This document shows, piece by piece, positions 1 through 64,000 of a stretch of 64,000 bases of DNA. This DNA comes from Alphaproteobacteria bacterium (GTDB taxonomy: Bacteria; Pseudomonadota; Alphaproteobacteria; Rs-D84): contig JAWPOC010000014.1 of assembly GCA_033345235.1 (NCBI GenBank), forward strand, positions 3,872-67,871. Reading direction: 5' to 3'. How positions within the stretch are numbered: the stretch's first letter is position 1; every line of letters begins with the position of its first letter. The position numbers and the translations under genes were made by a program. The notes under the pieces are model-generated. The model worked only from the letters and a program-made list of their open reading frames with translations, had not been told where the DNA came from and made no database searches.

Positions 1-368
1 CCAAATCCCAACTTATACGCACGTTCTAAAACCAATCCTAACCCTGCAAAAGCAAACCCTTTACACCGTTGTGATGGAATTATATTGTACCCCAAATTAC
101 CGCCACGTTGCATACTCTGTTCGGTCAATTCATGTCTGAATGTAAAACAACCAACGTAGTGACCATCATTTAACAACCAGAACAAGGAAATATTTTTTTG
201 TTGTGCAATATGTTCCAACCACTCTGATTCACGTCCCGCATCAATCATATCTATTAATTTTAACACGCCTGGCGTAAATGAGTTTGTTCCGGCGTCATTC
301 CGCTGCTCTTCCATCACATCTTTAAATGCGGACATATATTCAACAGACGGCTTTACCAACTTCAACAT
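1..368 (-). CDS. GNAT-family N-acetyltransferase, first ~122 codons only (ORF runs off the left window edge)
   Basis: Truncated, so absent from the ORF track. ATG at 366-368 (minus) with AAGGGA 5 nt upstream. Translation MLKLVKPSVEYMSAFKDVMEEQ...GHYVGCFTFRHELTEQSMQRGGNLGYNIIPSQRCKGFAFAGLGLVLERAYKLGF contains the GNAT acetyl-CoA motif (R-x-K-G-x-A). Confidence 0.6.
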   Translation of the reverse strand, partial: MLKLVKPSVEYMSAFKDVMEEQRNDAGTNSFTPGVLKLIDMIDAGRESEWLEHIAQQKNISLFWLLNDGHYVGCFTFRHELTEQSMQRGGNLGYNIIPSQRCKGFAFAGLGLVLERAYKLGF

Positions 369-418
369 GGATATCCCTTTTTTGATTACATTATATCACA
401 AATTTCGCAGAAAAGAAT

Positions 419-1183
419 TTAACGATTTTTAAGTGTTTTTGCAAAAACCGTTTGTTGTTCGACTATTTGTAGTAATACATGTTCACCAAATTTATTTTCT
501 TCAAAAAAATCTTGCAAATAATAAGCAATGGATTCAAATGGTCTTTGCTTATATGCAGCAAGTTCCTGGGGCGATGTCACACCATTGGGGGAATCAGAAA
601 TAAAATTTTCCATCACAGCTGCAACCTTTTGTTCGCCCAATGGACTGCGATCTGGATGTCTGACGTACAAATGATGTGTAAATTCATGCAAAATCATACC
701 TATAAAATCCTGCATATTACCCATATAGTTTTTATTTATATTGATATCCCCGGTATTAAAGTTGTATTCTGCCCCTTTATTTTGTGGCATATTATCCTTC
801 AAAACCAACCTATTCGGAATAATATTTAACCGTTTAGCGATATGATCTATGAACTTTTGACCGAATTTTAATTTTTGTTGAGCAGATAACAAGTCAAATC
901 GTACCGCATCATCAGAAAGATGTTTTTTTACTATATCTGTCGACATGTCAAACATCTGTTTCGCATATTGCAGACTATGTTTTTGCGTTTCTTTTTGTAA
1001 TAATTTTATAATAGCATTACTGTACTGCTCACGCTCTGTAATCAGTGCATTTATTTGCTGGAAATTGCCTTTGGCATCAGCTAACAATGGGTCTATCTGG
1101 CATTGAATTTCCTTCTTTTGTTTTCTCAACGATTGATATTCTTTGGAAAAATCTAAATCAAACGGTGATGATTTTGTGACCAT
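419..1183 (-). CDS. Hypothetical protein with HExxH zinc-metallopeptidase-like motif
   Basis: 254-aa ORF with AAGGA SD. Motif MILHEFTHHLYVRHPDRSPLG with a downstream Glu (PFESIAYY). No signal peptide. Extended -10 TGaTATAAT at 1213-1221 (minus). Distant paralog of 60757..61836. Confidence 0.6.
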   Translation of the reverse strand: MVTKSSPFDLDFSKEYQSLRKQKKEIQCQIDPLLADAKGNFQQINALITEREQYSNAIIKLLQKETQKHSLQYAKQMFDMSTDIVKKHLSDDAVRFDLLSAQQKLKFGQKFIDHIAKRLNIIPNRLVLKDNMPQNKGAEYNFNTGDININKNYMGNMQDFIGMILHEFTHHLYVRHPDRSPLGEQKVAAVMENFISDSPNGVTSPQELAAYKQRPFESIAYYLQDFFEENKFGEHVLLQIVEQQTVFAKTLKNR

Positions 1184-1244
1184 TTTTTATTATCCTTTAT
1201 CATTTATGAATCATTATATCACAAATTTGCAAAAACATATTAAC

Positions 1245-1295
1245 TTCTTTCCCGAACTGCAACAAATCATGTATTTCATCAGTTCGTGAATTGCA
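1245..1295 (-). repeat. 51-nt conserved upstream element, copy A (putative shared operator or regulatory module)
   Basis: 45 of 51 nt identical to 1784-1834. Lies just upstream of the promoter of 419..1183. Gene-strand sequence TGCAATTCACGAACTGATGAAATACATGATTTGTTGCAGTTCGGGAAAGAA contains the inverted repeat CGAACT...AGTTCG. Confidence 0.6.
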
Positions 1296-1310
1296 CGAGA
1301 CGCCCTGCCA

Positions 1311-1345
1311 AAATAACAAAATCACCCGAACGGGTGATTTTTTCT
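1311..1345 (-). terminator. Rho-independent terminator downstream of 1413..1694
   Basis: Hairpin ATCACCC-GAAC-GGGTGAT (1321-1338), flanked by an A-rich run on the plus strand (U-rich on the minus strand) and a T-run. Confidence 0.6.
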
Positions 1346-1412
1346 TTGTTTCTTAATAGTTTCCGCTATTTGTAAGTCGGGTGGGGACAAAAAACACCAC
1401 CGTTTCACCCAT

Positions 1413-1694
1413 TTACAAGCTTTTATACTGCTTTTGGCATTGTTCGCAAATTTGTTGTGATTTTTTATAAACTTCGATAAATTTATTACCGATATCTTCA
1501 GTTTCTAATTTTAACCTATATCTCGCGTTGGTTTGTGGTGGTGAATCAGCATGTGTGGTATTACGTATATCAACAACATCCAAGACATCTTTTTGATTTA
1601 ACAAATATTCTTGTACTGGGCAGTTTTCGGTTCGACACCATAAACAATGTGCAAGTTGTAAACATTGAGACGATGAAATCCATGGATTATACAT
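1413..1694 (-). CDS. Hypothetical small Cys-containing protein (93 aa)
   Basis: ORF preceded on the minus strand by TTGACA (1748-1753), a 16-nt spacer and TATAAT (1726-1731), plus an AAGG SD. Contains C-x2-C (CEQC) and C-x5-C-x2-C (CLQLAHCLWC) motifs. No homology recognised. Confidence 0.5.
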   Translation of the reverse strand: MYNPWISSSQCLQLAHCLWCRTENCPVQEYLLNQKDVLDVVDIRNTTHADSPPQTNARYRLKLETEDIGNKFIEVYKKSQQICEQCQKQYKSL

Positions 1695-1783
1695 TTTTCA
1701 TACCTTTTGTTGTTTTATAAATTGTATTATAAACAAAAAAGCCATTTTGTCAATAAGTTTAAAGGCATACAAAAATAATTTTA

Positions 1784-1834
1784 TTCTTTCCCGAACGATA
1801 ACAAATCGTGCATTTCATCAGCTCGTGAATTGCA
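1784..1834 (-). repeat. 51-nt conserved upstream element, copy B
   Basis: Same element as 1245-1295, about 30 nt upstream of the -35 of 1413..1694. The A-to-G change in the stem keeps pairing as a G-U wobble (CGAGC / GTTCG). Confidence 0.6.
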
Positions 1835-1915
1835 TAGATATGAATTTATTGTAATCGATAATAAGAAAAAAACTCGCCAAACAGACGAGTTTTGTTTTAT
1901 CAAAAATAAGACACT

Positions 1916-2323
1916 TTATTTCGACAAAGCAATCTTTGCTTTTTGCAGTTCTTGTTTACCCTTTTCATCATACGTATAGTAATACAACAATTCTCTTTTA
2001 TTTATGTTGTCGGCATCAATTGCCGCTTCTGGAACAGCCCAAATAATTGACAGCGGCCAACTCAACAAATTCAAGAACCCGTACAAAACTTGTGATGATT
2101 CTGCTGCATTACCTGTACCAAGATAAAAGTTACCCACACCTGGCAACAAGTTTAACGCACCCGCAGCAACTGGAGACGCAGGCTTTTCGTAATTTCCGAC
2201 AGGACGATCTACCGTCACTCCTTGGGCTTGCAATTCTCTAAGCTGCATAGTTTCTTGTCTTGTCAAGGTTGTACAACCCGCCAAAACCGCAACACTAACA
2301 ATAAACAATAATATTTTTTTCAT
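1916..2323 (-). CDS. Lipoprotein with C-terminal hydrophobic Gly-rich segment
   Basis: MKKILLFIVSVAVLAGC lipobox. 135 aa. GALNLLPGVGNFYLGTGN and WPLSIIW hydrophobic stretches. Confidence 0.7.
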   Translation of the reverse strand: MKKILLFIVSVAVLAGCTTLTRQETMQLRELQAQGVTVDRPVGNYEKPASPVAAGALNLLPGVGNFYLGTGNAAESSQVLYGFLNLLSWPLSIIWAVPEAAIDADNINKRELLYYYTYDEKGKQELQKAKIALSK

Positions 2324-2491
2324 TTTATCTCCTTTTTTAGATGCTGTGATTATATTCCAACACCACTAATATTTCAACACATATTCAAAATATTCTTCAG
2401 CATTTTTCCCAAACAACAAATCATAAACCCATATTTTATCTGGCTTTTATATATTGACAAAATATATATTTTGTTTACACTGTCTGACACC

Positions 2492-3058
2492 ATGAGCATT
2501 AAACTACAAAAATTAAATATTACAACTATTGCCAGATACGCACATGAATTTTATCATGTGTTGGACACTAATCGTGAACGACTGACGCCTTATTTTTTCT
2601 GGGCGTCTAAGAACACGATACCAGATTTTGCGCAAAGCCTTGCATTTATGGTTATTAATTTAATGCAGATTAGATATCAATATGTAATACATAAGTTTTT
2701 TGACACCCCATACCATGAACGATTTGTTATTTTAAATCAGAACAAAGTCTCGGGAATGATTGGACTGGATAAAATAGACCCGTTTTTCCAAGATGCCGAA
2801 GTATGGTATTGGATTAGCGACCAAGATGAAGGACATGGCGTCGCAACAAACGCACTAAAACAAGTCGAAGAATATTCCACAAATGTATTAAATCTTGATT
2901 CTTTGTATGCATGCGTTGTACGCGACAATGAGCGCTCTAAAAAAATGCTAAAACGCAATCAATATGAAATTACTGATATAAAATACGGTGTTCCAATATC
3001 TGAACGCAATCACAGAATTGTAGATATCGTGCATTACAGAAAGTATCTTGAAAGATAA
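2492..3058 (+). CDS. GNAT-family N-acetyltransferase (RimJ/RimL-like)
   Basis: The ORF track starts at TTG 2471; the in-frame ATG at 2492 is more likely. ...WYWISDQDEGHGVATNALKQVEEYSTNVLNLDSLYACVVRDNERSKKMLKRNQYE matches GNAT motif A and its surroundings. Confidence 0.7.
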   Translation: MSIKLQKLNITTIARYAHEFYHVLDTNRERLTPYFFWASKNTIPDFAQSLAFMVINLMQIRYQYVIHKFFDTPYHERFVILNQNKVSGMIGLDKIDPFFQDAEVWYWISDQDEGHGVATNALKQVEEYSTNVLNLDSLYACVVRDNERSKKMLKRNQYEITDIKYGVPISERNHRIVDIVHYRKYLER

Positions 3059-3109
3059 AAATGCTATTTAATTTGACATATGGCACACGCTGAATATATA
3101 ATAAGCAGC

Positions 3110-3229
3110 ATGAAAAAGTTACTGACATTTTTTATTTTATGCGCTGTATTAACACTGGCAGGTTGCGGGGTAAAGTCTGAACTTGTGCGTCCTGGCGATA
3201 CTTTCCCGCGCGATTATCCGATATATTAA
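3110..3229 (+). CDS. Small lipoprotein (39 aa), LptM/YifL-like
   Basis: Below the ORF-track size cutoff. MKKLLTFFILCAVLTLAGCGVKSELVRPGDTFPRDYPIY: signal peptide, LAGC lipobox and a short Pro-containing tail, as in small LptM-type lipoproteins. Confidence 0.5.
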   Translation: MKKLLTFFILCAVLTLAGCGVKSELVRPGDTFPRDYPIY

Positions 3230-3348
3230 TTCAACAAAATTACCGCATAAAAAAATAATTTCATTTTTGTGCATTTTATGCTTGCACGAATCGTGTAAAT
3301 ATTACTAGTATGCCGTATCGACTTGTTACCATACAAAGGGGAAAAACT

Positions 3349-3726
3349 GTGATTATAGGGATTGGAATTGATTTGGTTGAATGCGGCCGCTTTTTGGACT
3401 GGTCTGCATTTAAAAAACAACGTATTTTTACAAAGAAAGAACTGGAATACGCAGAAAACGATAACGCAAATGCTGAAAAACATTTGGCAAATTTCTGGGC
3501 CGCGCGTGAGGCTTTTCTAAAAGCAATCGGCACAGGTTTTGGTGATGATATTGCTTTTTCTGACGTTTCTGTAATTCATAATGACGCCGGTCGCCCAGAA
3601 TTGTTAATCAGTGGCGGCGCCAAAGCTGCATTAAAAGACTTGGCGGGCACAAATGTAAACATCCACCTGTCTATTACAGACCAAGATGATTATTGTGCTG
3701 CAATAGTTGTAATTGAATCAAAATAA
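3349..3726 (+). CDS. acpS: Holo-[acyl-carrier-protein] synthase
   Basis: VIIGIGIDLVECGRF...FTKKELEYAE...FWAAREAFLKAIGTG...GRPELLISG...HLSITDQDDYCAAIVVIE. GTG start at 3349 with AAGGGG SD; the track's ATG at 3310 would add an atypical N-terminal extension. Confidence 0.9.
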   Translation: MIIGIGIDLVECGRFLDWSAFKKQRIFTKKELEYAENDNANAEKHLANFWAAREAFLKAIGTGFGDDIAFSDVSVIHNDAGRPELLISGGAKAALKDLAGTNVNIHLSITDQDDYCAAIVVIESK

Positions 3727-3728
3727 CA

Positions 3729-3756
3729 AAAACCGACATAACGTCGGTTTTTTTAT
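3729..3756 (+). terminator. Rho-independent terminator after acpS
   Basis: AAAAACCGAC-ATAAC-GTCGGTTTTTTT. Confidence 0.75.
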
Positions 3757-3813
3757 TTTGGCTACGCAGACGCCATATGGCAAAATTGTTATACGCGCAA
3801 AAAATGTTGAAGA

Positions 3814-3898
<85 letters not shown>

Positions 3899-3995
3899 AT
3901 TTTTGAAACTTTTTGCATTTTATTATAAAAAAAACTTGATTTCCAGTAAAATTTAACCTAAAATCGGTCGCAGAATAATATAAGAGGCAAATAAA

Positions 3996-4175
3996 ATGGC
4001 ATCTAAAAAAGGCAGTAAAGAAGTTGTACAGTTAAGAAACAACGAAACAGGTGTTTTCTATATTACAACAAAAAATACCAAGTCTGAAAATACAGCTGGT
4101 AAAATGAAGTTCCGTAAATATGACAAAAAATTGCGCAAGCATGTCGTGTTTACAGAAGCAAAGGTATCTCACTAA
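3996..4175 (+). CDS. rpmG: 50S ribosomal protein L33
   Basis: 59-aa ORF, just under the track cutoff: MASKKGSKEVVQLRNNETGVFYITTKNTKSENTAGKMKFRKYDKKLRKHVVFTEAKVSH. The FYxTxKN...KxxxRKYDxxxRKHVxF pattern is typical of L33. AAGAGG SD upstream. Confidence 0.9.
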   Translation: MASKKGSKEVVQLRNNETGVFYITTKNTKSENTAGKMKFRKYDKKLRKHVVFTEAKVSH

Positions 4176-4207
4176 GGCCTTTAGTGCGATCCCATAAGAT
4201 TCTAAAG

Positions 4208-4229
4208 TCCCCCACGCGGGGGATTTTTA
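4208..4229 (+). terminator. Rho-independent terminator after rpmG
   Basis: TCCCCC-ACGC-GGGGGA followed by TTTTT. Confidence 0.8.
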
Positions 4230-4366
4230 TAACATAAAATCCATATTTGTATAAAAATTTCGACAAAATGCTTGACTTTATATACAAAATATATACAATT
4301 TGCATAAACTTTTCGTCAAAACGACGAAATCAAGAACAATAAAACAAAAAAACCAAGAGAAAGAAT

Positions 4367-4666
4367 ATGAGCAATTATGCAATCTTTCAAACCGGCGGCA
4401 AACAATATCGCGTGGCAACAGGCGATGTTATCAAGGTTGAAAAACTGAATGCCGAAGGTAAAGTTGAATTCGACCAAGTTTTAATGGTTGGCGATAAAGT
4501 TGGCACACCTTTTGTTGAAGGCGCCAAAGTTGTCGCAGAAGTTGTTGAACAGAAACGCGCTGACAAAATTCTGGTATTCAAGAAAAAACGTCGCCAGAAT
4601 TATCGCCGCACAGCCGGTCATCGTCAGTATATCACTGTTTTGAAAATCACAGAAATCAAAGCATAA
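4367..4666 (+). CDS. rplU: 50S ribosomal protein L21
   Basis: [27 protein letters not shown]...[23 protein letters not shown]; canonical L21. Confidence 0.97.
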
Positions 4667-4678
4667 GGAGGCAGAACT

Positions 4679-4945
4679 ATGGCACATAAGAAAGCTGGTT
4701 CGGCATCAACGAACGGACGTGACTCGGAAGGACGCAGACTGGGTATTAAAAAGTCTGGTGGCAGCCATGTTATCCCAGGCAACATCATCATTCGTCAACG
4801 TGGTACAACTGTACATCCTGGCTTGAATGTTGGTATGGGTAAAGATCATACAATCTTTGCAAAGGTTGTTGGTACTGTCAAATTCAAAAAAGGCAATGGC
4901 GACAGAAGAACTGTTTCCGTCGTCCCAGACACAGAAGCGAAATAA
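4679..4945 (+). CDS. rpmA: 50S ribosomal protein L27
   Basis: [28 protein letters not shown]...[13 protein letters not shown]; canonical L27, immediately after rplU. Confidence 0.97.
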
Positions 4946-4950
4946 TAAAA

Positions 4951-4975
4951 ACCGCCCGTTTGGGCGGTTTTTATT
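4951..4975 (+). terminator. Rho-independent terminator after rpmA
   Basis: ACCGCCC-GTTT-GGGCGGT followed by TTTT. Confidence 0.85.
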
Positions 4976-5038
4976 TAATCGATAATTTTCATTTTTATAA
5001 TTTTATATGAATCTGTAACCCAGCTGCCTAAAAACAGA

Positions 5039-5067
5039 TTGCAAAAGTAATCACATTACATTATAAT
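5039..5067 (+). promoter_or_regulatory. Sigma70-type promoter (TTGCAA, 17-nt spacer, TATAAT)
   Basis: TTGCAA at 5039-5044, exactly 17-nt spacer, TATAAT at 5062-5067. Predicted transcription start near 5075. Confidence 0.6.
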
Positions 5068-5074
5068 CACAATG

Positions 5075-5297
5075 CAATCGGAATCCAAACCATTGCAGGG
5101 GTGTAGCAACCCTTAATTTACAGATACCCGATTACATATCGGGATTTTGGAAGCGTACTCCGACCATCTGGTTGGAGGGCTGGTGGAATATAAAGAATAC
5201 ACCACACTATTTTCTGTAAATTATAGTTGCTAACCTCCAACCACCATATACGCGGTATTGCGTGGTTTCTTTTTAAAAAAGGAACGGTCGGAGAGAA
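5075..5297 (+). promoter_or_regulatory. Long structured 5' leader, copy 1 of a 3-copy family (candidate cis-regulatory RNA)
   Basis: Segment A CTCCGACC (5158-5165), B GGTTGGAGG (5170-5178), C CCTCCAACC (5234-5242), D GGTCGGAG (5286-5293, SD region). A pairs with B or D, and C pairs with B or D. A hairpin plus T-run follows at 5244-5274. Homologous leaders lie at 7658-7907 and 50024-50276. Confidence 0.55.
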
Positions 5298-6407
5298 ATG
5301 AAGCACGTAAATTTAGTATTAACTATGCTATTAATCCCCATATCTGCCAATTGTGCAGAATTGCTGACGTTTGGCCCGCCAATTTGTCCATATGGCCAGT
5401 ACAGATATAATGGTACTTGCACAGACTTTGACATTAATCACACAGATTGCGCAGAATATTTCGAAAACAATAACGGTCATTTAATAACACTGGACGTCAG
5501 TACGTTTCGTTTTACAGAATCTGGTGCACGTGAATGTTATGGCCCGTATTCCACATATACTTATGATAAAACGCGTATCCAACCAGTAAATTCCAAAGGC
5601 ACGTATTTGTATACAGTAACTAAATCTGCACCAATATGCGGCTTTGGTCAGTATCACTTAAACGGTGCGTGCTATAGCTATGATGACGTTAATGCAACAG
5701 GTAAATGTAAATCAGATTATCACTTGATGGGTGCACCCGACAGTTCATTTATGCGTCCCATCGCTGAAGAGCCATATTGTAACGGCGATTATAGTTTGTA
5801 TAAGTATGCCACAGGCACATTCGATGGCATATATCCAATGTATCATGGGACATTGTTGTTTGGGCCTGCGATAGGCAAAGTTGCCGATATGAAGACACAT
5901 GCGTGCAGTGTGAACAGCAATAATTATTATCAAATTGGTATAACCGCCCAAGGCTCATACGCGTATCCAGAACGTGGAATATGCGCCACAGGGTATTCTA
6001 AGTTCGTCGTTAAATATAATTGTTGGCAGATTGATACCGCAGACAGCGCGACATTAAACAACGCACATATCTGTGGCGTATTGTGTGAAAAACCAGAATA
6101 TGTTTACACGAATTCAGGTCGTTGTTCAACGGACGGCTATTGCGAAAACGGTGACAAGAAATTGCGCTTGCATGTTGCGCGCCCAGACGGGGAAAAGTAC
6201 AGCTATCCATTATATGCGTCCAAGACCAGTGATCCGGCCATGCACTTTAAGTTTGTGAACGCATCGGGGAATGAACAGATGTGTTATGTGAATTTAGTAC
6301 CGCCAGAGGCGATAAACCACTTTGTAGGCACAAAACCCAATCCAATCCGCACAATGTTTTATAACCCCGATCTCGGCAAAAACGAAACATTAATAACGAT
6401 AGATTAA
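5298..6407 (+). CDS. Secreted Cys-rich protein (369 aa)
   Basis: Signal peptide MKHVNLVLTMLLIPISANCAE. Repeated module PIC-x-[YF]-GQY-x2-NG-x-C (ICPYGQYRYNGTC and ICGFGQYHLNGAC). Many Cys throughout. No homology recognised. Confidence 0.7.
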   Translation: MKHVNLVLTMLLIPISANCAELLTFGPPICPYGQYRYNGTCTDFDINHTDCAEYFENNNGHLITLDVSTFRFTESGARECYGPYSTYTYDKTRIQPVNSKGTYLYTVTKSAPICGFGQYHLNGACYSYDDVNATGKCKSDYHLMGAPDSSFMRPIAEEPYCNGDYSLYKYATGTFDGIYPMYHGTLLFGPAIGKVADMKTHACSVNSNNYYQIGITAQGSYAYPERGICATGYSKFVVKYNCWQIDTADSATLNNAHICGVLCEKPEYVYTNSGRCSTDGYCENGDKKLRLHVARPDGEKYSYPLYASKTSDPAMHFKFVNASGNEQMCYVNLVPPEAINHFVGTKPNPIRTMFYNPDLGKNETLITID

Positions 6408-6423
6408 AGAAAAAGGAAGAACG

Positions 6424-6486
6424 TTGTTCAAGAATAAAGAACTTAAAAACCTCTGTCATCCTGTGGCTTGACCACAGGACCCAGGT
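6424..6486. repeat. 63-bp palindrome-containing intergenic repeat (GTCATCCTGTGGCTTGACCACAGGACCCAGG family)
   Basis: 61 of 63 nt identical to 30797-30859. Contains the hairpin CCTGTGG-CTTGAC-CACAGG. Confidence 0.85.
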
Positions 6487-6544
6487 GAATGTGTCGCGCG
6501 CAGCGCACAATCATTAACCACTAAGAACACAGAAAGGAGAACGA

Positions 6545-7087
6545 ATGAAGAAACTGATGATGATATTGATGGCGGTGCCGATATGCGCATTTGCGGCAGA
6601 TCAAGATGAAATCTGTCGTCGTAATACGTTGGTAATGGCGGTACTGCAAATGGGCGAACAGGGTAATGGTACAAAATACGAACAAATATACCCAGACGAT
6701 AACACACAATACAAAGTCCATCTGCCATACGATATTTTTGGCGATATGCGTTCGAATGTAGAGGCGAAATATATCAATGTATCCAGTACTTGTAACGAAA
6801 TATTTGCGCGCTCTGCTGCAGATGGTTCCAGCAGTGACGATGGTACGACGCCAGTACCTGGGGATGTGAATTCGTTTTTAAAGGCGGCACCTGGTGATAT
6901 TGGGACGCGTTGTTGGTGTCGTATGTCTGGTCCTGTAACATCGTGGTGGATGTATGCGAAAACATATTCTGATTCAGACACGTGTGGTGCGCAGTGTGGT
7001 GTATATTGTGCATCAGGCTTTATGAACAACAGCGCGCTGGACAACGGTCGTGGGATGCGCGACGCAATGTTTTATGCGATATGGTAA
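6545..7087 (+). CDS. Secreted Cys-rich protein (180 aa), paralog of 7103..7597
   Basis: Signal peptide MKKLMMILMAVPICAFA, GGAGA SD. Shares with the next gene an N-terminal C-x-R-[ND]-[TD]-x-V motif and C-terminal C-x-C/Y-x-M-x2-P-x2-S-x-W (CWCRMSGPVTSWW versus YCYYQMTHPMLSRW). Confidence 0.7.
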   Translation: MKKLMMILMAVPICAFAADQDEICRRNTLVMAVLQMGEQGNGTKYEQIYPDDNTQYKVHLPYDIFGDMRSNVEAKYINVSSTCNEIFARSAADGSSSDDGTTPVPGDVNSFLKAAPGDIGTRCWCRMSGPVTSWWMYAKTYSDSDTCGAQCGVYCASGFMNNSALDNGRGMRDAMFYAIW

Positions 7088-7102
7088 AGAAAGGTGAAAA
7101 CA

Positions 7103-7597
7103 ATGAAGAAAATATTAATAATTTTATTATGTGTATGCGGTTTAAATGCCAACGCGACAGAAATGTGCGCCCGCGATGACACAGTTGTTGTCCCACTGGA
7201 CGCAACGATTGAGCCAGCAGATGTATTATATTTAAATATTATTGAATGGATGTACGGGCGTGAGTTTTCATATGGTATTATTAGTATGGCAATAACAATG
7301 TTATCTTTATCAGATATTCGAGAAATAAATAACAATTCAAATATAGCTGCGGCACCAAATGAGCTGCTGACGTCTGATGAACGTTTGTTGGGGCGCGAAG
7401 GTTGGTATAACGATGACAAAACATCCCCTGATAATGAACGTGTGTATTGTTATTATCAAATGACGCATCCAATGTTATCACGATGGATTTTGTTGGGAAA
7501 GTATACAACGCCAACAAATTGTATAAATAATGTATCTTGGTACGGTTTGACGTTGGATAAGCGTAAACAATTGTTCAATGCGATATTGCCAGAATAA
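7103..7597 (+). CDS. Secreted protein (164 aa), paralog of 6545..7087
   Basis: The track starts at GTG 7094; ATG 7103 with AAAGGTGA upstream is more likely. Signal peptide MKKILIILLCVCGLNANA. Confidence 0.65.
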   Translation: MKKILIILLCVCGLNANATEMCARDDTVVVPLDATIEPADVLYLNIIEWMYGREFSYGIISMAITMLSLSDIREINNNSNIAAAPNELLTSDERLLGREGWYNDDKTSPDNERVYCYYQMTHPMLSRWILLGKYTTPTNCINNVSWYGLTLDKRKQLFNAILPE

Positions 7598-7621
7598 TTA
7601 TTCTGACGTCAATAAAAGATA

Positions 7622-7650
7622 TTGCGGCTGCCTTTATATTTATGTATAAT
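7622..7650 (+). promoter_or_regulatory. Sigma70-type promoter (TTGCGG, 17-nt spacer, TATAAT)
   Basis: TTGCGG at 7622-7627, 17-nt spacer, TATAAT at 7645-7650. Predicted start near 7658. Confidence 0.55.
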
Positions 7651-7657
7651 TTATATG

Positions 7658-7907
7658 TCGTCAGGAACAGCTGACGATGGGGTGTGACTACCCGTTGCAT
7701 ACGCGTCTGGGAAAGAATCAGTGCGCCGTTTGGCGTATTTTTTGTATCCAGATGAAAAAATACACTCCTGATCCTTAGTGGTCAGGAGGGTTGCGAATAT
7801 ATTGAATAAGCACACAATTCGTATGATTGTAGTCAACCTCCTGACCACTTTGTAGATGCAATGTGGTTTCTTTTTTAACAAAAAGGAAGATTTAGGAGTA
7901 AGACATA
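7658..7907 (+). promoter_or_regulatory. Long structured 5' leader, copy 2 of the 3-copy family
   Basis: A CTCCTGATC (7765-7773), B GGTCAGGAGG (7780-7789), C CCTCCTGACC (7837-7846), D TAGGAG (7893-7898). B:C extends to 13 bp. The loop shares GAATATA..GAATA..CAC with copy 1. A hairpin plus T-run follows at 7845-7876. Confidence 0.55.
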
Positions 7908-8249
7908 ATGTTGAAACAATTTATTACGACGTCATTTGTTTTTACGTTTGGCGTTATAACCACTGTAAATTCTGCCAGTCTGGATAATGATTTTGGCAAT
8001 AAATTACAAACAATATCCACGTTAGAAAACGATATTTTAATATTAGACACAGAAATCGCAAAGTGTGAAAAGTCCAAGAAAGGCTGGGTTGCGGCGACAG
8101 TTATTGGGTCTGCGGGCGTTGTGGCGACTGGGGTTGCTGCCGGCGTCCAAGGCGCAAAAATCAAAGATAAAAAAGCGGCCATAGAACAAGGTAATTCAGA
8201 TGTTAAAACATTAAACACAACATTACAGGGGTATAACAATGACAAATAA
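7908..8249 (+). CDS. Secreted coiled-coil / glycine-zipper protein (113 aa)
   Basis: Signal peptide, then ...ENDILILDTEIAKCEKSKKGWVAATVIGSAGVVATGVAAGVQGAKIKDKK. Same C...K-x-G plus Gly/Ala-zipper module as in 8239..9453 and 50277..51227. Confidence 0.7.
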   Translation: MLKQFITTSFVFTFGVITTVNSASLDNDFGNKLQTISTLENDILILDTEIAKCEKSKKGWVAATVIGSAGVVATGVAAGVQGAKIKDKKAAIEQGNSDVKTLNTTLQGYNNDK

Positions 8250-9453
8250 AATTAAAATCGCATTGGGTGTATTTGCATTGTTTCCAACTTTTGCGAATGC
8301 GGATGCACTGGATGATAAAATCGCGGAATTAACACGTCAAAAACTGGATAAAATTGCACAATTGGAACAATGCCAGAAATCGACCAAGGGATTAAAGATT
8401 GCAGGCATAACAACATTGGGTATCAGTGCAATTGGTATCGGCGCCAATATTGGCGAAGCGATTAAGATTAAAAAATTGGATAGCGAGCTGTCAACAATCG
8501 CAACAAAAAAGACAGATTTACAAAATAAAATCGACGCGGCTAAGAAAGAACAAGAAAAAGCAAAAAAGTCAGCGCAACAGTTGCCGCAAAACCAATTGCA
8601 ACAATTGTCGCAAAACGTGATTCCAGAGTGTGGAGAACAAACTTGTGCAGAATGGTCAGATGAACAATTGTTGGCATTAAATGTAACAGATGGTATTTGT
8701 GTATCTGGTGTGCGTAAACCTGTTGAATGCTATTCAGGTAATCCTGTTGGTGTTGCAGTACAATGTAAACAAGGTAATGAAATTATAACTTACTATGATT
8801 CATGCCAAACAGTGGAAGAAGTGACACCCGAAAACAAAGTCAGAAAATATCACGAAGATTGTTCGGCAGCTGAAACTGCGAATATACCATATGCCAAGAC
8901 TTCATGGTGGTATGTTGACAAGTGTGTTCCAAAATCATGTCAAGATAATGCGTATTTAACGGTAAAAAATGGCAGTTCTCAAGGCATATGCAGAACAATA
9001 TGTCCAGAACACCAAATTATAGATTGGTCGAATGGTGGCAAGGCGTGTGATATTGCGAAAAAAGAGAAGGTTACCCCACCACAGAACTGTACCAGAACAG
9101 AGATAGCAATCACGAATTATAAAACAGGTATTTGTGATACAGAATGCAATGAGTATGCAACTACAAATAATTGTACAGTGACTAAAAGCATATTTATGCT
9201 AAATAAAAATAAATGTATTTGTAATCCGACATTGCAAGATGAAATGATAAATGCATCAGAATTTCATAACAAGAAATCCGATGTTTCATTATCTGATTGT
9301 CCAGAAAAGTTATATCAGCGTATTAATCCAAGACAGTGCGAAAGTCTTTGTGCAAAATACGCAACAGACAACAATTGTAAGATTACAAAATTTGGTACTG
9401 TTTTGACATATAATTGCTATTGCAACCCCAGCAGCACCGTAACGTTGGATTAA
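8239..9453 (+). CDS. Secreted protein: N-terminal coiled-coil/glycine-zipper module plus C-terminal Cys-rich repeats (404 aa)
   Basis: Overlaps the upstream gene by 11 nt. Signal peptide ...FPTFANA. QCQKSTKGLKIAGITTLGISAIGIGANIGEAIKIKK. The C-terminal half has two copies of C-x11/12-C-x3-C-x2-YAT[TD]NNC-x-[VI]TK...C-x-CNP. Confidence 0.7.
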   Translation: MTNKIKIALGVFALFPTFANADALDDKIAELTRQKLDKIAQLEQCQKSTKGLKIAGITTLGISAIGIGANIGEAIKIKKLDSELSTIATKKTDLQNKIDAAKKEQEKAKKSAQQLPQNQLQQLSQNVIPECGEQTCAEWSDEQLLALNVTDGICVSGVRKPVECYSGNPVGVAVQCKQGNEIITYYDSCQTVEEVTPENKVRKYHEDCSAAETANIPYAKTSWWYVDKCVPKSCQDNAYLTVKNGSSQGICRTICPEHQIIDWSNGGKACDIAKKEKVTPPQNCTRTEIAITNYKTGICDTECNEYATTNNCTVTKSIFMLNKNKCICNPTLQDEMINASEFHNKKSDVSLSDCPEKLYQRINPRQCESLCAKYATDNNCKITKFGTVLTYNCYCNPSSTVTLD

Positions 9454-9484
9454 CAAAAAAAACACCCAAATGGGTGTTTTTTTG
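9454..9484. terminator. Bidirectional terminator between convergent genes
   Basis: AAAAAAAACACCC-AAAT-GGGTGTTTTTTT. Confidence 0.8.
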
Positions 9485-10666
9485 TTATGGACAATTTTTT
9501 AGGCGTTTTAAAATGTCTTGGACTTCGGCGTTGATTGATACGCTGAATTTACGCCCCAAGCCATCTGTATAAACATAACTAAAGTCCGCATATCTAAATT
9601 CTGGCATTGCTTTGTATGCCTGTTCAAATGGCGACAGCATACCAATAAACCATTCGCGATTCTTGCACAGACATTCGTCACGAACAAATGTTAACATTTC
9701 AGGACTAATCATTTCTGGGTATTCTGTGTCAAGGGCTGCGTCCGACATCATTACACATCTTTCACCAAAACCATAAAAGTTCGCATCGTCAAACAAGAAT
9801 TTGTAAACCATATCGTCCGATTCGCCATTTTGTTTCATCGAATATATCAGGCCTTCGGTACAGCATTTTTGCGATGCGCGCATTAATGCATGATATCTAT
9901 CCACCAGTGGTTTTGCGTATTTATGATTTCCTGTGATATTAATATTGCATTTTGCAGCGTCCAAGAATTTATATAAACTCTCTTTGCGAATCTTTTTTGT
10001 GCGTGGCGCGACAGCCTCGCTAAATGTTGGTTTTTTGCGCCATATTTTGCATTCTTCGATTGTTTCAAATGGACATCCGTCATATTCCAGTTCCAAGACC
10101 TTGGTATTGTCGGCCATTTTATCTTCGGGCTGAACAGAAACAATGTTTAATACAGTCAAATTTTCCGAAGGTGTCGCATTGCGTAACAATTCGTCCGTTT
10201 TGGATAAGGTCATCGCAATATCAATCATATTCTGCTGATATGCGCCCAATGGTAAAACGTCAGCTGTATATTCGCCTAATTTTACATTTCGCATATAAAT
10301 GTCTGGTTTATAAGCCTCATCAGATTGTGATTCCATAAAATCTTTGGCGGCTGACACCTGTTCTTTTATTTGCATTGGAATTTGAAATTTCTTGGCGCGC
10401 GGCATTTTTTGCACATCCGGATCAGAATCCATCCAAGTAACTTCTTCTATTTCTTCTTCTGTATCAGGTACGGCCAGTATGATTGCCTTGGGCTTTTGGT
10501 TGGCCAATTCCATAACAGATTCTGTATCTGCGGTGTCTACTGTGACAAATTCTTGAACGTTGGCCACTTCGATTTCACAGCCTTCGCCAATGCAGTCTGA
10601 TGCCATTACAGGTGCAAAATTGCACAAACACAACAGCGATGAAAAAATACAAATTTTGGTTTTCAT
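9485..10666 (-). CDS. Secreted Cys-rich protein (393 aa from ATG 10666)
   Basis: The track starts at TTG 10690. The ATG at 10664-10666 gives the signal peptide MKTKICIFSSLLCLCNFAPVMA. TGATATAAT (-10 at 10674-10679, minus) ends 7 nt before this ATG, suggesting a leaderless mRNA. Confidence 0.65.
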   Translation of the reverse strand: MKTKICIFSSLLCLCNFAPVMASDCIGEGCEIEVANVQEFVTVDTADTESVMELANQKPKAIILAVPDTEEEIEEVTWMDSDPDVQKMPRAKKFQIPMQIKEQVSAAKDFMESQSDEAYKPDIYMRNVKLGEYTADVLPLGAYQQNMIDIAMTLSKTDELLRNATPSENLTVLNIVSVQPEDKMADNTKVLELEYDGCPFETIEECKIWRKKPTFSEAVAPRTKKIRKESLYKFLDAAKCNINITGNHKYAKPLVDRYHALMRASQKCCTEGLIYSMKQNGESDDMVYKFLFDDANFYGFGERCVMMSDAALDTEYPEMISPEMLTFVRDECLCKNREWFIGMLSPFEQAYKAMPEFRYADFSYVYTDGLGRKFSVSINAEVQDILKRLKNCP

Positions 10667-10778
10667 ACCTATGATTATATCATAAATCAAAGCGCTTTAA
10701 AACAGATTTTTATCGGCTGTGTTGGGCGGAATATATGCCCGTTGTTGGGTAATGCGCCAAAGAGTATAATTATGTATT

Positions 10779-11576
10779 ATGCGTAAAGTTTGTGTTTTTT
10801 TATTTTTTTCGCTGTTTTCTGCGGTTGCTATGGCGGAAAATTCTCAGCCGATTGGTGTCCAAATCGGTGTTGGATTATCTGGCACAGGTGGCCTGAATAT
10901 CTTTGCAGGATATCATACCAGTAAATGGAAACCTGTTTGGCTGCAATATTTTGGTGCCAGAATAGATTTTGCAGGGTCAAAGCCTCTAAAGTCTGCCATC
11001 GATTCCGCCATAGAACACTTTATGCGTGATGGTATTGATGTCGGTGACGGTGTAAGAATAGATGACGGGACGCTGGATGTATGGAATTCTTCTTTGTTGC
11101 TGGATTTTTACCCCTTTGCTGGCGCGTGGCGTATCACAGGTGGTTATAGTTTAGGGAATATGAACCTAAAGACGGCAATATACGGAACTGTATTGGATGC
11201 TCCGTCTCAACGGTTTTATTTTTATCTAGCGGGGGATCACTATTATTATAATGGTAATAATTTTGATGGGTTGACGGATATTACTTGGCGATATAATGGG
11301 CCGTACATTGGTACTGGTTTTGATTTCGATTTGTTTTGCGGGTTTAGTCTTTATACAGATATCGGTATGGTCTTTACGAATCGTTCTGCAAAAATGTCCA
11401 TAGATATTCCACATGAACAACTATATATATATGATACAGTAACTAATGCTTGGGCGCCTGTTACAATACCAAAACTGGACTCTGATGTGGCAGAGGCAAC
11501 AAGAGAAGCAAATCAAAAACTGTCGAAATTCAAGATTTATCCGATGATAAAGCTGGGTTTTGCCTATAGGTTCTAG
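10779..11576 (+). CDS. Outer-membrane beta-barrel protein (265 aa)
   Basis: Signal peptide ...SAVAMA-EN. Gly/aromatic-rich alternating segments. C-terminal ...KLGFAYRF ends in Phe, as in OM beta-barrel proteins. Confidence 0.65.
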   Translation: MRKVCVFLFFSLFSAVAMAENSQPIGVQIGVGLSGTGGLNIFAGYHTSKWKPVWLQYFGARIDFAGSKPLKSAIDSAIEHFMRDGIDVGDGVRIDDGTLDVWNSSLLLDFYPFAGAWRITGGYSLGNMNLKTAIYGTVLDAPSQRFYFYLAGDHYYYNGNNFDGLTDITWRYNGPYIGTGFDFDLFCGFSLYTDIGMVFTNRSAKMSIDIPHEQLYIYDTVTNAWAPVTIPKLDSDVAEATREANQKLSKFKIYPMIKLGFAYRF

Positions 11577-11771
11577 TCGAATCGGTGTGAAAACGAATCA
11601 TAAAAGAGGTGTTTTTGCCTAAAAAAACGAATCATTTGGCAGTTGCTTGGTTTTAGGAAAAATAAAAAAATCAAATAAAAAATATTTTGATAAAACCGCG
11701 GAATTCTGCGGTTTTATGGTGGAAAATATGCTTATGTAAACTTTATTTGAAAATTATTTTTGAAAAATCGC

Positions 11772-11800
11772 TTGACTTTTCGAAAGTTTCAACGCATACT
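11772..11800 (+). promoter_or_regulatory. Candidate rrn promoter
   Basis: TTGACT (11772-11777), 17-nt spacer, CATACT (11795-11800), about 345 nt upstream of 16S. The leader segment GCAGACAGT...TTTGGA can pair with the 16S 3' flank TCCAAA...ACTGTCTG (13675-13694), forming an RNase III-type processing stem. Confidence 0.4.
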
Positions 11801-12143
11801 AAGCGGGCTTTCAAGTTGAGACAACAAACAAAAAAGACACTCAACCCCTGAAATTCTGCGGTTTACGGAACAGACGGTATGAATAGGGTTCTGATAAACT
11901 ACGCAAACATTGTGAATAAAAGCAGCTCATCAAAAATTCAAGAAGGGATGTGCAGACAGTTGAATTTGGAATATCCAAACTTTGACTAAGTCAAAAGTGC
12001 ATATCCTAGACAGGTAGTAGGTTTACATATTAAACCTCGTTAAAAACTTGTCTTGCGAATAATTATATATGTAAAGACGAACTGATTATTAAATAGTCAG
12101 CTTTTGTTTATATGCACGGGACTTACTTAACAGGTTTTTTTAG

Positions 12144-13644
<1,501 letters not shown>

Positions 13645-13724
13645 ATAGAGAATACCGATAACACGATATCGGTCAAATCCAAAGCGACTGTCTGAATATC
13701 TCTTTTTGAATGTGTCAAATCGCT

Positions 13725-13801
13725 GGGTCAGTAGTTCAGTTGGTTAGAATGCCGCTCTGATACAGCGGAGGTCGAAGATTCGAGTTCTTCCTGACCCACC
13801 A
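13725..13801 (+). tRNA. tRNA-Ile (anticodon GAU) in the 16S-23S spacer
   Basis: GGGTCAGTAGTTCAGTTGGTTAGAATGCCGCTCTGATACAGCGGAGGTCGAAGATTCGAGTTCTTCCTGACCCACCA. Cloverleaf with anticodon loop CT-GAT-AC. Confidence 0.95.
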
Positions 13802-14079
13802 CTTGTTTGATGAGGTTGGAATCAGCAGTGTAAAACACTTCTGATTCCAGATATTCCAAGAATATCCTCGGAATCTGCTTTTATTTAGCAAACATTGTTA
13901 ATCGGTTTTTATGTCACAAATCAAGAAATTGATTTGTTGAACATCGTAATCTCAAATTCTTTCTGAAAGAGTAATCACGAAAGTGATAATTCAATTTAGA
14001 AAAGCAAGAATCAACTAATGCTTAAAAAACTCATTAAAGTGTTCTTTTTAAGTTTGAAGACTTTCTCTTCAAGCATAAG

Positions 14080-16833
<2,754 letters not shown>

Positions 16834-16927
16834 ATCGTCTTGACTTTTAATCAGTCAGACGGTATGCTTGAAGAGAACGTTTAAGATATGATTCTTAGGA
16901 ATAATTATGATGTTCTTGCTGGATTGA

Positions 16928-17043
16928 TTCTGGTGATTATTGAGCGGGAGCCACCCTCTGTTCCATCCCGAACCAGACAGGGAAACCCCGTATCGCCGAT
17001 GGTACTTTGGTTTAAGCCACGGAAGAGTAGGTCGTCGCCAGAA
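16928..17043 (+). rRNA. rrf: 5S ribosomal RNA
   Basis: TTCTGGTGA...CCCATCCCGAACCAGA...CGCCGATGGTACT...AGAGTAGGTCGTCGCCAGAA with a terminal helix. Ends are approximate. Confidence 0.9.
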
Positions 17044-17080
17044 TCAATCCAGTCCCCTTGATATAAAAACCGAATCTTTT

Positions 17081-17109
17081 AAAGCCACCGTCCCCCGGTG
17101 GCTTTTTTA
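17081..17109 (+). terminator. rrn operon terminator
   Basis: GCCACCG-TCCCC-CGGTGGC followed by TTTTTT. Confidence 0.85.
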
Positions 17110-17128
17110 TTGCAAAGGCTTTACGCAA

Positions 17129-17335
17129 ATGAAAGAAAAATACAAAGATTATACAAAAGAAAATCTGGGTGAAAAATTAAGACGGCATACAATAGATATT
17201 ATAATGATATCTATGATGGCGTGTATGTTTGCTTATTTTGTAACAAATAATCAATCTATGAAAAAAACAGTGCCGGATATTAAACAGGCAAAAACAGTGA
17301 ATATTGCGGACACTCTTAACACCAAAACGCGTTAG
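17129..17335 (+). CDS. Small single-pass membrane protein, family member 1 (68 aa)
   Basis: The track ORF (16940..) overlaps the 5S gene and terminator; the internal ATG 17129 is used instead. MKEKYKDY...IIMISMMACMFAYFV (TM)...IKQAKTVNIADTLNTKTR carries the C-terminal family motif. Confidence 0.6.
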   Translation: MKEKYKDYTKENLGEKLRRHTIDIIMISMMACMFAYFVTNNQSMKKTVPDIKQAKTVNIADTLNTKTR

Positions 17336-17351
17336 GTTTAAAGGAACGCCG

Positions 17352-17630
17352 ATGCCCAAATCCAGAAATAGAAAAATTAAAAAGAAAAACAAAGTAAGAG
17401 CTTACTATAAAGATTCACAAGAATTGATTGCACTTACTCGTTCAATAAAGGGCGAAGTTGTAATAAATATAATAATGATTGCAACTATGCTTGCAATGGT
17501 TGGCGTCATGATTTATACGTATGCCCAATCAGAAAAACAAAATACATCAGAAATAAAATCCAGCGTAATAAAAAAACAAAACGAAAATACTGCGAAATTC
17601 ATAGATTTCCTGAATCAAAGACGAAAATAA
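17352..17630 (+). CDS. Small single-pass membrane protein, family member 2 (92 aa)
   Basis: ATG 17352 with AAGGA SD. Basic N-terminus, TM segment VINIIMIATMLAMVGVMIY, tail ...NENTAKFIDFLNQRRK. Confidence 0.6.
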   Translation: MPKSRNRKIKKKNKVRAYYKDSQELIALTRSIKGEVVINIIMIATMLAMVGVMIYTYAQSEKQNTSEIKSSVIKKQNENTAKFIDFLNQRRK

Positions 17631-17694
17631 TTACTTAACAAATATTAAGAATAGTGTATAGTTCGGCTTATAATAGTTACAAAAGGATTTTAAT

Positions 17695-17934
17695 ATGTCA
17701 GAAAAGAATAGTCATAAATTCAATAAAGATGAATTGCGGAGGGCTGTTTGGGCCACTATGGTTATATTTTGTTCCATGTTGGCTACGGCAGGTGGCATGA
17801 AATTCGCAAAAAACGTGAGACAAAAACAAGAAAAACGTATTGAACAGAGAGTCCAGCAAGCAATTCAAGAATATGACGCCCAAAAAGCAAAAACAGTGAA
17901 TTTTACAGATAGTATTAATCAAAATACAAAATAA
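17695..17934 (+). CDS. Small single-pass membrane protein, family member 3 (79 aa)
   Basis: TM segment AVWATMVIFCSMLATAGGM. Tail QEYDAQKAKTVNFTDSINQNTK. Confidence 0.65.
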   Translation: MSEKNSHKFNKDELRRAVWATMVIFCSMLATAGGMKFAKNVRQKQEKRIEQRVQQAIQEYDAQKAKTVNFTDSINQNTK

Positions 17935-17962
17935 AAAATCCCCGCCGAATGGCGGGTTTTTA
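17935..17962 (+). terminator. Rho-independent terminator
   Basis: CCCGCC-GAAT-GGCGGG followed by TTTTT. Confidence 0.85.
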
Positions 17963-18018
17963 TTGAAAAAAAATAAAAGACTGATAATCTATGCCGTATA
18001 GTAAACAAGGAATAAAAT

Positions 18019-18618
18019 ATGATTTCAAGTCTAAGACAAAGGGCGAATGCTGTAAAAAGTGGCAGATGTAAAAATCTTATCGCTGTTCTAGAAGAGCCAA
18101 GCGACCCAAAAAATATTGGTGCGGTTATCAGAAATATTAATGCATTGGGTGTAGAAAAATTATACATAGTTGACCCTAATAATATTATCCCCAAAGATTG
18201 GCAAGAAATGCGTACACGTAAAACTTTGTTAAAAACGTCTGTGTCCGCAGTAAAATGGACTTTTGTAAAAAAATTTAAAACCACCCAGGAATGTATCGAA
18301 CATCTGGCCAAGAATAAATATGTGTCTGTTGTTACGTCACCGCATATCAAAGGTAAAACAAATGTCGTTTTACAGCATGGCGATTTTACGCAAAAGCGTT
18401 TGGCGGTATGGTTCGGAAACGAGGCACGTGGAATCAGTGATTTAGCAGTTGAAAATGCCATTGCATGCGTCAATATTGAAATGTATGGTATTATTGAAAG
18501 TTTTAACTTGGCGGTATCTACTGGGATTGTTTTATATGAAGTGACCAAGCAACGTCGCGAATATCAAAAATCACATACACGTGGTCGTAAAAAAGATCCA
18601 TCAGTTTGTCACGAATGA
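18019..18618 (+). CDS. SpoU/TrmH-family RNA 2'-O-methyltransferase
   Basis: LIAVLEEPSDPKNIGAVIRNINALGVEKLYIV...AVWFGNEARGISD...NIEMYGIIESFNLAVSTGIVLYE; SPOUT motifs 1-3. Confidence 0.85.
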   Translation: MISSLRQRANAVKSGRCKNLIAVLEEPSDPKNIGAVIRNINALGVEKLYIVDPNNIIPKDWQEMRTRKTLLKTSVSAVKWTFVKKFKTTQECIEHLAKNKYVSVVTSPHIKGKTNVVLQHGDFTQKRLAVWFGNEARGISDLAVENAIACVNIEMYGIIESFNLAVSTGIVLYEVTKQRREYQKSHTRGRKKDPSVCHE

Positions 18619-18661
18619 AAAAAAATCTGCCCATAGGGCAGTGAAATAAAAGGAAAGCGTT

Positions 18662-19060
18662 ATGTTTTACAATATGTTGTGTTCTTATGAAGAAGTTATG
18701 GATCGTAATCCACGTGTTATCAGAACATATAAACAACCAGAAAGGGGGTGCGTGTATTTAACAAAGAACAGCAAATTTTATGGTGTAACGACTATTGAGT
18801 ATGACAGTTGTAATGATGAAATGGTGCGTACACGTGGCCGTATGGATGTAAACGCAGCAGAAGAGTTCTTTAATGTCGCATGTTGTTTTATTCGTGGTGA
18901 AATAGCGTGGGTTGAACCTGTTCGTGAATTTATATGCACGTATCGCAAATGTAATCCGAATATATGCAATCCAGATAATTGCCCATCTGCATTAGGTGGT
19001 GCGGCATATCATCAGATATTTTCAAAAAGTTGTTTGTTCAACAGTGGAAATTCTAGATAA
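18662..19060 (+). CDS. Hypothetical Cys-rich cytoplasmic protein (132 aa)
   Basis: ORF with AAGGAAAG SD. No signal peptide. ...CTYRKCNPNICNPDNCPS. No homology recognised. Confidence 0.5.
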   Translation: MFYNMLCSYEEVMDRNPRVIRTYKQPERGCVYLTKNSKFYGVTTIEYDSCNDEMVRTRGRMDVNAAEEFFNVACCFIRGEIAWVEPVREFICTYRKCNPNICNPDNCPSALGGAAYHQIFSKSCLFNSGNSR

Positions 19061-19077
19061 AGAAAAAGGGCAAATGT

Positions 19078-19599
19078 ATGAGCAAAAAACGCACCTTTCC
19101 ACAAGATTGGTCAAAAATGTCAGATGTTGAAATTGCAGAAAATATAAAATACCTGCGAAAATATTATAAAAAACACGACATACGAGTGCATAATAGTTAT
19201 GTCCAAATAGGTAATATAAAAATCCAAACATGTTCCAGACCAAAAATCGGAACACCATATAAGACGATTTATTCTGTGGAAGATATAGAAGTATATAAAG
19301 ATATAAACAACCAAGAAATATATGCTGATAATTCGATGTATCTTGAACTGAGTAAATTATGTCAAGATATCAAGAAGTATGATATGTCTGCTGAAAAAAG
19401 ATGCAGGGATTGGATAAAGAAAAACTATAAGTGGGTATTTATTATAGCCACAGGTGCAAAGGTTGTTAGCGGTGCAGGAATGTATCTGTATATCACGAAT
19501 AAAAAGCAGTCAGATATAAAAACACAAAATGTTGCCCAAGAATATAAAGCACATAAAGAAAAAACAATAAATTTTACAGACAGTATCAAAACACGATGA
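19078..19599 (+). CDS. Single-pass membrane protein, family member 4 (173 aa, extended N-terminal domain)
   Basis: About 120-aa N-terminal domain, TM segment WVFIIATGAKVVSGAGMYLYI, tail QEYKAHKEKTINFTDSIKTR, nearly identical in pattern to member 3. Confidence 0.65.
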   Translation: MSKKRTFPQDWSKMSDVEIAENIKYLRKYYKKHDIRVHNSYVQIGNIKIQTCSRPKIGTPYKTIYSVEDIEVYKDINNQEIYADNSMYLELSKLCQDIKKYDMSAEKRCRDWIKKNYKWVFIIATGAKVVSGAGMYLYITNKKQSDIKTQNVAQEYKAHKEKTINFTDSIKTR

Positions 19600-19676
19600 T
19601 TTTCCTTGCTATTTAGCGATTTTTTATTGCAAATATACAAATAGTGCATTATTCTGTACGTGAAGGATTGTTAATA

Positions 19677-19931
19677 ATGAAAAGTTCAAATAAAGATATT
19701 TTATCCGCTTTTTTACATAATTTTTCGGCTAAGAAAATAATGTTGGGTGCAGTAAATTTTGATAAAAATAAATTACATGTGTTTTTGTTAATGTTATTGC
19801 CAGTGTCTAAGGAAAATAAAGAAGCATATAATAAATATAAAACTGCATTACGTAATTTCTGGTCTGGGTGCGGCGATATCAAAGATTATGAATATGTACT
19901 GGCAACGCGCGAAAAAGCAAAAATCAGATAG
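19677..19931 (+). CDS. Hypothetical protein (84 aa)
   Basis: The internal ATG 19677 with AAGGA SD is preferred over the track start 19644. No homology recognised. Confidence 0.4.
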   Translation: MKSSNKDILSAFLHNFSAKKIMLGAVNFDKNKLHVFLLMLLPVSKENKEAYNKYKTALRNFWSGCGDIKDYEYVLATREKAKIR

Positions 19932-19995
19932 CATAGCTTGACAACCTTTGTTTTTGTACTATATAATAATGTGTAGTAAAAACAAAGGGGATATT

Positions 19996-20478
19996 ATGAA
20001 AACACAGGAATATACAATACAGGCGTCTTATTTAATACCTGCATATAATTTGCCACATGGGGTACAGTCTGATTTTATCACCACCCAGCATGGCTATTCT
20101 GGTAAAAATTCAATTGAGATTGATGTTTGGTTGGTGCGTGCAGAACGCGGCCAAGAACAAAAAACAATGTTTGCGTCTTTGCAACATGAGGCAGATTCAG
20201 CGCAGGAACAATTAGCGCAGTCTGTACAAGAAGATACTGTTAATCCAGTGGACAGTCCAGACAAGAAATCTGTTAAAACCAGAAGGTTAGAAAACGCGCT
20301 GCGGGTGTTTAACAGTCTGATAGAAACAGGCAAGCAGTCTGTGTTTCATAAAAAGCCTGATACGGCGTTTGTAGATATTGCGCGCAGAAATATGGCAATG
20401 CCAACATTTCAACAGTTTTCACCAAATGTCGAAAAAGCTGTTTATTTGGCCGGTCTGTCGCATTATACAGAACGGTAA
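19996..20478 (+). CDS. Hypothetical protein (160 aa)
   Basis: ATG 19996 with AAGGGG SD is preferred over the track start 19948. No homology recognised. Confidence 0.5.
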   Translation: MKTQEYTIQASYLIPAYNLPHGVQSDFITTQHGYSGKNSIEIDVWLVRAERGQEQKTMFASLQHEADSAQEQLAQSVQEDTVNPVDSPDKKSVKTRRLENALRVFNSLIETGKQSVFHKKPDTAFVDIARRNMAMPTFQQFSPNVEKAVYLAGLSHYTER

Positions 20479-20551
20479 GATAAAAATTTTTGACAAACAG
20501 TTTTTATAATCTATGATATAGGTAATAGAAATAACAAAAGGTATATAACAT

Positions 20552-20758
20552 ATGTCAAAAGAAAATATCAAACCGATAATTGTTGGAGCACTGATGTTTT
20601 GTGCGCTATCACTTGGTTTGGCACACCATAATATGAAGATGAAAAAGAAGCTTCAACAAGAAAAACAAGAACTGTTAAAACAACAGGCCGCCCAGAACTA
20701 TCAATCGGCCAAGAATGTACAGTTTGAACAGATTACAAGCAAACAAAACGAACGATAA
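20552..20758 (+). CDS. Small single-pass membrane protein, family member 5 (68 aa)
   Basis: TM segment IIVGALMFCALSLGLA. Tail AAQNYQSAKNVQFEQITSKQNER, a degenerate version of the family motif. Confidence 0.55.
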   Translation: MSKENIKPIIVGALMFCALSLGLAHHNMKMKKKLQQEKQELLKQQAAQNYQSAKNVQFEQITSKQNER

Positions 20759-20765
20759 TTATAAT

Positions 20766-20789
20766 AGACCGCCATATGGCGGTTTTTTA
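20766..20789. terminator. Bidirectional terminator between convergent genes
   Basis: ACCGCC-ATAT-GGCGGT followed by TTTTT. Confidence 0.8.
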
Positions 20790-21269
20790 TATGCTTAAAA
20801 TACTTTTTGCGAACTCGCCGATTGCAAAGGCGATAATCGATACGCCTGTGCAAATCCCCAGCATTTCAAAGAATCTGTACCACATTCCGCGCCCATTATG
20901 ACGCGCCATACAATAGTTAAATAAAAATATAATAATAACCGCAATTGTAAATGAAGATATTATCGCAGGTCGCACATCGGTCGTGATAAAAAAAGGAATT
21001 AGTAACAGTGCGCTGGTACCCAGATACGCAATGCCTGTGTAAATTCCAGCGACAACAGAATTTTTTAGTGTTGTTCTTTCGCGTTCTGCCAGATAATTTG
21101 ATGCCAACATAGATAAGCCATCAGATACCGCAGATATAACACCTGTTATTATAATCAGTCGACTGTCTGTCAGTGCAAATGCCAGTCCAGTAATAATACC
21201 TGTTTGTGATACCAGTGCGTCATGCATTCCCAACACAACTGCAGATGAATTTTTGTATTTTTTTGTCAT
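20787..21269 (-). CDS. VIT1/CCC1-family transporter (membrane domain)
   Basis: VVLGMHDALVSQTGIITGLAFA...ITGVISAVSDGLSMLASNYLAERE plus three further TM segments, matching the VIT-family layout. Confidence 0.6.
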   Translation of the reverse strand: MTKKYKNSSAVVLGMHDALVSQTGIITGLAFALTDSRLIIITGVISAVSDGLSMLASNYLAERERTTLKNSVVAGIYTGIAYLGTSALLLIPFFITTDVRPAIISSFTIAVIIIFLFNYCMARHNGRGMWYRFFEMLGICTGVSIIAFAIGEFAKSILSI

Positions 21270-21383
21270 ACTGTTAAAAATAACATATTTATAAATTCTC
21301 GTGCCACAGGAACAAAAACAGTGTGTTATGCAACAAAGGCTTTTATCAAGTAAAAAAATGTGATATAATACGACAATAAGAGA

Positions 21384-23924
21384 ATGAAAAAACTGCTGAC
21401 TTGTTTTTTTGCGATTGCACTTTGTGCGCCTGCTGCATTTGGCGCAGATGGTGCTGTATCCCGTATAATTCCATCAGATTCCGACAGGGCGACTGCCACG
21501 GCTAGTAAGCCTGCGGGGCGTACAAACGTCAATACATCGCGCGTAACAACATCGCGCAATTTACCAAGTACTGCATCGGAAATGAATAAAAGTGCAACTA
21601 ATGTACGCAGTACAGTTTCGCGTGTATTTTCTGGTGCGCCTGAAAAGCCGGTTGGGAATGTTGTTTCGCGTTCTGGGGTTTCTTCTCGTGCGACTTTATC
21701 CAGAACAAATCAGGAAACAGATGCGCTGGATGCAGCAGTACATACTGTTGGTCGTAACGCCAGGGTTTCCGCCGCCAGTATTAACAGCAATCCGGCTGTT
21801 CGTCGCGCGGGGGTGGTCTTGCGTCCCAGCACCGCAGAGGTGGGCGGTCGTGCGATAATTGCTGCCACTGGGGAACAAACAGGTTCAAATATTGATGAGT
21901 CAATTCGCAAGGTTCGCGGGCGCGCCGCGACAATTACAGCAGAAAGTATCGAAGAAACAAAAAATCGTTTGGAACAAAGTGCTGCGTTAAACAAGACTTG
22001 TCAGGATCAGTATAATGAATGTATGGATCAGTTTTGTGCGGTAATTGACGCCAATCAAAAGCGTTGTTCATGTTCTGCAAACTTGAAACAATACGCCAAG
22101 GTAGAAGAAGCGGTAAAAAGTGCAAATACTCAGTTAAATGAAATCGCCCAACGTATACGTTATGTTGGATTGTCTGCGGATGAAATCACCGCCATTATGA
22201 CCGAGACAGAGGCCGAAGAAGCTTTGTCTGGCACAACAGATACGTCAGAAACTCGTTCAATGTTGGATGAAATCGAAGATTTAATTCGTGACCCAAAAAC
22301 AACGACCAGTTCGTATACATCATCTAATTCATCGTTTGGTGGTATCAGTTTAGATTTAGATTTTTCTGGCGACAGTGCTGATATATTCAGTTTAGATTTC
22401 TTGAACAACGACAGCGCCAGCAGTTTTTCAAACCTGCGCGGAACGGATTTGTATAACGCGGCAAAAAAGCGCTGTGCCAGTGTTTTAAATCAATGTAAAG
22501 AAATCGGTGCTACATCTGCACAAATCACTGGTAATTATGACTTGGCAATTGACAAAGATTGTATCGCATATGAACAAGGCTTGGTCAAGATGAATGACAC
22601 GTTAAAGTCTAATGTTCGCAGTGCAAATATGATGTTGCAAAAGGCGCGCTTGGCGGTTTTGCAGAATAAAAATCAATATGATGCCAAGGGATGTATTTCT
22701 GCACTGAATACATGTATGACAGATGATATGGTATGCGGTTCTGATTACTTTAAATGTATTGACCCGACCAAGCGTTATATCGATGAGAATGGCGAAGTGG
22801 TCTTGGGGCAAGATATTTCTAAAATAACTGCGTTTATGGAAAATTATAATAATGCATCAATTAATACCGACTTCTTGACCAGTGCAAAAAATATGGAAAT
22901 AAATGCACAGGATTGCAGTTCAGATGCCACAATTAATCAAGATGTCGGAAATGATGGTCGCTGTGTTGCAAGTTATTTGTTGCAAAAAATTGGTACTGGT
23001 CAAAAGTTAACAGATGGTGGTTTATGTCGTGCGGTATTAGATAAATGTCAGGTCTTTACCTATGACAGCGAAGGTAATTACAAACCATATAATGACATTG
23101 TTGTGAATTATATTCAGCGTGCGATGGTAAATATTCGCGCGGCGCAACAACAGATAATTTCAGACTATGCATCCAGTTGTATGGTTGATATTGCAAATTG
23201 TTATAACCAACAGGTCAGTCAGCTAAATTCTTGGTCATCCAGCAACAGTGTTAATGGCATTTATAATGTAATGCGTGGCGCGTGCCGTAATGTGGCATTG
23301 ACATGCGCATATGCGGTGTTTGATGGCGATGAAGATGTGTGCACGAATCAAGATGCTAAAGAAAAGTGCGCAAATGAATATATCTCAGCGATTTCAGAAA
23401 TCTTTTATCAGTCAATGTTGTGTGACGATGGCGAAGTGTTTAATCCAACTTTGGGTGTATGCACCAAAGATGCGCTGGTTTATGATTTGAATGGTATTGC
23501 AAAATGGAAGTATACAAATGTTAAAACAGAACAGGTTGCCCAAGGTGTAGAAGTGCCGTTGATAAGTGATTTTGCAAACCAGTTAACGTTTAATGAAAAG
23601 TACGAAGAAGTCGACAATGCTAACTATTATTACTGGTGTTATGATTTGGGAACGGGGTTGCAATGTACGTCTGCAAATAGTGCTAAGATTAAAGTAACAA
23701 AAACATTCTTGGATAATGGCGGAACTGTTTATCTGTCTGTCAAAGATAGCAGTGATAGTTGTTCTGCAACCGGTGGGTATTCTTGGAACGAGAACAAGGG
23801 ATGTACATGCGCAAGCGGTTATAAGTTTGGATCTGGTGGCTGTGTTCCTGAAACGCCAACAGGGACAGAAAATCAGGGCGAAGGAACCGCAGCGACTGAC
23901 GAACCTACTGAACAGTCAGAATAA
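21384..23924 (+). CDS. Large secreted Cys-rich protein (846 aa), paralog of 27075..30368
   Basis: Signal peptide ...APAAFGA, then a Ser/Thr/Arg-rich low-complexity region, then repeated C-x3-[YLI]-x2-C motifs (CQDQYNECMDQFC, CISALNTCMTDDMVC, CRAVLDKC, CMVDIANC, CRNVALTC). C-terminal GCTCASGYKFGSGGC fits the EGF-like pattern. Extended -10 TGTGATATAAT upstream. Confidence 0.75.
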   Translation: MKKLLTCFFAIALCAPAAFGADGAVSRIIPSDSDRATATASKPAGRTNVNTSRVTTSRNLPSTASEMNKSATNVRSTVSRVFSGAPEKPVGNVVSRSGVSSRATLSRTNQETDALDAAVHTVGRNARVSAASINSNPAVRRAGVVLRPSTAEVGGRAIIAATGEQTGSNIDESIRKVRGRAATITAESIEETKNRLEQSAALNKTCQDQYNECMDQFCAVIDANQKRCSCSANLKQYAKVEEAVKSANTQLNEIAQRIRYVGLSADEITAIMTETEAEEALSGTTDTSETRSMLDEIEDLIRDPKTTTSSYTSSNSSFGGISLDLDFSGDSADIFSLDFLNNDSASSFSNLRGTDLYNAAKKRCASVLNQCKEIGATSAQITGNYDLAIDKDCIAYEQGLVKMNDTLKSNVRSANMMLQKARLAVLQNKNQYDAKGCISALNTCMTDDMVCGSDYFKCIDPTKRYIDENGEVVLGQDISKITAFMENYNNASINTDFLTSAKNMEINAQDCSSDATINQDVGNDGRCVASYLLQKIGTGQKLTDGGLCRAVLDKCQVFTYDSEGNYKPYNDIVVNYIQRAMVNIRAAQQQIISDYASSCMVDIANCYNQQVSQLNSWSSSNSVNGIYNVMRGACRNVALTCAYAVFDGDEDVCTNQDAKEKCANEYISAISEIFYQSMLCDDGEVFNPTLGVCTKDALVYDLNGIAKWKYTNVKTEQVAQGVEVPLISDFANQLTFNEKYEEVDNANYYYWCYDLGTGLQCTSANSAKIKVTKTFLDNGGTVYLSVKDSSDSCSATGGYSWNENKGCTCASGYKFGSGGCVPETPTGTENQGEGTAATDEPTEQSE

Positions 23925-23946
23925 ATAACATACCAGGTGTTTGAAT

Positions 23947-23974
23947 AAAAATCCCCAATTTGGGGATTTTTTTA
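23947..23974. terminator. Bidirectional terminator
   Basis: AAAATCCCC-AATT-TGGGGATTTTTTT. Confidence 0.85.
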
Positions 23975-24649
23975 TTTGTTAATTATTTCCATAAACTTAT
24001 TATGATTTTCCAGTTCGTCTGGATTCGGTTCGAATTTTCTGTATGGAAAATCACCGCCGACCTTTGGGTGGTTCAGCATTGCCGCGTGTTGTTTTTCGAT
24101 TATTTCAGAAATATCTGGCGCAGGCGCAGTGTTGGCCAGTTCGATATATACCTTGGCCAAGATTTCTGCGTCAATTAACGCACCATGGGCATCTGCACGC
24201 GCTGTCAGTGAAATTCCATACCATTTTGCCAATGCGTCCAGTGTATAACTTTTTGGGCCAAACACACGATTGCGCGCGATAACCAAAGAGTCCATTTGTT
24301 GGCTGCGTGGAATCTGGTTCAACTTTAGCATACTCAGTTCGTGATTTATAAACGGAAAGTCAAAGTCCAGACCGTTATGTGCGACAATTGGACTGTCGCC
24401 AATAAATTCCAAGAACTTTGGTGCGACTGCGGCCATTTTTGGTTTGTCTTCCAGAAATGCGTTCGAGATTTTATGAACCATATATGAATCGGGTGGAATA
24501 ATTTTACCATCTGGGTTTATGTATTCGTGAAAAGAATTATCTGTAATTTTTCCGTCTATGATTTCCACAGCGCCAATTTCGATACATCTGTCGCCGCGCA
24601 TATATTCCAGACCTGTTGTTTCGATGTCAAAGCAAATAACTCGATTCAT
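23972..24649 (-). CDS. dnaQ: DNA polymerase III epsilon subunit (3'-5' exonuclease)
   Basis: ATG 24649 with AGGAA SD is preferred over the track start 24709. Exo I VICFDIETTG, Exo II AHNGLDFDFPF, Exo III HGALIDAEILAKVY. Confidence 0.9.
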   Translation of the reverse strand: MNRVICFDIETTGLEYMRGDRCIEIGAVEIIDGKITDNSFHEYINPDGKIIPPDSYMVHKISNAFLEDKPKMAAVAPKFLEFIGDSPIVAHNGLDFDFPFINHELSMLKLNQIPRSQQMDSLVIARNRVFGPKSYTLDALAKWYGISLTARADAHGALIDAEILAKVYIELANTAPAPDISEIIEKQHAAMLNHPKVGGDFPYRKFEPNPDELENHNKFMEIINK

Positions 24650-24708
24650 GATAATTCCTGTTTCTTGATATATGGATTTTGTGGTATTATAATCAAGTCG
24701 TGAATTCA

Positions 24709-26766
24709 ATGCCAGAAAATCTTAATCCGAAACAACAACAAGCGGTTCTTGCCACCGATGGCGCGGTTTTGGTTGTTGCGGGCGCCGGTACAGGCAAAAC
24801 GCACGTACTGATATCGCGTATTGCATATATCTTAAATAATGGATTTGCGACACCTTGGCAGATATTGGCATTAACATTTACAAACAAGGCAGCAAATGAA
24901 TTAAAAAATCGACTGACGCAATTATCGTTCGGTCGTTGGAATGCGGGCGACATTTGGTGTGGTACATTTCATTCTGTATGTCTGCGCATTTTGCGTCGTC
25001 ACGCAGCGTATATCGGTATGCGCAGTGACTTTTTAATATACGGCGAAGACGACCAAAAATCTGTGATAAAGTCGCTGTTGACGTCCAGTACCAAGACCCT
25101 ATCTGAATATGTCGAAGAATTTTCTTTGATAAAAGATAAAGGCACATCCGCGTTACAACATCCGGACAAGTTATTTCGTGCATATAATGCAGAACTGGCG
25201 CGCCTGAATGCACTGGACTTTGGCGATATTATCTTAAAGACAATCGAGTTATTCGATAAAAATCCGGATATTTTGGCGCGCTATCAGAATCAGTTTAAAT
25301 ACATTATGGTCGACGAATTTCAAGACACAAATACGGCTCAGATGCAGTTACTGTTGCGTTTGACATCTGGGGTTACGCGTCCGAATATTTGTTGTGTTGG
25401 CGACGATGATCAGTCGATATATTCCTGGCGCGGGGCTGAGATAAAAAACATCCTAGATTTTCAAAAGACATATTCTGATGTCCAAATAATTCGTCTAGAG
25501 ACGAACTATCGCAGTACAGGCAACATTCTGGGTGCGGCAAACTCGTTAATTGCGCATAATTCGGACAGGTTGGGCAAGAACTTGACGCCGCACACACCCA
25601 CTTTGGGCGAGCCTGTATATATATTAACATTGCCAACCGACAGGGATGAGGCGCGCATTATTGCGGACACGATATTGCAAGATGGCAGTGGTGATTATTC
25701 AAAGTATGCGGTTCTTATTCGTGCGGGCAGTTTATCGCGTGTCCTAGAAGAAGAGTTTGGTTCGCGTGGGATTCCGTACAAAGTCATCGGTGCGACAAAG
25801 TTCTATGATCGTATGGAAATTCGCGATGTGATTGCATATTTACGTCTGTTGGTTTATCCGTTTGACGATATGTCGTTTTTACGTGTGATTGGCAAGCCAA
25901 AGCGTGGCTTTGGCCCCAAGGCGATAGAGAACCTGCGTGCATCTGGTGAAAATTTAATGACGGCGTTGCGCGCGGCAAAGTTATCACCAAAGATGCGTGC
26001 ATCTGCGGACGAATTTTTATCTGCGTTTGATTTTGATTGGGTGTCGATGCGTCCTGTGGATGCGGCAAAGCGTTTATTAAATGATTCTGGTTATATGCGT
26101 ATGTGGTCTGAATCCAAAGATTCAGATGCGTCCGACCGACTGTTGCACATTCGTGAATTATTAACATCTGTGGTATCAAAGTACGACACGTTACCAGAAT
26201 TTTTAGAGCAGGCCGCATTAATGACGACAGATGACGATGATTTAGCGACGGCGGCTCAGAATAACAGTGCTCTTATTATGACGGTGCATGCGGCCAAGGG
26301 TTTGGAATTTGATACGGTGTTTTTGCCTGCGTGGGAAGAGGGTATTTTTCCAAATGACAAGACCACGTCACCGGATGAAATCGCGGAAGAGCGCAGATTG
26401 GCATACGTTGCGATTACTCGTGCGCGTCGTCGGTGTATTATTTTGAATACGATGTCTCGGTTTATGTACGGTTCTGTTCAGTACAACAGCCCCAGTCGCT
26501 TTATCACAGAAATGGACAGACAGTATTTAGATTTCCAAGGCGGCGCAACGCCTGCGTATCGTAATTTTAGTCGTGTTTCGTCGTCTGTGACGCATACTTC
26601 GCCTGCGCCGCGTCGGACGCCGCCTCGTCCTGTGACGATGGTTGGTAAATTGGTAACGCACAGTGAATTGGGTTCTGGTGTTGTTATCGAAGACAAAGGC
26701 GAAATATTGACTGTAGCGTTCAAGAACTGTGGCATAAAAAACGTTGCCCGAAATTATGTACATTAA
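24709..26766 (+). CDS. uvrD: UvrD/Rep/PcrA-family ATP-dependent DNA helicase
   Basis: LNPKQQQAV...VVAGAGTGKTHVL (Walker A), IMVDEFQDTN, CVGDDDQSIYSWRGA, NYRS, TVHAAKGLEFD, LAYVAITRARRR. ATG 24709 is preferred over 24679. Confidence 0.85.
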   Translation: MPENLNPKQQQAVLATDGAVLVVAGAGTGKTHVLISRIAYILNNGFATPWQILALTFTNKAANELKNRLTQLSFGRWNAGDIWCGTFHSVCLRILRRHAAYIGMRSDFLIYGEDDQKSVIKSLLTSSTKTLSEYVEEFSLIKDKGTSALQHPDKLFRAYNAELARLNALDFGDIILKTIELFDKNPDILARYQNQFKYIMVDEFQDTNTAQMQLLLRLTSGVTRPNICCVGDDDQSIYSWRGAEIKNILDFQKTYSDVQIIRLETNYRSTGNILGAANSLIAHNSDRLGKNLTPHTPTLGEPVYILTLPTDRDEARIIADTILQDGSGDYSKYAVLIRAGSLSRVLEEEFGSRGIPYKVIGATKFYDRMEIRDVIAYLRLLVYPFDDMSFLRVIGKPKRGFGPKAIENLRASGENLMTALRAAKLSPKMRASADEFLSAFDFDWVSMRPVDAAKRLLNDSGYMRMWSESKDSDASDRLLHIRELLTSVVSKYDTLPEFLEQAALMTTDDDDLATAAQNNSALIMTVHAAKGLEFDTVFLPAWEEGIFPNDKTTSPDEIAEERRLAYVAITRARRRCIILNTMSRFMYGSVQYNSPSRFITEMDRQYLDFQGGATPAYRNFSRVSSSVTHTSPAPRRTPPRPVTMVGKLVTHSELGSGVVIEDKGEILTVAFKNCGIKNVARNYVH

Positions 26767-26800
26767 GTGGCCAGTGTAAGTGGCAGAATTATCCTTTCTC

Positions 26801-26955
26801 TTGTCATTGCGAGCGGCAGCGTGGCTGTGTCATACGAAGCACTCTGTGCGAAGTATGGCAATCCAGTAAATGCCGCAAAAATTACCTGCCCCCAGTGTGG
26901 GGCGGGACGGAATTCCCGACAGTTTATTGTCGTTGGAATGACGGGGTGGGGGGGA
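26801..26955. repeat. Composite palindromic-element block (left flank of the 1097-aa gene)
   Basis: TTGTCATTGCGAGCGG...GCAATCCAGTAAATGCCGCAAAA, then TTACCTGCCCCC..GGGGCGGGACGGAATTCCCGACA.TTTATTGTCG.TGGAATGACGGGGTGGGGG. Repeated in direct orientation at 30736-30941. Confidence 0.85.
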
Positions 26956-27074
26956 GAAAAATCATTATTCCACCACTAACCACTAACACTTATAACTGCC
27001 CATCATCTCATTTTTTCTCTTTTCAAGCCATATGTTTTATGTTAAAATAAAACAATAAAGTATGGAGTAAGGGG

Positions 27075-30000
27075 ATGACATTTTTCAAAAACACAATAAG
27101 TTTATTGGCAATATTTAGTATAATTCCAACGGCGCATGCGGCGGCGGCTGCGCGTCCCAGCATAATGAATGCGTTTAATACCGCGTCTGCTGCGTCGCGT
27201 CGTATGCCATCTGCGCGCACATCACCTGTTACGCCGGTTGCGAATAATACAACGTCATCCACAGGGATTTTAGACGAAATCGAATGTATCGACGCGTACA
27301 CAGAATGTATTGCATCTGATGATACGTGCGGTTCTGATTTCGAAGAATGTACAACAAATGTTTTATTCCATGCTCAAATGCCAAAGTGTACCAGTACACT
27401 GTTGCAATGTACATCTGCGGGTATAAACCGTCTGTTCGGAACGACTGATGTTGCGTCATTGTCAAACGTTGATAGTTATGTTGCAGACACCCAGGATGCA
27501 GAGGTTGCACGCTACACTTTTCCATCTGACGGCAGTGTTATGGGTCAGCGTATAATCGCCGGTGCGATTGCGAACACATACGATACCCAGTCATGTGTTA
27601 AAAATTATATGCGTTGCTTGAACAAAGATGATGTTTGTGGCGCAGACTTTGAATTGTGTACAGACGATAAAGATTTTAAAAAGCAGGCATTGTATTGTGA
27701 ATCAACATTGGCACGTTGCCAAACCGAAGGTTTAAAAGAATTGTTTGGTGATTCTGGACGTGCGGCCAAGGGTTCTCCTGCGGTGGGGTCTCGTATCAAA
27801 GCGGCGATAACCAGTGGTGCAGAATTGGCGGCATTGAATGCAGTAACAACTTGCTATAAAACTGCTGATAACTGCTTGTTAAGTGTATGTAAACAAAATC
27901 CATTGCGCTGTATCGAAGGGACGTCTGTTGATTTGTTGCAGGCTGCGAACAAAATCAATGCAGACGGTACAGAAGATTCTGCTGTGTTAAATGATCAGGG
28001 TACAGTTACATCAGATGTGACCAAGTCAAATATTAATCGTTTCTTGCGTTCCAGTTGTGAAGATAAAATTGGTTCGAACAAATATTGTCATATGACAGTG
28101 TTCGAAAAAACACCAACCAAGAAAGACTTGGCAAATATTGACAAGATAAGTGAAGTCTTTGAAGATATTTTAGATTCACGCAAAGGTATTGTTTTGTCCC
28201 AAGTTCAAGGTTTGGCTCAGAAATTTGATTCTAATGCCAAGGCTGCATGTACAAAAACAATCCAAGAATGTGCAATGCGCACATGCGGTGGCGGTTCTGG
28301 TGCTGCCTGTTGGACTCAGGTTTATGGTGACAATGGTACAAAATCCATTGGCAAGGATACACCGTACTCTGATATTGAAACAGGTTGTGCGGCGATTGTA
28401 AACACAGATCCAAATTGTGTTTATGCAGCGCAAAGTGTATCCAGCACTGCTACGACATATAATTATGATTATATCGATGGCAATGCATTCTCGTCATTGT
28501 TTGGTGCCAGTGACCCAATTGGTGCTGTTGCGTCATTAAATTCATTGCTGGCGACCAGTTATAACGCCGCCGCTATTGAAAATATGGGTAAACAGTGTCA
28601 GAAATTGGCAACCAGTTGTGTTCGTTCAATGTGTGGCAATGATTTTGTAAATTGCTATCGCAATCGTACAGATATTTATTCTAATTTGACTGATACAAGT
28701 AACATCGGCTTTGATAAGTCTATGAACAAAGTTGGCGGTGTTTTGGATTATACAATTGTATTGGGATTATGTGCCGATACAGTTAGAAACGCAGATACGT
28801 GTAGTGAACACTTGAAAATCGCCAAGGCATCAATTAATACAGACGCAACAGCAGACACTTGGGGTAGCCCAGATAAATCTGTAAGTGAAAATTGGCGTGC
28901 TTCGGGCCAAGGGTTATTATCATTTAAAGCAAATGGAAAGGATTCTGTTCAGAAAGAAAACGAAAATGGTGAATTGCTATGCAAAAATTCCAAAGGCGAA
29001 GAAGGGGTTTGTGATACATGTTCCGGCGGCACAGATAGTTGTGATTTATACAACATAGCTGTGATGCAATCAGTTGACGCGTACAAGAATTCATATGCAG
29101 TTACTTCATTGTTCAAAGAATTGATTGCTGATTTAGAAATCGAGGCTCAGGCAAAGTATAACGCAAAGTTGACCAAGCAACAGAATATGTGTTTGGCAGC
29201 AAACGCGGGCGGTATTATGGGCGGTAATGATATGAGCTCTATATACAAATGGGTAAAACTTGGAAATGGTGGCAGGGTGCCAAATGACTATTCTATCCAA
29301 GGCCTAAAGACCAGTCAATTCAAAGCCAGTAACGATTTGTATGGTTCGTTCTGTGCGGTGCGTGTAACATTGCAATCTGACGACCCAGATATTATGGCCG
29401 CATTAAGTGGTAACTATGCGGGTCAGACATTTAAAAGACTGGGTACAGGAAACCACGAATTGAGAGCGGATACTAACTTAGATGTTGATTTAAGTGGTTC
29501 GGCCAGTCGTTACTTTGCAATCGGCGACCCAATTACATGTGGTTCATGGTTGTCAATGACCGAAATCGAGAAATTGGCACAAGTTGTCGAAGCCAAGGCA
29601 AAATCTGCCAAGGAAAAAACACAAAACACCAGCCTGCGTACATGGATGCCAATCTTGGGCGCAGCGGGTGGTGCGCTTGGTGGTGCGTTCTTGGGCGACG
29701 CAATCCAAGACGGTTCTGCATTAAGTGGATTGTTAGACAAACCAAAAGTAAAAAGCAAGGATTCTACAAAATCTAGTTGTCAACAGTGGTCTGATAAATT
29801 TGCTTCTACATATGATGTTTATTATGCAAACAAAATTATAGAAATGGCACGAAAAGCAGATGAAAACAATGCAAAAGCGACACGTGCAGAGACCCTGATT
29901 GAATATATTGATGATCCTGAGGATACCGAAGCAACATGGATGGCAGTGTTTAATAAAACTACAGCCCCTGGTGCTAAAACGACTTGTTATGATGGATCTA

Positions 30001-30368
30001 CATATGACAGTGATTGTTTACAAAAAGAGGCAAGATCAAAGGCCAAAACAGAAATTCGTAACTTGATTTCTGTTTGTGAAAGAGGTCAAGAACAATATTG
30101 TAAAGACAATTCTACTGCAGAAGAATGTAAAGAGAAAACTTGGTGGCAGAGAGATGGCGGAACATTGGTTGGTTCTTTGGTTACAGGTGCTGCTACTGCT
30201 GGGTTGGCCTATGCGGTTACAGACAGTGTCCTGAATGCAGAACTGGACAAGGCTGGTCAAGAAGCATATCAGGCATTTATGGACAGCATTGGTTCAAAAA
30301 TCCATTGCTATATCGGCAGCCAAGAAGTCGCCACATACGGCCAGGTAATCGAAACCAGTATGGAATAA
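27075..30368 (+). CDS. Very large secreted Cys-rich protein (1097 aa) with C-terminal Gly-zipper segments
   Basis: Signal peptide ...IIPTAHA. Ser/Thr/Arg-rich linker. Repeated C-x3-Y-x2-C modules (CIDAYTECIASDDTCGSDFEEC, CVKNYMRCLNKDDVCGADFELC, CYKTADNCLLSVC, CTKTIQECAMRTC, CQKLATSCVRSMC). C-terminal ILGAAGGALGGAFLG and LVGSLVTGAATAGLAYA. Confidence 0.75.
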   Translation: MTFFKNTISLLAIFSIIPTAHAAAAARPSIMNAFNTASAASRRMPSARTSPVTPVANNTTSSTGILDEIECIDAYTECIASDDTCGSDFEECTTNVLFHAQMPKCTSTLLQCTSAGINRLFGTTDVASLSNVDSYVADTQDAEVARYTFPSDGSVMGQRIIAGAIANTYDTQSCVKNYMRCLNKDDVCGADFELCTDDKDFKKQALYCESTLARCQTEGLKELFGDSGRAAKGSPAVGSRIKAAITSGAELAALNAVTTCYKTADNCLLSVCKQNPLRCIEGTSVDLLQAANKINADGTEDSAVLNDQGTVTSDVTKSNINRFLRSSCEDKIGSNKYCHMTVFEKTPTKKDLANIDKISEVFEDILDSRKGIVLSQVQGLAQKFDSNAKAACTKTIQECAMRTCGGGSGAACWTQVYGDNGTKSIGKDTPYSDIETGCAAIVNTDPNCVYAAQSVSSTATTYNYDYIDGNAFSSLFGASDPIGAVASLNSLLATSYNAAAIENMGKQCQKLATSCVRSMCGNDFVNCYRNRTDIYSNLTDTSNIGFDKSMNKVGGVLDYTIVLGLCADTVRNADTCSEHLKIAKASINTDATADTWGSPDKSVSENWRASGQGLLSFKANGKDSVQKENENGELLCKNSKGEEGVCDTCSGGTDSCDLYNIAVMQSVDAYKNSYAVTSLFKELIADLEIEAQAKYNAKLTKQQNMCLAANAGGIMGGNDMSSIYKWVKLGNGGRVPNDYSIQGLKTSQFKASNDLYGSFCAVRVTLQSDDPDIMAALSGNYAGQTFKRLGTGNHELRADTNLDVDLSGSASRYFAIGDPITCGSWLSMTEIEKLAQVVEAKAKSAKEKTQNTSLRTWMPILGAAGGALGGAFLGDAIQDGSALSGLLDKPKVKSKDSTKSSCQQWSDKFASTYDVYYANKIIEMARKADENNAKATRAETLIEYIDDPEDTEATWMAVFNKTTAPGAKTTCYDGSTYDSDCLQKEARSKAKTEIRNLISVCERGQEQYCKDNSTAEECKEKTWWQRDGGTLVGSLVTGAATAGLAYAVTDSVLNAELDKAGQEAYQAFMDSIGSKIHCYIGSQEVATYGQVIETSME

Positions 30369-30386
30369 TTCTGGCAAACTAAAAAC

Positions 30387-30410
30387 ATCCCCCATTCGGG
30401 GGATTTTTTT
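30387..30410 (+). terminator. Rho-independent terminator after the 1097-aa gene
   Basis: ATCCCCC-ATTC-GGGGGAT followed by TTTTTT. Confidence 0.85.
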
Positions 30411-30439
30411 ACTTTGCAATTTTTTTAGTGATTACTAAG

Positions 30440-31030
30440 CCCCCCATTTTTTTGTCGTTCCTGTACTACCCCCTTGTCATTCCTGCACCCCCTATGTCAT
30501 CCTGTGGCTCTTGTCACGCCTAGCGCAGGCAGGAACACAGGACCCAGGTTTGGCCTTAGAATAAAAAGGCAGGATGACCTGGGTTCTGGACTCAAAGGTC
30601 CAGAATGACAAATTTTTTTGCAAAAATTTGTAACAAAAAAGCATAAATTACTGGATTGCCACGTTCACTTGCGTTCCCTCGCAATGACAAGGTTCTTAAG
30701 TTCTCTTTTCTTATATTATCATTGCTTTTACTTTATTGTCATTGCGAGCGGACGCGCAGCAATCCAGTAAATGCCGCAAAATAACAAAGCAAAACATTGT
30801 TCAAGAATAAAAAACTTAAAAAACTCTGTCATCCTGTGGCTTGACCACAGGACCCAGGTTTGGCCTTTTTTACCTGCCCCCTTGGAGGGGCGGGACGGAA
30901 TTCCCGACAATTTATTGTCGCTGGAATGACGGGGGTGGGGGAAAAGGTGACCAACTACATCCCCCCCACCCAAGTTTTCGTAATTGCGTTGCAATAACTC
31001 AAACTATCCCGCCCCACGTTGGGGGCAGGT
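30440..31030. repeat. Cluster of at least 7 palindromic intergenic elements from 3 families, in both orientations
   Basis: GTCATYCTG..CAGGACCCAGGT family at 30494-30548, 30569-30609 (inverted) and 30826-30859. GTCATTGCGAG..GCAATCCAG family at 30651-30690 (inverted) and 30736-30775. ACCTGCCCCC..GGGGCGGGA family at 30871-30941 and 31007-31030 (inverted). Confidence 0.8.
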
Positions 31031-31045
31031 GAAATCACTTACCCA

Positions 31046-31072
31046 CAAAAAAACCGCCGTTGGCGGTTGTTT
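31046..31072 (-). terminator. Terminator downstream of the IMPase-like gene
   Basis: AACCGCC-GTT-GGCGGTT with an A-run on the plus strand (U-run on the minus strand). Confidence 0.75.
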
Positions 31073-31776
31073 TATAATTCTATCTTGCCATTCGTGGCGA
31101 CCAGTTCGCTGGTCATTTCAATATGACCGCCCGCTTCGCGTAAAATCAAGTCCCCAGCAGCGATTTCTGCAAAGTCCAGTGGGTCAGATACATATGCGTC
31201 CAGTTTGCCCGCTGCAACCCATGCCAAATCTAATGCAGGGCATCCAGTGCGACGAATGTCGCCCGCAGATGGACATACCGCGTCTGTGTTGCAACCAATT
31301 GTCGCGTCCAGCATATCTTTGATGTTTGAAACCTTGATACGGGCAGAATGATATGCAGAAAATACATACGCACCACGACCAGATTCCGCATAATATAAAC
31401 GTTCGTCAATCGGTGAATATATCAACGCAATACGTGTTTCGTCATTCGTGCGCAGCGCCAGAGAAATCGCAAAATGTGCGTTCCCACGTACAAAATTGGC
31501 CGCCCCAGACAGTGATAACACAAATTCATCACGACCATCACCGTCACGCGAAACGTTTGGTGTTAATAAACCTGCCGCAGGACGTACCAGCAACAGGTCT
31601 GATAATATACTTTCTTCGATTCGAGCAGACGCCTTTTGAACAAAATCACGCGCCCCACGCAAAGATTGTTGCAAATTTTCCACTTCGCCAAAATCACGAC
31701 GCAGACCAGATGCAGTGCGCTGCAGCGCCAGAAACATCTTGTTCAGTTCAGTTGAACCTTTGATTAATAATTCCAT
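31072..31776 (-). CDS. Inositol monophosphatase/SuhB-family protein with degenerate metal-binding motif
   Basis: C-terminal family motif ...LDLAWVAAGKLDAYVSDPLDFAEIAAGDLILREAGG is present. Where WxxDPxDGTxNF is expected, the protein has FVLSLSGAANFVRG, so both Asp are lost. Confidence 0.7.
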   Translation of the reverse strand: MELLIKGSTELNKMFLALQRTASGLRRDFGEVENLQQSLRGARDFVQKASARIEESILSDLLLVRPAAGLLTPNVSRDGDGRDEFVLSLSGAANFVRGNAHFAISLALRTNDETRIALIYSPIDERLYYAESGRGAYVFSAYHSARIKVSNIKDMLDATIGCNTDAVCPSAGDIRRTGCPALDLAWVAAGKLDAYVSDPLDFAEIAAGDLILREAGGHIEMTSELVATNGKIEL

Positions 31777-31800
31777 ATCGCTGCCCCCCGTTAACGAAGT

Positions 31801-32013
31801 TTAGAAATTAAATCCGGCAAATTTGCTCTTGAATTCGGCGGCACGTTGACCCTTGTCGCCCGCGTTAGAGCGTTGGCCAGTCCATGCAGAATGGTTCAAG
31901 TTATCTGTTGATAAAATCAAGTCTTTCTTTACAGAAGAGTACATCTGAACAGTTGTGCCATCTGTTCTTGTAACGTTGATTTCATGGTATTCTGGATGAA
32001 TTCCTTGTTTCAT
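31801..32013 (-). CDS. rpmE: 50S ribosomal protein L31
   Basis: MKQGIHPEYHEINVTRTDGTTVQMYSS...; canonical L31 N-terminus. No CxxC zinc motif is visible. Confidence 0.93.
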   Translation of the reverse strand: MKQGIHPEYHEINVTRTDGTTVQMYSSVKKDLILSTDNLNHSAWTGQRSNAGDKGQRAAEFKSKFAGFNF

Positions 32014-32089
32014 AATATTGTCCTTTGTTTGTTAGTATAGCCCGCAAATTATACAAATGTTTTTACAGAAATCAAGCAATATTAGCATT

Positions 32090-32599
32090 TTAATATCGAC
32101 CAATGCAACCCAAATAGGAATTGCCCGTCGATTCCAAGATATTTATAAACTGACTTTGACTTTTTCCGGAAAATAACGCCAATATCGTCCCTGCGTCCGT
32201 CGCCAACATATCTGCAACTGTCGCAATGGACGAGTTCATCTTTTTGAAAAAGCCACTGGTCGGATAAATCTCGGCCGCCAACAGTTGGTTTTTACCGTCT
32301 TTTTTCGCGGTCTTTTTGGATTCTATGACCATTAACTGGCATTCAGATGATATTATCAGCTTGTCCGACACAAATGCATCGCCACCTAATAATTCGCCCC
32401 ACCAGCCCGTCGAACCACAAAATACAGGATAATAAATAACAGCGTCTGGATTTTTAGCCAGTACGTCTGTGATGTCAATGTCATCAGTGCATACGTCCGG
32501 CATAACCCCAGTCGAATTATTTATAACTTTACGCGCCAACTGGTAATCTGAATCCCCAGTTGTCTTGTGTGGCCAGTAAAGAATCGGAAACCTTGTCAT
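32090..32599 (-). CDS. Hypothetical protein (169 aa)
   Basis: ORF downstream of and co-oriented with 32668..33984. Own TGATATAAT-like -10 at about 32607-32615 (minus). No homology recognised. Confidence 0.5.
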   Translation of the reverse strand: MTRFPILYWPHKTTGDSDYQLARKVINNSTGVMPDVCTDDIDITDVLAKNPDAVIYYPVFCGSTGWWGELLGGDAFVSDKLIISSECQLMVIESKKTAKKDGKNQLLAAEIYPTSGFFKKMNSSIATVADMLATDAGTILALFSGKSQSQFINILESTGNSYLGCIGRY

Positions 32600-32667
32600 T
32601 GCTATGAATTATATCAGATTCGGTTTGTGTAAAAAAGGTGCCTTGGTTAAATAAAGGGCTTGATTTT

Positions 32668-33984
32668 TTATTTTTTTAAAGATTCGTACCATTTCTTGCC
32701 ATCTTCCCATAATTTGTTTAGGTCTTTTTTCGCACTGTCATAATATTCAGTTGATACAGTAACATTGAATATCGTCTTGATTAAAGCAGGAATTGCCGTC
32801 ATAAACATCGCCATAAAGATACCCATCAATATCATTGTTATCAATGTGTCATCGCGCAGCATTATCGAATCCATCAGCATCTGTGCGCCTTGCGAATCGC
32901 TGGCGTTAAGTGCCGCAGCCAATGTGTTTGCACCCATCCAGTCGCCAAATATCGCATTTAAAAACATTATCGCAAATGATACAAATACCGCAGTTAGTGC
33001 AATCCCCAACGTCGCAGATATAACATTATCAATAATACTGCGAATCGATTTGCCAGCACTATCCAGTGATATCGCCCAGCCTTTGAACAACCACGCCAGC
33101 AACATTAATGGCAACATAACAAAATCCAAAGACAGTTTTATAAAGACCTCTAAGAAATACAGCGGAATCGGTATTAATGCGACGAAAAATAGCACAAACA
33201 CCGCCAGACCTAAAAAGAATATCGGTACGTTCGGAAATATCGGAATCGATTGCAGAATTGTGTGCATATATTCTTTGTTAAAAGACATACTTAACATCGT
33301 CCAGCCAACTGTCATCCCCAGACCTGTCATTTGATGCACACCCGCCAATTCGCAAGCCAAGTTATGACGCAGTCTTGGTGAAAATGCCCCGCGATTCGCG
33401 GCGTTTTCGTCAATAGATACAGGGTCTGCAATCGCAGTTGCAATAACACAGGTGTCAAACTGGTCATCATGAACGGCGATTCGATTTAATGCCATACCAA
33501 CGTTAAATATAGGCTCTATCGCGACGTTCGATATCATACGTGGTAACGGCATTATCAATATCGCACAAATAAAAACAAGCTTTACAATATGAACACCAAA
33601 CGTTCCGGCGATATCCCAAGGCTTTTCGATGTTCGAATTAAAAAATCCAGACATTAATCGCCATGCCAGCCATATCGCAGTCAGCATTAATGCCAACGGA
33701 ACAACAACATGACCAATCGCACTGTATATTCGTGGCAAAATATTAGACATCGTAGACATTATGTCAGAAAATAACTGACACGACCAACAACTGGAAAAAA
33801 ACTTGTACGCGTCCGCCATATTAACCGGCGCAAAGCTGCGATAAATCGAAAATCCAGCCAGTGTGCCTAAGCCTGCCAGTACACCAATTACCAGTGGTGG
33901 CAACGCAGCCGCACTAAATGGCAGCAATGCTAAAAAAGCAATCCAAAATTTTTTTAACCGATTCATTGCTTTTAAGTATATCAT
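32668..33984 (-). CDS. Polytopic membrane protein, paralog 1 of 5 (tentatively TrbL/VirB6-like)
   Basis: 438 aa, with an N-terminal signal-like segment (an alternative start at MNRLKK, 33966, is possible). CWSCQLFSD motif. At least 6 hydrophobic segments. Lys/Trp-rich amphipathic tail KKDLNKLWEDGKKWYESLKK. Shares W....(K/R)..I...........P........EP blocks with the four downstream paralogs. Confidence 0.6.
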   Translation of the reverse strand: MIYLKAMNRLKKFWIAFLALLPFSAAALPPLVIGVLAGLGTLAGFSIYRSFAPVNMADAYKFFSSCWSCQLFSDIMSTMSNILPRIYSAIGHVVVPLALMLTAIWLAWRLMSGFFNSNIEKPWDIAGTFGVHIVKLVFICAILIMPLPRMISNVAIEPIFNVGMALNRIAVHDDQFDTCVIATAIADPVSIDENAANRGAFSPRLRHNLACELAGVHQMTGLGMTVGWTMLSMSFNKEYMHTILQSIPIFPNVPIFFLGLAVFVLFFVALIPIPLYFLEVFIKLSLDFVMLPLMLLAWLFKGWAISLDSAGKSIRSIIDNVISATLGIALTAVFVSFAIMFLNAIFGDWMGANTLAAALNASDSQGAQMLMDSIMLRDDTLITMILMGIFMAMFMTAIPALIKTIFNVTVSTEYYDSAKKDLNKLWEDGKKWYESLKK

Positions 33985-34032
33985 ATTTTGTCTTAAATGT
34001 GATATAATTGAAAAAAGATTTGTTCAGAGAGA

Positions 34033-35262
34033 ATGTTTTTAGGTAAAAAAATCTTTGGTTGTTTGCTGTTTTTTGCGATGTTTTTATCGCCATCTTTTGC
34101 GTATGCAGCAGACTTGGTTGATGCCTTGGATTTAACCCCATTTGTGCCATTGGTATTGGATGCGTTGATGTTGGTTGCCACAGGTGTATATGAATATTTC
34201 GTTGGAAATGGGACTGGGATTATATATGGACTGATATGGACTTTTGTTGCGATAACAATTGCGTTGTATTTGGTAAAGATGTATTTGCCAAAATCATGGG
34301 TATCTTTCTTAGGGTTTTCTGGTGGTGGTGAAATCGCCGATGGTATCAGTGGCACAAAAGTTATGGAAAATGTATTAAAGCCCGGACTGCGTGCGGTTAT
34401 TGCAATGGTTGCGTTGTTGCAGATAAAGCCTGTTTATGTAACAGATTGGTTGGTTACACCTTTCTTGGATTTAGGGGCGATTTATTCGACCGAAATTGTA
34501 GAGTCAATAAATGATTCGGATGTGACAGATTATTCCTGTTCTGGCAAGTTTTCTGATAATATATGGCTGTCTGAAAGGGCATGCAGTGCGCTGGTTCAGC
34601 CTGTGTCTGCATTAACACAGGAAAATAACAAAGTTATTAAAACAGGAATTAAATTTATAACCAATGGATTGCGTGGGTTATTGACGCTGATACCATCTGG
34701 TGGGGAAAACTTTTTAAATGTTCTGACGGGGTTGTTTTTAGTGTGTACGTTCTTTTCGTGTAACTTTTTTATGGCGCTGTTAATTATCCAAGGAATATTT
34801 AATTTTGGTGTACAGTTAATTTTATATCCGTTTAATGTCTTGGCGTACGTTGCAAAGCCCAGTGATAAATGGTTTGATATTTGGCCGGCGTTCAGTGGCT
34901 TAACCAAGGCGATACAGCAATTAATCATAACGATGATTGCGTGTTCTTTTATTCTGTGCATAAATATCGCAGTTATTAAGGCAATGTTTCAATGGAATAC
35001 ATCTGTATTTGTTGTGGCGACAGGTGGTGTGGCGACGACTAATTTGCCGCAGGTTGCAAATTCTTCGATGGGCTTTGGTCAGCATTCAATATTATGGTTG
35101 TCCGCAGGATTAACTTTCTTTTTGATGTTCAAGATATTTGAAATGACACGTAAACAACTGGAAATGTATGTGGGCAAAGGTATGGATGGATTGTATAAAG
35201 ATACAAAATCTAATGCGTCAAAGTACTGGAAAAAAATAACAGGTGCGCTGGGTAAAAAATGA
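34033..35262 (+). CDS. Polytopic membrane protein, paralog 2 of 5 (tentatively TrbL/VirB6-like)
   Basis: 409 aa. Signal peptide ...SPSFAYA. Multiple TM segments. Tail NASKYWKKITGALGKK. Extended -10 TGTGATATAAT at 34004-34014. Confidence 0.6.
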   Translation: MFLGKKIFGCLLFFAMFLSPSFAYAADLVDALDLTPFVPLVLDALMLVATGVYEYFVGNGTGIIYGLIWTFVAITIALYLVKMYLPKSWVSFLGFSGGGEIADGISGTKVMENVLKPGLRAVIAMVALLQIKPVYVTDWLVTPFLDLGAIYSTEIVESINDSDVTDYSCSGKFSDNIWLSERACSALVQPVSALTQENNKVIKTGIKFITNGLRGLLTLIPSGGENFLNVLTGLFLVCTFFSCNFFMALLIIQGIFNFGVQLILYPFNVLAYVAKPSDKWFDIWPAFSGLTKAIQQLIITMIACSFILCINIAVIKAMFQWNTSVFVVATGGVATTNLPQVANSSMGFGQHSILWLSAGLTFFLMFKIFEMTRKQLEMYVGKGMDGLYKDTKSNASKYWKKITGALGKK

Positions 35263-36485
35263 ACGGATGGCTGAACTCTTTAATAGAAGGCGGTGTACAG
35301 TGTTGGGGCTGTGTGGTTTTTGACAGCGCATTTCGGACGATATCTGTTGTAATCGGTAACATATATGAAAAGTTCAGTGATATATGTGTAATATTGTTTT
35401 GTTTGCTGTTTACAGTCTTTGTTATTAATGCCATTTATAAAAATATGAAATCCGGAATGTCTGATCCTTGGATGACCAAATCGGTACAAAAAGTTGTTAT
35501 TTCTGGGTTGATTGTTTTAACGATTATGGGTACAGGAATCGCGTTCCCCAGATTTTTAACAACGGTATTATTTGAACCTGTGGCAGATATCACAATGCTG
35601 TATTCACAAAGTATGATAAAGCTGGATGAAGAACAGGTTGCAGAACGTGTAACATATGAACCAATCGAAGTACCATCAGACAGTGTCTTTCGACCACAGT
35701 TGCGTGATAAAATAATCGGTGTGATGAAAACAACAGTAACGCAATTCCAAGGTTATATAAAGCTGGGGTTAGCGATTATGGATCATGCGTTTTCATGGCA
35801 GTCTTTGCATTATGGTATGGGTGGAATTATAAAATATTTTATAATGTTTTTTGTGGGAATGTCTATTGCATGGAACTTTATCAAGATATTCTTTAGGTAT
35901 TGTTGTTATTTCGTAGACATAATTATTTCATTGGCGTTCTTTGGTGTTTTCTTTCCTTTGTCACTGGTTGCGTTTGCCTTTAAGGGCGCGGAACATGTGC
36001 CAGAATGGATTTCCAAACTGGGCGGTTCGTTGGGGGTTGGTCAGATAAAAAATGTGATAAATTCGATTGTGACATTGGGGTCTGTGATTATAACGTACAC
36101 GATAATTATGGTGATGATAACAAAGTTCTTTACGGCATCTGGAACAGATCTTAATGAATTAATGGTTTATGTGACAACAGGGCAAGTTTTTGCGGACGTA
36201 TTGAATTCAGAAACATTACAATCTATGACTTTAATTGGTTGTGCTGTTTTGATGTTTGTATTAAATTACATAATGGATCAAATTCCACAAGTATCTAAAA
36301 TGATACTCAGTGCATTTGGTGTCCAAGAAAAATCAGATGCCAGTGAAGATTTTGCAAACTCTGTATCGAAATTTATCGATAAAAGAATAGAAAATGGCAA
36401 AGATTTTATAAAGAAAATCAAGGGTGATTCTGCAGATGGCGCGTCAGGCGGCACAACATCAGGCGGCACAACAGGTGGGGCATAA
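35259..36485 (+). CDS. Polytopic membrane protein, paralog 3 of 5
   Basis: 408 aa. ATGA overlap with paralog 2. CWGCVVFDS motif. DPWMTKSVQKVVISGLIVL...FEPVADI block. Gly/Thr-rich C-terminal tail. Confidence 0.6.
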   Translation: MNGWLNSLIEGGVQCWGCVVFDSAFRTISVVIGNIYEKFSDICVILFCLLFTVFVINAIYKNMKSGMSDPWMTKSVQKVVISGLIVLTIMGTGIAFPRFLTTVLFEPVADITMLYSQSMIKLDEEQVAERVTYEPIEVPSDSVFRPQLRDKIIGVMKTTVTQFQGYIKLGLAIMDHAFSWQSLHYGMGGIIKYFIMFFVGMSIAWNFIKIFFRYCCYFVDIIISLAFFGVFFPLSLVAFAFKGAEHVPEWISKLGGSLGVGQIKNVINSIVTLGSVIITYTIIMVMITKFFTASGTDLNELMVYVTTGQVFADVLNSETLQSMTLIGCAVLMFVLNYIMDQIPQVSKMILSAFGVQEKSDASEDFANSVSKFIDKRIENGKDFIKKIKGDSADGASGGTTSGGTTGGA

Positions 36486-37915
36486 TGTTCAAAGTAAAAT
36501 TAATTATGTTTTTACTTAAATTTGTGATGTGGGGCACTTTGTTGGGGCTGGGGGTTTGGTATTTGTCATCTGCGCTGGGGGGGGGGGCATTAACATACAC
36601 CAGTGTCGATAGATTTTTAATTGCCACAGGTGTTGAAAATGGCGATATATCGGATGTAAATGGTTGTTTTATGTGCGGTTATGTCGCAGATTTATTTAGC
36701 GTGCTTGGGGATGCGACTCAGCGTTTTTGGTCGGCAATGCTGGATTCAATATGGATTATAATGGTTGTGGGGTTTGGTGTGTTTTTGGCTATATACAGTG
36801 TTCAATATGTATTAGAGGCAACGAAAAAAACCGCCGAGACAGATACCAAAGAAAAAAAATTGGAATTCAAAGGCTGGTTTGACAAAGTTTGGAAACAAGG
36901 TCTGCGTATATTAATTGCAGGGACTTTTATTGGTGCGATTGGTATGGGCGGGACAGACGCATTAAAGACGGTTACAAATATAACTATAACACCTGTGATG
37001 TATCTGGGGGCAGAATTTTCAATGGCGGCCAGTGGTGTGTCTGATGCGTCGAAATGTTATGCATTAGAACGAACGTCTAACGAATCTACTGATTTATTAA
37101 ATCCGATATTACAGCCATTTATGTGCGTGATTGGAAATATTAACGCAGTGATGTTAGCGGGCGCTGCGGGCGGTTTTGCAATGATGAATTATGCGTGGAT
37201 GGGTATGGGTGGTGGCGCAGTGACATGGATTGCGGGGTTGCTGTTGGTTATAATGTTTTTGATTATTGGATTTGATTTATTCTTTCAAATATTAACAGTC
37301 GTATTTAAATTGATATTTGTAATAATCTTTTTGCCACTTATTATTGCAGCGGCAGCATTTGAACAAACGTGGAAGGTCGCCAATGGTTTGTTATCAAATT
37401 CTATTAATATGTTAGTGTCTTCGGCAGTACGTATTATTGCGATAACGTTAAAGGTTTTGATTATATTTGGAACTGTGTCATATGCGGCAGATACTTTCTT
37501 TCCGGAACCATATGATGGATACAGTGCGGTATTGCCACCGTTGCTGGGGCATAAACCGACAAATCCAGATGCGCAAACAATGTCTGTTATGAATGTGTTT
37601 TCGACATGTGAAAGTGTGTCATTGGTTGATGATGTGGTTGATAAAGATTTATTCAAAGAATGCTTTATGGAACAAAAAGCGATTGTTGAAAGACAATATC
37701 CACATGCGTTTGATTTCTTGAAAAATGGTTGGGATTTCTTGTTGTTGATGGCGTGTACATTCTTGCTGTATTTTTATATCATCAGTCCAAAGGTAGACAA
37801 GATTTTGGGTAAAGACCCCAAGGAAGAATTTGATTTCGGTGGCGAAATTAAAAAACTGGGAAAGTTGGCGTGGAATTTGCCAATTAAATTGACCAAGGGA
37901 TTGTTGAACAAATGA
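36485..37915 (+). CDS. Polytopic membrane protein, paralog 4 of 5 (contains a G11 tract)
   Basis: 476 aa. TAATG overlap with paralog 3. CFMCGYVADLFS motif. KGWFDKVWKQGLRILIAG...ITPVMYLG block. Confidence 0.6.
   Translation: MFKVKLIMFLLKFVMWGTLLGLGVWYLSSALGGGALTYTSVDRFLIATGVENGDISDVNGCFMCGYVADLFSVLGDATQRFWSAMLDSIWIIMVVGFGVFLAIYSVQYVLEATKKTAETDTKEKKLEFKGWFDKVWKQGLRILIAGTFIGAIGMGGTDALKTVTNITITPVMYLGAEFSMAASGVSDASKCYALERTSNESTDLLNPILQPFMCVIGNINAVMLAGAAGGFAMMNYAWMGMGGGAVTWIAGLLLVIMFLIIGFDLFFQILTVVFKLIFVIIFLPLIIAAAAFEQTWKVANGLLSNSINMLVSSAVRIIAITLKVLIIFGTVSYAADTFFPEPYDGYSAVLPPLLGHKPTNPDAQTMSVMNVFSTCESVSLVDDVVDKDLFKECFMEQKAIVERQYPHAFDFLKNGWDFLLLMACTFLLYFYIISPKVDKILGKDPKEEFDFGGEIKKLGKLAWNLPIKLTKGLLNK
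36577..36587 (+). repeat. Homopolymeric G11 tract inside paralog 4 (codons 31-34, LGGGA)
   Basis: GCGCTGGGGGGGGGGGCATT: eleven consecutive G in an AT-rich genome. I noticed no other G or C run of 8 or more in the window. Confidence 0.9.
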
Positions 37916-39222
37916 TGACCAGATTATGTAAATTTTTATCTCGATTGATGGTCGCAGTATTTTTACTGAGCGGATTTACAGTGCCTGCACATTCATTTAC
38001 AACAAATGTCCCAGATGAATTTGGTATGGCGGATGTTGGTGATTATGGTTCGTGGGCCACAGAAAATAATCGCAGGGCATTTTTATCCAGTCTGACATAT
38101 GATTTAGATGACTTCATAGGTTCCGCAACAGAACAACAACTGGTTGATGATTATGTGCCCATAGAGGCTAAGTTAGGTCTGGCGTTTATGAATGCATTTT
38201 CACATATTGGTCATGTGTTGGATCATTCGCTGGTACACTTTATTATTGTTTTTATTGTTATAATGTTTGGTCTGTGGGTTGCGTTCGAAGCGTATACGAT
38301 AATAATCGCGCAAAACAAAGTCCAAGATAAAGTAATAGAAATATTTAAACAAGGCCTGAAAGTTGTTGCATGGTCTGTGGCGTTGTCATATGGCTTGCCG
38401 AAATTGTTTGTGTTATTTGCAAATCCAATAATGTATGTCGGAACATTGATTTCTGATATTGTGTTGTCTGCAGCCAGTTCAATTGCAGATATCAGATTGC
38501 CAAATACATGTGGCGCAATACATCAATATGTGCAAACACATATCAGCAGTTCGAATATAATAGATGCCACCAGTGCCGCAAATTTAATGTGTGTGCCAAC
38601 GCGTATTGTTGGATTTTTACGTACTGTGGTCGCGTTGGGTTGGAAATGGATGCAGTATGGTATTGGTAACAGTATTATTATCTTTTTAGCTGGGGGTTGG
38701 TTGATATATTGCTTTATTCGTATTTCGTGGACTTTTGCGTTTGTAGTGTTCGGTGTTATTGCGGATTTATTCTTGGGTATAATAATGTTACCGTTTACAG
38801 CAGTCGCAGAAACCGTTGGCAAAACTTCGTACAAGGGTATCGCAGGCGATATGTTCAACGGCTTTACAAAATTATTTAATGCAGAAAACTTGAAAAAGCA
38901 GGTCGAGCGCGTTGTAAATGCCGCATTGCACTTCTTTAGTATGTCGATTATTGTCGCGGTATGTGTCGCATTGTTATCATTGGTGTATTCATTAGACCCG
39001 ACAAACTATACGCCAAATATGGAAAACCCCAGTTTTATAATTACTGCATTGGTCACAGCGCTGGTTGTATGGTTGGCAAAGAATGCATCTGCCAAGGCAA
39101 CAGAAATCGGTGGCAGTATCACAACCGATGTTGGCGATGAGTTAAAGTCAAATATCGATAAAATGTGGCAAGGGACGAAAAAACAATACAAAGATTTTAA
39201 AAGCGCTTTGAAAAAATCCTAA
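37912..39222 (+). CDS. Polytopic membrane protein, paralog 5 of 5
   Basis: 436 aa. ATGA overlap with paralog 4. Signal peptide ...FTVPAHS. VIEIFKQGLKVVAWSVAL...ANPIMYVG block. Tail KSNIDKMWQGTKKQYKDFKSALKKS. Confidence 0.6.
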   Translation: MMTRLCKFLSRLMVAVFLLSGFTVPAHSFTTNVPDEFGMADVGDYGSWATENNRRAFLSSLTYDLDDFIGSATEQQLVDDYVPIEAKLGLAFMNAFSHIGHVLDHSLVHFIIVFIVIMFGLWVAFEAYTIIIAQNKVQDKVIEIFKQGLKVVAWSVALSYGLPKLFVLFANPIMYVGTLISDIVLSAASSIADIRLPNTCGAIHQYVQTHISSSNIIDATSAANLMCVPTRIVGFLRTVVALGWKWMQYGIGNSIIIFLAGGWLIYCFIRISWTFAFVVFGVIADLFLGIIMLPFTAVAETVGKTSYKGIAGDMFNGFTKLFNAENLKKQVERVVNAALHFFSMSIIVAVCVALLSLVYSLDPTNYTPNMENPSFIITALVTALVVWLAKNASAKATEIGGSITTDVGDELKSNIDKMWQGTKKQYKDFKSALKKS

Positions 39223-39279
39223 AAAATATTTTGCATTTTATTTGCAAACAGTACTTTTTTGTCTTAGAATTAATATGCT

Positions 39280-41319
39280 ATGAAAATAAAGAAAATTTTT
39301 CGTATATTATTGAATGCTTTCTTTTGGGTTTTTGTGGTCGCAATTGCGACATTGGCTGTTTTGATATTAATTCATGGAAATAACCTGCCAGATTACCGAA
39401 AATTGGCAACATATGCGCCACCTGTGGCAACACGTCTGTATGCGTCTGATGGGTCGTTGTTAATTGAATATGCCGAAGAAAGACGTGTCTTTATTGACTT
39501 GGCTGATATGCCGCCGCAATTGGTAAATGCGTTTATCGCGGCCGAAGATCAAAATTTCTGGACGCACCCTGGGATTGATATTCAAGGGATTGTTCGTGCT
39601 GTTGCGGGTAATGCGATGCGTTCGTTTGGATATAACAAGACTTTATCTGGGGCGTCAACAATAACGCAACAGGTGGCCAAGAATTTCTTTTTGACGTCGG
39701 AACGTACATTGGCGCGTAAAATAAAAGAAGCAATATTGGCTTTGCGCTTGGAACGCAGTTTTTCCAAAGAACATATTTTAACATTGTATTTAAATCAAAT
39801 ATTTTTAGGTGCGCGTGCATATGGTGTTGGGTCTGCGGCGTTGATGTATTTTAATAAGCCTGTCAAAGATTTAAGTTTGTCTGAATGTGCGTTCTTGGCA
39901 TCTTTGCCAAAGGCACCGAATAATCGTGACAGGGCGGTTGAACGCAGAAATTATGTTTTGCGTCGTATGGTCGAAGAAGGTTTTGTCTCGCAAGCCCAAG
40001 CGAATGAGGCTGCGTCCGAAGATTTAAATATCAACAGTGGGTTCACAGCCCAAATGGAAGAAGAACTGCAATATTTTGCCGAAGATGTGCGCCGTCAATT
40101 GTTGGGGGCGTTGGGACGCGAAACATTGTATAATCAGGGGTTATATATTAAAACAACAATTGTCCCAGAATTACAGCGCGCGGCTTCAAATGCCTTGAAC
40201 AAAGAATTAGATAGATTTAATCAGGGACGTGATGAAAAATTACAAGGCGCAATAATCGCGATGAATCCACATACTGGTCGTATTTTAGCGATGGCAGGTG
40301 GGCGTTCTTTTCGTGAAAGTCCATTTAATCGTGCAACACAGGCGTATCGTCAAATTGGTTCTACGATAAAGCCATTTGTGTATTTGGCGGCTTTAGAGCG
40401 TGGTTTTTCGCCACAAACAATGATATTGGATGCGCCTATTGTTGGTTGGCGCGAAGATGATACTTTGTGGAAACCTGAAAATTATGACAAGAAATTCTTG
40501 GGTAATGTGCCGTTGCGCTTGTCTTTGGAAACGTCCAGAAATGTCCCGACGGTGCGTTTGGTTGAACAAATTGGAACAGAAAACGCTATCGAAGTGGCCC
40601 AGCGATTTGGTGTCTATCCATCAGATATGAAAAATATGAACTTGTCTATGGCGTTGGGGTCTGGTGAAACAACGTTGGAAAAGCTTGTGTCTGGGTATGC
40701 TGCGTTTGTAAATGGCGGGTATACTGTAACCCCAAAAATGGTCGATTATATTGAAGATAGATATGGTCGCGTTATTGGGGGCACGCCAACAGAAATTGTT
40801 GAATGGTCCGAAGAATTATTGCCACCTGAAACATATGTGGAATCTATGCCACTGTCTGACCCGCAAAGTTTATATCAAATGGTGTCCATATTGCAGGGCG
40901 TTGTTGAACGTGGTACAGGCAAGCAGGCACGTGTTTCTGGTCATACAATCGCAGGTAAAACAGGAACGACAAATGATGTCAAAGATGTTTGGTTTGTCGG
41001 GTTTTCCAAGAACTTAATCGCAGGTGTTTATCTGGGGTTTGATACGCCAAAGCCTTTGGGACGTGGGGCAGGGTCTCATATGGCGGCGCGTGTGTTCTCA
41101 GACTTTATGCGTGTTGCATTGGCAGACGAAAAGAATCAGCCGTTTGCAGTGCCTGATGGTATGACATTTATGCGTGTTAATCGTCGTAGTGGCGCATCTG
41201 CCACTGATGACCCATACGGTACAATTATTCAAGAGGTCTTTAAACCAAATCAAAAGCCAAATGCAGCCCCCCAGTACGAAGCCGAAGAAAATAGTGCGGT
41301 TGTAGGCGGTGTGTTCTAA
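39280..41319 (+). CDS. mrcA: Penicillin-binding protein 1A (bifunctional glycosyltransferase/transpeptidase)
   Basis: GT51 motifs AAEDQNFWTHPGID, GASTITQQVAKN and RKIKEA. Transpeptidase motifs STIKP, SRN and KTGTT. Confidence 0.92.
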   Translation: MKIKKIFRILLNAFFWVFVVAIATLAVLILIHGNNLPDYRKLATYAPPVATRLYASDGSLLIEYAEERRVFIDLADMPPQLVNAFIAAEDQNFWTHPGIDIQGIVRAVAGNAMRSFGYNKTLSGASTITQQVAKNFFLTSERTLARKIKEAILALRLERSFSKEHILTLYLNQIFLGARAYGVGSAALMYFNKPVKDLSLSECAFLASLPKAPNNRDRAVERRNYVLRRMVEEGFVSQAQANEAASEDLNINSGFTAQMEEELQYFAEDVRRQLLGALGRETLYNQGLYIKTTIVPELQRAASNALNKELDRFNQGRDEKLQGAIIAMNPHTGRILAMAGGRSFRESPFNRATQAYRQIGSTIKPFVYLAALERGFSPQTMILDAPIVGWREDDTLWKPENYDKKFLGNVPLRLSLETSRNVPTVRLVEQIGTENAIEVAQRFGVYPSDMKNMNLSMALGSGETTLEKLVSGYAAFVNGGYTVTPKMVDYIEDRYGRVIGGTPTEIVEWSEELLPPETYVESMPLSDPQSLYQMVSILQGVVERGTGKQARVSGHTIAGKTGTTNDVKDVWFVGFSKNLIAGVYLGFDTPKPLGRGAGSHMAARVFSDFMRVALADEKNQPFAVPDGMTFMRVNRRSGASATDDPYGTIIQEVFKPNQKPNAAPQYEAEENSAVVGGVF

Positions 41320-41402
41320 GAATTAAAAATTAAACTTTAAATACCATTTGTTTATTAAATGTTTTGTGGTAGAATGTCAGCATAAGGAAAAAAGGATTTT
41401 TA

Positions 41403-42491
41403 ATGCTGACAGATTATTTTTTTAACACAGGTTTTTCTTTCTTTGGCAGTGGGTGGACTCAGTTTGGCGGCGGTTTTTTGGTCGCGTTTTTTATAATGTT
41501 TGTATTTGGGCGCCCGTTTGTTCGCTTTATGCGTGCGGCACAGAAAAAAGGTCAGCCAATCAGTGAAAATGTGCCGGTTGCACACAGGCAAAAGTCTGGA
41601 ACGCCAACGATGGGTGGAATATTGATAATATTAGCTATTTTGATGGGCAGTATTTTGTTTATGCCGATGTCAAATCCTACAGGCTGGATTGCGTTGGCGG
41701 CGTTGGTTATGTTTGGGTTGTTGGGGTTTGTTGATGATTATAAAAAAGTAACATCCCAATCCAGCAAGGCTTCGAATGGTTTGTCGCCAATGACACGTCT
41801 GATTGTAGAGGGTATATTTGTCATAGTTTTGGCGTACTTTATAAATAAAACTATACCGCCATATATTCCTGAATATTCATTGGCAATTGGTGCAGGAATT
41901 ATTTTGCCATTAGGGTTTTGGTATTATGTTTTTGCATATTTTGTAATATGTGGCAGCGCGAATGCAACAAATATCACAGATGGGTTGGATGGAATGTTGT
42001 CAAAACTGTATATCCCTGTGCTGGTTGTCTTGGTTGTGGCATTATATGGTGCGACACGTATCGGTTTTATGGATACAGTGATGTTCTTGCCTGTGGCCAG
42101 TGGTTTATATGCAGTTCTGGGTGCGGCATTTGGTGCGGTTCTGGGATTTTTATGGTATAACTGTAAACCTGCGTCGATATTTATGGGGGATGTAGGCTCG
42201 TTGGCATTGGGCGGATTTATGGGAACGGTTGCAATGCTGTTAAAGTCAGAAATAATAATGGGTGTTGCTGCAGGTATGATGGTATTGATATTGTTGTCGT
42301 CTTTTATTCAAACGATGTACTTCAAGGCAACACGTAAAATATATGGTACAGGTCGACGTGTGTTCTTGCGTGCGCCATTGCATCATCATTTTGAAGAGTT
42401 GGGTTGGGCAGAAACCAAGATAGTAGATAGATTCTTTGTGTTATCTATACTGTTTTCAGGTTTGGCGTTGGTATTATTAAAATTTGCATAA
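41403..42491 (+). CDS. mraY: Phospho-N-acetylmuramoyl-pentapeptide transferase
   Basis: KSGTPTMGGILI, GFVDDYKKV, NATNITDGLDGM, MGDVGSLALGG, PLHHHFE. Confidence 0.95.
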   Translation: MLTDYFFNTGFSFFGSGWTQFGGGFLVAFFIMFVFGRPFVRFMRAAQKKGQPISENVPVAHRQKSGTPTMGGILIILAILMGSILFMPMSNPTGWIALAALVMFGLLGFVDDYKKVTSQSSKASNGLSPMTRLIVEGIFVIVLAYFINKTIPPYIPEYSLAIGAGIILPLGFWYYVFAYFVICGSANATNITDGLDGMLSKLYIPVLVVLVVALYGATRIGFMDTVMFLPVASGLYAVLGAAFGAVLGFLWYNCKPASIFMGDVGSLALGGFMGTVAMLLKSEIIMGVAAGMMVLILLSSFIQTMYFKATRKIYGTGRRVFLRAPLHHHFEELGWAETKIVDRFFVLSILFSGLALVLLKFA

Positions 42492-42503
42492 AGTATAACG
42501 GTA

Positions 42504-43652
42504 ATGTTTAGAATTAATCGCAGCGATGACAGTAAAGTAACCAGTTGGTATTTTGAAATCGACAGACGTTTGTTACTGTGTGTTTTAATACTGATGTTTT
42601 TGTCTGTCTTGTTTTCATTGTCTGCGGGGTCTGTTGCGGCCGAGCGTATCGGGCAAAGTTGGCACTTTTTTATGGTCAAGGCCATACCGTTTTATATCAC
42701 AGGATTAATTTTTCTGTTTGGGGCCAGTTTTTTAAATAAAAAACAAGTGCTGATTTTGGCAGGGGCGAATTTATTGTTTGGTTTGTTGTTGTTGCCAGTG
42801 ACAGTAATTGCGCCACATATGATAAATAATTCTGCGCGATTTATTCATTTTGGATTTGCAAATATTATGCCTGCAGACGTTATGAAGCCTGGGTTCATAG
42901 TGATGACTGCGTATTTTTTGGCAAAAATGAAAGCGAAATATGGGGCGGACATATTCTTGAACAAAGACGCATGGCGGTTTGATACTTGGCTAAGTTGGGT
43001 TTGGTATTTGTTATTATTTGCAGTCACTGTGCTGATAATATTTAATCATCCTGATTTAGGGACGGCCGCATTATATTTGGGTGTTTTTTCTTCGATGGTG
43101 TTAATTGCAGGCTTGCCATTATCGTGGATTCCGGTTTTGGTTGGGACAGGTTTAGTGATGTTAGTGGTCGCGTTCTTTACATTGGGACACGTACATCGTC
43201 GAATAATATCGTTTTTGACGGGTACTGGTGATACGTATCAGGTTGATAATTCTGTTGATGCAATACGACATGGCGGACTGTTGGGATCTGGTGATGACGC
43301 GTTTGTTAAACAGTACTTGCCAGACGTGCATACAGACTTTATCTTTGCGGCGATTGTTGAAGATATGGGGGCGATATTAGGATGTTGTATTTTAGTCTTG
43401 TTCTTTTATGTGTTCCGTCGATTGATAAAAATTGCATCCAGTTCACGTGACTTGTTTGTTTTGTACGCGGTCAGTGGTACTGCAATGCTGTTTGTTGGCC
43501 AGATATGCTTTAATATGTTGACGACATTAAATTTGTTTGCGCCAAAAGGAATGACTTTGCCGTTTATTTCATATGGTGGTAGTTCTTTGTTGGCGTACTG
43601 TTTATTGTTCGGTATGGTTCTGGCAATTGTTCGTGAAGATAAATGGAAATAA
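42504..43652 (+). CDS. ftsW: FtsW/RodA/SpoVE-family peptidoglycan glycosyltransferase (FtsW by context)
   Basis: 10-TM SEDS protein: ...MPADVMKPGFIV...HPDLGTA...TDFIFAAIVEDMG...PKGMTLPFISYGGSS. Lies between mraY and murG. Confidence 0.85.
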   Translation: MFRINRSDDSKVTSWYFEIDRRLLLCVLILMFLSVLFSLSAGSVAAERIGQSWHFFMVKAIPFYITGLIFLFGASFLNKKQVLILAGANLLFGLLLLPVTVIAPHMINNSARFIHFGFANIMPADVMKPGFIVMTAYFLAKMKAKYGADIFLNKDAWRFDTWLSWVWYLLLFAVTVLIIFNHPDLGTAALYLGVFSSMVLIAGLPLSWIPVLVGTGLVMLVVAFFTLGHVHRRIISFLTGTGDTYQVDNSVDAIRHGGLLGSGDDAFVKQYLPDVHTDFIFAAIVEDMGAILGCCILVLFFYVFRRLIKIASSSRDLFVLYAVSGTAMLFVGQICFNMLTTLNLFAPKGMTLPFISYGGSSLLAYCLLFGMVLAIVREDKWK

Positions 43653-43666
43653 AAAAAGGATTGGTA

Positions 43667-44710
43667 ATGAAAGTATGGATTGCAACAGGTGGAACAGGTG
43701 GACATGTTTTTCCCGCGCTTAGTGTCGCAACAGAATTGGTAAAACGTGGCCACAGGGTTACGATTTCTTGCGATGGACGCGTGTATGATATGGTGTGTCG
43801 TAATTGTCCGCGTGGTGCGTCTATATCGCGCGTATGGGCGTCTGGGGTTGGTGCAAAAAGTCGCATAAAACAAATGGCGGCATTGTTTAAAATTGCGGTG
43901 TCTGCATTTGTTTTGTCATTGCGTTTTATGGTTTTTCGACCAGACAGAGTTGTGTCTTTTGGTGGTTATGCGTCTGTGCCCGCAGTGTTTGCCGCACATT
44001 TTTGGAAAATCCCAACATTTTTACACGAACAAAATGCTGCGATTGGGCGTGCAAATAAATTTGCAATGCGTTGGGTAAAAACTTTGATGACCAGTTTTCC
44101 TGTTGTTGATGGTGTGCCTAAAACAGGGACTAAAGTAGTGTATACAGGTCTGCCAGTAAGACCAGAATTTGTTGCAGCTGCTAAAACCGCGATGCCGGAC
44201 GGGTTTAATATCTTGGTGACAGGAGGGTCTTTGGGGGCGCAAATCTTGGATGATGTCGTGCCTCAGTCTATTGTAGCTATGAAAAACAAAAAGATTTTTG
44301 TTACACATCAGACACGTCCACAAAATGTTGAAAAATTACAAAAGTTTTATGCAGATAATAAAATTCGCGCCAATGTTTTGTCTTTTATACATGATATGGC
44401 AGATACAATCGCGTCATCCAATTTAGTAATCGGGCGCAGCGGTGCCAGTACGGTCATAGAATTGCAGACAATTGGTCGGCCTGCAATATTTGTGCCACTG
44501 GGGATAAATCCAGACCAAGCCGCAAATGCAGCCAGCTTTGCAAAGCGTGGCGCAGGTTTTGCAATTGAACAGTCGAAATTTACGCAAAAGTGGTTAACGT
44601 CGACATTGTGCGATTTGTTTGATAATCCGTCGCGCTTGCAAAAGATGGCAACCAAGGCGCGTGTTGAAAATAATGCAGTCGATTTAATCGTTGATGAAAT
44701 AACAAAATAA
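43667..44710 (+). CDS. murG: UDP-GlcNAc:undecaprenyl-PP-MurNAc-pentapeptide GlcNAc transferase
   Basis: MKVWIATGGTGGHVFPALSVA...FGGYASVP...HEQNA...VTGGSLGA...GRSGASTVIELQTIGRPAIFVP. ATG 43667 with AAGGA SD is preferred over 43643. Confidence 0.92.
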   Translation: MKVWIATGGTGGHVFPALSVATELVKRGHRVTISCDGRVYDMVCRNCPRGASISRVWASGVGAKSRIKQMAALFKIAVSAFVLSLRFMVFRPDRVVSFGGYASVPAVFAAHFWKIPTFLHEQNAAIGRANKFAMRWVKTLMTSFPVVDGVPKTGTKVVYTGLPVRPEFVAAAKTAMPDGFNILVTGGSLGAQILDDVVPQSIVAMKNKKIFVTHQTRPQNVEKLQKFYADNKIRANVLSFIHDMADTIASSNLVIGRSGASTVIELQTIGRPAIFVPLGINPDQAANAASFAKRGAGFAIEQSKFTQKWLTSTLCDLFDNPSRLQKMATKARVENNAVDLIVDEITK

Positions 44711-44712
44711 TC

Positions 44713-44737
44713 AAATCCGCAATTGCGGATTTTTTTG
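44713..44737 (+). terminator. Rho-independent terminator after murG
   Basis: AAATCCGC-AATT-GCGGATTT followed by TTTT. Confidence 0.85.
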
Positions 44738-44800
44738 TGTCATTTTATGCTTGCGCACAGTTTGCGATTTGTTCTATGATAAAAACGGAAGGAAAGGAAA

Positions 44801-46003
44801 ATGCGTTTAATAACAATATCTATGCTGTCGTTATGCATTGTTTTGCCTGCAGGTGCGAATGCTCGTCTGCCGGTTGTTAATATTGCGTCTGGTGGTGTTT
44901 CTGCACGTGCTGCGTTCGGTGCTCAGCAACCTGTGCAAACACAAAAAATCGCAAAAACAACTGCGCCAACACGTGTTAAAAAAGTTGTCGCACGCAGTGC
45001 CAAAGTCGCACCAGCTGCGCAACCAAAGGTTGCGGACAGTGTGTCTGTTGCGTCAAATGATGTTTTGATGCCGATGCGTCCCAGTGCAGATTTGTGGGCG
45101 AGAAATAATGATGTTGCATTGCGGATGCCGCGTTCTGATGAATTTTCTGTAATACGCAGTGATAATTTATTGCCCGAAGAAAATATCGATAGTCATATTG
45201 TTATGCAATCTGAACAGATTTCGCCAGATGCCGAAGTTGAAATGAAGTTGGCTGAATTGCAAAAACGTGCGAATGACAGTGTGCGTACTATCGCTGCACG
45301 TGATGCAGATATGCCTGTTTTGGCCAGTGCGGATAATACAGATATATCAGTTAAAAAGTTGATTGTCCCGATGGAGCAAGATTCGGATGTTGTAGTCAGA
45401 CGTGTTGAAAAAAATGTATCTCCACGTATTGCGTCTGTTCGTGATGATATGACCAAGATGTCTCCTGCGCAACTGCGTCAGGCGTTCAGAAAGACTTTCT
45501 TGTCTGAGAATAAGCATTTATCTACTTTCTCAATTGATGATAAATTTGATGTTGCCAGTGATATGACGTCTTCGACAGGTGATTTTGTTTCCAGACCTGA
45601 TTTGTCAGAACAGAATTCTGGAATTCGCACATTGGAAATAAAGATTAAATTCCGCGACGAAGATTCTTCGTTGTCACGTGCTAATTATACATTGCTGACA
45701 GAATATGCAGGTATTGTCGTCAATAAACCAACCCGCGCGGTACAGATTGCAATACCACAGTATATGACAATGGATGCTGATGAGCGTAAGTTAGCAGCGC
45801 GTCGTTTGGCGATTGTTGAACAGGTTTTAACAGATAACGGCGTGTCTAAACAACGTATTGTGCCGGTATTATCTCAACGCGAAGAACCAGGGTTTGTGTT
45901 GCGTATGATTTCCAGCGATCAATACGATACATTGACACAACAAAGCCGTAATATCTTTGGTGATACGGTCAGTAAAAAAACATATAAAAGTATGTCGTGG
46001 TAA
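44801..46003 (+). CDS. Secreted hypothetical protein (400 aa), possibly with a degenerate OmpA-like C-terminal domain
   Basis: Signal peptide MRLITISMLSLCIVLPAGANA. Ala/Val/Lys-rich linker. The C-terminal ...LAARRLAIVEQVLTDNGVSKQRIVP resembles the OmpA/MotB C-terminal helix (weak). Confidence 0.5.
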   Translation: MRLITISMLSLCIVLPAGANARLPVVNIASGGVSARAAFGAQQPVQTQKIAKTTAPTRVKKVVARSAKVAPAAQPKVADSVSVASNDVLMPMRPSADLWARNNDVALRMPRSDEFSVIRSDNLLPEENIDSHIVMQSEQISPDAEVEMKLAELQKRANDSVRTIAARDADMPVLASADNTDISVKKLIVPMEQDSDVVVRRVEKNVSPRIASVRDDMTKMSPAQLRQAFRKTFLSENKHLSTFSIDDKFDVASDMTSSTGDFVSRPDLSEQNSGIRTLEIKIKFRDEDSSLSRANYTLLTEYAGIVVNKPTRAVQIAIPQYMTMDADERKLAARRLAIVEQVLTDNGVSKQRIVPVLSQREEPGFVLRMISSDQYDTLTQQSRNIFGDTVSKKTYKSMSW

Positions 46004-46719
46004 ATATTTTAAAATCCATAGTCAGTTTTGTATTTCCGCCGGCGTGTCCATTGTGTGATGCGCCGGTATCTGTACATGGTGAACTGTGCGGTGATTGTTG
46101 GACATCTATGAATTGGATTGATGGCGCAAAGTGCGCTAAGTGTGGTTATCCATTTGCGTCTGATTTGGATTTGGGTGGTGCACCTTTGTGTCCTGTGTGT
46201 GCATCGGGTCAGTGCGAGCTAGATTGGATACGCAGTGCATGTGTTTATGATGATGCGTCACGTGGTGCGATGTTGCCGTTTAAGCATGGTGGTCGCGTAA
46301 ATTATGCGTATTTTATGTCGCGTGCGATGATGTGGGCGTTACGTGATGTTGATATTGATATCGATGTAATAATGCCTGTGCCTTTGGCGTCAAAGCGTTT
46401 GTTTAAACGTGGTTATAATCAAGCGACTTTATTGGCGCGGCCAATATCGCGTGTGTTGGGTATTAAAATGGATTTAGATTCTGTACGTCGTATACATCGG
46501 CCAGATATGGGGCATAAAAATGCACGTCAAAGGGCGGAAAATATCAGTGGTGTGTTTAGTGTTATAAAACCTGAAAATATTGCTGGGAAAAAGATATTGT
46601 TGGTTGATGATGTTATGACGACAGGGGCGACTTTTTATGAATTGCGTCGTATGCTTATGCGTGCAGGTGCGGTGGCGGTGTATGGTGTAACGTTTTGTCG
46701 GGTTGCACGTACTGTTTGA
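45997..46719 (+). CDS. comF: ComF-family protein (phosphoribosyltransferase domain)
   Basis: N-terminal Cys clusters CPLC...CGDC and CAKC...CPVC. C-terminal PRTase motif ILLVDDVMTTGATF. Confidence 0.85.
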   Translation: MVNILKSIVSFVFPPACPLCDAPVSVHGELCGDCWTSMNWIDGAKCAKCGYPFASDLDLGGAPLCPVCASGQCELDWIRSACVYDDASRGAMLPFKHGGRVNYAYFMSRAMMWALRDVDIDIDVIMPVPLASKRLFKRGYNQATLLARPISRVLGIKMDLDSVRRIHRPDMGHKNARQRAENISGVFSVIKPENIAGKKILLVDDVMTTGATFYELRRMLMRAGAVAVYGVTFCRVARTV

Positions 46720-46822
46720 CGAATAAAATTATATTTTGGCTGCTTGTTTTTTCTTGATAGTTGTTTTTATTCTGGTACGATTTAAACCAAGTTGTTTTAA
46801 ATACAAATTAGGGTAAGTAAAA

Positions 46823-49225
46823 ATGAATATAGAACTGGGTAAAAATATTAATCCACGCGAAATTGAAACCAAGATTCAAGAATTCTGGGATAAGAATAAT
46901 TTTTGGGCAAATGATGTTAAGTCTGACAAGACACCATTTTGCATTATGATGCCGCCACCAAATGTAACAGGTAACTTACATATGGGGCATGCGTTGGATA
47001 ATGTTTTAACAGATATTATGTGTCGTTATAAACGTATGGCCGGTTTTGATGTCTTGTGGCAGCCTGGTACAGACCATGCGTCAATTGCAACCCAGTTGTT
47101 GGTTGAACGTGATTTGTCAAAACGTGGTATTAATCCACACAGTTTGTCTTTGCAGGAAAAGTTAGATTGTGCATGGGCATGGAAGGCGGATAAGGGCGGT
47201 CAAATTATAAATCAGTTGCATATTTTGGGTGTTACCCCTGTGTGGCAACGTGAACGTTTTACAATGGATGCCGGTTTGTCCAGTGCGGTTACAAAACTGT
47301 TTGTAAAGATGTATAACGAAGGTCTGATTTATCGTGAAAAGCGTTTGGTAAATTGGTGTCCAAAACAACAAACATCTGTTTCTGATTTAGAGGTTGAAAC
47401 ACGTGATGAAAAAGGTAAGTTTTATTACTTTAATTATCCATTAACAGATGGCGGGTTTATTGAAATTGCGACCACACGTCCAGAAACATTATTTGGTGAC
47501 CAGGCAATTGCTGTTCATCCAGAAAACGAAAAATTAAAGCACTTGATTGGACGCAAAGCGATTATTCCGTTGACGGATATTGAAATTCCAATTATCGCGG
47601 ACGAACATGCAGATCCAGAAAAGGGGACTGGCGCGGTAAAGATTACACCTGCACACGATTTTGATGACTGGGAAGTTGGCGTTCGTCATAACTTAACACC
47701 TGTATGTATTTTAACACCAGATGCCAAATTAAATGACAATCCTGTTGTTCCTGAGAAATATCGTGGTATGGACAGATATGCTGCGCGTGCCGCGGTTGTT
47801 GCGGATATCGAAGCAGCAGGTTTGATGGTTAAAATCGAAGACAAGATTATTCCGACACCGTATTCTGAACGTGCCCAAGTGCCTGTTGAACCATATTTAA
47901 CAGACCAATGGTTTGTAGATGCAGAAAAGTTGGCGATTCCAGCGATAAAGGCTGTGGAAGAAGGTAAAATCAAGTTTATGCCAGAACATCGTTATAACTT
48001 GTTTATGGCGTGGATGAAAAATATTCGTCCCTGGACGATTTCGCGCCAATTGTGGTGGGGACATCATATACCGGCTTGGTATGACGAAGCGGGTAATGTT
48101 TATGTCGCAGAAACCGAAGACGAAGTAATCAAAATGTCTGGCGGTAAAAACTTGACGCGTGATAAAGATGTCTTGGACACATGGTTTTCTTCTGGGTTGT
48201 GGCCATTTTCTACATTAGGTTGGCCAGAAAAAACACTGGAACTGGAAAAATATTATCCAACAGATTTGCTGTATACGGCGGCTGATATTATATTCTTTTG
48301 GGTTGCGCGTATGATTATGATGGGAATTTATGTGATGGGAGATGTTCCATTCCGTACAGTAAACTTCCATGGCTTGGTGCGCGATTCCAAAGGACAAAAA
48401 ATGTCCAAGACCAAAGGTAATGGTACAGACCCGTTGGTAACTGTTGAAAAGTTTGGTACAGATGCACTGCGTTATTGGATTGCAACAGCGCCAATCGGTA
48501 CAGATATTCGTTACAGTGATGATGAAGTAAAGCGTGGTTCTAAATTGTTGACCAAGTTGTGGAATGCGTCAAAATATACTTTGATGAATTTGTCTGATTT
48601 TGACCCAGCAACCGCAAAGCAAATACCTGTATCAGAACGCTTTATCGAAGATAGATGGGTGTTGAACGAGTTAAATAAAACGATTGCAGAAACACGCAAG
48701 CATTTGGATAAGTATGATAACTATAATTCACGTGCTGCAATTGATACATTCTTTTGGGATATTTTCTGTGACCAGTATCTGGAATTTATCAAAGACCGTT
48801 TCTGGGCGCCTGAAAAATACAGTGCGGAATCAAAGTTGTCTGCCCAGTGGACATTGTATACTGTATTGCGTTCGATAATTGGTTTGTATGCGCCGTTTAT
48901 ACCGTTCTTGACCGAAGAGCTGTGGCAAAAAATCTATAAAGATTTTGAAGGCGGTGAAACATTGCATTTGACAGAATATCCAATGGTACGTTCCGAATAT
49001 GAAACAGATGTGTCCAAGATGAATGTTGCGCTGGAAATATTAAAGAATGTTCGTGGCTTGCGTACAGAACGCAAGGTTGGTAATGGTGCAAAACTGGAAA
49101 CTTTGACAATTCCATCAGATACACCAAGTGAATTGCATGGTTTGATAAAATCTGCTGCGCGCGCGAATGAAATAGTTTTGGGTGACGCAATTGATTTTGT
49201 TGTTTTGCAAAATATTGCGGGGTAA
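46823..49225 (+). CDS. valS: Valine--tRNA ligase (short form, 800 aa)
   Basis: MPPPNVTGNLHMGHAL (HIGH region), editing-domain TTRPETLFGD, KMSKTKGN (KMSKS). No C-terminal coiled-coil extension. Confidence 0.9.
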   Translation: MNIELGKNINPREIETKIQEFWDKNNFWANDVKSDKTPFCIMMPPPNVTGNLHMGHALDNVLTDIMCRYKRMAGFDVLWQPGTDHASIATQLLVERDLSKRGINPHSLSLQEKLDCAWAWKADKGGQIINQLHILGVTPVWQRERFTMDAGLSSAVTKLFVKMYNEGLIYREKRLVNWCPKQQTSVSDLEVETRDEKGKFYYFNYPLTDGGFIEIATTRPETLFGDQAIAVHPENEKLKHLIGRKAIIPLTDIEIPIIADEHADPEKGTGAVKITPAHDFDDWEVGVRHNLTPVCILTPDAKLNDNPVVPEKYRGMDRYAARAAVVADIEAAGLMVKIEDKIIPTPYSERAQVPVEPYLTDQWFVDAEKLAIPAIKAVEEGKIKFMPEHRYNLFMAWMKNIRPWTISRQLWWGHHIPAWYDEAGNVYVAETEDEVIKMSGGKNLTRDKDVLDTWFSSGLWPFSTLGWPEKTLELEKYYPTDLLYTAADIIFFWVARMIMMGIYVMGDVPFRTVNFHGLVRDSKGQKMSKTKGNGTDPLVTVEKFGTDALRYWIATAPIGTDIRYSDDEVKRGSKLLTKLWNASKYTLMNLSDFDPATAKQIPVSERFIEDRWVLNELNKTIAETRKHLDKYDNYNSRAAIDTFFWDIFCDQYLEFIKDRFWAPEKYSAESKLSAQWTLYTVLRSIIGLYAPFIPFLTEELWQKIYKDFEGGETLHLTEYPMVRSEYETDVSKMNVALEILKNVRGLRTERKVGNGAKLETLTIPSDTPSELHGLIKSAARANEIVLGDAIDFVVLQNIAG

Positions 49226-49231
49226 TTTCAA

Positions 49232-49960
49232 ATGGCAAATCAGTTGGTCGAAACCAGAGTCTTGCAGGCATATCAATGTGACAGATATGGTTATGTTCGG
49301 CCACTGATTTTAATGAATGAATTGCAATCGATTGCTGACCGTCATGCGGAAATCTTGGGATGTGGTCGTACGTATTGTTTGGAAAATAATATCGCGTGGG
49401 TTGTCATGTATTATCTGGTCGATATTATTGAGCTGCCATCCGAAGGCGAAGAATTGACTTTTATCACATGGCCATCGTGCCAAGACGCGTTACGTGCGAC
49501 GCGCGATTTTGAAATTCGTGGGGCTGATAATCGTTTGATGGTTCGTGCGACGTCTCAATGGATATTGATTGATATGTCCAGTCGCAGACCATTGGTTTTG
49601 GCAAAGCATTTGTCACCAGATGTTGTGACGCCTGTGCGTGCGTACGATTGTGCGTTTACTAAGTTTCCAGATTTTGAAACAACTAAAACACACATTATGA
49701 AATGTCGATTTGATGATATTGACGTGAATCAGCATATAAATAACGCTGTTTATGCGGTCTGGGCGACTGAAAGTGTTGGGTATGTTTATCGTAATCAACA
49801 CAAGTTACGCAAGATAGACATCTGTTTCAAGAAAGAAGTTAATCCCGACACGCCAGAGATACAAATTGATGTCGCGTTTGATGGTTTGACTACGCGTCAT
49901 AAAATTAAAAGCGGTGATACAGAAAACGCTGTTGTTGTTTGCCAGTGGCAAGATTTATAA
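49232..49960 (+). CDS. Acyl-ACP thioesterase family protein
   Basis: Double hotdog layout: ...NELQSIADRHAEILG...IAWVVMYYLVDI...TWP...RDFEI...WILIDMSSRRP...DIDVNQHINNAVY. Confidence 0.75.
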   Translation: MANQLVETRVLQAYQCDRYGYVRPLILMNELQSIADRHAEILGCGRTYCLENNIAWVVMYYLVDIIELPSEGEELTFITWPSCQDALRATRDFEIRGADNRLMVRATSQWILIDMSSRRPLVLAKHLSPDVVTPVRAYDCAFTKFPDFETTKTHIMKCRFDDIDVNQHINNAVYAVWATESVGYVYRNQHKLRKIDICFKKEVNPDTPEIQIDVAFDGLTTRHKIKSGDTENAVVVCQWQDL

Positions 49961-49962
49961 AT

Positions 49963-49987
49963 CTCGTTTTTTTGACGAGTTTTTTTA
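49963..49987 (+). terminator. Rho-independent terminator
   Basis: CTCGT-TTTTTTG-ACGAG followed by TTTTTTT. Confidence 0.7.
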
Positions 49988-50023
49988 TTTGTTTGTCATA
50001 TCAGATTGTGATAACATTCAAAA

Positions 50024-50276
50024 TGAATTGGTGGAGACACCCGTTCGGGGCTTTCACAGGCCTTGCTCATTCGGTGCGAAACAAGGAAATGTTGCCTGTT
50101 GGATAACGTTCCTGTGGTTTTGCATCGTCATTTGTCCCTGACTGTAATAGGTCGGGGGGCTGTTTGCCATAAAACAGGGTTCGCCCGAAAGCAAATGGAA
50201 TCAATAATGAGCTGATTGTGAACCCCCCGACCGCTGTTGTCTTTGCTGCGGTTTATTTTTTTAGATGGGGGGTATT
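50024..50276 (+). promoter_or_regulatory. Long structured 5' leader, copy 3 of the 3-copy family
   Basis: Extended -10 TGaTAACAT at 50009-50017. A TCCCTGAC (50135-50142), B GGTCGGGGGG (50150-50159), C CCCCCCGACC (50223-50232), D GATGGGGGG (50264-50272, SD). A T-run follows at 50252-50262. Confidence 0.5.
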
Positions 50277-51227
50277 ATGAAACCTTTTAGTAAAACAATG
50301 ATGTTGGGTGCGCTTTTGGTGCCGAATATCGCATTTTCTGCGTCGGATGGATTGACACAGGCGCTGCAAAGCGTACGACAAAACTGTGGCGGGATATCTG
50401 AATTGATGTCCGATTTAAAAACCAAAGCGGGAATTAATACCGCAATAACCGGCGCAGGTACTGTTGCAGGCGGCGTCGCGTTGGGAACAGGTATTGCCAA
50501 AGCGCAAAAAGATTCGAAAATAGATGAAATAGAACAGCAGTTGATGGATATGTTAGAACAGGCGTCTGCCACCGAAAATTTCGAAGCAGAAACTTTGTAT
50601 TTGGACATAGATGCGGTTACAGCTGCAATTGAAAAAGGGCAGGCGGACGAAGCTAAAAGAAAAGAGTTGATTTCAGAACTGAAAACTTTGACCGCAGAAT
50701 CTAAAAAGTTGGGCAATGTGCGTACAGGTACGATGGCGGCGGCAACTGTTACAAATATCGCGGGCGCTGCAATTGCAGGCACAAATAAAGTTGACGAAGA
50801 TTTATCTGCCAGAATTGGCGCGTGTGTCAGTTATGTAAAACGGTTGGCTGATGTTAAAATGCAGGCGCATATCGAAGGCAGTGCGACATCTGCAGAAATC
50901 GCACAGGTGGACAAAATTATTTCTGCGTGTGATAAATGGTCGACGGTTGATTTAAGTCCAATTAACAAACGTGCAACAGGTGCGGCCGTATCCAGCGGTA
51001 TTGGCGCAGGCTTTGGTTTGATTGGAACAATCACCAGTGCCAGTGCGAACAGTGATAAAGTTCGCAGTGGTGATGCCAAACAAGAAAAGAACTTGAATAC
51101 GGTATCGAATGTTATGGCCGGCACAACGGCTGCGGCCAGTTTAACGTCGACTATATTTAACGCGACCCAGATTTCTGCAATTAAACACGCGGCAACTGTT
51201 GCCGACGAATGCCAAGGAGCACTGTAA
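50277..51227 (+). CDS. Secreted protein with about 4 coiled-coil/glycine-zipper modules (316 aa)
   Basis: ATG 50277 gives the signal peptide MKPFSKTMMLGALLVPNIAFSA with a GGGGGG SD; the track start 50265 lies inside the SD. Modules include NCGGISELMSDLKTKAGINTAITGAGTVAGGVALGTGIAKAQKD, GNVRTGTMAAATVTNIAGAAIAGTNK and NKRATGAAVSSGIGAGFGLIGTI. Confidence 0.7.
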   Translation: MKPFSKTMMLGALLVPNIAFSASDGLTQALQSVRQNCGGISELMSDLKTKAGINTAITGAGTVAGGVALGTGIAKAQKDSKIDEIEQQLMDMLEQASATENFEAETLYLDIDAVTAAIEKGQADEAKRKELISELKTLTAESKKLGNVRTGTMAAATVTNIAGAAIAGTNKVDEDLSARIGACVSYVKRLADVKMQAHIEGSATSAEIAQVDKIISACDKWSTVDLSPINKRATGAAVSSGIGAGFGLIGTITSASANSDKVRSGDAKQEKNLNTVSNVMAGTTAAASLTSTIFNATQISAIKHAATVADECQGAL

Positions 51228-52555
51228 TGAAAAGAATTTATTTATCTAGTTTGTTAGCGATAATTGCGCTGACGTCAAATGTGTTTGCAGCCAATATAGT
51301 TGGCAAGCAACAAATTAGTCGCAAAGCAGTTTTAAAAACCATAGAAACATATAAGTCAATGCCCGCACCACATTCGTGGAATTTAGTTGGTGATGTCTTT
51401 TATAAAACAAAAGCCGGTTTTTTACAGTGTATAAATAATTATACGAAAATAACAACAACGGATTTTGCATATTGTTGTGGAATATCTGGACTGGGGGCCA
51501 GTGCCGCAGAATGTGTTGATTTAGTAAAAATGGCCGTTGATATTCATAATGATATGGTGCGGTCTTATATCAAGACAGCGGGTCTTGGGAATGTGTGCAG
51601 TGCCGAAGATTTAAAGACAGTTCCAAATGCTGTTGCGGGCAGATATTCTATGATAAACGGTGTTTATAAGTGTGTTGCAACAGAATGTAAAACAGGTTAT
51701 TACTTAAAGAAAAACGCCAAAGGCGAATCCCAAGGATGGTGCGCATATGGTACAGATCCATATGTTCCATTTCGACCAGATGTTGAAATGCCACAGTCGC
51801 AGGTTACATTGTTGAATGTTGAACCGTTACAGGCAGAGCCAATAAATATACAATTGAATACAACTGTTTTGGCAGATGATCCAGAGTTTGCGCAACAGCT
51901 AGAAGATATTCAAAAGAAAGCGGATGCAGAAAAAGTGGCATTGGTGCGCCAAGCGTTGGCAGATCAATCTAAAGAGCAGGAAATTCAATTGCGTGAACAA
52001 GGCAAACAATTGCTGGCGACACAAAAAGAAGAATTAAAACAAGAGAAAAAAATAAATCGACTAGAAACGCAACAAGCTAAGCTGCAAAAAAAGGTTGATG
52101 CAAACAAGCAAGAACAAGAACTGCAGAAACAATGCGACGAATTAAAACTGAGTAAGGCAGATTGTACAAAGTACAAGAAAAATCCAGACGCCTTTTTGGA
52201 AGAAAGGGAAAAGGAACAAGAATGTGAAAGAATGGGGTTAAATAAAACAGAGTGTGCAAAATACCATAAAGATCCAGATGCGTACCTAGCAGAGGTTGCA
52301 AAAGAAGCAATGTGCAAGGAGTTAAATTTAAATGCTGTTGAATTTAACAAATGTAAAAAAGATCCTGTTGCATATAAAATTGAATGGAATGAAAGAGAAA
52401 TTGCAAAAGAAGAGGCGGAAAAATTAAAGAAAGATAAAAAGAAAGCCAAGGCCGATAAAAAAGCAGAGGCTGCTGCGCTGGGGTTGACTGTTGCTGAATA
52501 TGAACGTTACTTGAAAAACGAAGCGACGTTAAAACAGTTAAAAGAAGGGCAGTAA
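51227..52555 (+). CDS. Secreted protein: N-terminal Cys domain plus Lys/Glu-rich region with three ~31-aa Cys-pair repeats (442 aa)
   Basis: TAATG overlap with the upstream gene. Signal peptide MKRIYLSSLLAIIALTSNVFA. CVATECKTGYYLKKNAKGESQGWC. Repeats CDELKLSKADCTKYKKNPDAFL, CERMGLNKTECAKYHKDPDAYL and CKELNLNAVEFNKCKKDPVAY. Confidence 0.7.
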   Translation: MKRIYLSSLLAIIALTSNVFAANIVGKQQISRKAVLKTIETYKSMPAPHSWNLVGDVFYKTKAGFLQCINNYTKITTTDFAYCCGISGLGASAAECVDLVKMAVDIHNDMVRSYIKTAGLGNVCSAEDLKTVPNAVAGRYSMINGVYKCVATECKTGYYLKKNAKGESQGWCAYGTDPYVPFRPDVEMPQSQVTLLNVEPLQAEPINIQLNTTVLADDPEFAQQLEDIQKKADAEKVALVRQALADQSKEQEIQLREQGKQLLATQKEELKQEKKINRLETQQAKLQKKVDANKQEQELQKQCDELKLSKADCTKYKKNPDAFLEEREKEQECERMGLNKTECAKYHKDPDAYLAEVAKEAMCKELNLNAVEFNKCKKDPVAYKIEWNEREIAKEEAEKLKKDKKKAKADKKAEAAALGLTVAEYERYLKNEATLKQLKEGQ

Positions 52556-52566
52556 TATCTGTAAAA

Positions 52567-52594
52567 AAATCCCCTGTAATTTACGGGGGATTTT
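52567..52594 (+). terminator. Rho-independent terminator
   Basis: TCCCCTGTA-AT-TACGGGGGA followed by TTTT. Confidence 0.75.
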
Positions 52595-52638
52595 AATGTT
52601 AATAAAGATAATAAAAAAACCGCCAAACGGCGGAATTT

Positions 52639-52791
52639 TTAATTTGCAGCAGTTGTAGCCAATCTTTTACGACCACATGCACGACGACGGTTTAATACAT
52701 CGCGGCCACCTGCAGTTGCCATTCTTGCACGAAATCCGTGTGTGCGAACACGACGTGTTTTGGATGGTTGATATGTACGTTTTGTTGCCAT
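52639..52791 (-). CDS. rpmH: 50S ribosomal protein L34
   Basis: 50-aa ORF below the track cutoff: [50 protein letters not shown]. Terminator CCGCC-AAAC-GGCGG at 52620-52633. No rnpA downstream. Confidence 0.93.
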
Positions 52792-53156
52792 GATTTAAAT
52801 CCTTGGTTCTTTTATTTTTTTGGCATTCCAAAATGTCGTGAGCAGCATCATAAACATCGTGGAATAAATCCGTTCGTGCGTCTATTTAACCACAGGTTTT
52901 ATAAAAACGCAACCTTTTTTATTTAGATTTTACTAAACCTAACTTTTTTAAGCCTTCCAGCGTCAGATAATACAAAAAAATGTATGCAAACATCCGCCAT
53001 AATGGTAAAAACATATTGTATGTCCTTTGTTTTTATTGTTGTGTTTATAGTATCACAAAGTGTTATTTTGTCAATGTCTTTTTTTGGCTTTATTTCTTGA
53101 CCGAAAGCGCAAAAATCTGCTATGTTTGGTATGTAAAAAACTTAGGGAAAGGTACT

Positions 53157-55892
53157 ATGTCTGAAAATGTAAATGAAGTAAATGAAATCCGCGTTCCACA
53201 GTCTTCGTTGGAACACGAAATGCGTACCAGTTTCTTGGACTATGCAATGTCTGTTATTGTTGATCGTGCGTTGCCGGATGTCCGTGATGGGTGCAAGCCT
53301 GTACATCGCAGAATTCTGTACGTTATGAATGATGTTGCCCCTGCTACAAAGCCGACTGTTAAATCCGCACGTATTGTCGGTGATGTTATGGGTAAATATC
53401 ATCCACATGGTGACAGTTCGATATACGAAGCGATGGTTCGTATGGGGCAAGATTTTTCAATGGGTGAAATGCTGGTTCAAGGTCAAGGTAACTTTGGTTC
53501 GCGTGACGGGGACAAGGCGGCGGCAATGCGTTATACAGAAGCGCGCTTGTCAAAACTGGGTGCGTCACTGATGGATGATATGGACAAAGATACTGTTGAT
53601 TGGCAGCCGAATTTTGACGGTTCTTTGCAAGAACCTGTTGTGTTGCCGGCAAAGTTCCCGAATTTCTTGGTCAATGGTGGGTCTGGTATTGCTGTTGGTA
53701 TGGCGACAAATGTTCCAACGTATAACTTAGGCGAAATTTGTAACGGAATTTTGGCGGTATTAGATAATAAAAATCTGACGGATGATGAACTGTTTGCAAT
53801 TATCCCAGGGCCTGATTTTCCGACTGGTGCAATGATTATGGGTCATGCTGGTGCGTACAAAGCACACACCACAGGGCGTGGTTCAATTATTGTTCGTGCA
53901 AAAACTCATTTTGAAGATTTTCGTGATCATACTGCGATTATCGTTGATGAAATTCCGTATCAGGTAAACAAAGCACAGATGATTATCAAAATTGCGGAAT
54001 TGATAAAAGATAAACGTATCGAAGGAATTTCTGAAATTCGCGACGAATCTTCCAAAGAAGGATTACGTATTGTTATCGAACTGAAACGCGATGCAATTGC
54101 AGATGTTGTATTGAATCATTTGTTCCAGTACACAGAAATGCAAACGAATTTCCCAGTAAATATGATGGCATTGAATCGTGGTCGACCAATGCTGTTTAAT
54201 GTGCGCGGTGTTCTGGATTCATTTATCGAATTTCGTGCCGAAGTTATTCGTCGTCGTACGATATTTGATTTGAACAAAGCGCGTAATCGTGCGCATACTT
54301 TGTTGGGGTTGTCTGTTGCGGTTGGTAATTTGGACGAAGTTATTGAATTAATTAAATCCAGTCCAAATCCCGAAGCGGCACGCGAAGCGTTAATATCACG
54401 TGGCTGGCGTGCATCTGATATTGAATCTTATATCCAATTGATTGACGATCCAAATACGGAATACAAAGACGGTATGTTCTATATGTCCGAAGATCAGGCG
54501 CGTGCGATTTTGGAATTGCAACTGCATCGTTTAACAGGTCTGGAACGTGATAAAATCCATGATGATTTGACATCTTTGGGTGCGGTTATCAAAGACTTGT
54601 TGGAAATATTGGGCAGTGCCGCCAGAATTATGGACATTATTCGTGAAGAAACGATATCTGTTCGTGATAATTGGGCGTCTCCACGTCGTACAGAAATATC
54701 TGATGCAGAAATCGATATCGATATCGAAGATTTGATTGCACGCGAAGATATGGTTATCACAGTTACAAATACAGGTTATATCAAACGTGTGGCATTGGAT
54801 ACATATCGTGCACAAAAACGTGGTGGCAAGGGACGTAATGCAATGGCAACAAAAGAAGATGATTATGTCGTCCAAGTGTTTGTTGCAAATACTCATACGC
54901 CATTATTGTTCTTTAGTTCACGTGGCTTGTGCTATAAATTAAAAACATATAAATTGCCAGAAGCGGCCGCTGCAGCCAAAGGACGTCCATTGGTGAACTT
55001 GTTGCCATTGGCTCAGGGTGAAACAATTACTGCGATATTACCAGTCCCAGAAGAAGATACAGAAAATGTTGTCGAGACAGACAAAGAACGTTTCTTGATG
55101 TTTGCAACTGCGTCTGGAACAGTACGTCGCAATCGTATGTCTGACTTTGAGTCAATACGTGCAAATGGTAAAATCGCAATGAAACTGGACGAAGGTGACA
55201 GTTTGATTTCTGTTCTGCCATGTTATGAAGATCAGGATGTATTCTTGGCGACATATCGTGGTCGTGCAATTCGATTCCCTGTTCCAGAAATTCGTGTGTT
55301 TGCAGGACGTAATTCAACCGGTGTTCGTGGTATAACATTGGGGGCTGATGACAGAATTATTGATATGGCGATGTTAAATCATGGTGAATCTGATTCTGCA
55401 ATCCGCAGTGCATATATCAAACAATCACGTGCGGCACGTCGTGCAGCGACTGGTATCGAAGAAGAAGCAGACGCAGACGAAGAAGAAACAACAATTGTTT
55501 TAGACGATGCCAAGATGGCGCAAATGGCGGCTGCAGAAGAATTTATCTTAACTATATCTGAAAATGGTTTTGGTAAACGTACCAGTTCTTATGAATATCG
55601 TTTGACTCATCGTGGTGGTGGCGGTTTTGCGAATATTAAACTGGGCGGAAAAAATACAGCCGTTGCAGGTTCTTTCCCTGTGACAGATGACCAGGATATC
55701 ATTATGGTAACAGACGGCGGTAAAATCATTCGTACACCTGTCAGTGATGTTCGTATTGCTGGACGCAGTACTGCGGGTGTGACGCTGTTCAGAACGGCTG
55801 ATAATGAAAAGGTTGTCTCTGCGATTTCAATCGAAGGTGTGTCTGAAGAAGAAACAGCGAAAGACACAGTAATAGAAGTTGTTTCGGAATAA
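53157..55892 (+). CDS. gyrA: DNA gyrase subunit A
   Basis: ATG 53157; the track's 59-codon upstream extension is AT-rich non-coding-like sequence. [63 protein letters not shown] (catalytic Tyr), C-terminal beta-pinwheel repeats. Confidence 0.95.
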
Positions 55893-55903
55893 AAGAGGTT
55901 AAA

Positions 55904-56218
55904 ATGACAGAAAAAATTAATGATTTGGTGTTTGGAAAAATAAAAATGCTGATTTCACGTCCAACAGGTTTAAGTTTTAAGCCTGTTGAACGGGTTAATG
56001 GCTTGGGGCAAGAGCGTGGAATTACTGTTTTAAAAGACGGTAAACCAGAATTTACTTTGTTAACCCAATATGGTAATGATAACCTTGTGTCGTGTTATAT
56101 CGTAGAAATTGGCGATAAAAGATATATTTCTGATGGCGACAAAGATTGGTGGAGTATAAGCGATACTGTTGGTACGTACGCTTTGGCACAACGAATGGCA
56201 ACACAAGGAAGACAATAA
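55904..56218 (+). CDS. Hypothetical protein (104 aa)
   Basis: ORF 12 nt after gyrA with AGAGG SD. No homology recognised. Confidence 0.5.
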   Translation: MTEKINDLVFGKIKMLISRPTGLSFKPVERVNGLGQERGITVLKDGKPEFTLLTQYGNDNLVSCYIVEIGDKRYISDGDKDWWSISDTVGTYALAQRMATQGRQ

Positions 56219-56236
56219 TATACAGAAGTATAAGCA

Positions 56237-56602
56237 ATGGAAAACAAAGAATATTTTTCTTCGATAAACGACGTGTCGAAACGTCTGGGTATACCGGCAC
56301 ACACTTTGCGGTATTGGGAAAAACAATTTCCGTCTGCGGTAAAGCCGACGACTGGCGCAGGTGGTCGCAGGTATTATCGTGCAGAAACAGTTGATACACT
56401 GGTTATGATAAAAGATTTGTTATACGCACATGGTATGACAATTGCCGGTGTAAAAAAGATGTTACGTAACGGTGATTTGAATTCTGAAACTGGGGCGGTT
56501 GTTATGCCATCTGGTGATACGATTACGGTTGGTGGTATAGAAGAGTCTAATATTGATAACGCGATACGTTTACTGGAATCTGCGCGTGCATTATTGCAAT
56601 AA
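56237..56602 (+). CDS. MerR-family transcriptional regulator
   Basis: YFSSINDVSKRLGIPAHTLRYWEKQFP...GRRYYRAETVDTLVMIKDLLYAHGMTIAGVKKML; MerR HTH and wing. Confidence 0.8.
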   Translation: MENKEYFSSINDVSKRLGIPAHTLRYWEKQFPSAVKPTTGAGGRRYYRAETVDTLVMIKDLLYAHGMTIAGVKKMLRNGDLNSETGAVVMPSGDTITVGGIEESNIDNAIRLLESARALLQ

Positions 56603-56628
56603 AAAATCCCCGATTTGGGGATTTTTTA
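56602..56628. terminator. Bidirectional terminator
   Basis: AAAAATCCCC-GATT-TGGGGATTTTT. Confidence 0.85.
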
Positions 56629-57132
56629 TTAACGCTGTTTTGCGAATATTTTATTCCAATTATTTTTAAAGCGTGGGCCAATTGGTTGGTTATGAATTGA
56701 ATCTGCGATAATGCTATCTTGTTCCAGTTGTGTAATTTTCTTGGTTAATTCTGAGTGCGCAGCATAATATTCATTTAATTTACCAGTAAATTTTGTGCCT
56801 ATATCATATTCCATAGAATCAAGAACGTTCGATAATGAATCCATTTTTGGTTCTAGATACGCATTTGTTTCTGGGTTTTCAGCGTGTTTTTCTGTCAATG
56901 CGCACAATTCGGCATATTCTGCAGTCTGTTTTACCAGGTTTCGTGCTTGGTCTTGGGTGTTTTGACGTTCTGCATCGATATTCAGCTCTGTTTGTTTTAA
57001 GCGTGAGCGCGCAATATCTAAATCGGATTGATAGAACGCAGATGTGTCATAATCTAATACAAACAACAACCCCATCAGTACAGTTGCGGCTGAAATCGCA
57101 GTGGTGGAAAAAGCTTTCTTTTTAATTGACAT
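56629..57132 (-). CDS. Membrane-anchored coiled-coil protein (167 aa)
   Basis: ATG 57132 with AAGGA SD. MSIKKKAFSTTAISAATVLMGLLFVL anchor followed by heptad-like Gln/Glu-rich sequence. Confidence 0.55.
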   Translation of the reverse strand: MSIKKKAFSTTAISAATVLMGLLFVLDYDTSAFYQSDLDIARSRLKQTELNIDAERQNTQDQARNLVKQTAEYAELCALTEKHAENPETNAYLEPKMDSLSNVLDSMEYDIGTKFTGKLNEYYAAHSELTKKITQLEQDSIIADSIHNQPIGPRFKNNWNKIFAKQR

Positions 57133-57220
57133 TATTAATCCTTTTTTGTCCTTGTTGTATTTATTATAGTACAAAAAATACGATTGTCAATACTTAGTGT
57201 GTTTTTTTTTGGAAAGTTTA

Positions 57221-57287
57221 GGTTTGCGTCACAAGGTTACCTGTTTCCAGCAATGCATAGAAAAGCGTGGCACTCCCAACGGGAATC
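57221..57287. repeat. Tandem duplicate of the tRNA-Glu 3' end plus its downstream flank
   Basis: 57268-57287 (TGGCACTCCCAACGGGAATC) is identical to 57383-57402, the tRNA 3' end. The preceding ~47 nt resemble 57335-57382 with several mismatches. Confidence 0.8.
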
Positions 57288-57382
57288 CGAATGCATAAAA
57301 ACCCTGTGAGTTGCGTTATTAGCAACGAACAGTTGGTTTGCGTCAAGAGGATACCCACTTCCAGCACGACATAGGTCAGTCT

Positions 57383-57457
57383 TGGCACTCCCAACGGGAA
57401 TCGAACCCGTGTTACCAGAATGAGAATCTGGTGTCCTGACCGCTAGACGATGGGAGC
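57383..57457 (-). tRNA. tRNA-Glu (anticodon CUC)
   Basis: The reverse complement GCTCCCATCGTCTAGCGGTCAGGACACCAGATTCTCATTCTGGTAACACGGGTTCGATTCCCGTTGGGAGTGCCA folds as a cloverleaf with anticodon loop TT-CTC-AT and a G1-U72 wobble pair. Confidence 0.85.
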
Positions 57458-57575
57458 ATACATATGCAATGGCTATATCTTATACTGATTTTAAACGTAT
57501 TTCAAATGAAAGTTTTCCCTTGCGCCTGTGATTTTATTCTTTTAGCATATTTATATATAGATATAGGATAAAAAT

Positions 57576-58322
57576 ATGAATCTTAGAAGATTTTTTGCAA
57601 ATATGATATCTGGACTGATTCCAAACAAAAAATTGCGCAGCAAGGTGCGTGTTGTTTTGCGATATCCATCAACCAAAGAATATATTAAATGGGTACGCGA
57701 TTGGGCCAAGAAAAATGATGGCGGCGTGCAAAAAATGTCAATTGCATTCGGGGTCGGGTGTAAAAATTTAATTGTGATATTAAATGAAAAAAATGTTTTC
57801 AAGTTTTCTTTGGTAAATGACGGATCTGCCCAGGCAATGCGTGAAATGCGTATTACTCAGGCTTTTCAAGATATAACCCCGATTCCTATGCCAAAGATGG
57901 AATTAATTCAATGGCGCGGGATTACAATCAGACGTCAAGAATTCTTTGGTGGTAAATTAATTGGGGATTTTGAGCCTGGGTATGTGTTGGCTCATCGTGA
58001 GCATATTGCACGACAACTGGCGAACTTTTTATATGTTATCGGTCAGTCTGATCCAGATGAAATCAAAGACTTGAAACCTGTTAAAACAGCCAAACCAGAT
58101 TATCTGTACGGATGGTTTCATAATGATATTGGTCAGAATTTTATGATGGATGATGATTTAAATATCACAGGATTTATAGACTGGGAAAATACAGCGTTCT
58201 GTGACTTTAAACACACTCTGTACGGGGCGGAACGACATTGGGATAAAAATGGTTATCGTGGGTTAATGATAGACGTTATGGCAGAATATTCCAAGCTGTA
58301 CCATGATAATCATAAAGAATAA
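57576..58322 (+). CDS. Aminoglycoside/choline-kinase-type phosphotransferase (APH family)
   Basis: Catalytic loop WFHNDIGQNFMMD (HxDxxxxN) and ITGFIDWENTAFCD (metal-binding Asp) in a 248-aa kinase-fold-sized protein. Confidence 0.7.
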   Translation: MNLRRFFANMISGLIPNKKLRSKVRVVLRYPSTKEYIKWVRDWAKKNDGGVQKMSIAFGVGCKNLIVILNEKNVFKFSLVNDGSAQAMREMRITQAFQDITPIPMPKMELIQWRGITIRRQEFFGGKLIGDFEPGYVLAHREHIARQLANFLYVIGQSDPDEIKDLKPVKTAKPDYLYGWFHNDIGQNFMMDDDLNITGFIDWENTAFCDFKHTLYGAERHWDKNGYRGLMIDVMAEYSKLYHDNHKE

Positions 58323-58407
58323 AGAGAACCGCCGTTGTTGCGATTTTCTTGTTGCTTTTAGGATTTTTTTTGTTAGTCTGTGCCTTACACACTAAAAAGG
58401 TATGTAG

Positions 58408-58962
58408 ATGAAAATTTTTCCAACTATTTCAGAACCATTATTCTGTCAGCTAAATAAATTGAAATTTATATCTGGTGGAAAAACAAAGCGTCAGTCTGGA
58501 ATTGATGGCAGACGTGAACGTAAATCGTTGTTGCAGAATTGGCAAGAAGTAACAGACGATAAGGCAGATAATCTAGCAGGTTTGGTTGCAGAACTGGAAC
58601 AATCTGACACATCAAAGAATGATAAAGATGTGTTGGATACATACTTGTGGCTTGAAGATAAAAAAGAACAAGAACAGCACGATAAAGAAATCGCCGCGGT
58701 TTCTGCACGTGTCAAGGCTGAATTGTTGGCGCATGATTATTATGCCGCTGGCCAAGAAATAGATATGAAATATCAAATTTTCTTGCGTAACAAATCAGAA
58801 GAAATGTTGGAAAATGAAACTTTGACCCAGCAAGAATCTTATTCTGTTTTTGGTGAAAAAGATTATATCGAAGAAATTGCACAGAAATGTGTTGAACGTA
58901 GTATGTTCAGAAAACGTATAAATGAAATAGTTCGCACGTTTGTACACTGTCGTATAAAATAA
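58408..58962 (+). CDS. Hypothetical protein (184 aa)
   Basis: Acidic/Lys-rich ORF followed by the terminator AGAACGCC-AATT-GGCGTTCT (58964-58983) and a T-run. No homology recognised. Confidence 0.5.
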   Translation: MKIFPTISEPLFCQLNKLKFISGGKTKRQSGIDGRRERKSLLQNWQEVTDDKADNLAGLVAELEQSDTSKNDKDVLDTYLWLEDKKEQEQHDKEIAAVSARVKAELLAHDYYAAGQEIDMKYQIFLRNKSEEMLENETLTQQESYSVFGEKDYIEEIAQKCVERSMFRKRINEIVRTFVHCRIK

Positions 58963-59078
58963 AAGAACGCCAATTGGCGTTCTTTTTCTGGAATTATTGA
59001 TGATGAATAAGTAGATGTTCCTATTGTAAATATAAACATATTTACCTATAATGAACGCGTATAAACAAGGAGTGCTAA

Positions 59079-59306
59079 GTGGCGGACGAATACCTGGATA
59101 TACCTGCAGATGCACCATATGTTGTCAGTATCACTGGCGAAGGTGATGACTATGATGTAGCGGTGATTATTCCTGCATTAATAGATGATGAAGATTGTAT
59201 GACATATAATCCTATGCAAAAATCATACATAGAACGCTTTGATAACAGTAAAAGAATACTAACTAAACAAACGCGTTATAACCAAAGGGGGGCTTATGTC
59301 AGATAA
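59079..59306 (+). CDS. Hypothetical small acidic protein (75 aa)
   Basis: GTG start with a strong AAGGAG SD 6 nt upstream. Overlaps the next ORF by 11 nt. Confidence 0.5.
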   Translation: MADEYLDIPADAPYVVSITGEGDDYDVAVIIPALIDDEDCMTYNPMQKSYIERFDNSKRILTKQTRYNQRGAYVR

Positions 59307-59487
59307 TGTAAAAGTAATGACAGATGATGTAATCAATGCGATTGATAATGTCATCGAAATATTGCAAAAGAAATTACATGATGCAAATGGCAAAGAAGAT
59401 TTAACTGTCGCAATTCAGGCACGTATCGCTGTCTTGGAATGGCTGAAGACGGGCAAGGGTGGCAAGTTACATACCACCAGTAAATAA
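59296..59487 (+). CDS. Hypothetical small helical protein (63 aa)
   Basis: ATG with GGGGGG SD. Translationally coupled to 59079..59306. Terminator AAATGCCCC-AAAT-GGGGCATTT at 59505-59527. Confidence 0.5.
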   Translation: MSDNVKVMTDDVINAIDNVIEILQKKLHDANGKEDLTVAIQARIAVLEWLKTGKGGKLHTTSK

Positions 59488-59525
59488 TTCTTTATAAATA
59501 CATAAATGCCCCAAATGGGGCATTT

Positions 59526-59813
59526 TTATTCTGATTTAATGGATTTGTCGTGGTATGTTTTTCGTATAATCATATATAAAATAATACCACTGAATGCCAA
59601 AGTTACAACATCACAAATAATCATTTGGATTGATTTTAAGTATATACCGTACAGTATCCAGAATACCAACCCTGTGCAATATATTATGTACATTGACAAA
59701 GATAATCCAGAAACGTTTTTAGTAACAATAGATTTAATTGCCTGGGGTATAAAAGAAACCATTGTGCATATACCGCAGATGTAACCAAATATTTCGCCAA
59801 CAATTGGGTTCAT
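59526..59813 (-). CDS. SemiSWEET / PQ-loop family transporter
   Basis: 95 aa with 3 TM segments. ...GICTMVSFIPQAIKSIVTKNVSGLSLSMY... has the PQ motif typical of bacterial SemiSWEETs. Confidence 0.75.
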   Translation of the reverse strand: MNPIVGEIFGYICGICTMVSFIPQAIKSIVTKNVSGLSLSMYIIYCTGLVFWILYGIYLKSIQMIICDVVTLAFSGIILYMIIRKTYHDKSIKSE

Positions 59814-59893
59814 GAATTTTTTCCTTTTTTTATATTATAATAAAATGTGCATTTAAATGGTATAAAAAACAAAACCGCCCAAATGGGCGGTTT

Positions 59894-60388
59894 TTATCTT
59901 TCTGGTTGTGGTTGTTGTGACGGTATTGTTCGTAAATCGGGCGCGATGTTTAATTCTGGATTTGTCTTTATTATATTTTGTAATCCACTGACGACATCGC
60001 GTGCAATTTTATCGTTTTCTATATTCAAGTTGCTATACATCCATTGTTTATTACCGTTTGGGTGTTCTTTGATGATTTTGTTTTTGACGTATTGGTCATA
60101 TGTTGCCTGCAGCAAGTCAAAAACCTTTTGTGGATTCCCAGAATATTGATTTGGCAGTGCTAAATCAATTCCAAAATAAGACCCACTGCGCCCATTTTTA
60201 TCAAGAAACGCTTTGTTCGGATCGCCATAGACCACATACACATAATGCGTTGTATTGTTTTTAGTAACCATTTTTCTGTATATGCCTGTTCTGGATGTAT
60301 TAAAAGATTGTAATAAACGGGCAGTGTTCTCGTCGCATTTAGAATGTTGTTCACCCATTGGTACGCCAAAAACAGTTAAATTCGCCAT
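59894..60388 (-). CDS. Hypothetical protein (164 aa), paralog A of 62075..62566
   Basis: Shares MA...V.GV..G.....C, GR.GSYFGI, F.LL.ATY..YVK.KII.E.PNGN..WM and a Pro-rich tail with the 163-aa protein at 62075..62566. Terminator at 59866-59896. Confidence 0.6.
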   Translation of the reverse strand: MANLTVFGVPMGEQHSKCDENTARLLQSFNTSRTGIYRKMVTKNNTTHYVYVVYGDPNKAFLDKNGRSGSYFGIDLALPNQYSGNPQKVFDLLQATYDQYVKNKIIKEHPNGNKQWMYSNLNIENDKIARDVVSGLQNIIKTNPELNIAPDLRTIPSQQPQPER

Positions 60389-60403
60389 CGTTTATCCTTT
60401 TGT

Positions 60404-60670
60404 TTACATTATGGATGCCAACAAGCTTTTAACTTCGCGCCAAGAATTGGACACGAATTGGTCAATAATATTTGCGCCATGTAATGAACTGGAATATCGC
60501 CAGAAATAATACGCCAATCCAATAAATGCTAGTGTCCCTATTAAACGCAAAATTGTAGATGTGCCACCCATCAATCCGTACAGCAAGCAACGAATTGCCA
60601 ATACTGCACATATAAACGCAATCAGTGTCATTATGACAGCGGATTCAGTAAATATTGAAAGAAATCCCAT
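60404..60670 (-). CDS. Small membrane protein (88 aa, 2-3 TM segments)
   Basis: Hydrophobic ORF 15 nt upstream of paralog A. TGATATAAT -10 at about 60694-60702 (minus). Confidence 0.55.
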   Translation of the reverse strand: MGFLSIFTESAVIMTLIAFICAVLAIRCLLYGLMGGTSTILRLIGTLAFIGLAYYFWRYSSSLHGANIIDQFVSNSWREVKSLLASIM

Positions 60671-60756
60671 TTTTTACCCCTTGCTATAACATTTGTATTA
60701 TATCACGAAAAGGCCAAGAAAAAAATGTTTATTGCAACAGGTTGCCTGATATACAA

Positions 60757-61836
60757 TTAAAAACGTTGTTTTTGTAATCGGGCAAGTAATTCTTTCCCGA
60801 TTGTATAAGAGCTTATTTCCGTTGCGGATTCCCAATATTCTTTTTTATTTGTATCTAGTACATAAGTTTGTTGGTCAAGATGGTGAATTTGACAGCCCAG
60901 CATCCCCAGATTTGGATGTTGATAATCCAATGCATGTTGCATTTCATGTACGAAATTGACCATTGTTTTAATAAACAGTTGTTCTGGGGTTGTGTTACCT
61001 TTTTTGCAATTTGAAAAGTTTATACGAATGGTTGACGTTTTAATACCGTTTGGATGTTTTTTTGGATCTTTTTTAAATTCTTCTGTTATACGTATGCGTT
61101 CGTGTTCAGATATATTGGTATTCAACTGTAAAGTAGTCCCGTTTCCATGCAGGGCGGTATAAGTATCTTGATTGGTTTCTGGTTTGATATCTGAGATTTC
61201 CCAGTCAGATACGATTTTTGTATCGATTATGCAGTTGTAATATTTACAGAATTCATAATTTAATACATGTAATAACACGTTATATGCATCCATAATGTAG
61301 TCTGGATTCGTGTTGCGTATAACGCTAATCAGTTTATGGTGTGTTTTTAACAGTTTAATCCAATAATCAGAAAATTGTCTGGATAATAAATTGTTGTTTG
61401 TCATTCCGTATTTGAAACGTTCTTGTATCTTGTGTGTTTCTTCTTTGTTTTTTGCCATTTGACTTAATTTTCTGTCGAATGTTGAAAATTCTCCGCCAAT
61501 ACAATCCAAATCTTTGTTGGTCGCAAACATAGCCATATGTAAATTTTTTGGTTTATAATTATATAATGCGATTGCTTTTTCGAATTTTGTAATAAGTTGT
61601 TCTGGCGTAAATTCTTGTAATAATCTATCTGCAGGCATATCTAAACTGCGCATTTTTTGTATCAGTTTATTTTTTTGTTTATCGCTTGTCGCCAGCTTGT
61701 ATTGTTTTAACAGCCATATTGTTTGTTCGGTGTTTCTTAATTCCAGATTTAGATAATACGCTAAAAAATTGAATTTTACATTCAATGTAAATTTTTTATG
61801 TAAAAAAACATTTTGTTTTACGGTCATATTAAACAT
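60757..61836 (-). CDS. Hypothetical protein with HExxH motif (359 aa), distant paralog of 419..1183
   Basis: MVNFVHEMQHALDYQHPNLGMLG aligns with MILHEFTHHLYVRHPDRSPLG of 419..1183. Downstream Glu (EYWESATEISSY). No signal peptide. Confidence 0.6.
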   Translation of the reverse strand: MFNMTVKQNVFLHKKFTLNVKFNFLAYYLNLELRNTEQTIWLLKQYKLATSDKQKNKLIQKMRSLDMPADRLLQEFTPEQLITKFEKAIALYNYKPKNLHMAMFATNKDLDCIGGEFSTFDRKLSQMAKNKEETHKIQERFKYGMTNNNLLSRQFSDYWIKLLKTHHKLISVIRNTNPDYIMDAYNVLLHVLNYEFCKYYNCIIDTKIVSDWEISDIKPETNQDTYTALHGNGTTLQLNTNISEHERIRITEEFKKDPKKHPNGIKTSTIRINFSNCKKGNTTPEQLFIKTMVNFVHEMQHALDYQHPNLGMLGCQIHHLDQQTYVLDTNKKEYWESATEISSYTIGKELLARLQKQRF

Positions 61837-61992
61837 TACTTTTTGTTTTTCAACTGTGTCACATATTTAACACAAGTCAAGACAATAGTGTGTGAGATCA
61901 ACATAGTGTCGAACCGGCAACGTATCGTTGCGGCTTACGAACTGTGGCCACAAAACCAAAATTAAACCACCCATAAAGGGTGGTTTAATTCT

Positions 61993-62008
61993 TGGTTGGG
62001 GCGCACGG
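61993..62008. repeat. 16-nt exact copy of the tRNA-Gln 3' end (att-like direct repeat)
   Basis: TGGTTGGGGCGCACGG at 61993-62008 is identical to 63120-63135. An imperfect inverted version (CTGCGCACCCCAACCA) lies at 62589-62604. Confidence 0.8.
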
Positions 62009-62074
62009 GCGAAATGCGAGTTGATATTGCACTTTTTTATGATATGATTAAACGTAATGAAAAAGGATACATAA

Positions 62075-62566
62075 ATGGCAGAAATAGTTGTTCATGGTGT
62101 CGTGCAGGGACAAGAAATATCACAATGCAGCAAAGAGGCAATGGAGTTTTGTGGACTATATTATATACCTGAAACAGGGATTAGAACTGATATAAAACGT
62201 CTGCCAAACAATCGCATGGCATATAGTTTATTGGTTTACAACGAACCTGGTAAGTCCTTTAAGAGTTATTCCGGACGTGCTGGCTCTTATTTTGGAATAA
62301 CCGTGTTTTTTCAAAATCAACAAGTAGCGAGTCCAGATGATTTGTTTAGGCTTTTGCTTGCTACATATAATAATTATGTAAAAGGAAAAATTATACAGGA
62401 ATTTCCAAATGGGAACAGAAAATGGATGGTTCAAACATTGTGCGATCCAAATGATACAGTTGCTAAATATGTTGTCAATGGTTTTGCAAAAATCCATGCA
62501 AAATATCCCAGTTTGATAAAAATTCAACCTTTGCCACCATTACCACATCCCGGTCGTGATTATTAA
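62075..62566 (+). CDS. Hypothetical protein (163 aa), paralog B of 59894..60388
   Basis: See paralog A. AAAGGA SD upstream. Confidence 0.6.
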   Translation: MAEIVVHGVVQGQEISQCSKEAMEFCGLYYIPETGIRTDIKRLPNNRMAYSLLVYNEPGKSFKSYSGRAGSYFGITVFFQNQQVASPDDLFRLLLATYNNYVKGKIIQEFPNGNRKWMVQTLCDPNDTVAKYVVNGFAKIHAKYPSLIKIQPLPPLPHPGRDY

Positions 62567-62766
62567 AAATTCTTTTGTTTATTTTCGCCTGCGCACCCCA
62601 ACCACTTTGAACAAAAAGACCGGTTAGAGCAGATTTTCATTGGTTTTGTAATATTTTGCCTGGTTCGAAAGTGTATGTAAATAGACAAAAAAACAAAATT
62701 CAACTTTCGAACCCGCCAAAGTCTTATATTTTTGCTCTCTGGAATGCGCTATGTATCCTTGATAAA

Positions 62767-63012
62767 TTATTTCCAAAAATGTCTTTTTGCGAATGCGTAT
62801 CCGGAACCCGTTTTAAGATATTGTTCAAATTCCAACGCGGCATCTTTCGAACTAAACGCAAAATAATTTACCAATTCCCAAGGTTTATATTTTGCCGTAT
62901 GTATTGAATATCCTGCATTATGTTGCTTTAGTCGTTTTTTTAAATCATCAGTTTGCCCGATGTATTTTTGTTCTGGATGGGAAATGCTTTTTATAAGATA
63001 GACATAAAACAT
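62767..63012 (-). CDS. GIY-YIG nuclease-family protein (UPF0213/YhbQ-like, 81 aa)
   Basis: MFYVYLIKSISHPEQKYIGQTDDLKKRLKQHN... has the GIY-(x10)-YIG motif. The start codon is preceded upstream (63030-63118) by a GC-rich palindromic tract (CCGCCTACGCCAAGGCTACGGTGG..., GTGTGGCCTGCCACAC), which also lies just downstream of the tRNA-Gln 3' end. Confidence 0.8.
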   Translation of the reverse strand: MFYVYLIKSISHPEQKYIGQTDDLKKRLKQHNAGYSIHTAKYKPWELVNYFAFSSKDAALEFEQYLKTGSGYAFAKRHFWK

Positions 63013-63119
63013 TTGATTTTTATTCCTGTCCGCCTACGCCAAGGCTACGGTGGACACTACTTCGCGATAACTACTCCGCTTGTGTGGCCTGCCACACGAA
63101 GCCTCGTAGAGGCGAAGTG

Positions 63120-63193
63120 TGGTTGGGGCGCACGGATTCGAACCATGATAAAGAGAACCAAAATCTCTTGTCCTACCATTAGACGACACCCCA
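63120..63193 (-). tRNA. tRNA-Gln (anticodon UUG)
   Basis: The reverse complement TGGGGTGTCGTCTAATGGTAGGACAAGAGATTTTGGTTCTCTTTATCATGGTTCGAATCCGTGCGCCCCAACCA folds as a cloverleaf with a U1-A72 pair and anticodon loop TT-TTG-GT. Confidence 0.9.
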
Positions 63194-63329
63194 ATTGCGA
63201 AAATGATTATAAACATCTTTTATGAAATTGCAATAATAATTTTTTTTCTTGAAATTTCTTTATTAAAATTTATAATGATTATGAATTTTAATGATTTGAC
63301 CGACCGAACTTATTATATAGGAGAAAAAA

Positions 63330-63779
63330 ATGGCGCGCAAGGAATTTGTTTCGTTACTGGAAAATAATATTTGGATGTTAACAAAATTGTCCGAAAAACT
63401 CCGCTTGGACAGGGCGGATGCGTTGGGGTATCCACGACAAATGTTGTCTATTTTGGTGCGCTTGCACCAGGGTGGACGTGCAAAACTAAAAGATATTGCG
63501 CGTCGTGAACAAGTGTCTGCGCCGAATCTGTGTGCCGCATTTAGAAAGTTGGAACATGATGGTTTGGTAATTCGGGCAACAGATGATGAAGACAGACGTA
63601 ATACTTGGTATTGTGTTTCACCGTCTGGGGTGGAATTAGCATTAAAAGCAATGGATATTTTTCGCGCAGGTGTTGAAAAAATGTTCGCAAAATTATCAAA
63701 AGAAGATGAAAAAAAATTGACAGATGCATTGCGTACAATGCGTGATGTCTTAGATAATGTGGAGTTAGATAATGAATAA
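63330..63779 (+). CDS. MarR-family transcriptional regulator
   Basis: ...QMLSILVRLHQGGRAKLKDIARREQVSAPNLCAAFRKLEHDGLVIRATDDEDRRNTWYCVSPSG...; winged-HTH MarR signature. Confidence 0.85.
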   Translation: MARKEFVSLLENNIWMLTKLSEKLRLDRADALGYPRQMLSILVRLHQGGRAKLKDIARREQVSAPNLCAAFRKLEHDGLVIRATDDEDRRNTWYCVSPSGVELALKAMDIFRAGVEKMFAKLSKEDEKKLTDALRTMRDVLDNVELDNE

Positions 63780-64000
63780 ATTGAAACAGTTTTTTTGTGC
63801 TGTGTTGGGGTTTGTGTGTGCGGCGAATTCGGCCAGTGCGTTGGATTTATCTTTGAATGGCGCGGTTGAAAAAGTCGTCGCAGAATCACATGATTTAAAA
63901 AAAGCAGATGCAAACTTGAAAAAAGCGCAGGCTTCGTTGGATGCAACAAATGCAAACAGATGGTTTAATATCGAAGGTACTGCGTCTTATATGAATTTGG
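63772..64000 (+). CDS. TolC-family outer-membrane efflux protein, N-terminal fragment (runs off the right edge)
   Basis: ATG 63772 overlaps the MarR stop codon. MNKLKQFFCAVLGFVCAANSASA signal peptide, then LDLSLNGAVEKVVAESHDLKKADANLKKAQASLDATNANRWFNIEGTASY, typical of the first TolC repeat. Confidence 0.7.
   Translation, partial: MNKLKQFFCAVLGFVCAANSASALDLSLNGAVEKVVAESHDLKKADANLKKAQASLDATNANRWFNIEGTASYMNL

Follow-up and report, generated by a model that had tools for sequence, protein, structure and literature searches.

A family of structured 5' leader RNAs with two competing folds and a putative attenuator function in uncultured Alphaproteobacteria

The 64,000-nt stretch of alphaproteobacterial DNA considered here (the window, numbered from its first nucleotide) contains three copies of a previously undescribed family of structured 5' leader RNAs, the first of which occupies positions 5075-5297. 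Members of this family carry two sets of helices that covary and overlap, together with an intrinsic terminator that is disabled by one of the alternative pairings, and they are nearly always followed by a co-oriented gene. We read the leader as a cis-acting transcription attenuator of the riboswitch type that responds to a putative effector, and put the probability of this reading at roughly three in four. Termination is probably the regulated step, the off state is the likely default, and a candidate effector would act by shifting the balance between the two folds.

Parts, copies and relatives of the leader

The leader is about 190 to 230 nt long and has a layout common to the family. From 5' to 3' it consists of a promoter, a 5'-terminal hairpin (P1), a second hairpin (P2, made of GRGG, a loop and CCYC), a variable segment E, a hairpin P3 that may be absent, short or long, an A-rich linker, segment A (CUCCAACC), a loop, segment B (GGUUGGAGGG), hairpin H1 (a covarying stem with the loop GAAUAUAUUGAAUAA), hairpin H2, segment F', segment C (AACCUCCAACC), a hairpin with a U-run, a Shine-Dalgarno (SD) sequence and the start codon. 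A sequence-only reading of the window had described the first copy as a four-segment switch (A, B, C and D), and the positions that it gave for these segments, for a near-consensus promoter, for the hairpin and U-run and for the ATG at 5298 all agree with the sequence. Four segments proved too few, since the helices F:F' (5104-5110/5226-5232) and E:E' (5114-5124/5213-5223) as well as H2, H1 and P1 had been overlooked. The parts of copy 1 are as follows.

5039-5067, + strand: promoter (-35 TTGCAA 5039-5044, 17-nt spacer, -10 TATAAT 5062-5067)
5073-5097, + strand: P1, the 5'-terminal hairpin, which starts at the predicted transcription start (TGCAAT 5073-5078 with ATTGCA 5092-5097)
5098-5113, + strand: P2 hairpin (GGGG 5098-5101 with CCCT 5110-5113), its loop holding F
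5104-5110, + strand: segment F (TAGCAAC), forming a long-range or pseudoknot helix with F'
5114-5124, + strand: segment E (TAATTTACAGA), pairing with E' at 5213-5223
5127-5143, + strand: P3 hairpin (CCCGAT/ATCGGG; helices 4-5 covary)
5158-5165, + strand: segment A (CTCCGACC), the anti-antiterminator strand, partner of B at 5170-5177
5169-5178, + strand: segment B (TGGTTGGAGG), pairing with either A or C (5234-5243); first described as GGTTGGAGG at 5170-5178
5182-5203, + strand: H1 hairpin (stem GGTG/CACC, loop GAATATAAAGAATA, for which the family consensus is that given above)
5206-5227, + strand: H2 local hairpin (ACTAT 5206-5210 with ATAGT 5223-5227), its loop holding E' (5213-5223)
5226-5232, + strand: segment F' (GTTGCTA), the complement of F
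5234-5243, + strand: segment C (CCTCCAACCA), which pairs with B as the antiterminator, the AACC(A) of its 3' part serving also as the terminator 5' arm; first described as CCTCCAACC at 5234-5242
5239-5274, + strand: intrinsic terminator (AACCAC 5239-5244 with GTGGTT 5262-5267; U-run TTTCTTTTT 5266-5274)
5275-5300, + strand: 3' end, with an A-run (5275-5284) complementary to the U-run, segment D with the SD (GGTCGGAG, 5286-5293) and the ATG (5298-5300)

The gene that begins at this ATG encodes a 369-aa signal-peptide protein. The other two copies are a member of the long-P3 subtype and a divergent member of the family.

7622-7910, + strand: copy 2, long-P3 subtype
7622-7650, 7658-7677 and 7679-7694, + strand: copy 2 promoter, P1 and P2
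7685-7691 with 7829-7835, and 7698-7703 with 7820-7825, + strand: copy 2 F:F' and E:E'
about 7704-7754, + strand: copy 2 P3, with an inner hairpin and U-run at 7720-7745
7765-7774, 7780-7789, 7792-7812, 7814-7830 and 7837-7846, + strand: copy 2 A, B, H1, H2 and C
7844-7876 and 7908, + strand: copy 2 terminator and ATG
49990-50279, + strand: copy 3, divergent member
50012-50017 and 50047-50062, + strand: copy 3 -10 element (TAACAT) and P2/F
50053-50058 with 50217-50222, and 50065-50071 with 50206-50212, + strand: copy 3 F:F' and E:E'
50136-50142, 50150-50159 and 50223-50232, + strand: copy 3 A, B and C
50230-50262, 50267-50272 and 50277, + strand: copy 3 terminator, SD (GGGGGG) and ATG

That these are structured leaders with promoters of their own, as had been proposed, is borne out by the fixed position of the -10 box (discussed below) and by comparison with dinucleotide shuffles, which gives fold z-scores of -4.9, -6.2 and -5.3 for the leaders at 5075-5297, 7658-7907 and 50024-50276. 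BLAST barely connects the three copies, finding matches of only about 26 nt or less, so their resemblance is one of architecture and not of sequence, and the leader is not a recent repeat.

Searches against Rfam 15 support the earlier impression that the leader belongs to no known riboswitch class. At gathering thresholds the whole window returned only rRNA and tRNA, and sixteen loci with about 25 copies returned only tRNAs. With the threshold relaxed to E values up to 10, copy 1 produced chance-level matches of at most 17.6 bits, and a further homologue (L119) gave no relevant match. Among the papers searched for the conserved sequences, none contains them. No match was present in the first 200 of the 408 supplementary files of a large human-microbiome RNA survey (Fremin and Bhatt 2021; PMC8040213), and with that portion of the source covered an earlier listing as an unnamed candidate is conceivable.

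The family itself was delimited with a covariance model (R1), a check that the sequence-only reading had called for. The model comprises 76 sequences less than 80% identical to each other, picked for an exact F:F' match and annotated with the structure termed Fold I below; copies 1 and 2 are among them and copy 3 is not. Run on the window with filters off, R1 scores copy 2 at 114.5 bits and copy 1 at 101.6 bits, and it recovers copy 3 at 36.5 bits (E ~1e-7) despite its absence from the seed alignment. The window holds no further element by this search, the next best match, with 15.5 bits, falling on the reverse strand of copy 1. Over 100 sources, 116 copies scoring 27-153 bits were found among the matches listed, and their hosts are uncultured Alphaproteobacteria of the gut and rumen.

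Some of the copies found by R1 had been missed by search patterns, among them tandem arrays of two to four copies: four units lie at positions 175-1015 of one locus (L023), three in another (L006), and pairs occur elsewhere. A promoter and a terminator accompany every unit of these arrays, and no gene lies between units. Density varies from three copies per 64 kb in the window to as many as five within 7 kb elsewhere.

Pattern searches of sequence collections show which hosts are involved. Scanning a genome collection for C plus the terminator identified six contigs from uncultured Alphaproteobacteria or 'Rickettsiales' MAGs, a contig from a bin labelled Bacteroides fragilis whose sequence matches those alphaproteobacterial MAGs, and one clear chance match. 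Metagenomes scanned for B and the loop that follows it contributed at least 120 loci, the samples being of human gut, rumen and similar origin. The B-plus-loop pattern also matched two contigs in IMG/VR, where two other patterns had zero matches, and the element was absent from 50,697 phage records; on these counts an association with phage was rejected.

A mobile repeat of the MITE or REP type, transposing with the promoter aboard, would likewise be present in many copies per genome, often clustered and sometimes near accessory genes, as these leaders are. Copies within a genome are nevertheless too diverged for BLAST and yet keep their pairs by compensatory change, neither terminal inverted repeats nor target duplications were found, and the leaders keep a set orientation and spacing relative to the gene downstream, which together make transposition an extremely improbable source of the family.

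Covariation in two alternative folds

Two sets of helices can be drawn for the leader. Fold I consists of F:F', E:E', P3, A:B and H1 and lets the terminator form freely, while Fold II consists of the local P2, P3, H1, H2 and B:C. The two are alternatives, because the 3' strand of H2 shares bases with E' and also with F', of which it takes the first two, and because B cannot pair with A and C together. The same constraint explains why the sequences of A, B and C are so strictly conserved, as B must pair with both of the others and C also builds the terminator.

Covariation was measured in an alignment of 116 sequences (A3) that was fitted to Fold I, so that the Fold I counts are somewhat inflated and the Fold II counts disfavoured. 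For Fold I, 92.3% of the alignment cells are paired (73.8% in shuffles), both partners vary in 36 of the 44 pairs, and covariation scores 0.481, a value that none of 500 shuffles reached (0.159) and that lies well outside the 0.04-0.09 of controls with slid partners. Fold II, in the same Fold I-fitted alignment, is 90.3% paired and scores 0.254 as opposed to 0.125, beating every control.

The long-range helices of Fold I account for much of this signal. F, a stretch of 7 to 9 nt in the loop of P2, is exactly complementary to F', which sits just 5' of C, and E, the segment that follows P2, is complementary to E' in the loop of H2; the sequences of E and F are wholly different from copy to copy. 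An exact 7-mer complement between F and F' was present in 108 of 134 pattern hits, where chance predicts a few per cent, and the helix is 99.4% paired in the family, with three to five pair types per column. All eight modelled pairs of E:E' have changes on both sides. In a test that depends little on the alignment, the median longest duplex was 7 between a copy's own F/F' and E/E' segments and 3 between segments of mismatched copies.

The helices at the centre of the switch behave in the same manner. A:B is 96.5% paired with changes on both sides in 5 of its 8 pairs. For B:C, 95 of 111 homologues have an uninterrupted helix of 9 or more Watson-Crick pairs, whose sequence comes in several versions (GGUUGGAGG, GGUCAGGAGG, GGCUGGAGG and GUCGGGAGG, with GGUCGGGGGG in copy 3). 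The sequence-only reading had taken A:B and B:C to be mutually exclusive and had seen covariation of B:C across the three copies in the window; both points hold family-wide. Compensatory change extends to the local stems of Fold II. In H2, column pair 292/314 is AU in 66 sequences, UA in 36, UG in 5 and CG in 3, with 44 double changes, and in P2, column pair 5/20 is GC in 68, GU in 26 and AU in 18, so that A-U replaces G-C or G-U in 18. The H1 stem (helix 7) covaries as well. P3 is the most variable part, missing from the short subtype and long in that of copy 2.

One could still regard the leader as a static structured 5' UTR that stabilises the mRNA or terminates a fixed share of transcripts, with the alternative helices arising as by-products of repeated G-rich and C-rich segments, and a 5'-terminal hairpin such as P1 is indeed typical of stabilising elements. 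A single structure of this kind is very unlikely, given that two incompatible folds have been kept across more than 100 copies, that the compensatory changes in H2 and B:C are unexplained by Fold I, and that the high-GC variants described below rebuild the competition with different sequences.

The loop of H1 differs from the rest of the leader in that its sequence, and not just the pairing around it, is conserved. It is at least 90% conserved in an alignment to which the metagenome search contributed with a pattern that required this loop, and the loop or a close variant also occurs in copies obtained with the other pattern or from the model alone. It holds two GAAUA repeats. Such an invariant loop is a good candidate for a site of protein, ligand or tertiary contact.

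Geometry offers some indication of how the long-range helices might be accommodated. P2 together with F:F' would have the classical shape of an H-type pseudoknot, with a first loop of 2 nt over a second stem of 6-7 bp, and a structure with both E:E' and H2 would leave no linker for E:E' to cross. A different pairing, of the GGGG 5' of P2 with the CCUC of C, appears in minimum-energy predictions. It was rejected, since none of its pairs changes on both sides and the A in column 6 mismatches; the variation is better explained by the local P2.

The terminator and the ribosome-binding site

The sequence-only reading had mentioned a short hairpin and U-run between C and D. The hairpin is there as described, but what had passed for a minor feature is an intrinsic terminator and the main output of the leader. 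Across the family its helix is 95.4% paired, with covariation, and the 10-nt tail has at least six T in all 96 copies where the T-run could be located. The stem starts with the AACC that closes C, and B:C covers on average 4.5 nt of the terminator hairpin region. With the bases of B:C blocked, the mean free energy of the hairpin in those 96 copies rises from -9.8 to -2.7 kcal/mol. Because the 5' arm of the terminator overlaps C and B:C disables the hairpin, B:C is the antiterminator and A the anti-antiterminator. All the parts of an attenuator are accordingly in place: a hairpin and U-run before the gene, an antiterminator that shares the 5' arm, and an anti-antiterminator that competes with it.

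Constrained folding, which leaves out pseudoknots and co-transcriptional kinetics, gave mean energies of -55.7 kcal/mol for Fold I with the terminator and -44.5 kcal/mol for Fold II, the unconstrained minimum being -58.4 kcal/mol. At the point just before the 3' arm of the terminator is made, Fold I is the lower of the two in 93 of 109 copies. With Fold I plus terminator so near the energy minimum, the default state is probably off, and these calculations suggest that termination occurs by default and that read-through needs help.

It had been proposed instead that the leader acts purely on translation, with A:B plus C:D masking the SD, B:C freeing it and termination playing no part. The first half of that logic, the choice between A:B and B:C, has been confirmed above. 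The masking half has not, and as a whole account of the leader it is improbable. C contains CCUCC and will pair with any SD, and this is what is seen, as in 82 of 86 copies C:D comprises no more than 3-6 Watson-Crick pairs, like any SD against that motif. The 7/8 match that had been noted in copy 1, and the GGGGGG opposite CCCCCC in copy 3, are local, and extended C:D pairing was dropped as a feature of the family. A purely translational switch would also have to ignore a canonical terminator that overlaps C and is both conserved and covarying, and to ignore F:F', E:E' and H2, from which most of the covariation comes. That said, masking of the SD by C in transcripts that read through may add to the off state.

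Apart from three high-GC variants, then, the family has no conserved pairing specific to the SD. These three members (L011, L047 and L056, two of them near-identical) have no U-run and seem to use SD masking, by way of F'/E' and not of C. In the high-GC members, the region before the ATG duplicates F and E of the same leader and has the SD embedded in it. In L011 it contains CUUAGAG and CAGUAAGAGG, resembling F (CUUAGAAC) and E (CAGUAAG), and in L056 it contains CCUGAUAGC and ACUUGGAG, resembling F (CCUGAUAAC) and E (ACUUGG), so the mimics themselves differ. From these sequences it appears that the F'/E' strand of the high-GC members has two alternative partners, the sensor and the ribosome-binding site, and the mimics before the ATG support a view of F'/E' as the switching strand.

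Though the sample is very small (three sequences, two near-identical), the comparison appears to show a modular expression platform, a terminator in more than 100 copies and SD masking through F/E mimics in these three. The high-GC logic, as judged from these same three sequences, two of them near-identical, would turn the gene on in Fold I, where the terminator variants would be off.

Promoters, downstream genes and a proposed mode of action

The transcription start predicted near 5075 agrees with features shared across the family. In 87 of 113 copies a -10 box (TATAAT or TAAAAT) has its end 24-25 nt upstream of the first model position, with an extended TG in 65 of the 113, and the segment between this box and P2 has a mean fold z of -3.7 over 113 copies and forms the 5'-terminal hairpin. 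At the other end, at least 92 of the 116 copies precede a co-oriented ORF with an SD, its start codon most often lying 9-13 nt past the end of the model, about 25-35 nt after the terminator stem.

This arrangement bears on whether the units might be trans-acting sRNAs transcribed independently, or sponges for a protein or ligand, with the H1 loop as seed or binding site. A promoter and a terminator in every copy, a terminated form that is the energy minimum, arrays in which as many as four units follow one another without an intervening ORF, and strong conservation of a single-stranded loop would all suit an RNA of that sort. Orientation and distance, which a free-standing sRNA would leave unconstrained, are fixed within narrow limits relative to the ORFs and SDs of those 92 or more copies. 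The antiterminator B:C, moreover, is conserved and covarying, and would be purposeless in an sRNA. Nor is there a convincing complement to the H1 loop in the window, where the best matches to its reverse complement have 2-3 mismatches; the 18 matches found where 7 were expected include the loops themselves and near-palindromic double counts. An sRNA or sponge as the whole explanation is thus unlikely, but the idea is compatible with an attenuator, and terminated leaders could also act in trans.

The downstream genes are of several kinds. As had been claimed, the three copies in the window precede proteins with signal-peptide-like N-termini, and in the family as a whole 52 of 92 downstream proteins are signal-peptide-like, with about 30 small proteins without a signal peptide. 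Pfam searches identified Flg_new in 11 and XRE-type HTH domains in about 11, plus single instances of GmrSD, Bro-N and YadA_anchor; most of the proteins, including all of those in the window, had no Pfam match. The genes thus range over Flg_new surface proteins, Cys-rich secreted proteins, XRE HTH proteins, a GmrSD nuclease, a Bro-N protein and a YadA-like anchor. Such heterogeneity is unlike most metabolite riboswitches and counts against the attenuator or riboswitch reading. Structural subtype does track gene class: leaders with no P3 are followed by small non-secreted proteins in 18 of 18 cases, and those with a long P3 and the GGUCAGGAGG version, like copy 2, by signal-peptide-like proteins in 19 of 20, with mixed classes behind short-P3 leaders such as copy 1.

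The closest parallels are terminator/antiterminator riboswitches (for example the purine, c-di-GMP-I and T-box leaders of Firmicutes). Like these, the leader has a sensor domain that is conserved, covaries and is closed by a long-range helix, as well as a strand common to sensor and antiterminator, an antiterminator that overlaps the terminator 5' arm just before the gene, occasional tandem copies and, apparently, an output module that varies by lineage. It departs from them in having no Rfam match, in its strong covariation in both folds, in the promoter carried by each tandem unit, in its low-GC alphaproteobacterial hosts, and in serving secreted or surface proteins, XRE regulators and a defence nuclease and not one pathway.

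Leaders governed by protein-dependent antitermination (BglG/SacY-RAT, ANTAR two-hairpin, HutP and TRAP) conserve the sequence of the antiterminator, and not just its pairing, across many operons of one genome, and they terminate by default, as the leader here probably does. The conserved loop with its two GAAUA repeats could likewise be a protein site. The leader is much larger than these elements, at about 170 nt with a pseudoknot-like long-range closure, and it has a covarying anti-antiterminator (A) and a sensor domain that RAT and ANTAR sites do not have.

The interplay of A:B, B:C and C with the terminator also recalls the 1:2, 2:3 and 3:4 pairings of the trp and pyrBI attenuators. A leader peptide was looked for by eye, and in some copies an SD-like GGAGGG is followed by GUG or UUG; neither frames nor stops are conserved, and the reading frames after B vary in frame and length between copies. 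A leader-peptide attenuator was rejected because the frames after GGAGGG differ by single-base indels and in the position of the stop. With no conserved leader peptide, a translating ribosome cannot govern the choice of fold as it usually does. RNA thermometers of the ROSE and fourU types share with the leader an anti-SD-like CCUCC upstream of the SD, whereas the leader is far larger, ends in a terminator and does not specifically conserve the SD pairing.

A mechanism can be put forward for the attenuator. Each copy would be transcribed from its own sigma-70 promoter, the transcript beginning with P1. In Fold I, F in the P2 loop would pair with F' and E with E', closing a junction around P3, A:B and H1; C would be left free, and its AACC end would form the terminator with the downstream stem and U-run, stopping transcription before the gene. 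In Fold II, E' and part of F' would fold as H2 and B would quit A for C, removing the terminator 5' arm and allowing RNA polymerase to read through into the gene. The effector, either a small ligand or an RNA-binding protein, would recognise the invariant H1 loop, B/C and bases of the junction and so shift the balance.

A more specific and still tentative proposal is that the family forms a new riboswitch class in which the junction and the H1 loop bind a small signalling molecule, for example a nucleotide second messenger. Dozens of copies per genome might then set the expression of the secreted and surface proteins, of XRE regulators and of some genes for defence, through a terminator in low-GC lineages and SD masking in high-GC ones. 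We consider this possible, though less probable than not.

The hosts of the leader are uncultured Alphaproteobacteria of the human gut and rumen, in which gene regulation is almost unstudied. The presence of one leader before secreted, surface, XRE and defence genes points to one common signal for host-facing and accessory functions. With more than 100 diverse sequences, two supported folds and a clear terminator read-out, the family lends itself to direct tests even though its hosts are uncultured. The riboswitch-like attenuators would gain an orphan class, and as a natural example the family is unusually clear in that covariation reveals the switch in both of its states.

Arrays of the leader and the contigs that carry them

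Among the matches listed, the leader also occurs in tandem arrays of two to four units with no ORF between the units. Two arrays are given here by coordinates:

L023 (source contig), 175-1015, + strand: leader array, covariance-model matches
L006 (alphaproteobacterial MAG), 5025-6036, - strand: leader array, covariance-model matches

Further arrays are present in contigs L008, L013, L021, L026, L057, L078, and L082. Every unit carries a promoter and a terminator of its own, the F and E sequences (the segments that form long-range helices with F' and E') are distinct from unit to unit, and a gene adjoins only the last unit.

One array-bearing contig, L008 (CAVGNU010000007.1), is labelled as part of a Bacteroides fragilis bin. 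Both the leaders and several proteins of L008 are close matches to their counterparts in two alphaproteobacterial MAGs, L006 and L007, so this contig is probably bin contamination. The leader is also present in two IMG/VR contigs labelled viral, L129 and L130, which may be prophages or misclassified bacterial DNA; the copy in L129 scores 133.9 bits against the covariance model. A search of 50,697 deposited phage records returned no leader match.

Genomic surroundings

In the L006, L007, L008, and L001 MAGs, a leader and an XRE HTH gene are located between rpsK (S11) and rpoA, that is, inside the conserved ribosomal-protein/rpoA cluster, and the same region of L006 also contains a further leader and a GmrSD nuclease gene. 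Several rumen-type contigs (L012, L054, L083, L104, and L109) have GC-rich palindromic repeats between the leader terminator and the gene, examples being CCCCCTCCGGCTGCGCCGCACTCCCCC and CCCCTCT..AGAGGGG; these repeats are similar to REP-like elements.

Two other features of the window were recorded:

4944-4975: strong, bidirectional-looking terminator (AAAAACCGCCC..GGGCGGTTTTT)
12143-17043: rRNA operon

The terminator ends the upstream gene and lies immediately 5' of the promoter of the first leader copy. Within the rRNA operon, tRNA-Ile is the sole tRNA between the 16S and 23S genes; 2751 nt of the 23S gene align to the 2925-position model, and several helices are shortened.

High-GC variants

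Three leader variants have a GC content of 55-58%:

L011, 2553-2733, - strand: high-GC leader variant
L047, 65-243, + strand: high-GC leader variant
L056, 13135-13306, + strand: high-GC leader variant

The U-run terminator is absent from all three, and they have in common a small hairpin whose conserved loop reads UUCCGUUUU. 5' of the ATG, each carries an SD-containing mimic of its own F and E segments. A Bro-N protein gene is found downstream of one of the three.

Additional hairpins within the leader

The long P3 element of the second window copy includes a terminator-like, GC-rich hairpin followed by a U-run (7720-7745). This hairpin is kept in the other long-P3 copies, with differing stem sequences; it could be a pause site, a site of early termination, or merely a branch of P3. 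At 5266-5284 and 7866-7885, a complementary A-run directly follows the terminator U-run, and the two are able to form a U/A hairpin right before the SD. By a crude text match, an A-run of this kind is present in 50 of the 116 leader copies. At the 5' end of the leader, the P1 pentaloop in most metagenome copies conforms to GNGUU (GAGUU, GUGUU, or GGGUU), as in L119, L055, and L006, and is absent from all three window copies. Where present, the GNGUU pentaloop may make a tertiary contact or a contact with protein.

Follow-up and report, generated by a model that had tools for sequence, protein, structure and literature searches.

Five ancient VirB6/TrbL-like paralogs in a reduced-genome gut alphaproteobacterium as a candidate platform of a dispersed type IV secretion system

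Five adjacent genes, A to E, in the 64-kb window (the whole stretch of DNA analysed) encode polytopic membrane proteins that remote evidence supports as a divergent, previously unannotated subfamily of the VirB6/TrbL superfamily. This placement is based on intermediate sequences matching Pfam TrbL, a fold match to TrwI/VirB6, and a VirB6 loop motif that is exact in D and partial in the others. A polytopic inner-membrane protein, VirB6/TrbL forms the stalk base in type IV secretion. We consider it fairly probable that A–E build a VirB6 platform, hetero-oligomeric and possibly pentameric, for a dispersed type IV secretion system (T4SS) of the rvh-like kind. As an earlier note on this DNA had described, the five open reading frames (408–476 aa) lie side by side between rpmE and mrcA-mraY-ftsW-murG:

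31801-32013, minus strand: rpmE, flanking the array
32090-32599, minus strand: 169-aa ORF directly downstream of A; soluble, highly conserved, without a known domain
32668-33984, minus strand: paralog A, 438 aa; VirB6/TrbL-superfamily polytopic membrane protein, divergent from B–E
33985-34032: A/B intergenic region, 48 bp (66 bp if A is read from Met7); presumed bidirectional promoter region
34033-35262, plus strand: paralog B, 409 aa; first gene of the B-C-D-E operon; most divergent; without CxxC
35259-36485, plus strand: paralog C, 408 aa; without an N-terminal signal sequence; CWGC almost at the start; Gly/Ser/Thr-rich C-terminal tail
36485-37915, plus strand: paralog D, 476 aa; most canonical VirB6-like member; exact P-x7-F-x2-T
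37912-39222, plus strand: paralog E, 436 aa; last gene of the operon; without CxxC; evolves fastest, together with C

The overlaps coupling B to E translationally, ATGA (B/C), TAATG (C/D), and ATGA (D/E), were read in the sequence exactly as claimed. The 48-bp divergent gap given in the earlier note is correct when counted from the first ATG of A; as all orthologs and distant matches start at Met7 (at 33966), Met7 is probably the true start and the A–B gap is probably 66 bp. A consensus promoter scan of the intergenic region was uninformative, with fewer matches than in shuffled sequence.

Each of the five proteins has at least five hydrophobic helices and a Lys-rich C-terminal tail, as had been noted. 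Mutual identity of the paralogs is 13–26%, and pairwise comparison linked A with C (E = 1e-17) and D with E (8e-7). HHalign, run with a clean 8-sequence ortholog profile for each paralog, gave probabilities of 88.6–98.9% in eight of the ten pairs (A–C 98.9%, B–E 96.9%, A–E 95.4%, D–E 93.9%, and B–C 89.8% among them), 68.5% for A–B, and 57.7% for B–D, all collinear over 200–350 columns, against 0.3–17% for reversed-sequence controls. These pairwise E-values and profile alignments indicate that A–E are all mutually homologous and that their common architecture is not due to chance. B was additionally tied to the family by a phmmer match to protein P0177 at 1e-9. The C-x-x-C motif claimed for three of the five was read as CWSC in A, CWGC in C, and CFMC in D, and B and E are without it; in superfamily alignments of 73 and of 42 sequences, conservation of each cysteine is 90% or higher:

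33769-33789, minus strand: CWSCQLF of A
35301-35321, plus strand: CWGCVVF of C
36665-36700, plus strand: CFMCGYVADLFS of D, containing CFMC

A has 868 homologs, all labelled 'hypothetical' and without a Pfam domain. The earlier note had named a missing TrbL/VirB6 profile match, together with missing T4SS genes elsewhere in the genome, as what would count against the T4SS interpretation; half of this was found, as hmmscan of A–E and of the family consensus of each paralog against Pfam TrbL (PF04610) gave no match at E ≤ 1. A superfamily consensus reached only E = 0.35 (11 bits), on the correct region. Direct sequence matches in Pfam, NCBIfam, or PDB were absent for A–E, the consensus sequences, and the 42-sequence superfamily profile, and an HHalign comparison with a single canonical VirB6 reached no more than 6.7%. 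The connection was obtained through intermediates. A profile of A and C searched in 1.84 billion representatives generated hits in 424 protein clusters, 118 of them at E ≤ 1e-10, and 32 of the 73 distant proteins scanned matched PF04610 at E ≤ 0.01 (best 1.2e-8). Two of these intermediates, P0216 and P0246, match TrbL within the stretch that aligns with the A/C profile, and their score passes the gathering threshold (29 bits; curated cut-off 25.9). A Pfam-verified TrbL protein (L017, 6428-7804) directly matches D (4.8e-9) and A (2.5e-8), and one match, from cultured Rhodovibrio sodomensis, carries the UniRef name TrbL/VirB6.

The AlphaFold comparison with VirB6 proposed in the earlier note also gave a match. 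Foldseek against PDB with the AF2 model of A (pLDDT 85.3, pTM 0.77) retrieved TrwI/VirB6 chains of the R388 T4SS stalk (8rtd_L, 8rt9_F, and 7o3v_F/J/G) with probability 1.00 and target-normalised TM of 0.46–0.53 over ~340 columns, at marginal E-values (3e-3 to 3e-2), RMSD of ~10 Å, and ~13% identity; TM was ~0.1 for all unrelated matches. By this model, A is predicted to have the VirB6 fold of the solved TrwI. The VirB6 loop motif has been defined as P-x7-F-x2-T-x6-W (PMC10732058), and alignment placed it or its equivalents as follows:

37334-37369, plus strand: VirB6-type loop motif PLIIAAAAFEQT in D, exact P-x7-F-x2-T
33076-33111, minus strand: equivalent in A
34828-34863: equivalent in B
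35955-35990: equivalent in C
38791-38826: equivalent in E

E reads P-x7-V-x2-T, and in A, B, and C the P-x7-[F/V] part is kept and the Thr is not; no distal Trp can be made out in A–E, and the Pro is invariant across the 42-sequence superfamily alignment. The suggestion that these genes are a multiplied VirB6/TrbL like rvhB6 is supported remotely, by way of the intermediates, the TrwI fold match of A, and the loop motif kept in full in D and in part elsewhere, though not by a direct Pfam TrbL match.

The age of the set was assessed from its orthologs. A termite-gut "Rickettsiales" MAG (L309) carries one-to-one orthologs in the order A-B-C-D-E, with E-values of 5e-80 (A), 5e-50 (B), 5e-60 (C), 2e-46 (D), and 2e-32 (E). 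In the five-gene array of L008, the first gene is A-like, the third C-like, and the fourth D-like, with the second and fifth left unassigned, and D-type orthologs were matched at 1e-21 in L008 and 5e-20 in L010. The A–E unit is invariant across Enterousia-like contigs, with dN/dS of 0.10–0.22 (0.10–0.14 for A and ~0.2 for E). These comparisons show five ancient, distinct orthologous groups retained as a unit under purifying selection. The term 'tandem amplification' used in the earlier note is therefore misleading, as the five genes are distinct groups in fixed order (L309) rather than recent copies. Array size elsewhere is not always five, related gut Alphaproteobacteria having three to five genes. 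Some intermediate A-type orthologs carry the NCBI label '[Rickettsiales bacterium]'. The 169-aa ORF shows 81–90% identity in Enterousia-like contigs (dN/dS 0.03–0.08), where the synteny A-169aa-rpmE-IMPase is invariant; it does not adjoin the array in L309. It is possibly co-transcribed with A, and its association with the A–E system is uncertain.

Consistent with the earlier note, the 64-kb window yielded neither a T4SS ATPase nor a member of any other VirB family, by Pfam on the larger ORFs and by phmmer/HMM searches with VirB4, VirB8, VirB9, VirB10, VirB11, and VirD4 references on all ORFs of at least 90 aa. The same proteins were not found in ~20 Enterousia-like loci (L001-L004, L284-L299), the Enterousia sequence covered being ~10–15% of a genome of <1 Mb, and no Enterousia-titled locus is among the ~208 VirB11-positive genome loci listed. 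The published Rs-D84 genome analysis makes no mention of a secretion system. Related organisms do encode such genes. Among 80 loci of RF32-like gut Alphaproteobacteria, 30 have an array of the A–E family at a distance of 6–7 kb from virB8-virB9-virB10-virB11; these bacteria are the subset of the gut/rumen clade for which VirB6-like arrays and virB8-11 operons were seen together. A further 64 gut/rumen species possess a chromosomal operon of two VirB8, VirB9, a giant VirB10, and VirB11, and in only one of them is an array within 10 kb of it, so that scattering appears normal in this alphaproteobacterial clade. T4SS genes are likewise scattered in the Rickettsiales rvh system (PMC10732058). Given this genomic distribution, A–E are plausibly part of a chromosomally dispersed T4SS in Enterousia. 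Of the two readings left by the earlier note, a dispersed T4SS island or an undescribed family, the second holds for an unannotated, divergent subfamily that nevertheless belongs to VirB6/TrbL; the island is plausible, with scattered virB8-11 in the clade and arrays in its RF32-like subset on one side and no T4SS gene in the Enterousia sequences searched on the other.

The same absence, including that of Enterousia titles from the VirB11-positive loci listed, would also be expected if A–E were an autonomous VirB6-derived complex, the rest of the T4SS having been lost or never present. A conduit or scaffold of this kind in the inner membrane would be self-sufficient and need no VirB4/VirB11 ATPases; its role would be to take up nutrients or macromolecules, or to make contact between the cell and a partner. 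The arrays of L309 and L008 also stand alone among housekeeping genes, A–E are compact and do not carry the large RvhB6 extensions (PMC10732058), and for Rs-D84/Enterousia an obligately symbiotic or parasitic life without standard transporters has been predicted (PMC12306168). Candidatus Enterousia is a gut bacterium with a tiny genome (<1 Mb). However, the Enterousia search covered only the small share of the genome given above, VirB8-11 are encoded in related lineages having such arrays, and T4SS genes are as a rule scattered in the gut/rumen clade. To our knowledge, VirB6-family proteins occur solely as T4SS parts. We regard an autonomous complex as possible, with a real but minor chance of being correct. 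In a specific form, which we put forward tentatively and hold to be rather doubtful, Enterousia and its closest relatives, L309 and L008, would lack VirB4 and VirB8-11, and A–E would make up a hetero-pentameric conduit standing by itself in the inner membrane, as an exapted T4SS stalk base. If true, this conduit would exchange material with a partner cell without T4SS ATPases, in a bacterium devoid of ordinary transporters.

It is very improbable that A–E have no relation to VirB6 and are a new family of polytopic membrane proteins, such as transporters, with the TrbL and fold matches as hydrophobic-helix artefacts. Direct profile searches do fail, Foldseek E is only 1e-2 to 1e-3, and compositional false positives are common for transmembrane proteins; however, intermediates match Pfam TrbL down to 1e-8, two of them above the curated threshold, in the same collinear region, TM is ~0.5 for VirB6 chains alone and ~0.1 for other helical membrane proteins, reversed-sequence controls were negative, the non-hydrophobic P-x7-F-x2-T motif of VirB6 recurs exactly in D and partly in the others, and members adjoin virB8-11 in RF32-like genomes. 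Conjugative elements typically carry TrbL/VirB6 genes, but it is scarcely credible that the array was left behind by an integrated conjugative element or plasmid after decay of the remaining transfer genes, given the chromosomal locus beside rpmE and mrcA-mraY-ftsW-murG, a GC content close to that of the surroundings, one-to-one orthologs from Enterousia to the termite-gut MAG under purifying selection, and no integrase, relaxase, or repeats noticed around the array in the ORF list and Pfam results for the window.

For the favoured reading, a platform of a dispersed rvh-like T4SS, the five products would assemble into one hetero-oligomeric inner-membrane platform. Its most economical form would be a 1:1:1:1:1 hetero-pentamer replacing the VirB6 homo-pentamer found at the stalk base of the R388 machine (PMC9259494); the number of paralogs agrees with the five-fold symmetry of the T4SS stalk base, and a hetero-pentamer of A–E is purely conjectural. 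Arrays of three or four members in other lineages speak against it. The CxxC and other conserved cysteines may stabilise or regulate the periplasm-facing part, and the Lys/Trp-rich amphipathic C-terminal helix may lie at the membrane surface; the C-terminus of relatives bears variable add-on domains, e.g. an M23 peptidoglycan hydrolase. The T4SS would be used for macromolecule exchange between the reduced-genome, partner-dependent bacterium and another cell.

Among known systems, canonical VirB6/TrbL (TrwI of R388, PDB 7O3V/8RT9/8RTD; PF04610) is of the same polytopic helical inner-membrane type and shares with the Enterousia proteins the fold (TM ~0.5 and probability 1.0 for the model of A) and the link through intermediates matching PF04610; its Pro-containing loop motif recurs exactly in D and partly in the others. 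A canonical T4SS normally has one VirB6 copy, encoded inside a complete virB operon (as in L019), whereas here there are five distinct paralogs with no neighbouring virB genes, ~13% identity, and no direct profile match. The RF32-like arrays ('Azospirillum sp. 51_20', CAG:495, Ca. Scatocola), of which no description was found in the searched literature, belong to the same superfamily, carry the CWxC motif, and are likewise tandem, translationally coupled, and chromosomal. Unlike the Enterousia array, they have 3–4 members of 450–1330 aa, the last fused to an M23 peptidase, and are followed by a conserved HTH gene and a four-gene operon, with virB8-11 6–7 kb away, none of which is near the Enterousia array. 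An rvh-type T4SS is marked by scattered chromosomal clusters that include duplicated VirB8, VirB9, and VirB4 together with VirB10, VirB11, and VirD4. In Rickettsia, rvhB6 genes adjoin virB3-virB4, which the Enterousia array does not, and the Enterousia proteins further differ from the rvh system in carrying the CWxC motif and in not being recognised by Pfam TrbL. In RvhB6, large insertions flank the VirB6 membrane region (PMC10732058); the compact A–E (408–476 aa) are without them, and relatives of A–E in other lineages (600–1330 aa) do have large extensions. The likeness to the Rickettsiales rvh system (RvhB6 in 3–5 tandem copies in Rickettsia, Wolbachia, Ehrlichia, and Orientia) lies in several tandem, diverged VirB6-like genes, five here with four translationally coupled, in what is likewise a reduced-genome, host-dependent alphaproteobacterium, and in the scattered chromosomal T4SS genes of the gut/rumen clade, with a duplicated VirB8 followed by VirB9-B10-B11.

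In the window, an earlier note had placed five open reading frames for paralogous polytopic membrane proteins (A to E), and all five were present at exactly the coordinates listed here, together with two further features of the locus.

Features of the A–E locus in the window
32090-32599, minus strand: 169-aa soluble protein, immediately downstream of A
32668-33984, minus strand: ORF A
33966-33984, minus strand: start of ORF A, probably untranslated (relatives start at Met7)
34033-35262, plus strand: ORF B
35259-36485, plus strand: ORF C
36485-37915, plus strand: ORF D
37912-39222, plus strand: ORF E

The junction sequences ATGA, TAATG and ATGA through which B/C, C/D and D/E were said to be coupled were confirmed. 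Several strongly hydrophobic 19-residue segments in each protein agreed with the proposed polytopic architecture with a Lys-rich tail, and the CxxC motif ascribed to three of the five was found as CWSC in A, CWGC in C and CFMC in D, and was missing in B and E by motif inspection. Disulfide formation or metal binding may be the role of these cysteines. The divergent gap between A and B measures the claimed 48 bp when counted from the first ATG of A; since every A ortholog and distant relative begins at Met7, translation of ORF A probably skips its first six codons, which would lengthen the gap to 66 bp.

The array is surrounded by housekeeping genes (rRNA operon, uvrD, RNase T-like exonuclease, inositol monophosphatase, rpmE, class A PBP, mraY, ftsW, murG, leuS and gyrA), and its GC content resembles that of the flanking DNA. 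A promoter and terminator consensus scan of the locus was uninformative, Pfam and NCBIfam scans of the neighbours yielded nothing relevant, and no further family members were found among the other ORFs of the window. The 169-aa protein, which had no match in Pfam or NCBIfam, showed 81-90% identity among Enterousia species with a dN/dS of 0.03-0.08. Fusion of A with this downstream gene in longer A-like proteins was considered and rejected, as the extensions are unrelated variable domains. Elsewhere in the window, four plus-strand ORFs (21384-23924, 27075-30368, 44801-46003 and 51209-52555) encode signal-peptide proteins without a Pfam match, three of them very rich in cysteine (32 in a protein of 846 aa, 44 in one of 1097 aa and 14 in one of 448 aa); the largest carries a repeated C..Y..C(5-9)CG.DF..C module and is fast-evolving (dN/dS 0.25). 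The products of these four ORFs might be surface proteins or substrates of secretion.

The nearest genomes were those of Candidatus Enterousia and of Alphaproteobacteria MAGs from animal guts. Enterousia, of the order Rs-D84, has genomes mostly below 1 Mb in which respiration and the standard transporters are missing; an obligate symbiotic or parasitic lifestyle is predicted for it (PMC12306168). The E-D-C-B / A-169aa-rpmE-IMPase unit was unchanged in all Enterousia-like contigs examined, while the outer flanks varied. L309, a locus of a termite-gut MAG labelled 'Rickettsiales bacterium', contains five co-directional genes in the order A-B-C-D-E that are 1:1 orthologs of the window genes (A 5e-80, B 5e-50, C 5e-60, D 2e-46, E 2e-32), and the 169-aa gene is not adjacent to the array there. 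Another related locus, L008, has an A-like gene, a second gene left unassigned, a C-like and a D-like gene in this order, and a fifth gene equally weak against A, B, C and E. The ortholog order in L309 and L008 indicates that the five-fold duplication is old and that the subunits are non-redundant; judging from only two outgroups, the inversion of A is probably a rearrangement on the Enterousia side. Arrays of three to four larger members were also found in other uncultured Alphaproteobacteria (L005, L010, L012, L014, L016 and L017). Against two orthologous loci, dN/dS was 0.10-0.22 for A–E and 0.03-0.09 for the housekeeping neighbours, values that are approximate, with dS near saturation. That A–E are a decayed conjugative element is contradicted by the deep 1:1 orthology, the purifying selection on A–E and the housekeeping surroundings, and is extremely improbable.

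Pairwise searches joined only A with C (1e-17) and D with E (8e-7), and thin profiles left B without a link. HHalign was run with strictly orthologous 8-sequence alignments (window, L001-L004, L284, L290 and L309) sharing no sequence between sets, and gave probabilities of 98.9% for A/C, 96.9% for B/E and for C/D, 95.4% for A/E, 93.9% for D/E, 92.2% for A/D, 89.8% for B/C, 88.6% for C/E, 68.5% for A/B and 57.7% for B/D, compared with 0.3-17% for reversed-sequence controls. The pair alignments were collinear throughout, over 200-350 columns. Every one of the five window proteins also matched members of the independently retrieved A/C-profile set (P-numbers): for B the match was P0177 (1e-9), for D P0237 (7e-15) and for E P0152 (1e-6). 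On these profile comparisons, A–E are true paralogs.

The suggestion that the array is a multiplied VirB6/TrbL was not borne out by direct profile scans. A–E had no match to Pfam TrbL in hmmscan, which the earlier note had named as a check, or to NCBIfam at E ≤ 1, and the family consensus sequences had no significant match to Pfam TrbL; the superfamily consensus reached only E = 0.35, on the correct region. In HHalign, the superfamily aligned to one canonical VirB6 with a probability of 6.7%, and PDB sequence searches with A, D and the 42-sequence profile gave no match. The suggestion was supported indirectly by intermediate sequences, the fold of an A model and a partly retained loop motif. 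When 1.84 billion representatives were searched exhaustively with the A/C profile, 424 clusters were retrieved, of which 118 had E ≤ 1e-10. Pfam TrbL (PF04610) was matched at E ≤ 0.01 by 32 of 73 distant full-length hits (best 1.2e-8), and in P0216 and P0246 the match scored 29 bits, higher than the gathering cut-off of 25.9, and fell inside the profile-aligned stretch. A TrbL-positive protein of L017 matched D (4.8e-9) and A (2.5e-8) of the window directly, and one hit, from Rhodovibrio sodomensis, a cultured organism, bears the UniRef name TrbL/VirB6. The CWxC..F signature was at least 90% conserved among distant relatives.

AlphaFold modelling of A on a shallow 16-sequence alignment was unusable (pLDDT 42), and that on A3, the deep 42-sequence superfamily alignment, reached pLDDT 85.3 and pTM 0.77. 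In the comparison with VirB6 structures that had been proposed, Foldseek matched the latter model to R388 stalk chains of TrwI/VirB6 in the PDB (8rtd_L, 8rt9_F and 7o3v_F/J/G). The probability was 1.00 and the target-normalised TM 0.46-0.53 over about 340 columns, at modest E-values (3e-3 to 3e-2) and an RMSD of about 10 Å; unrelated membrane proteins all gave a TM of about 0.1. The VirB6 loop motif given for rvh (Rickettsiales vir-homolog) proteins, P-x7-F-x2-T-x6-W (PMC10732058), aligned with the single invariant proline of the superfamily, reading PLIIAAAAFEQT in D and PFTAVAETVGKT in E, with P-x7-[F/V] retained in A, C and B. As intermediate sequences, structure and, in part, the motif agree, we conclude from sequence comparison and a predicted model that A–E belong to the VirB6/TrbL superfamily, outside the range of the current Pfam model. 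An unrelated membrane family resembling VirB6 by chance is very unlikely, given three concordant lines and negative controls.

In relatives, variable C-terminal domains after Gly/Ser linkers, or an M23 peptidase, are attached to the shared domain, which suggests that the C-terminus is a variable, exposed functional arm. The A-type proteins P0121, P0123, P0127 and P0129 (510-714 aa), from other lineages, bear unrelated C-terminal domains behind long Gly/Ser linkers, and the tail of window C is Gly/Ser/Thr-rich, similar to these linkers. In RF32-like genomes, among them Azospirillum sp. 51_20, CAG:495 and Ca. Scatocola, the last array gene encodes a VirB6-like domain fused to Peptidase_M23, a peptidoglycan hydrolase, which may take the VirB1 role, and the array is directly followed by a conserved operon that encodes four Pfam-negative proteins (~520-810, 170-340, 415-455 and 180-310 aa) besides a ~325-aa one bearing a pair of HTH_3 domains.

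Array-associated features in relatives
L016 8310-12305; L017 10001-13000; L013 731-4609: VirB6-like/Peptidase_M23 fusions
L017 13162-18916; L021 11507-17504; also L005, L014 and L016: HTH_3 and four-gene operon

The array lies 6-7 kb from a virB8-virB9-1138-aa gene-virB10-virB11 operon in L017 and in 30 of the 80 RF32-like gut genomes listed, where VirB10 is ~1470 aa with TrbI (1.8e-34) and beta-flower repeats. The corresponding operon of another 64 species from gut and rumen encodes a VirB8-like protein, a 58-aa product, VirB8, VirB9/CagX, VirB10 of ~2100 aa and VirB11; it adjoins dnaK-dnaJ in some, and has the array within 10 kb in one of the 64. The scattered genes and duplicated VirB8 are like rvh as published (PMC10732058). 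Altogether, a chromosomal rvh-like operon of this composition was present at more than 140 species-level loci of uncultured gut and rumen Alphaproteobacteria (L020-L099 and L220-L283; also L300-L305; for example L302 176-10990), with giant VirB10 of 1470-2400 aa (beta-flower repeats and TrbI) and VirB11 identity of 56-100%. No literature was found on this operon or on T4SS in Rs-D84 or RF32. VirB11 of alphaproteobacterial type (87-89% identity) also occurred in MAGs labelled 'Lactobacillaceae bacterium' and 'Lachnospiraceae bacterium' (L022, JAISVX01, 392-kb contig; L047, CAVBCV01, 125-kb contig), bins that are probably mislabelled or mis-binned.

In agreement with the earlier note, which saw no other T4SS genes nearby, no VirB4, B8, B9, B10, B11 or D4 was found in the window or in the related Enterousia-like loci examined, which cover about one-tenth of a genome. 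Counterparts of the RF32 partners (HTH327, Y750, Y186, Y425, Y215, the 1138-aa protein and VirB8-11) were likewise not found in the window. Among the matches listed, no Enterousia title appeared in the ~208 VirB11-positive loci: a VirB11 profile scan gave at least 80 loci, all RF32-like among the matches listed, a codon-biased DNA pattern scan listed no Enterousia title, and divergent VirB11 queries gave 64 loci, none from Enterousia. No record was shared between the VirB11 contigs and the A-family contigs compared. An autonomous VirB6-derived complex working without T4SS ATPases is consistent with every one of these negative searches, and we regard it as possible if somewhat unlikely; were the rest of the T4SS absent, this would be, to our knowledge, the first T4SS-independent use of the VirB6 scaffold. 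Presence or absence of the remaining T4SS could raise the importance of the array.

VirB6 is an inner-membrane-inserted pentamer that carries the stalk and is the proposed pilus assembly base (PMC9259494). The rvh systems have three to five tandem virB6 genes of unknown purpose (PMC10732058), and a 2025 preprint on Wolbachia rvh calls it 'a mystery' what purpose the several virB6 copies and the remaining duplications serve. A–E are homologous, distinct, co-transcribed VirB6-like membrane proteins retained as a fixed set. From this fixed five of order-conserved 1:1 paralogs and the pentameric state of VirB6, we infer a hetero-pentameric stalk base, in which the A–E products would co-assemble, most simply one copy of each, and which would serve a dispersed rvh-like T4SS for interaction with partner cells. 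Among the papers searched, none joined 'VirB6' and 'heteropentamer'. The homologs of A–E, undetected by Pfam, bear no annotation beyond 'hypothetical' in MAGs from gut and rumen that number in the hundreds. Their VirB6-like identity points to a probable apparatus for transfer between cells in Rs-D84/Enterousia, whose partner dependence has been inferred from missing metabolism, with no interaction machinery named so far. In contrast to RvhB6, the multi-copy VirB6 proteins of Rickettsiales, the Enterousia proteins carry no large insertions and are thus much simpler to model or express. Taken together, the A–E array is a genuine, well-conserved and previously unannotated form of multi-copy VirB6 rather than a system of a new category.

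Follow-up and report, generated by a model that had tools for sequence, protein, structure and literature searches.

A candidate terminator/antiterminator leader RNA with repeated Shine-Dalgarno-like strands upstream of a secreted-protein gene in Alphaproteobacteria

Introduction

Attenuators and riboswitch platforms include the trp-type leaders, in which four segments pair either as 1:2 and 3:4 or as 2:3, together with the T-box and riboswitch leaders. Functionally, the closest known kind to the element described here is such a terminator/antiterminator leader, of either the riboswitch or the attenuator type. The element is located in a 64,000-nt stretch of alphaproteobacterial DNA that was analyzed as a whole (the window); all window positions given below refer to its forward strand. 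Like the attenuators and riboswitches, the element has a promoter-proximal structured domain with covariation and a hairpin with a U-tract just before the open reading frame; one of its strands (C) is common to the terminator stem and to a helix with a second strand (B), and a third strand (A) can sequester B. It is unlike the known riboswitches in that no known aptamer was matched in Rfam scans of the window leaders and of the relative L121, and unlike the classical attenuators and T-box leaders in that it has no conserved leader peptide and no T-box sequence. Additionally, its competing strands (B0, A, B and C) are repeats that resemble the Shine-Dalgarno (SD) sequence or its complement, which distinguishes it from attenuators and riboswitches alike.

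The translational riboswitches that sequester the SD sequence and the RNA thermometers, such as ROSE and fourU, form a second class for comparison. The element shares with them an anti-SD-like pyrimidine strand near the ribosome-binding site; in contrast, the conserved partner of this strand is B (or B0) and not the SD sequence, the complementarity between C and the SD sequence varies among members, and a hairpin with a U-tract lies between the two. The CcsR or 'cuckoo' RNAs are multi-copy, trans-acting sRNAs of Alphaproteobacteria that carry CCUCCUCCC anti-SD motifs in their hairpin loops. The element is likewise a multi-copy RNA with CCUCC-type motifs in Alphaproteobacteria, but its motifs are helix strands that would act in cis, and no model of the CcsR/'cuckoo' type was matched in the Rfam scans of the leaders and L121. 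A last relevant RNA is sRNA-Xcc1, whose published loci lie just upstream of symE and of an ORF6N-domain gene.

Genomic context and extent of the leader

A sequence-only reading of the window had described three copies of a leader, the third of which is the subject of this analysis. The copy-3 leader RNA is predicted from its sequence to be ~240 nt long (about 50022-50262) and to contain at least eight helices. On its upstream side, the acyl-ACP thioesterase gene ends in an intrinsic terminator of its own (49963-49990), which was evident from both a terminator scan and the sequence and marks the leader off as a separate transcription unit. An extended -10 promoter, TGTGATAAC (50007-50015), was predicted by reading the sequence, from which transcription would start at about 50021-50023; the terminator scan did not flag this promoter. 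Upon comparison of the sequences, a TGnGATAnAAT box was found in relatives at the same spacing as in the window copy, and a box of the TGnTATAAT type was located directly upstream of the leader in relatives.

On the downstream side, the SD sequence GGGGGG (D, 50267-50272) lies 4 nt 5' of the start codon ATG 50277. The gene that begins there (50277-51227) encodes a 316-aa secreted protein with a signal peptide and is followed by the gene of a 442-aa partner. No Pfam family was found for the 316-aa protein gene or for the target genes of the other two window copies, and the homologues of the 316-aa protein are named solely as hypothetical proteins of 'Alphaproteobacteria bacterium' metagenome-assembled genomes (MAGs). 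The 271-nt region of copy 3 had a folding energy of -101.9 kcal/mol (z=-4.94), and none of 200 shuffled sequences was as stable; the leader of one orthologue showed z=-4.7 in the same kind of comparison.

The start of the leader had previously been placed at 50024, one base after an ATG at 50023 that approximately coincides with the predicted transcript start. A conserved leader peptide beginning at this ATG was considered and rejected because ATG 50023 is not conserved, as it is absent in L123, L135 and L146.

Structure and covariation of the copy-3 leader

Ten sequences of the copy-3 subtype were aligned (alignment A4), and RNAalifold revealed a consensus with a nested fold of 61-62 pairs. 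In this fold, 95% of the alignment cells were paired, and both partners had changed in 29 of the pairs. The covariation score was 0.40, compared with 0.20 after shuffling and ~0.07 when the partners were slid; none of 500 shuffles reached 0.40, a count that is not to be read as a probability because the alignments used here hold only 10-11 related sequences each.

The 5' half begins with the hairpin Pa (50025-50046; A4 columns 7-15:20-28), which has a GAGA loop of the GNRA type and 6 of its 9 pairs compensated. It is followed by B0, an invariant GGGG (50047-50050) for which the RNAalifold consensus gives the CCCC within C (50225-50228) as a possible partner. Since the B0:C pairs were GC in every A4 sequence that has the column, the copy-3 subtype neither backs nor contradicts this helix; in a member of the other subtype, L133, all four strands were altered together, as read from its sequence (B0 CAGGG, A CCUCUGAC, B GGUCAGAGG and C CCUCUGGCC). 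Two long-range helices follow. In LR2, the strand TCACAG (50054-50059) pairs with TTGTGA (50216-50221), with 4 of 6 pairs compensated in A4, while in X:X' the strand X (GCTCATT, 50065-50071) pairs with X' (AATGAGC, 50206-50212), and all seven pairs were compensated in the copy-3 subtype. From the sequence, AATCA and TGATT may additionally form a hairpin with X' in its loop. The helix H4 (50072-50127) is formed by CGGTGCGAAAC (50072-50082) and GTTTTGCATCG (50117-50127) around a variable hairpin; 92% of its cells were paired, and its sequence is mostly conserved.

The 3' half contains the strands of the presumed switch. The pyrimidine-rich strand A (TCCCTGAC, 50135-50142) pairs as a local hairpin with the purine-rich strand B (GGTCGGGGGG, 50150-50159); A:B was 91% paired and is present in the minimum-energy folds. 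Directly after B lies P2 (50160-50198), formed by CTGTTTGC (50160-50167) and GCAAATGG (50191-50198) with 6 of 8 pairs compensated, and within these limits there are a conserved ATAAAACAG stretch and a GGG-UUCG-CCC hairpin (50177-50186; 3/3 pairs compensated). Strand C (CCCCCCGACC, 50223-50232) can pair with B in A4; alternatively, its CCCC can pair with B0 and its GACC with the other strand of the terminator stem. As B:C crosses X:X' and LR2, it was scored as a pseudoknot, and 96% of its cells were paired in the copy-3 subtype; at the pair B9:C2, for example, AU, GC and GU each occurred three times and UA once. The leader ends in a terminator-like hairpin (50229-50262), in which GACCGC (50229-50234) pairs with GCGGTT (50248-50253; helix 95% paired), and in the U-tract TTTATTTTTTT (50252-50262). 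The terminator scan did not flag this hairpin because its loop is 13 nt long and the scan allows loops of 3-8 nt.

Judged from this covariation, copy 3 encodes a genuinely structured RNA in which B has two alternative predicted partners, A and C. The sequence-only reading had proposed a conserved framework of this kind, and in relatives both A:B and B:C indeed exceeded 90% pairing and carried compensatory changes. Its sequences and positions for A, B, C, the GGG-UUCG-CCC hairpin, GGGGGG and ATG 50277 were all exact. It had also judged the three-way covariation hard to explain as a chance repeat. A lone 10-bp inverted repeat does not exceed chance, an estimated ~6 being expected in 64 kb; the recurrence of the element and its covariation in relatives do. 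The hairpin and U-tract overlapping C, the promoter and the structured 5' domain of ~115 nt had been overlooked.

Copies 1 and 2 and the second subtype

A blastn search of the window with the copy-3 leader revealed no other copy, copies 1 and 2 being too diverged. They were instead located by eye in long gaps before secreted-protein genes and by pattern, and lie upstream of ATG 5298 and ATG 7908. Copy 1 (5074-5297) follows a -10 box TATAAT (5062-5067) and contains A (CTCCGACC, 5158-5165), B (GGTTGGAGGG, 5170-5179) and C (CCTCCAACC, 5234-5242), together with X (5115-5123), X' (5214-5222) and a hairpin with a U-tract that extends to 5274; its D, GGTCGGAG (5286-5293), is perfectly complementary to the A of this copy. 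Copy 2 (7657-7907) likewise follows a -10 box TATAAT (7645-7650) and contains A (CTCCTGATC, 7765-7773), B (GGTCAGGAGG, 7780-7789), C (CCTCCTGACC, 7837-7846), a hairpin with a U-tract to 7876 and the SD sequence AGGAG (7894-7898). Compared with shuffled sequences, the folds of copies 1 and 2 gave z=-5.4 and z=-5.1, respectively.

In all three copies, the last 3-4 nt of C overlap a hairpin, and this hairpin and the U-tract behind it lie 15-35 nt upstream of the start codon. A search for the pattern of C, hairpin and U-tract in the window returned exactly three sites, namely the three copies, against 0.00 expected.

The subtype of copies 1 and 2 has a highly conserved core (GCGAATATATTGAATAAGC...CTATTTTC...ATAGTT..AACCTCCAACC). 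In an alignment of 11 of its sequences (A5), X:X', A:B, the P3 hairpin and the terminator were 90% paired, with a covariation score of 0.28 compared with 0.16 for shuffled alignments (reached in 0/500 shuffles). B:C was 98% paired and had 4 of its 9 pairs compensated, as seen in the combinations GGUUGGAGG/CCUCCAACC, GUCAGGAGG/CCUCCUGAC and GGUCAGAGG/CCUCUGGCC, and A:B was 91% paired. X:X' comprised many pair types and had 8/8 pairs in all eight sequences that MAFFT had aligned correctly. In this subtype, the terminator stem always starts with the AACC of C and covaries (GUC/GAC, GCC/GGC, ACC/GGU and ACU/AGU).

Members of the leader family and exchange of subtypes

Members were gathered from the upstream DNA of orthologues, by a protein-guided metagenome scan, by iterated nhmmer searches and by pattern scans of genomes and viral contigs. 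The resulting family comprises ~26 non-redundant members from gut and rumen alphaproteobacterial MAGs and contigs and falls into two subtypes, one containing copy 3 and the other containing copies 1 and 2. The copy-3 type, with the same 5' domain and A, B and C, was found in L123 and L124 (72% and 71% protein identity) and in L126/L127 (59%), and the type of copies 1 and 2 was found in L120, L121 and L122 (57-65% protein identity). The two types appear to be related, since the copy-3 type was weakly detected with a profile of the other type (E about 1e-4). The genome scan for C with a terminator gave at least ~110 matches that looked like chance, and the real members among the matches listed were L088, L090 and L103. 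In the viral-contig scans, L210 was a chance match and L211-L213 were real members of the other subtype, two of them near-identical.

Among further orthologues, P0010, P0013 and P0016 had no leader and P0009 had a leader of the other subtype, so that this set contained no new members of the copy-3 subtype. Most of the more distant orthologues had no leader, just a TGnTATAAT promoter ~35 nt before the start. As these genes keep the promoter type without the leader, the leader is an inserted regulatory module. Comparison of the window copy with L123 revealed that the leader was 94% identical, the coding sequence was 75% identical and the ribosome-binding regions were unrelated. Additionally, L151 has a leader of the copy-3 type and L156 one of the other type, upstream of orthologous genes that are 81.5% identical.

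In every member, a start codon on the same strand lies 0-75 nt past the U-tract; the U-tract itself was present in nearly all members and weak or absent in L122b, L195b and L212. The downstream genes are mixed and encode orphan secreted proteins, an adhesin with a YadA anchor, HTH_3 regulators, a protein of the UDG superfamily and a PLD-like lipoprotein. These genes are heterogeneous and do not form a metabolic regulon, and thus no metabolite is indicated. If the element is a genuine regulatory leader, it would represent an undescribed family of structured RNAs of ~180-245 nt, with eight or more helices, whose two subtypes have been swapped between orthologous genes. It would then add an orphan riboswitch-like candidate, with surface and secreted proteins as its targets, in gut bacteria of an uncultured and poorly known lineage.

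Proposed terminator/antiterminator switch

With moderate confidence, we favor the reading that 50022-50262 is a structured 5' leader with its own promoter, which acts in cis as a terminator/antiterminator switch for the gene at 50277, in the manner of either a riboswitch or a factor-dependent attenuator. In essentially every member, the hairpin with its U-tract and strand C share four nucleotides, GACC in the copy-3 subtype and AACC in the other. Since the 3' end of C is built into the terminator hairpin, B:C and that hairpin are mutually exclusive, and from this exclusion and the anatomy of the leader we infer that B:C is the antiterminator and that A, with B0, is the anti-antiterminator. The overlap of the hairpin and U-tract with C suggests that the conserved output is attenuation of transcription.

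In the putative off state, which would be the default, X:X', LR2 and B0:C would zip the 5' and 3' halves of the leader together, A would hold B, and the terminator would form. In the putative on state, a signal would free B, or would block A:B or the closing helices, and B would pair with C. Formation of B:C would then disrupt the terminator and permit read-through into the gene at 50277. The minimum-energy fold of the window copy (-97.0 kcal/mol) holds A:B and the long-range closing helices, and a fold in which B:C was forced was 11.6 kcal/mol less stable. Because of this cost, the default state is predicted to be terminated, an effector would be needed for read-through, and the on state would require kinetic or factor assistance. 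In copy 3, read-through transcripts that keep the terminator hairpin could additionally have their GGGGGG SD sequence masked by CCCCCC of C, and such masking would be a local add-on rather than a conserved part of the device.

A broader proposal can be made only speculatively, and we regard it as improbable in its full form: the leaders may constitute a new riboswitch or attenuator class in which two interchangeable sensor domains, corresponding to the subtypes, are mounted on one platform of repeated SD-like (B0, B and D) and anti-SD-like (A and C) strands that controls surface proteins, adhesins and mobile-element genes, with sRNA-Xcc1 as a reduced cis-acting relative. The platform might sense free 30S subunits, because A and C mimic the 3' end of 16S rRNA (CCUCC) and B mimics an SD sequence, or it might sense a small molecule or protein.

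Relation of the Shine-Dalgarno sequence to strands B and C

The sequence-only reading had explained the locus as a purely translational switch of four segments, in which A:B and C:SD form the off state, B:C forms the on state, and the SD sequence co-evolves with B and C. We consider this explanation unlikely, as it gives no role to the conserved hairpin and U-tract that overlap C, and the SD match that it depends on is not conserved. The match is most striking in the window copy. Here alone GGGGGG of D is complementary to CCCCCC of C; a C:SD duplex of 6-8 bp is predicted to be possible, and it contains the longest Watson-Crick run (7 nt) and has the strongest energy (-16.6 kcal/mol) of the 25 members compared. 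A fold of the full 5' UTR with C:D enforced was within 2.3 kcal/mol of the minimum-energy fold. Two further members also follow the proposed rule, namely L195a (B GGGGTG, C CACCCC and SD GGGTG) and L195b (C CTCCCC and SD GGGGAG). In L141, where no SD sequence precedes the ATG, AGTCGGGAC at codons 4-7 perfectly complements A of the same leader, as D does in copy 1.

The nearest relatives contradict the rule. L123 and L124 have A, B and C identical to those of the window copy, whereas their SD sequence is AAGGGAGGA (GGGAGG), which introduces an internal A-C mismatch and leaves a duplex of -8.2 kcal/mol. Conversely, L151 (C CTCCCCGACC) and L156 (C CCTCCAACC) differ in C but share an identical 25-nt ribosome-binding region. 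L103a, L088 and L090 combine a CCTCC-type C with a GGGGG SD sequence, and L121, L122a, L122b and L146, whose longest C:SD Watson-Crick run is just 3 nt, have near-zero complementarity and rank near the bottom. Thus, the expectation that SD identity always tracks B and C failed when further copies were checked, as some members have a C strand that lacks complementarity to the SD sequence of their own gene.

To compare the members quantitatively, the duplex energy of each C with the region from -18 to +3 of each start was calculated for 25 non-redundant members, and the values for own and permuted partners were compared. Over all members, the energy was -8.18 kcal/mol for own and -7.37 kcal/mol for permuted partners (p=0.003), and without the window copy the values were -7.83 and -7.24 kcal/mol (p=0.016); these p values, like the two for the copy-3 subtype below, are optimistic because the members are phylogenetically related. 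Within the copy-3 subtype, own and permuted energies were -8.43 and -7.53 kcal/mol (p=0.03), and omission of the window copy brought them to -7.52 and -6.94 kcal/mol (p=0.10). The corresponding comparison for A and D gave p=0.002-0.03.

Some complementarity between SD-like and anti-SD-like strands is built in. The 3' end of the 16S rRNA carries the usual CCUCC, and therefore any SD sequence can pair in part with the CCUCC-like strands A and C. The GGGGGG SD sequence is still able to pair with the ribosome through G-U pairs. A GGGGG run at -20 to -1 was found in 7 of the 26 leader-linked genes compared with 2 of the 47 window genes; this excess might hint at a wobble-tolerant partner for the pyrimidine strands or at a bias of the lineage.

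Covariation of the helix strands with the gene's own SD sequence is at best a weak tendency that the nearest relatives contradict. Of the three-way covariation that had been claimed, B:C and A:B were confirmed throughout the family, and the SD leg is true for the three window copies and fails in their closest relatives. Masking of the SD sequence by C is plausible in copy 3, but it does not appear as a conserved, co-evolving feature of the family. An SD sequence that co-evolves with the strands of a switch would, if true, be an unusual design principle, which the present evidence does not establish.

Comparison with sRNA-Xcc1

Scans with Rfam 15 revealed no family at its gathering score in the three window leaders or L121. 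At permissive thresholds, the matches to isrK, Phe_leader and Leu_leader reflected a generic hairpin with a U-tract and did not indicate a family. The sRNA-Xcc1 model (RF02221) scored 31.6 bits on 50150-50240 (E=0.0011 in a search of 451 nt) and 32.4 bits on L195 (9852-9944), both below its gathering score of 53 bits; it gave no match in whole-window scans, in copies 1 and 2 or in leaders of the L121 type (L121).

We found that the matched region and sRNA-Xcc1 were similar in several features. Both have the topology of a three-way junction whose closing helix P1 is G-rich/C-rich (GGNCGGGGGG/CCCCCCGNCC), an AUA(C/A)AA(U/C)A stretch after the 5' strand of P2, two hairpins, the first of them small, and a UUUGAG-like joiner that precedes the 3' strand of P1. 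Both also lie just upstream of a co-oriented protein gene, and the families of the downstream genes differ. There were also clear differences. The Xcc1 core CCCGNAAGGGGAA is replaced in the leader by GGG-UUCG-CCC-GAAAG; the junction closed by P1 is present in the leader, but the conserved AUACAAUACCCGNAAGGGGAA core and CCCGNAAGGGG hairpin are absent, whereas the Xcc1-like L208 and L209 have that core. Unlike the leader, sRNA-Xcc1 is ~88 nt long and lacks the 5' domain of ~115 nt, X:X', LR2 and A. Its P1 is not always SD-like, being GGACGCGUGG in Neisseria. The Xcc1-like elements of Neisseria and of a Nitratidesulfovibrio plasmid agree with the published loci in where they lie with respect to a gene or in their core. 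On these sequence features, a distant kinship of the leader and sRNA-Xcc1 is possible, and the published sRNA-Xcc1 may itself be a cis-acting leader.

A further explanation, in which the element is an independent gene for a trans-acting sRNA distantly related to sRNA-Xcc1, with A and C targeting other mRNAs and the downstream gene being incidental, is in our view quite unlikely. It would fit the detection of sRNA-Xcc1 as an RNA of ~88 nt (PMC2996969) and the sub-threshold RF02221 matches in two independent members, and an RNA of ~240 nt would be predicted to accumulate given the leader's own promoter and terminator-like end. Nevertheless, all members directly adjoin a co-oriented start codon, leaving neither space nor a signal for another promoter, and the conserved fold pairs A and C instead of presenting them in loops; both observations argue against action in trans. 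Moreover, the published Xcc1 loci and L208, which precedes a gene for a hypothetical protein, are also found just upstream of genes.

A dispersed repeat or miniature mobile element of the MITE, REP or Correia type, with inverted repeats and a coincidental SD match, is a very improbable explanation: three intergenic copies with inverted repeats in 64 kb, the exchange of subtypes between orthologous genes and the other GC-rich palindromic repeats in the genome would suit it, but the element keeps a fixed orientation and spacing relative to the start codon, neither target-site duplications nor terminal inverted repeats were observed, and the window copies, although too diverged for blastn, keep their helices through compensatory changes, which indicates selection on RNA structure and not recent transposition. 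Among strain variants, the copy-3 leader was nearly invariant, and the thioesterase protein encoded upstream of it was present on metagenome contigs from human samples.

Exchange of leader subtypes between orthologous genes

The comparison of two loci outside the window, L151:908-1257 and L156:9762-10058, revealed that orthologous genes with a nucleotide identity of 81.5% were preceded by different leader subtypes, the copy 3 type in L151 and the type of copies 1 and 2 in L156. The 25-nt ribosome-binding region was identical in the two loci, and the point at which one subtype gave way to the other was the 3' arm of the terminator. The location of this junction indicates that recombination has swapped leader modules.

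Shine-Dalgarno sequences and genes behind the leaders

A Shine-Dalgarno sequence with at least five consecutive G residues was present in 7 of the 26 leader-associated genes from all loci, as opposed to only 2 of 47 window genes, and such G-runs occurred behind leaders irrespective of the type of the C strand. Two-gene units were found behind both copy 2 (window 7908-9453) and copy 3 (window 50277-52555). None of their products gave a Pfam match; they had in common a signal peptide and a coiled-coil region, as well as a Cys...K..KG motif and a segment rich in Gly, Ala and Thr, and by these shared features they look like distant paralogues within one surface-protein family.

Variant leaders

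The 5' domain of copy 2 contained an extra hairpin and U-tract, GTGCGCCGTTTGGCGTATTTTTT (window 7723-7745), which Rfam isrK matched weakly, as a generic terminator-like match; a similar insert was present in the family member L103b. A third, divergent variant was located on the minus strand of L141 (680-1040), with GTCCCGACT, GGTCGGGAT and ATCCCGACC as strands A, B and C, respectively. Its gene, which encodes a PLD-like lipoprotein, had no Shine-Dalgarno sequence; the U-tract ran directly into the ATG, and codons 4-7 contained a perfect complement of the A strand, AGTCGGGAC.

Matches outside the leader family

The pattern of C strand, hairpin and U-tract repeatedly matched Erwiniaceae genomes (L017, L032, L054, L062, L066, L076, L080 and other Erwinia/Pantoea loci, among the matches listed), which probably represent a single conserved terminator locus unrelated to the leader family. 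sRNA-Xcc1-like elements were found in a Nitratidesulfovibrio plasmid (L208:1180-1275) and a Neisseria gonorrhoeae record (L209:1185-1275), with P1 differing between them (GGCCGGGAG/CUCCCGGCC and GGACGCGUGG/CCACGCGUCC, respectively). The plasmid element was positioned approximately 55 nt upstream of a hypothetical protein gene in the same orientation, which suggests that Xcc1 may be a cis leader.

Other features of the window

In the rRNA operon (window 12143-17043), the 16S rRNA gene ended in GGATCACCTCCTTT, and the 16S-23S spacer contained tRNA-Ile only; tRNA-Ala was not detected there. A GC-rich repeat of approximately 60 nt (GGGGCGGGACGGAATTCCCGACAnTTTATTGTCGnTGGAATGACGGGGTGGGGG) was present at window 26890-26955 and 30887-31015 in this genome of 40% GC, and intergenic GC-rich palindromic elements resembling it were observed in three related contigs (L125, L168 and L169). 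Two divergently oriented paralogues of about 164 residues with no assigned function (window 59894-60388, minus strand, and 62075-62566, plus strand) showed 40% identity.
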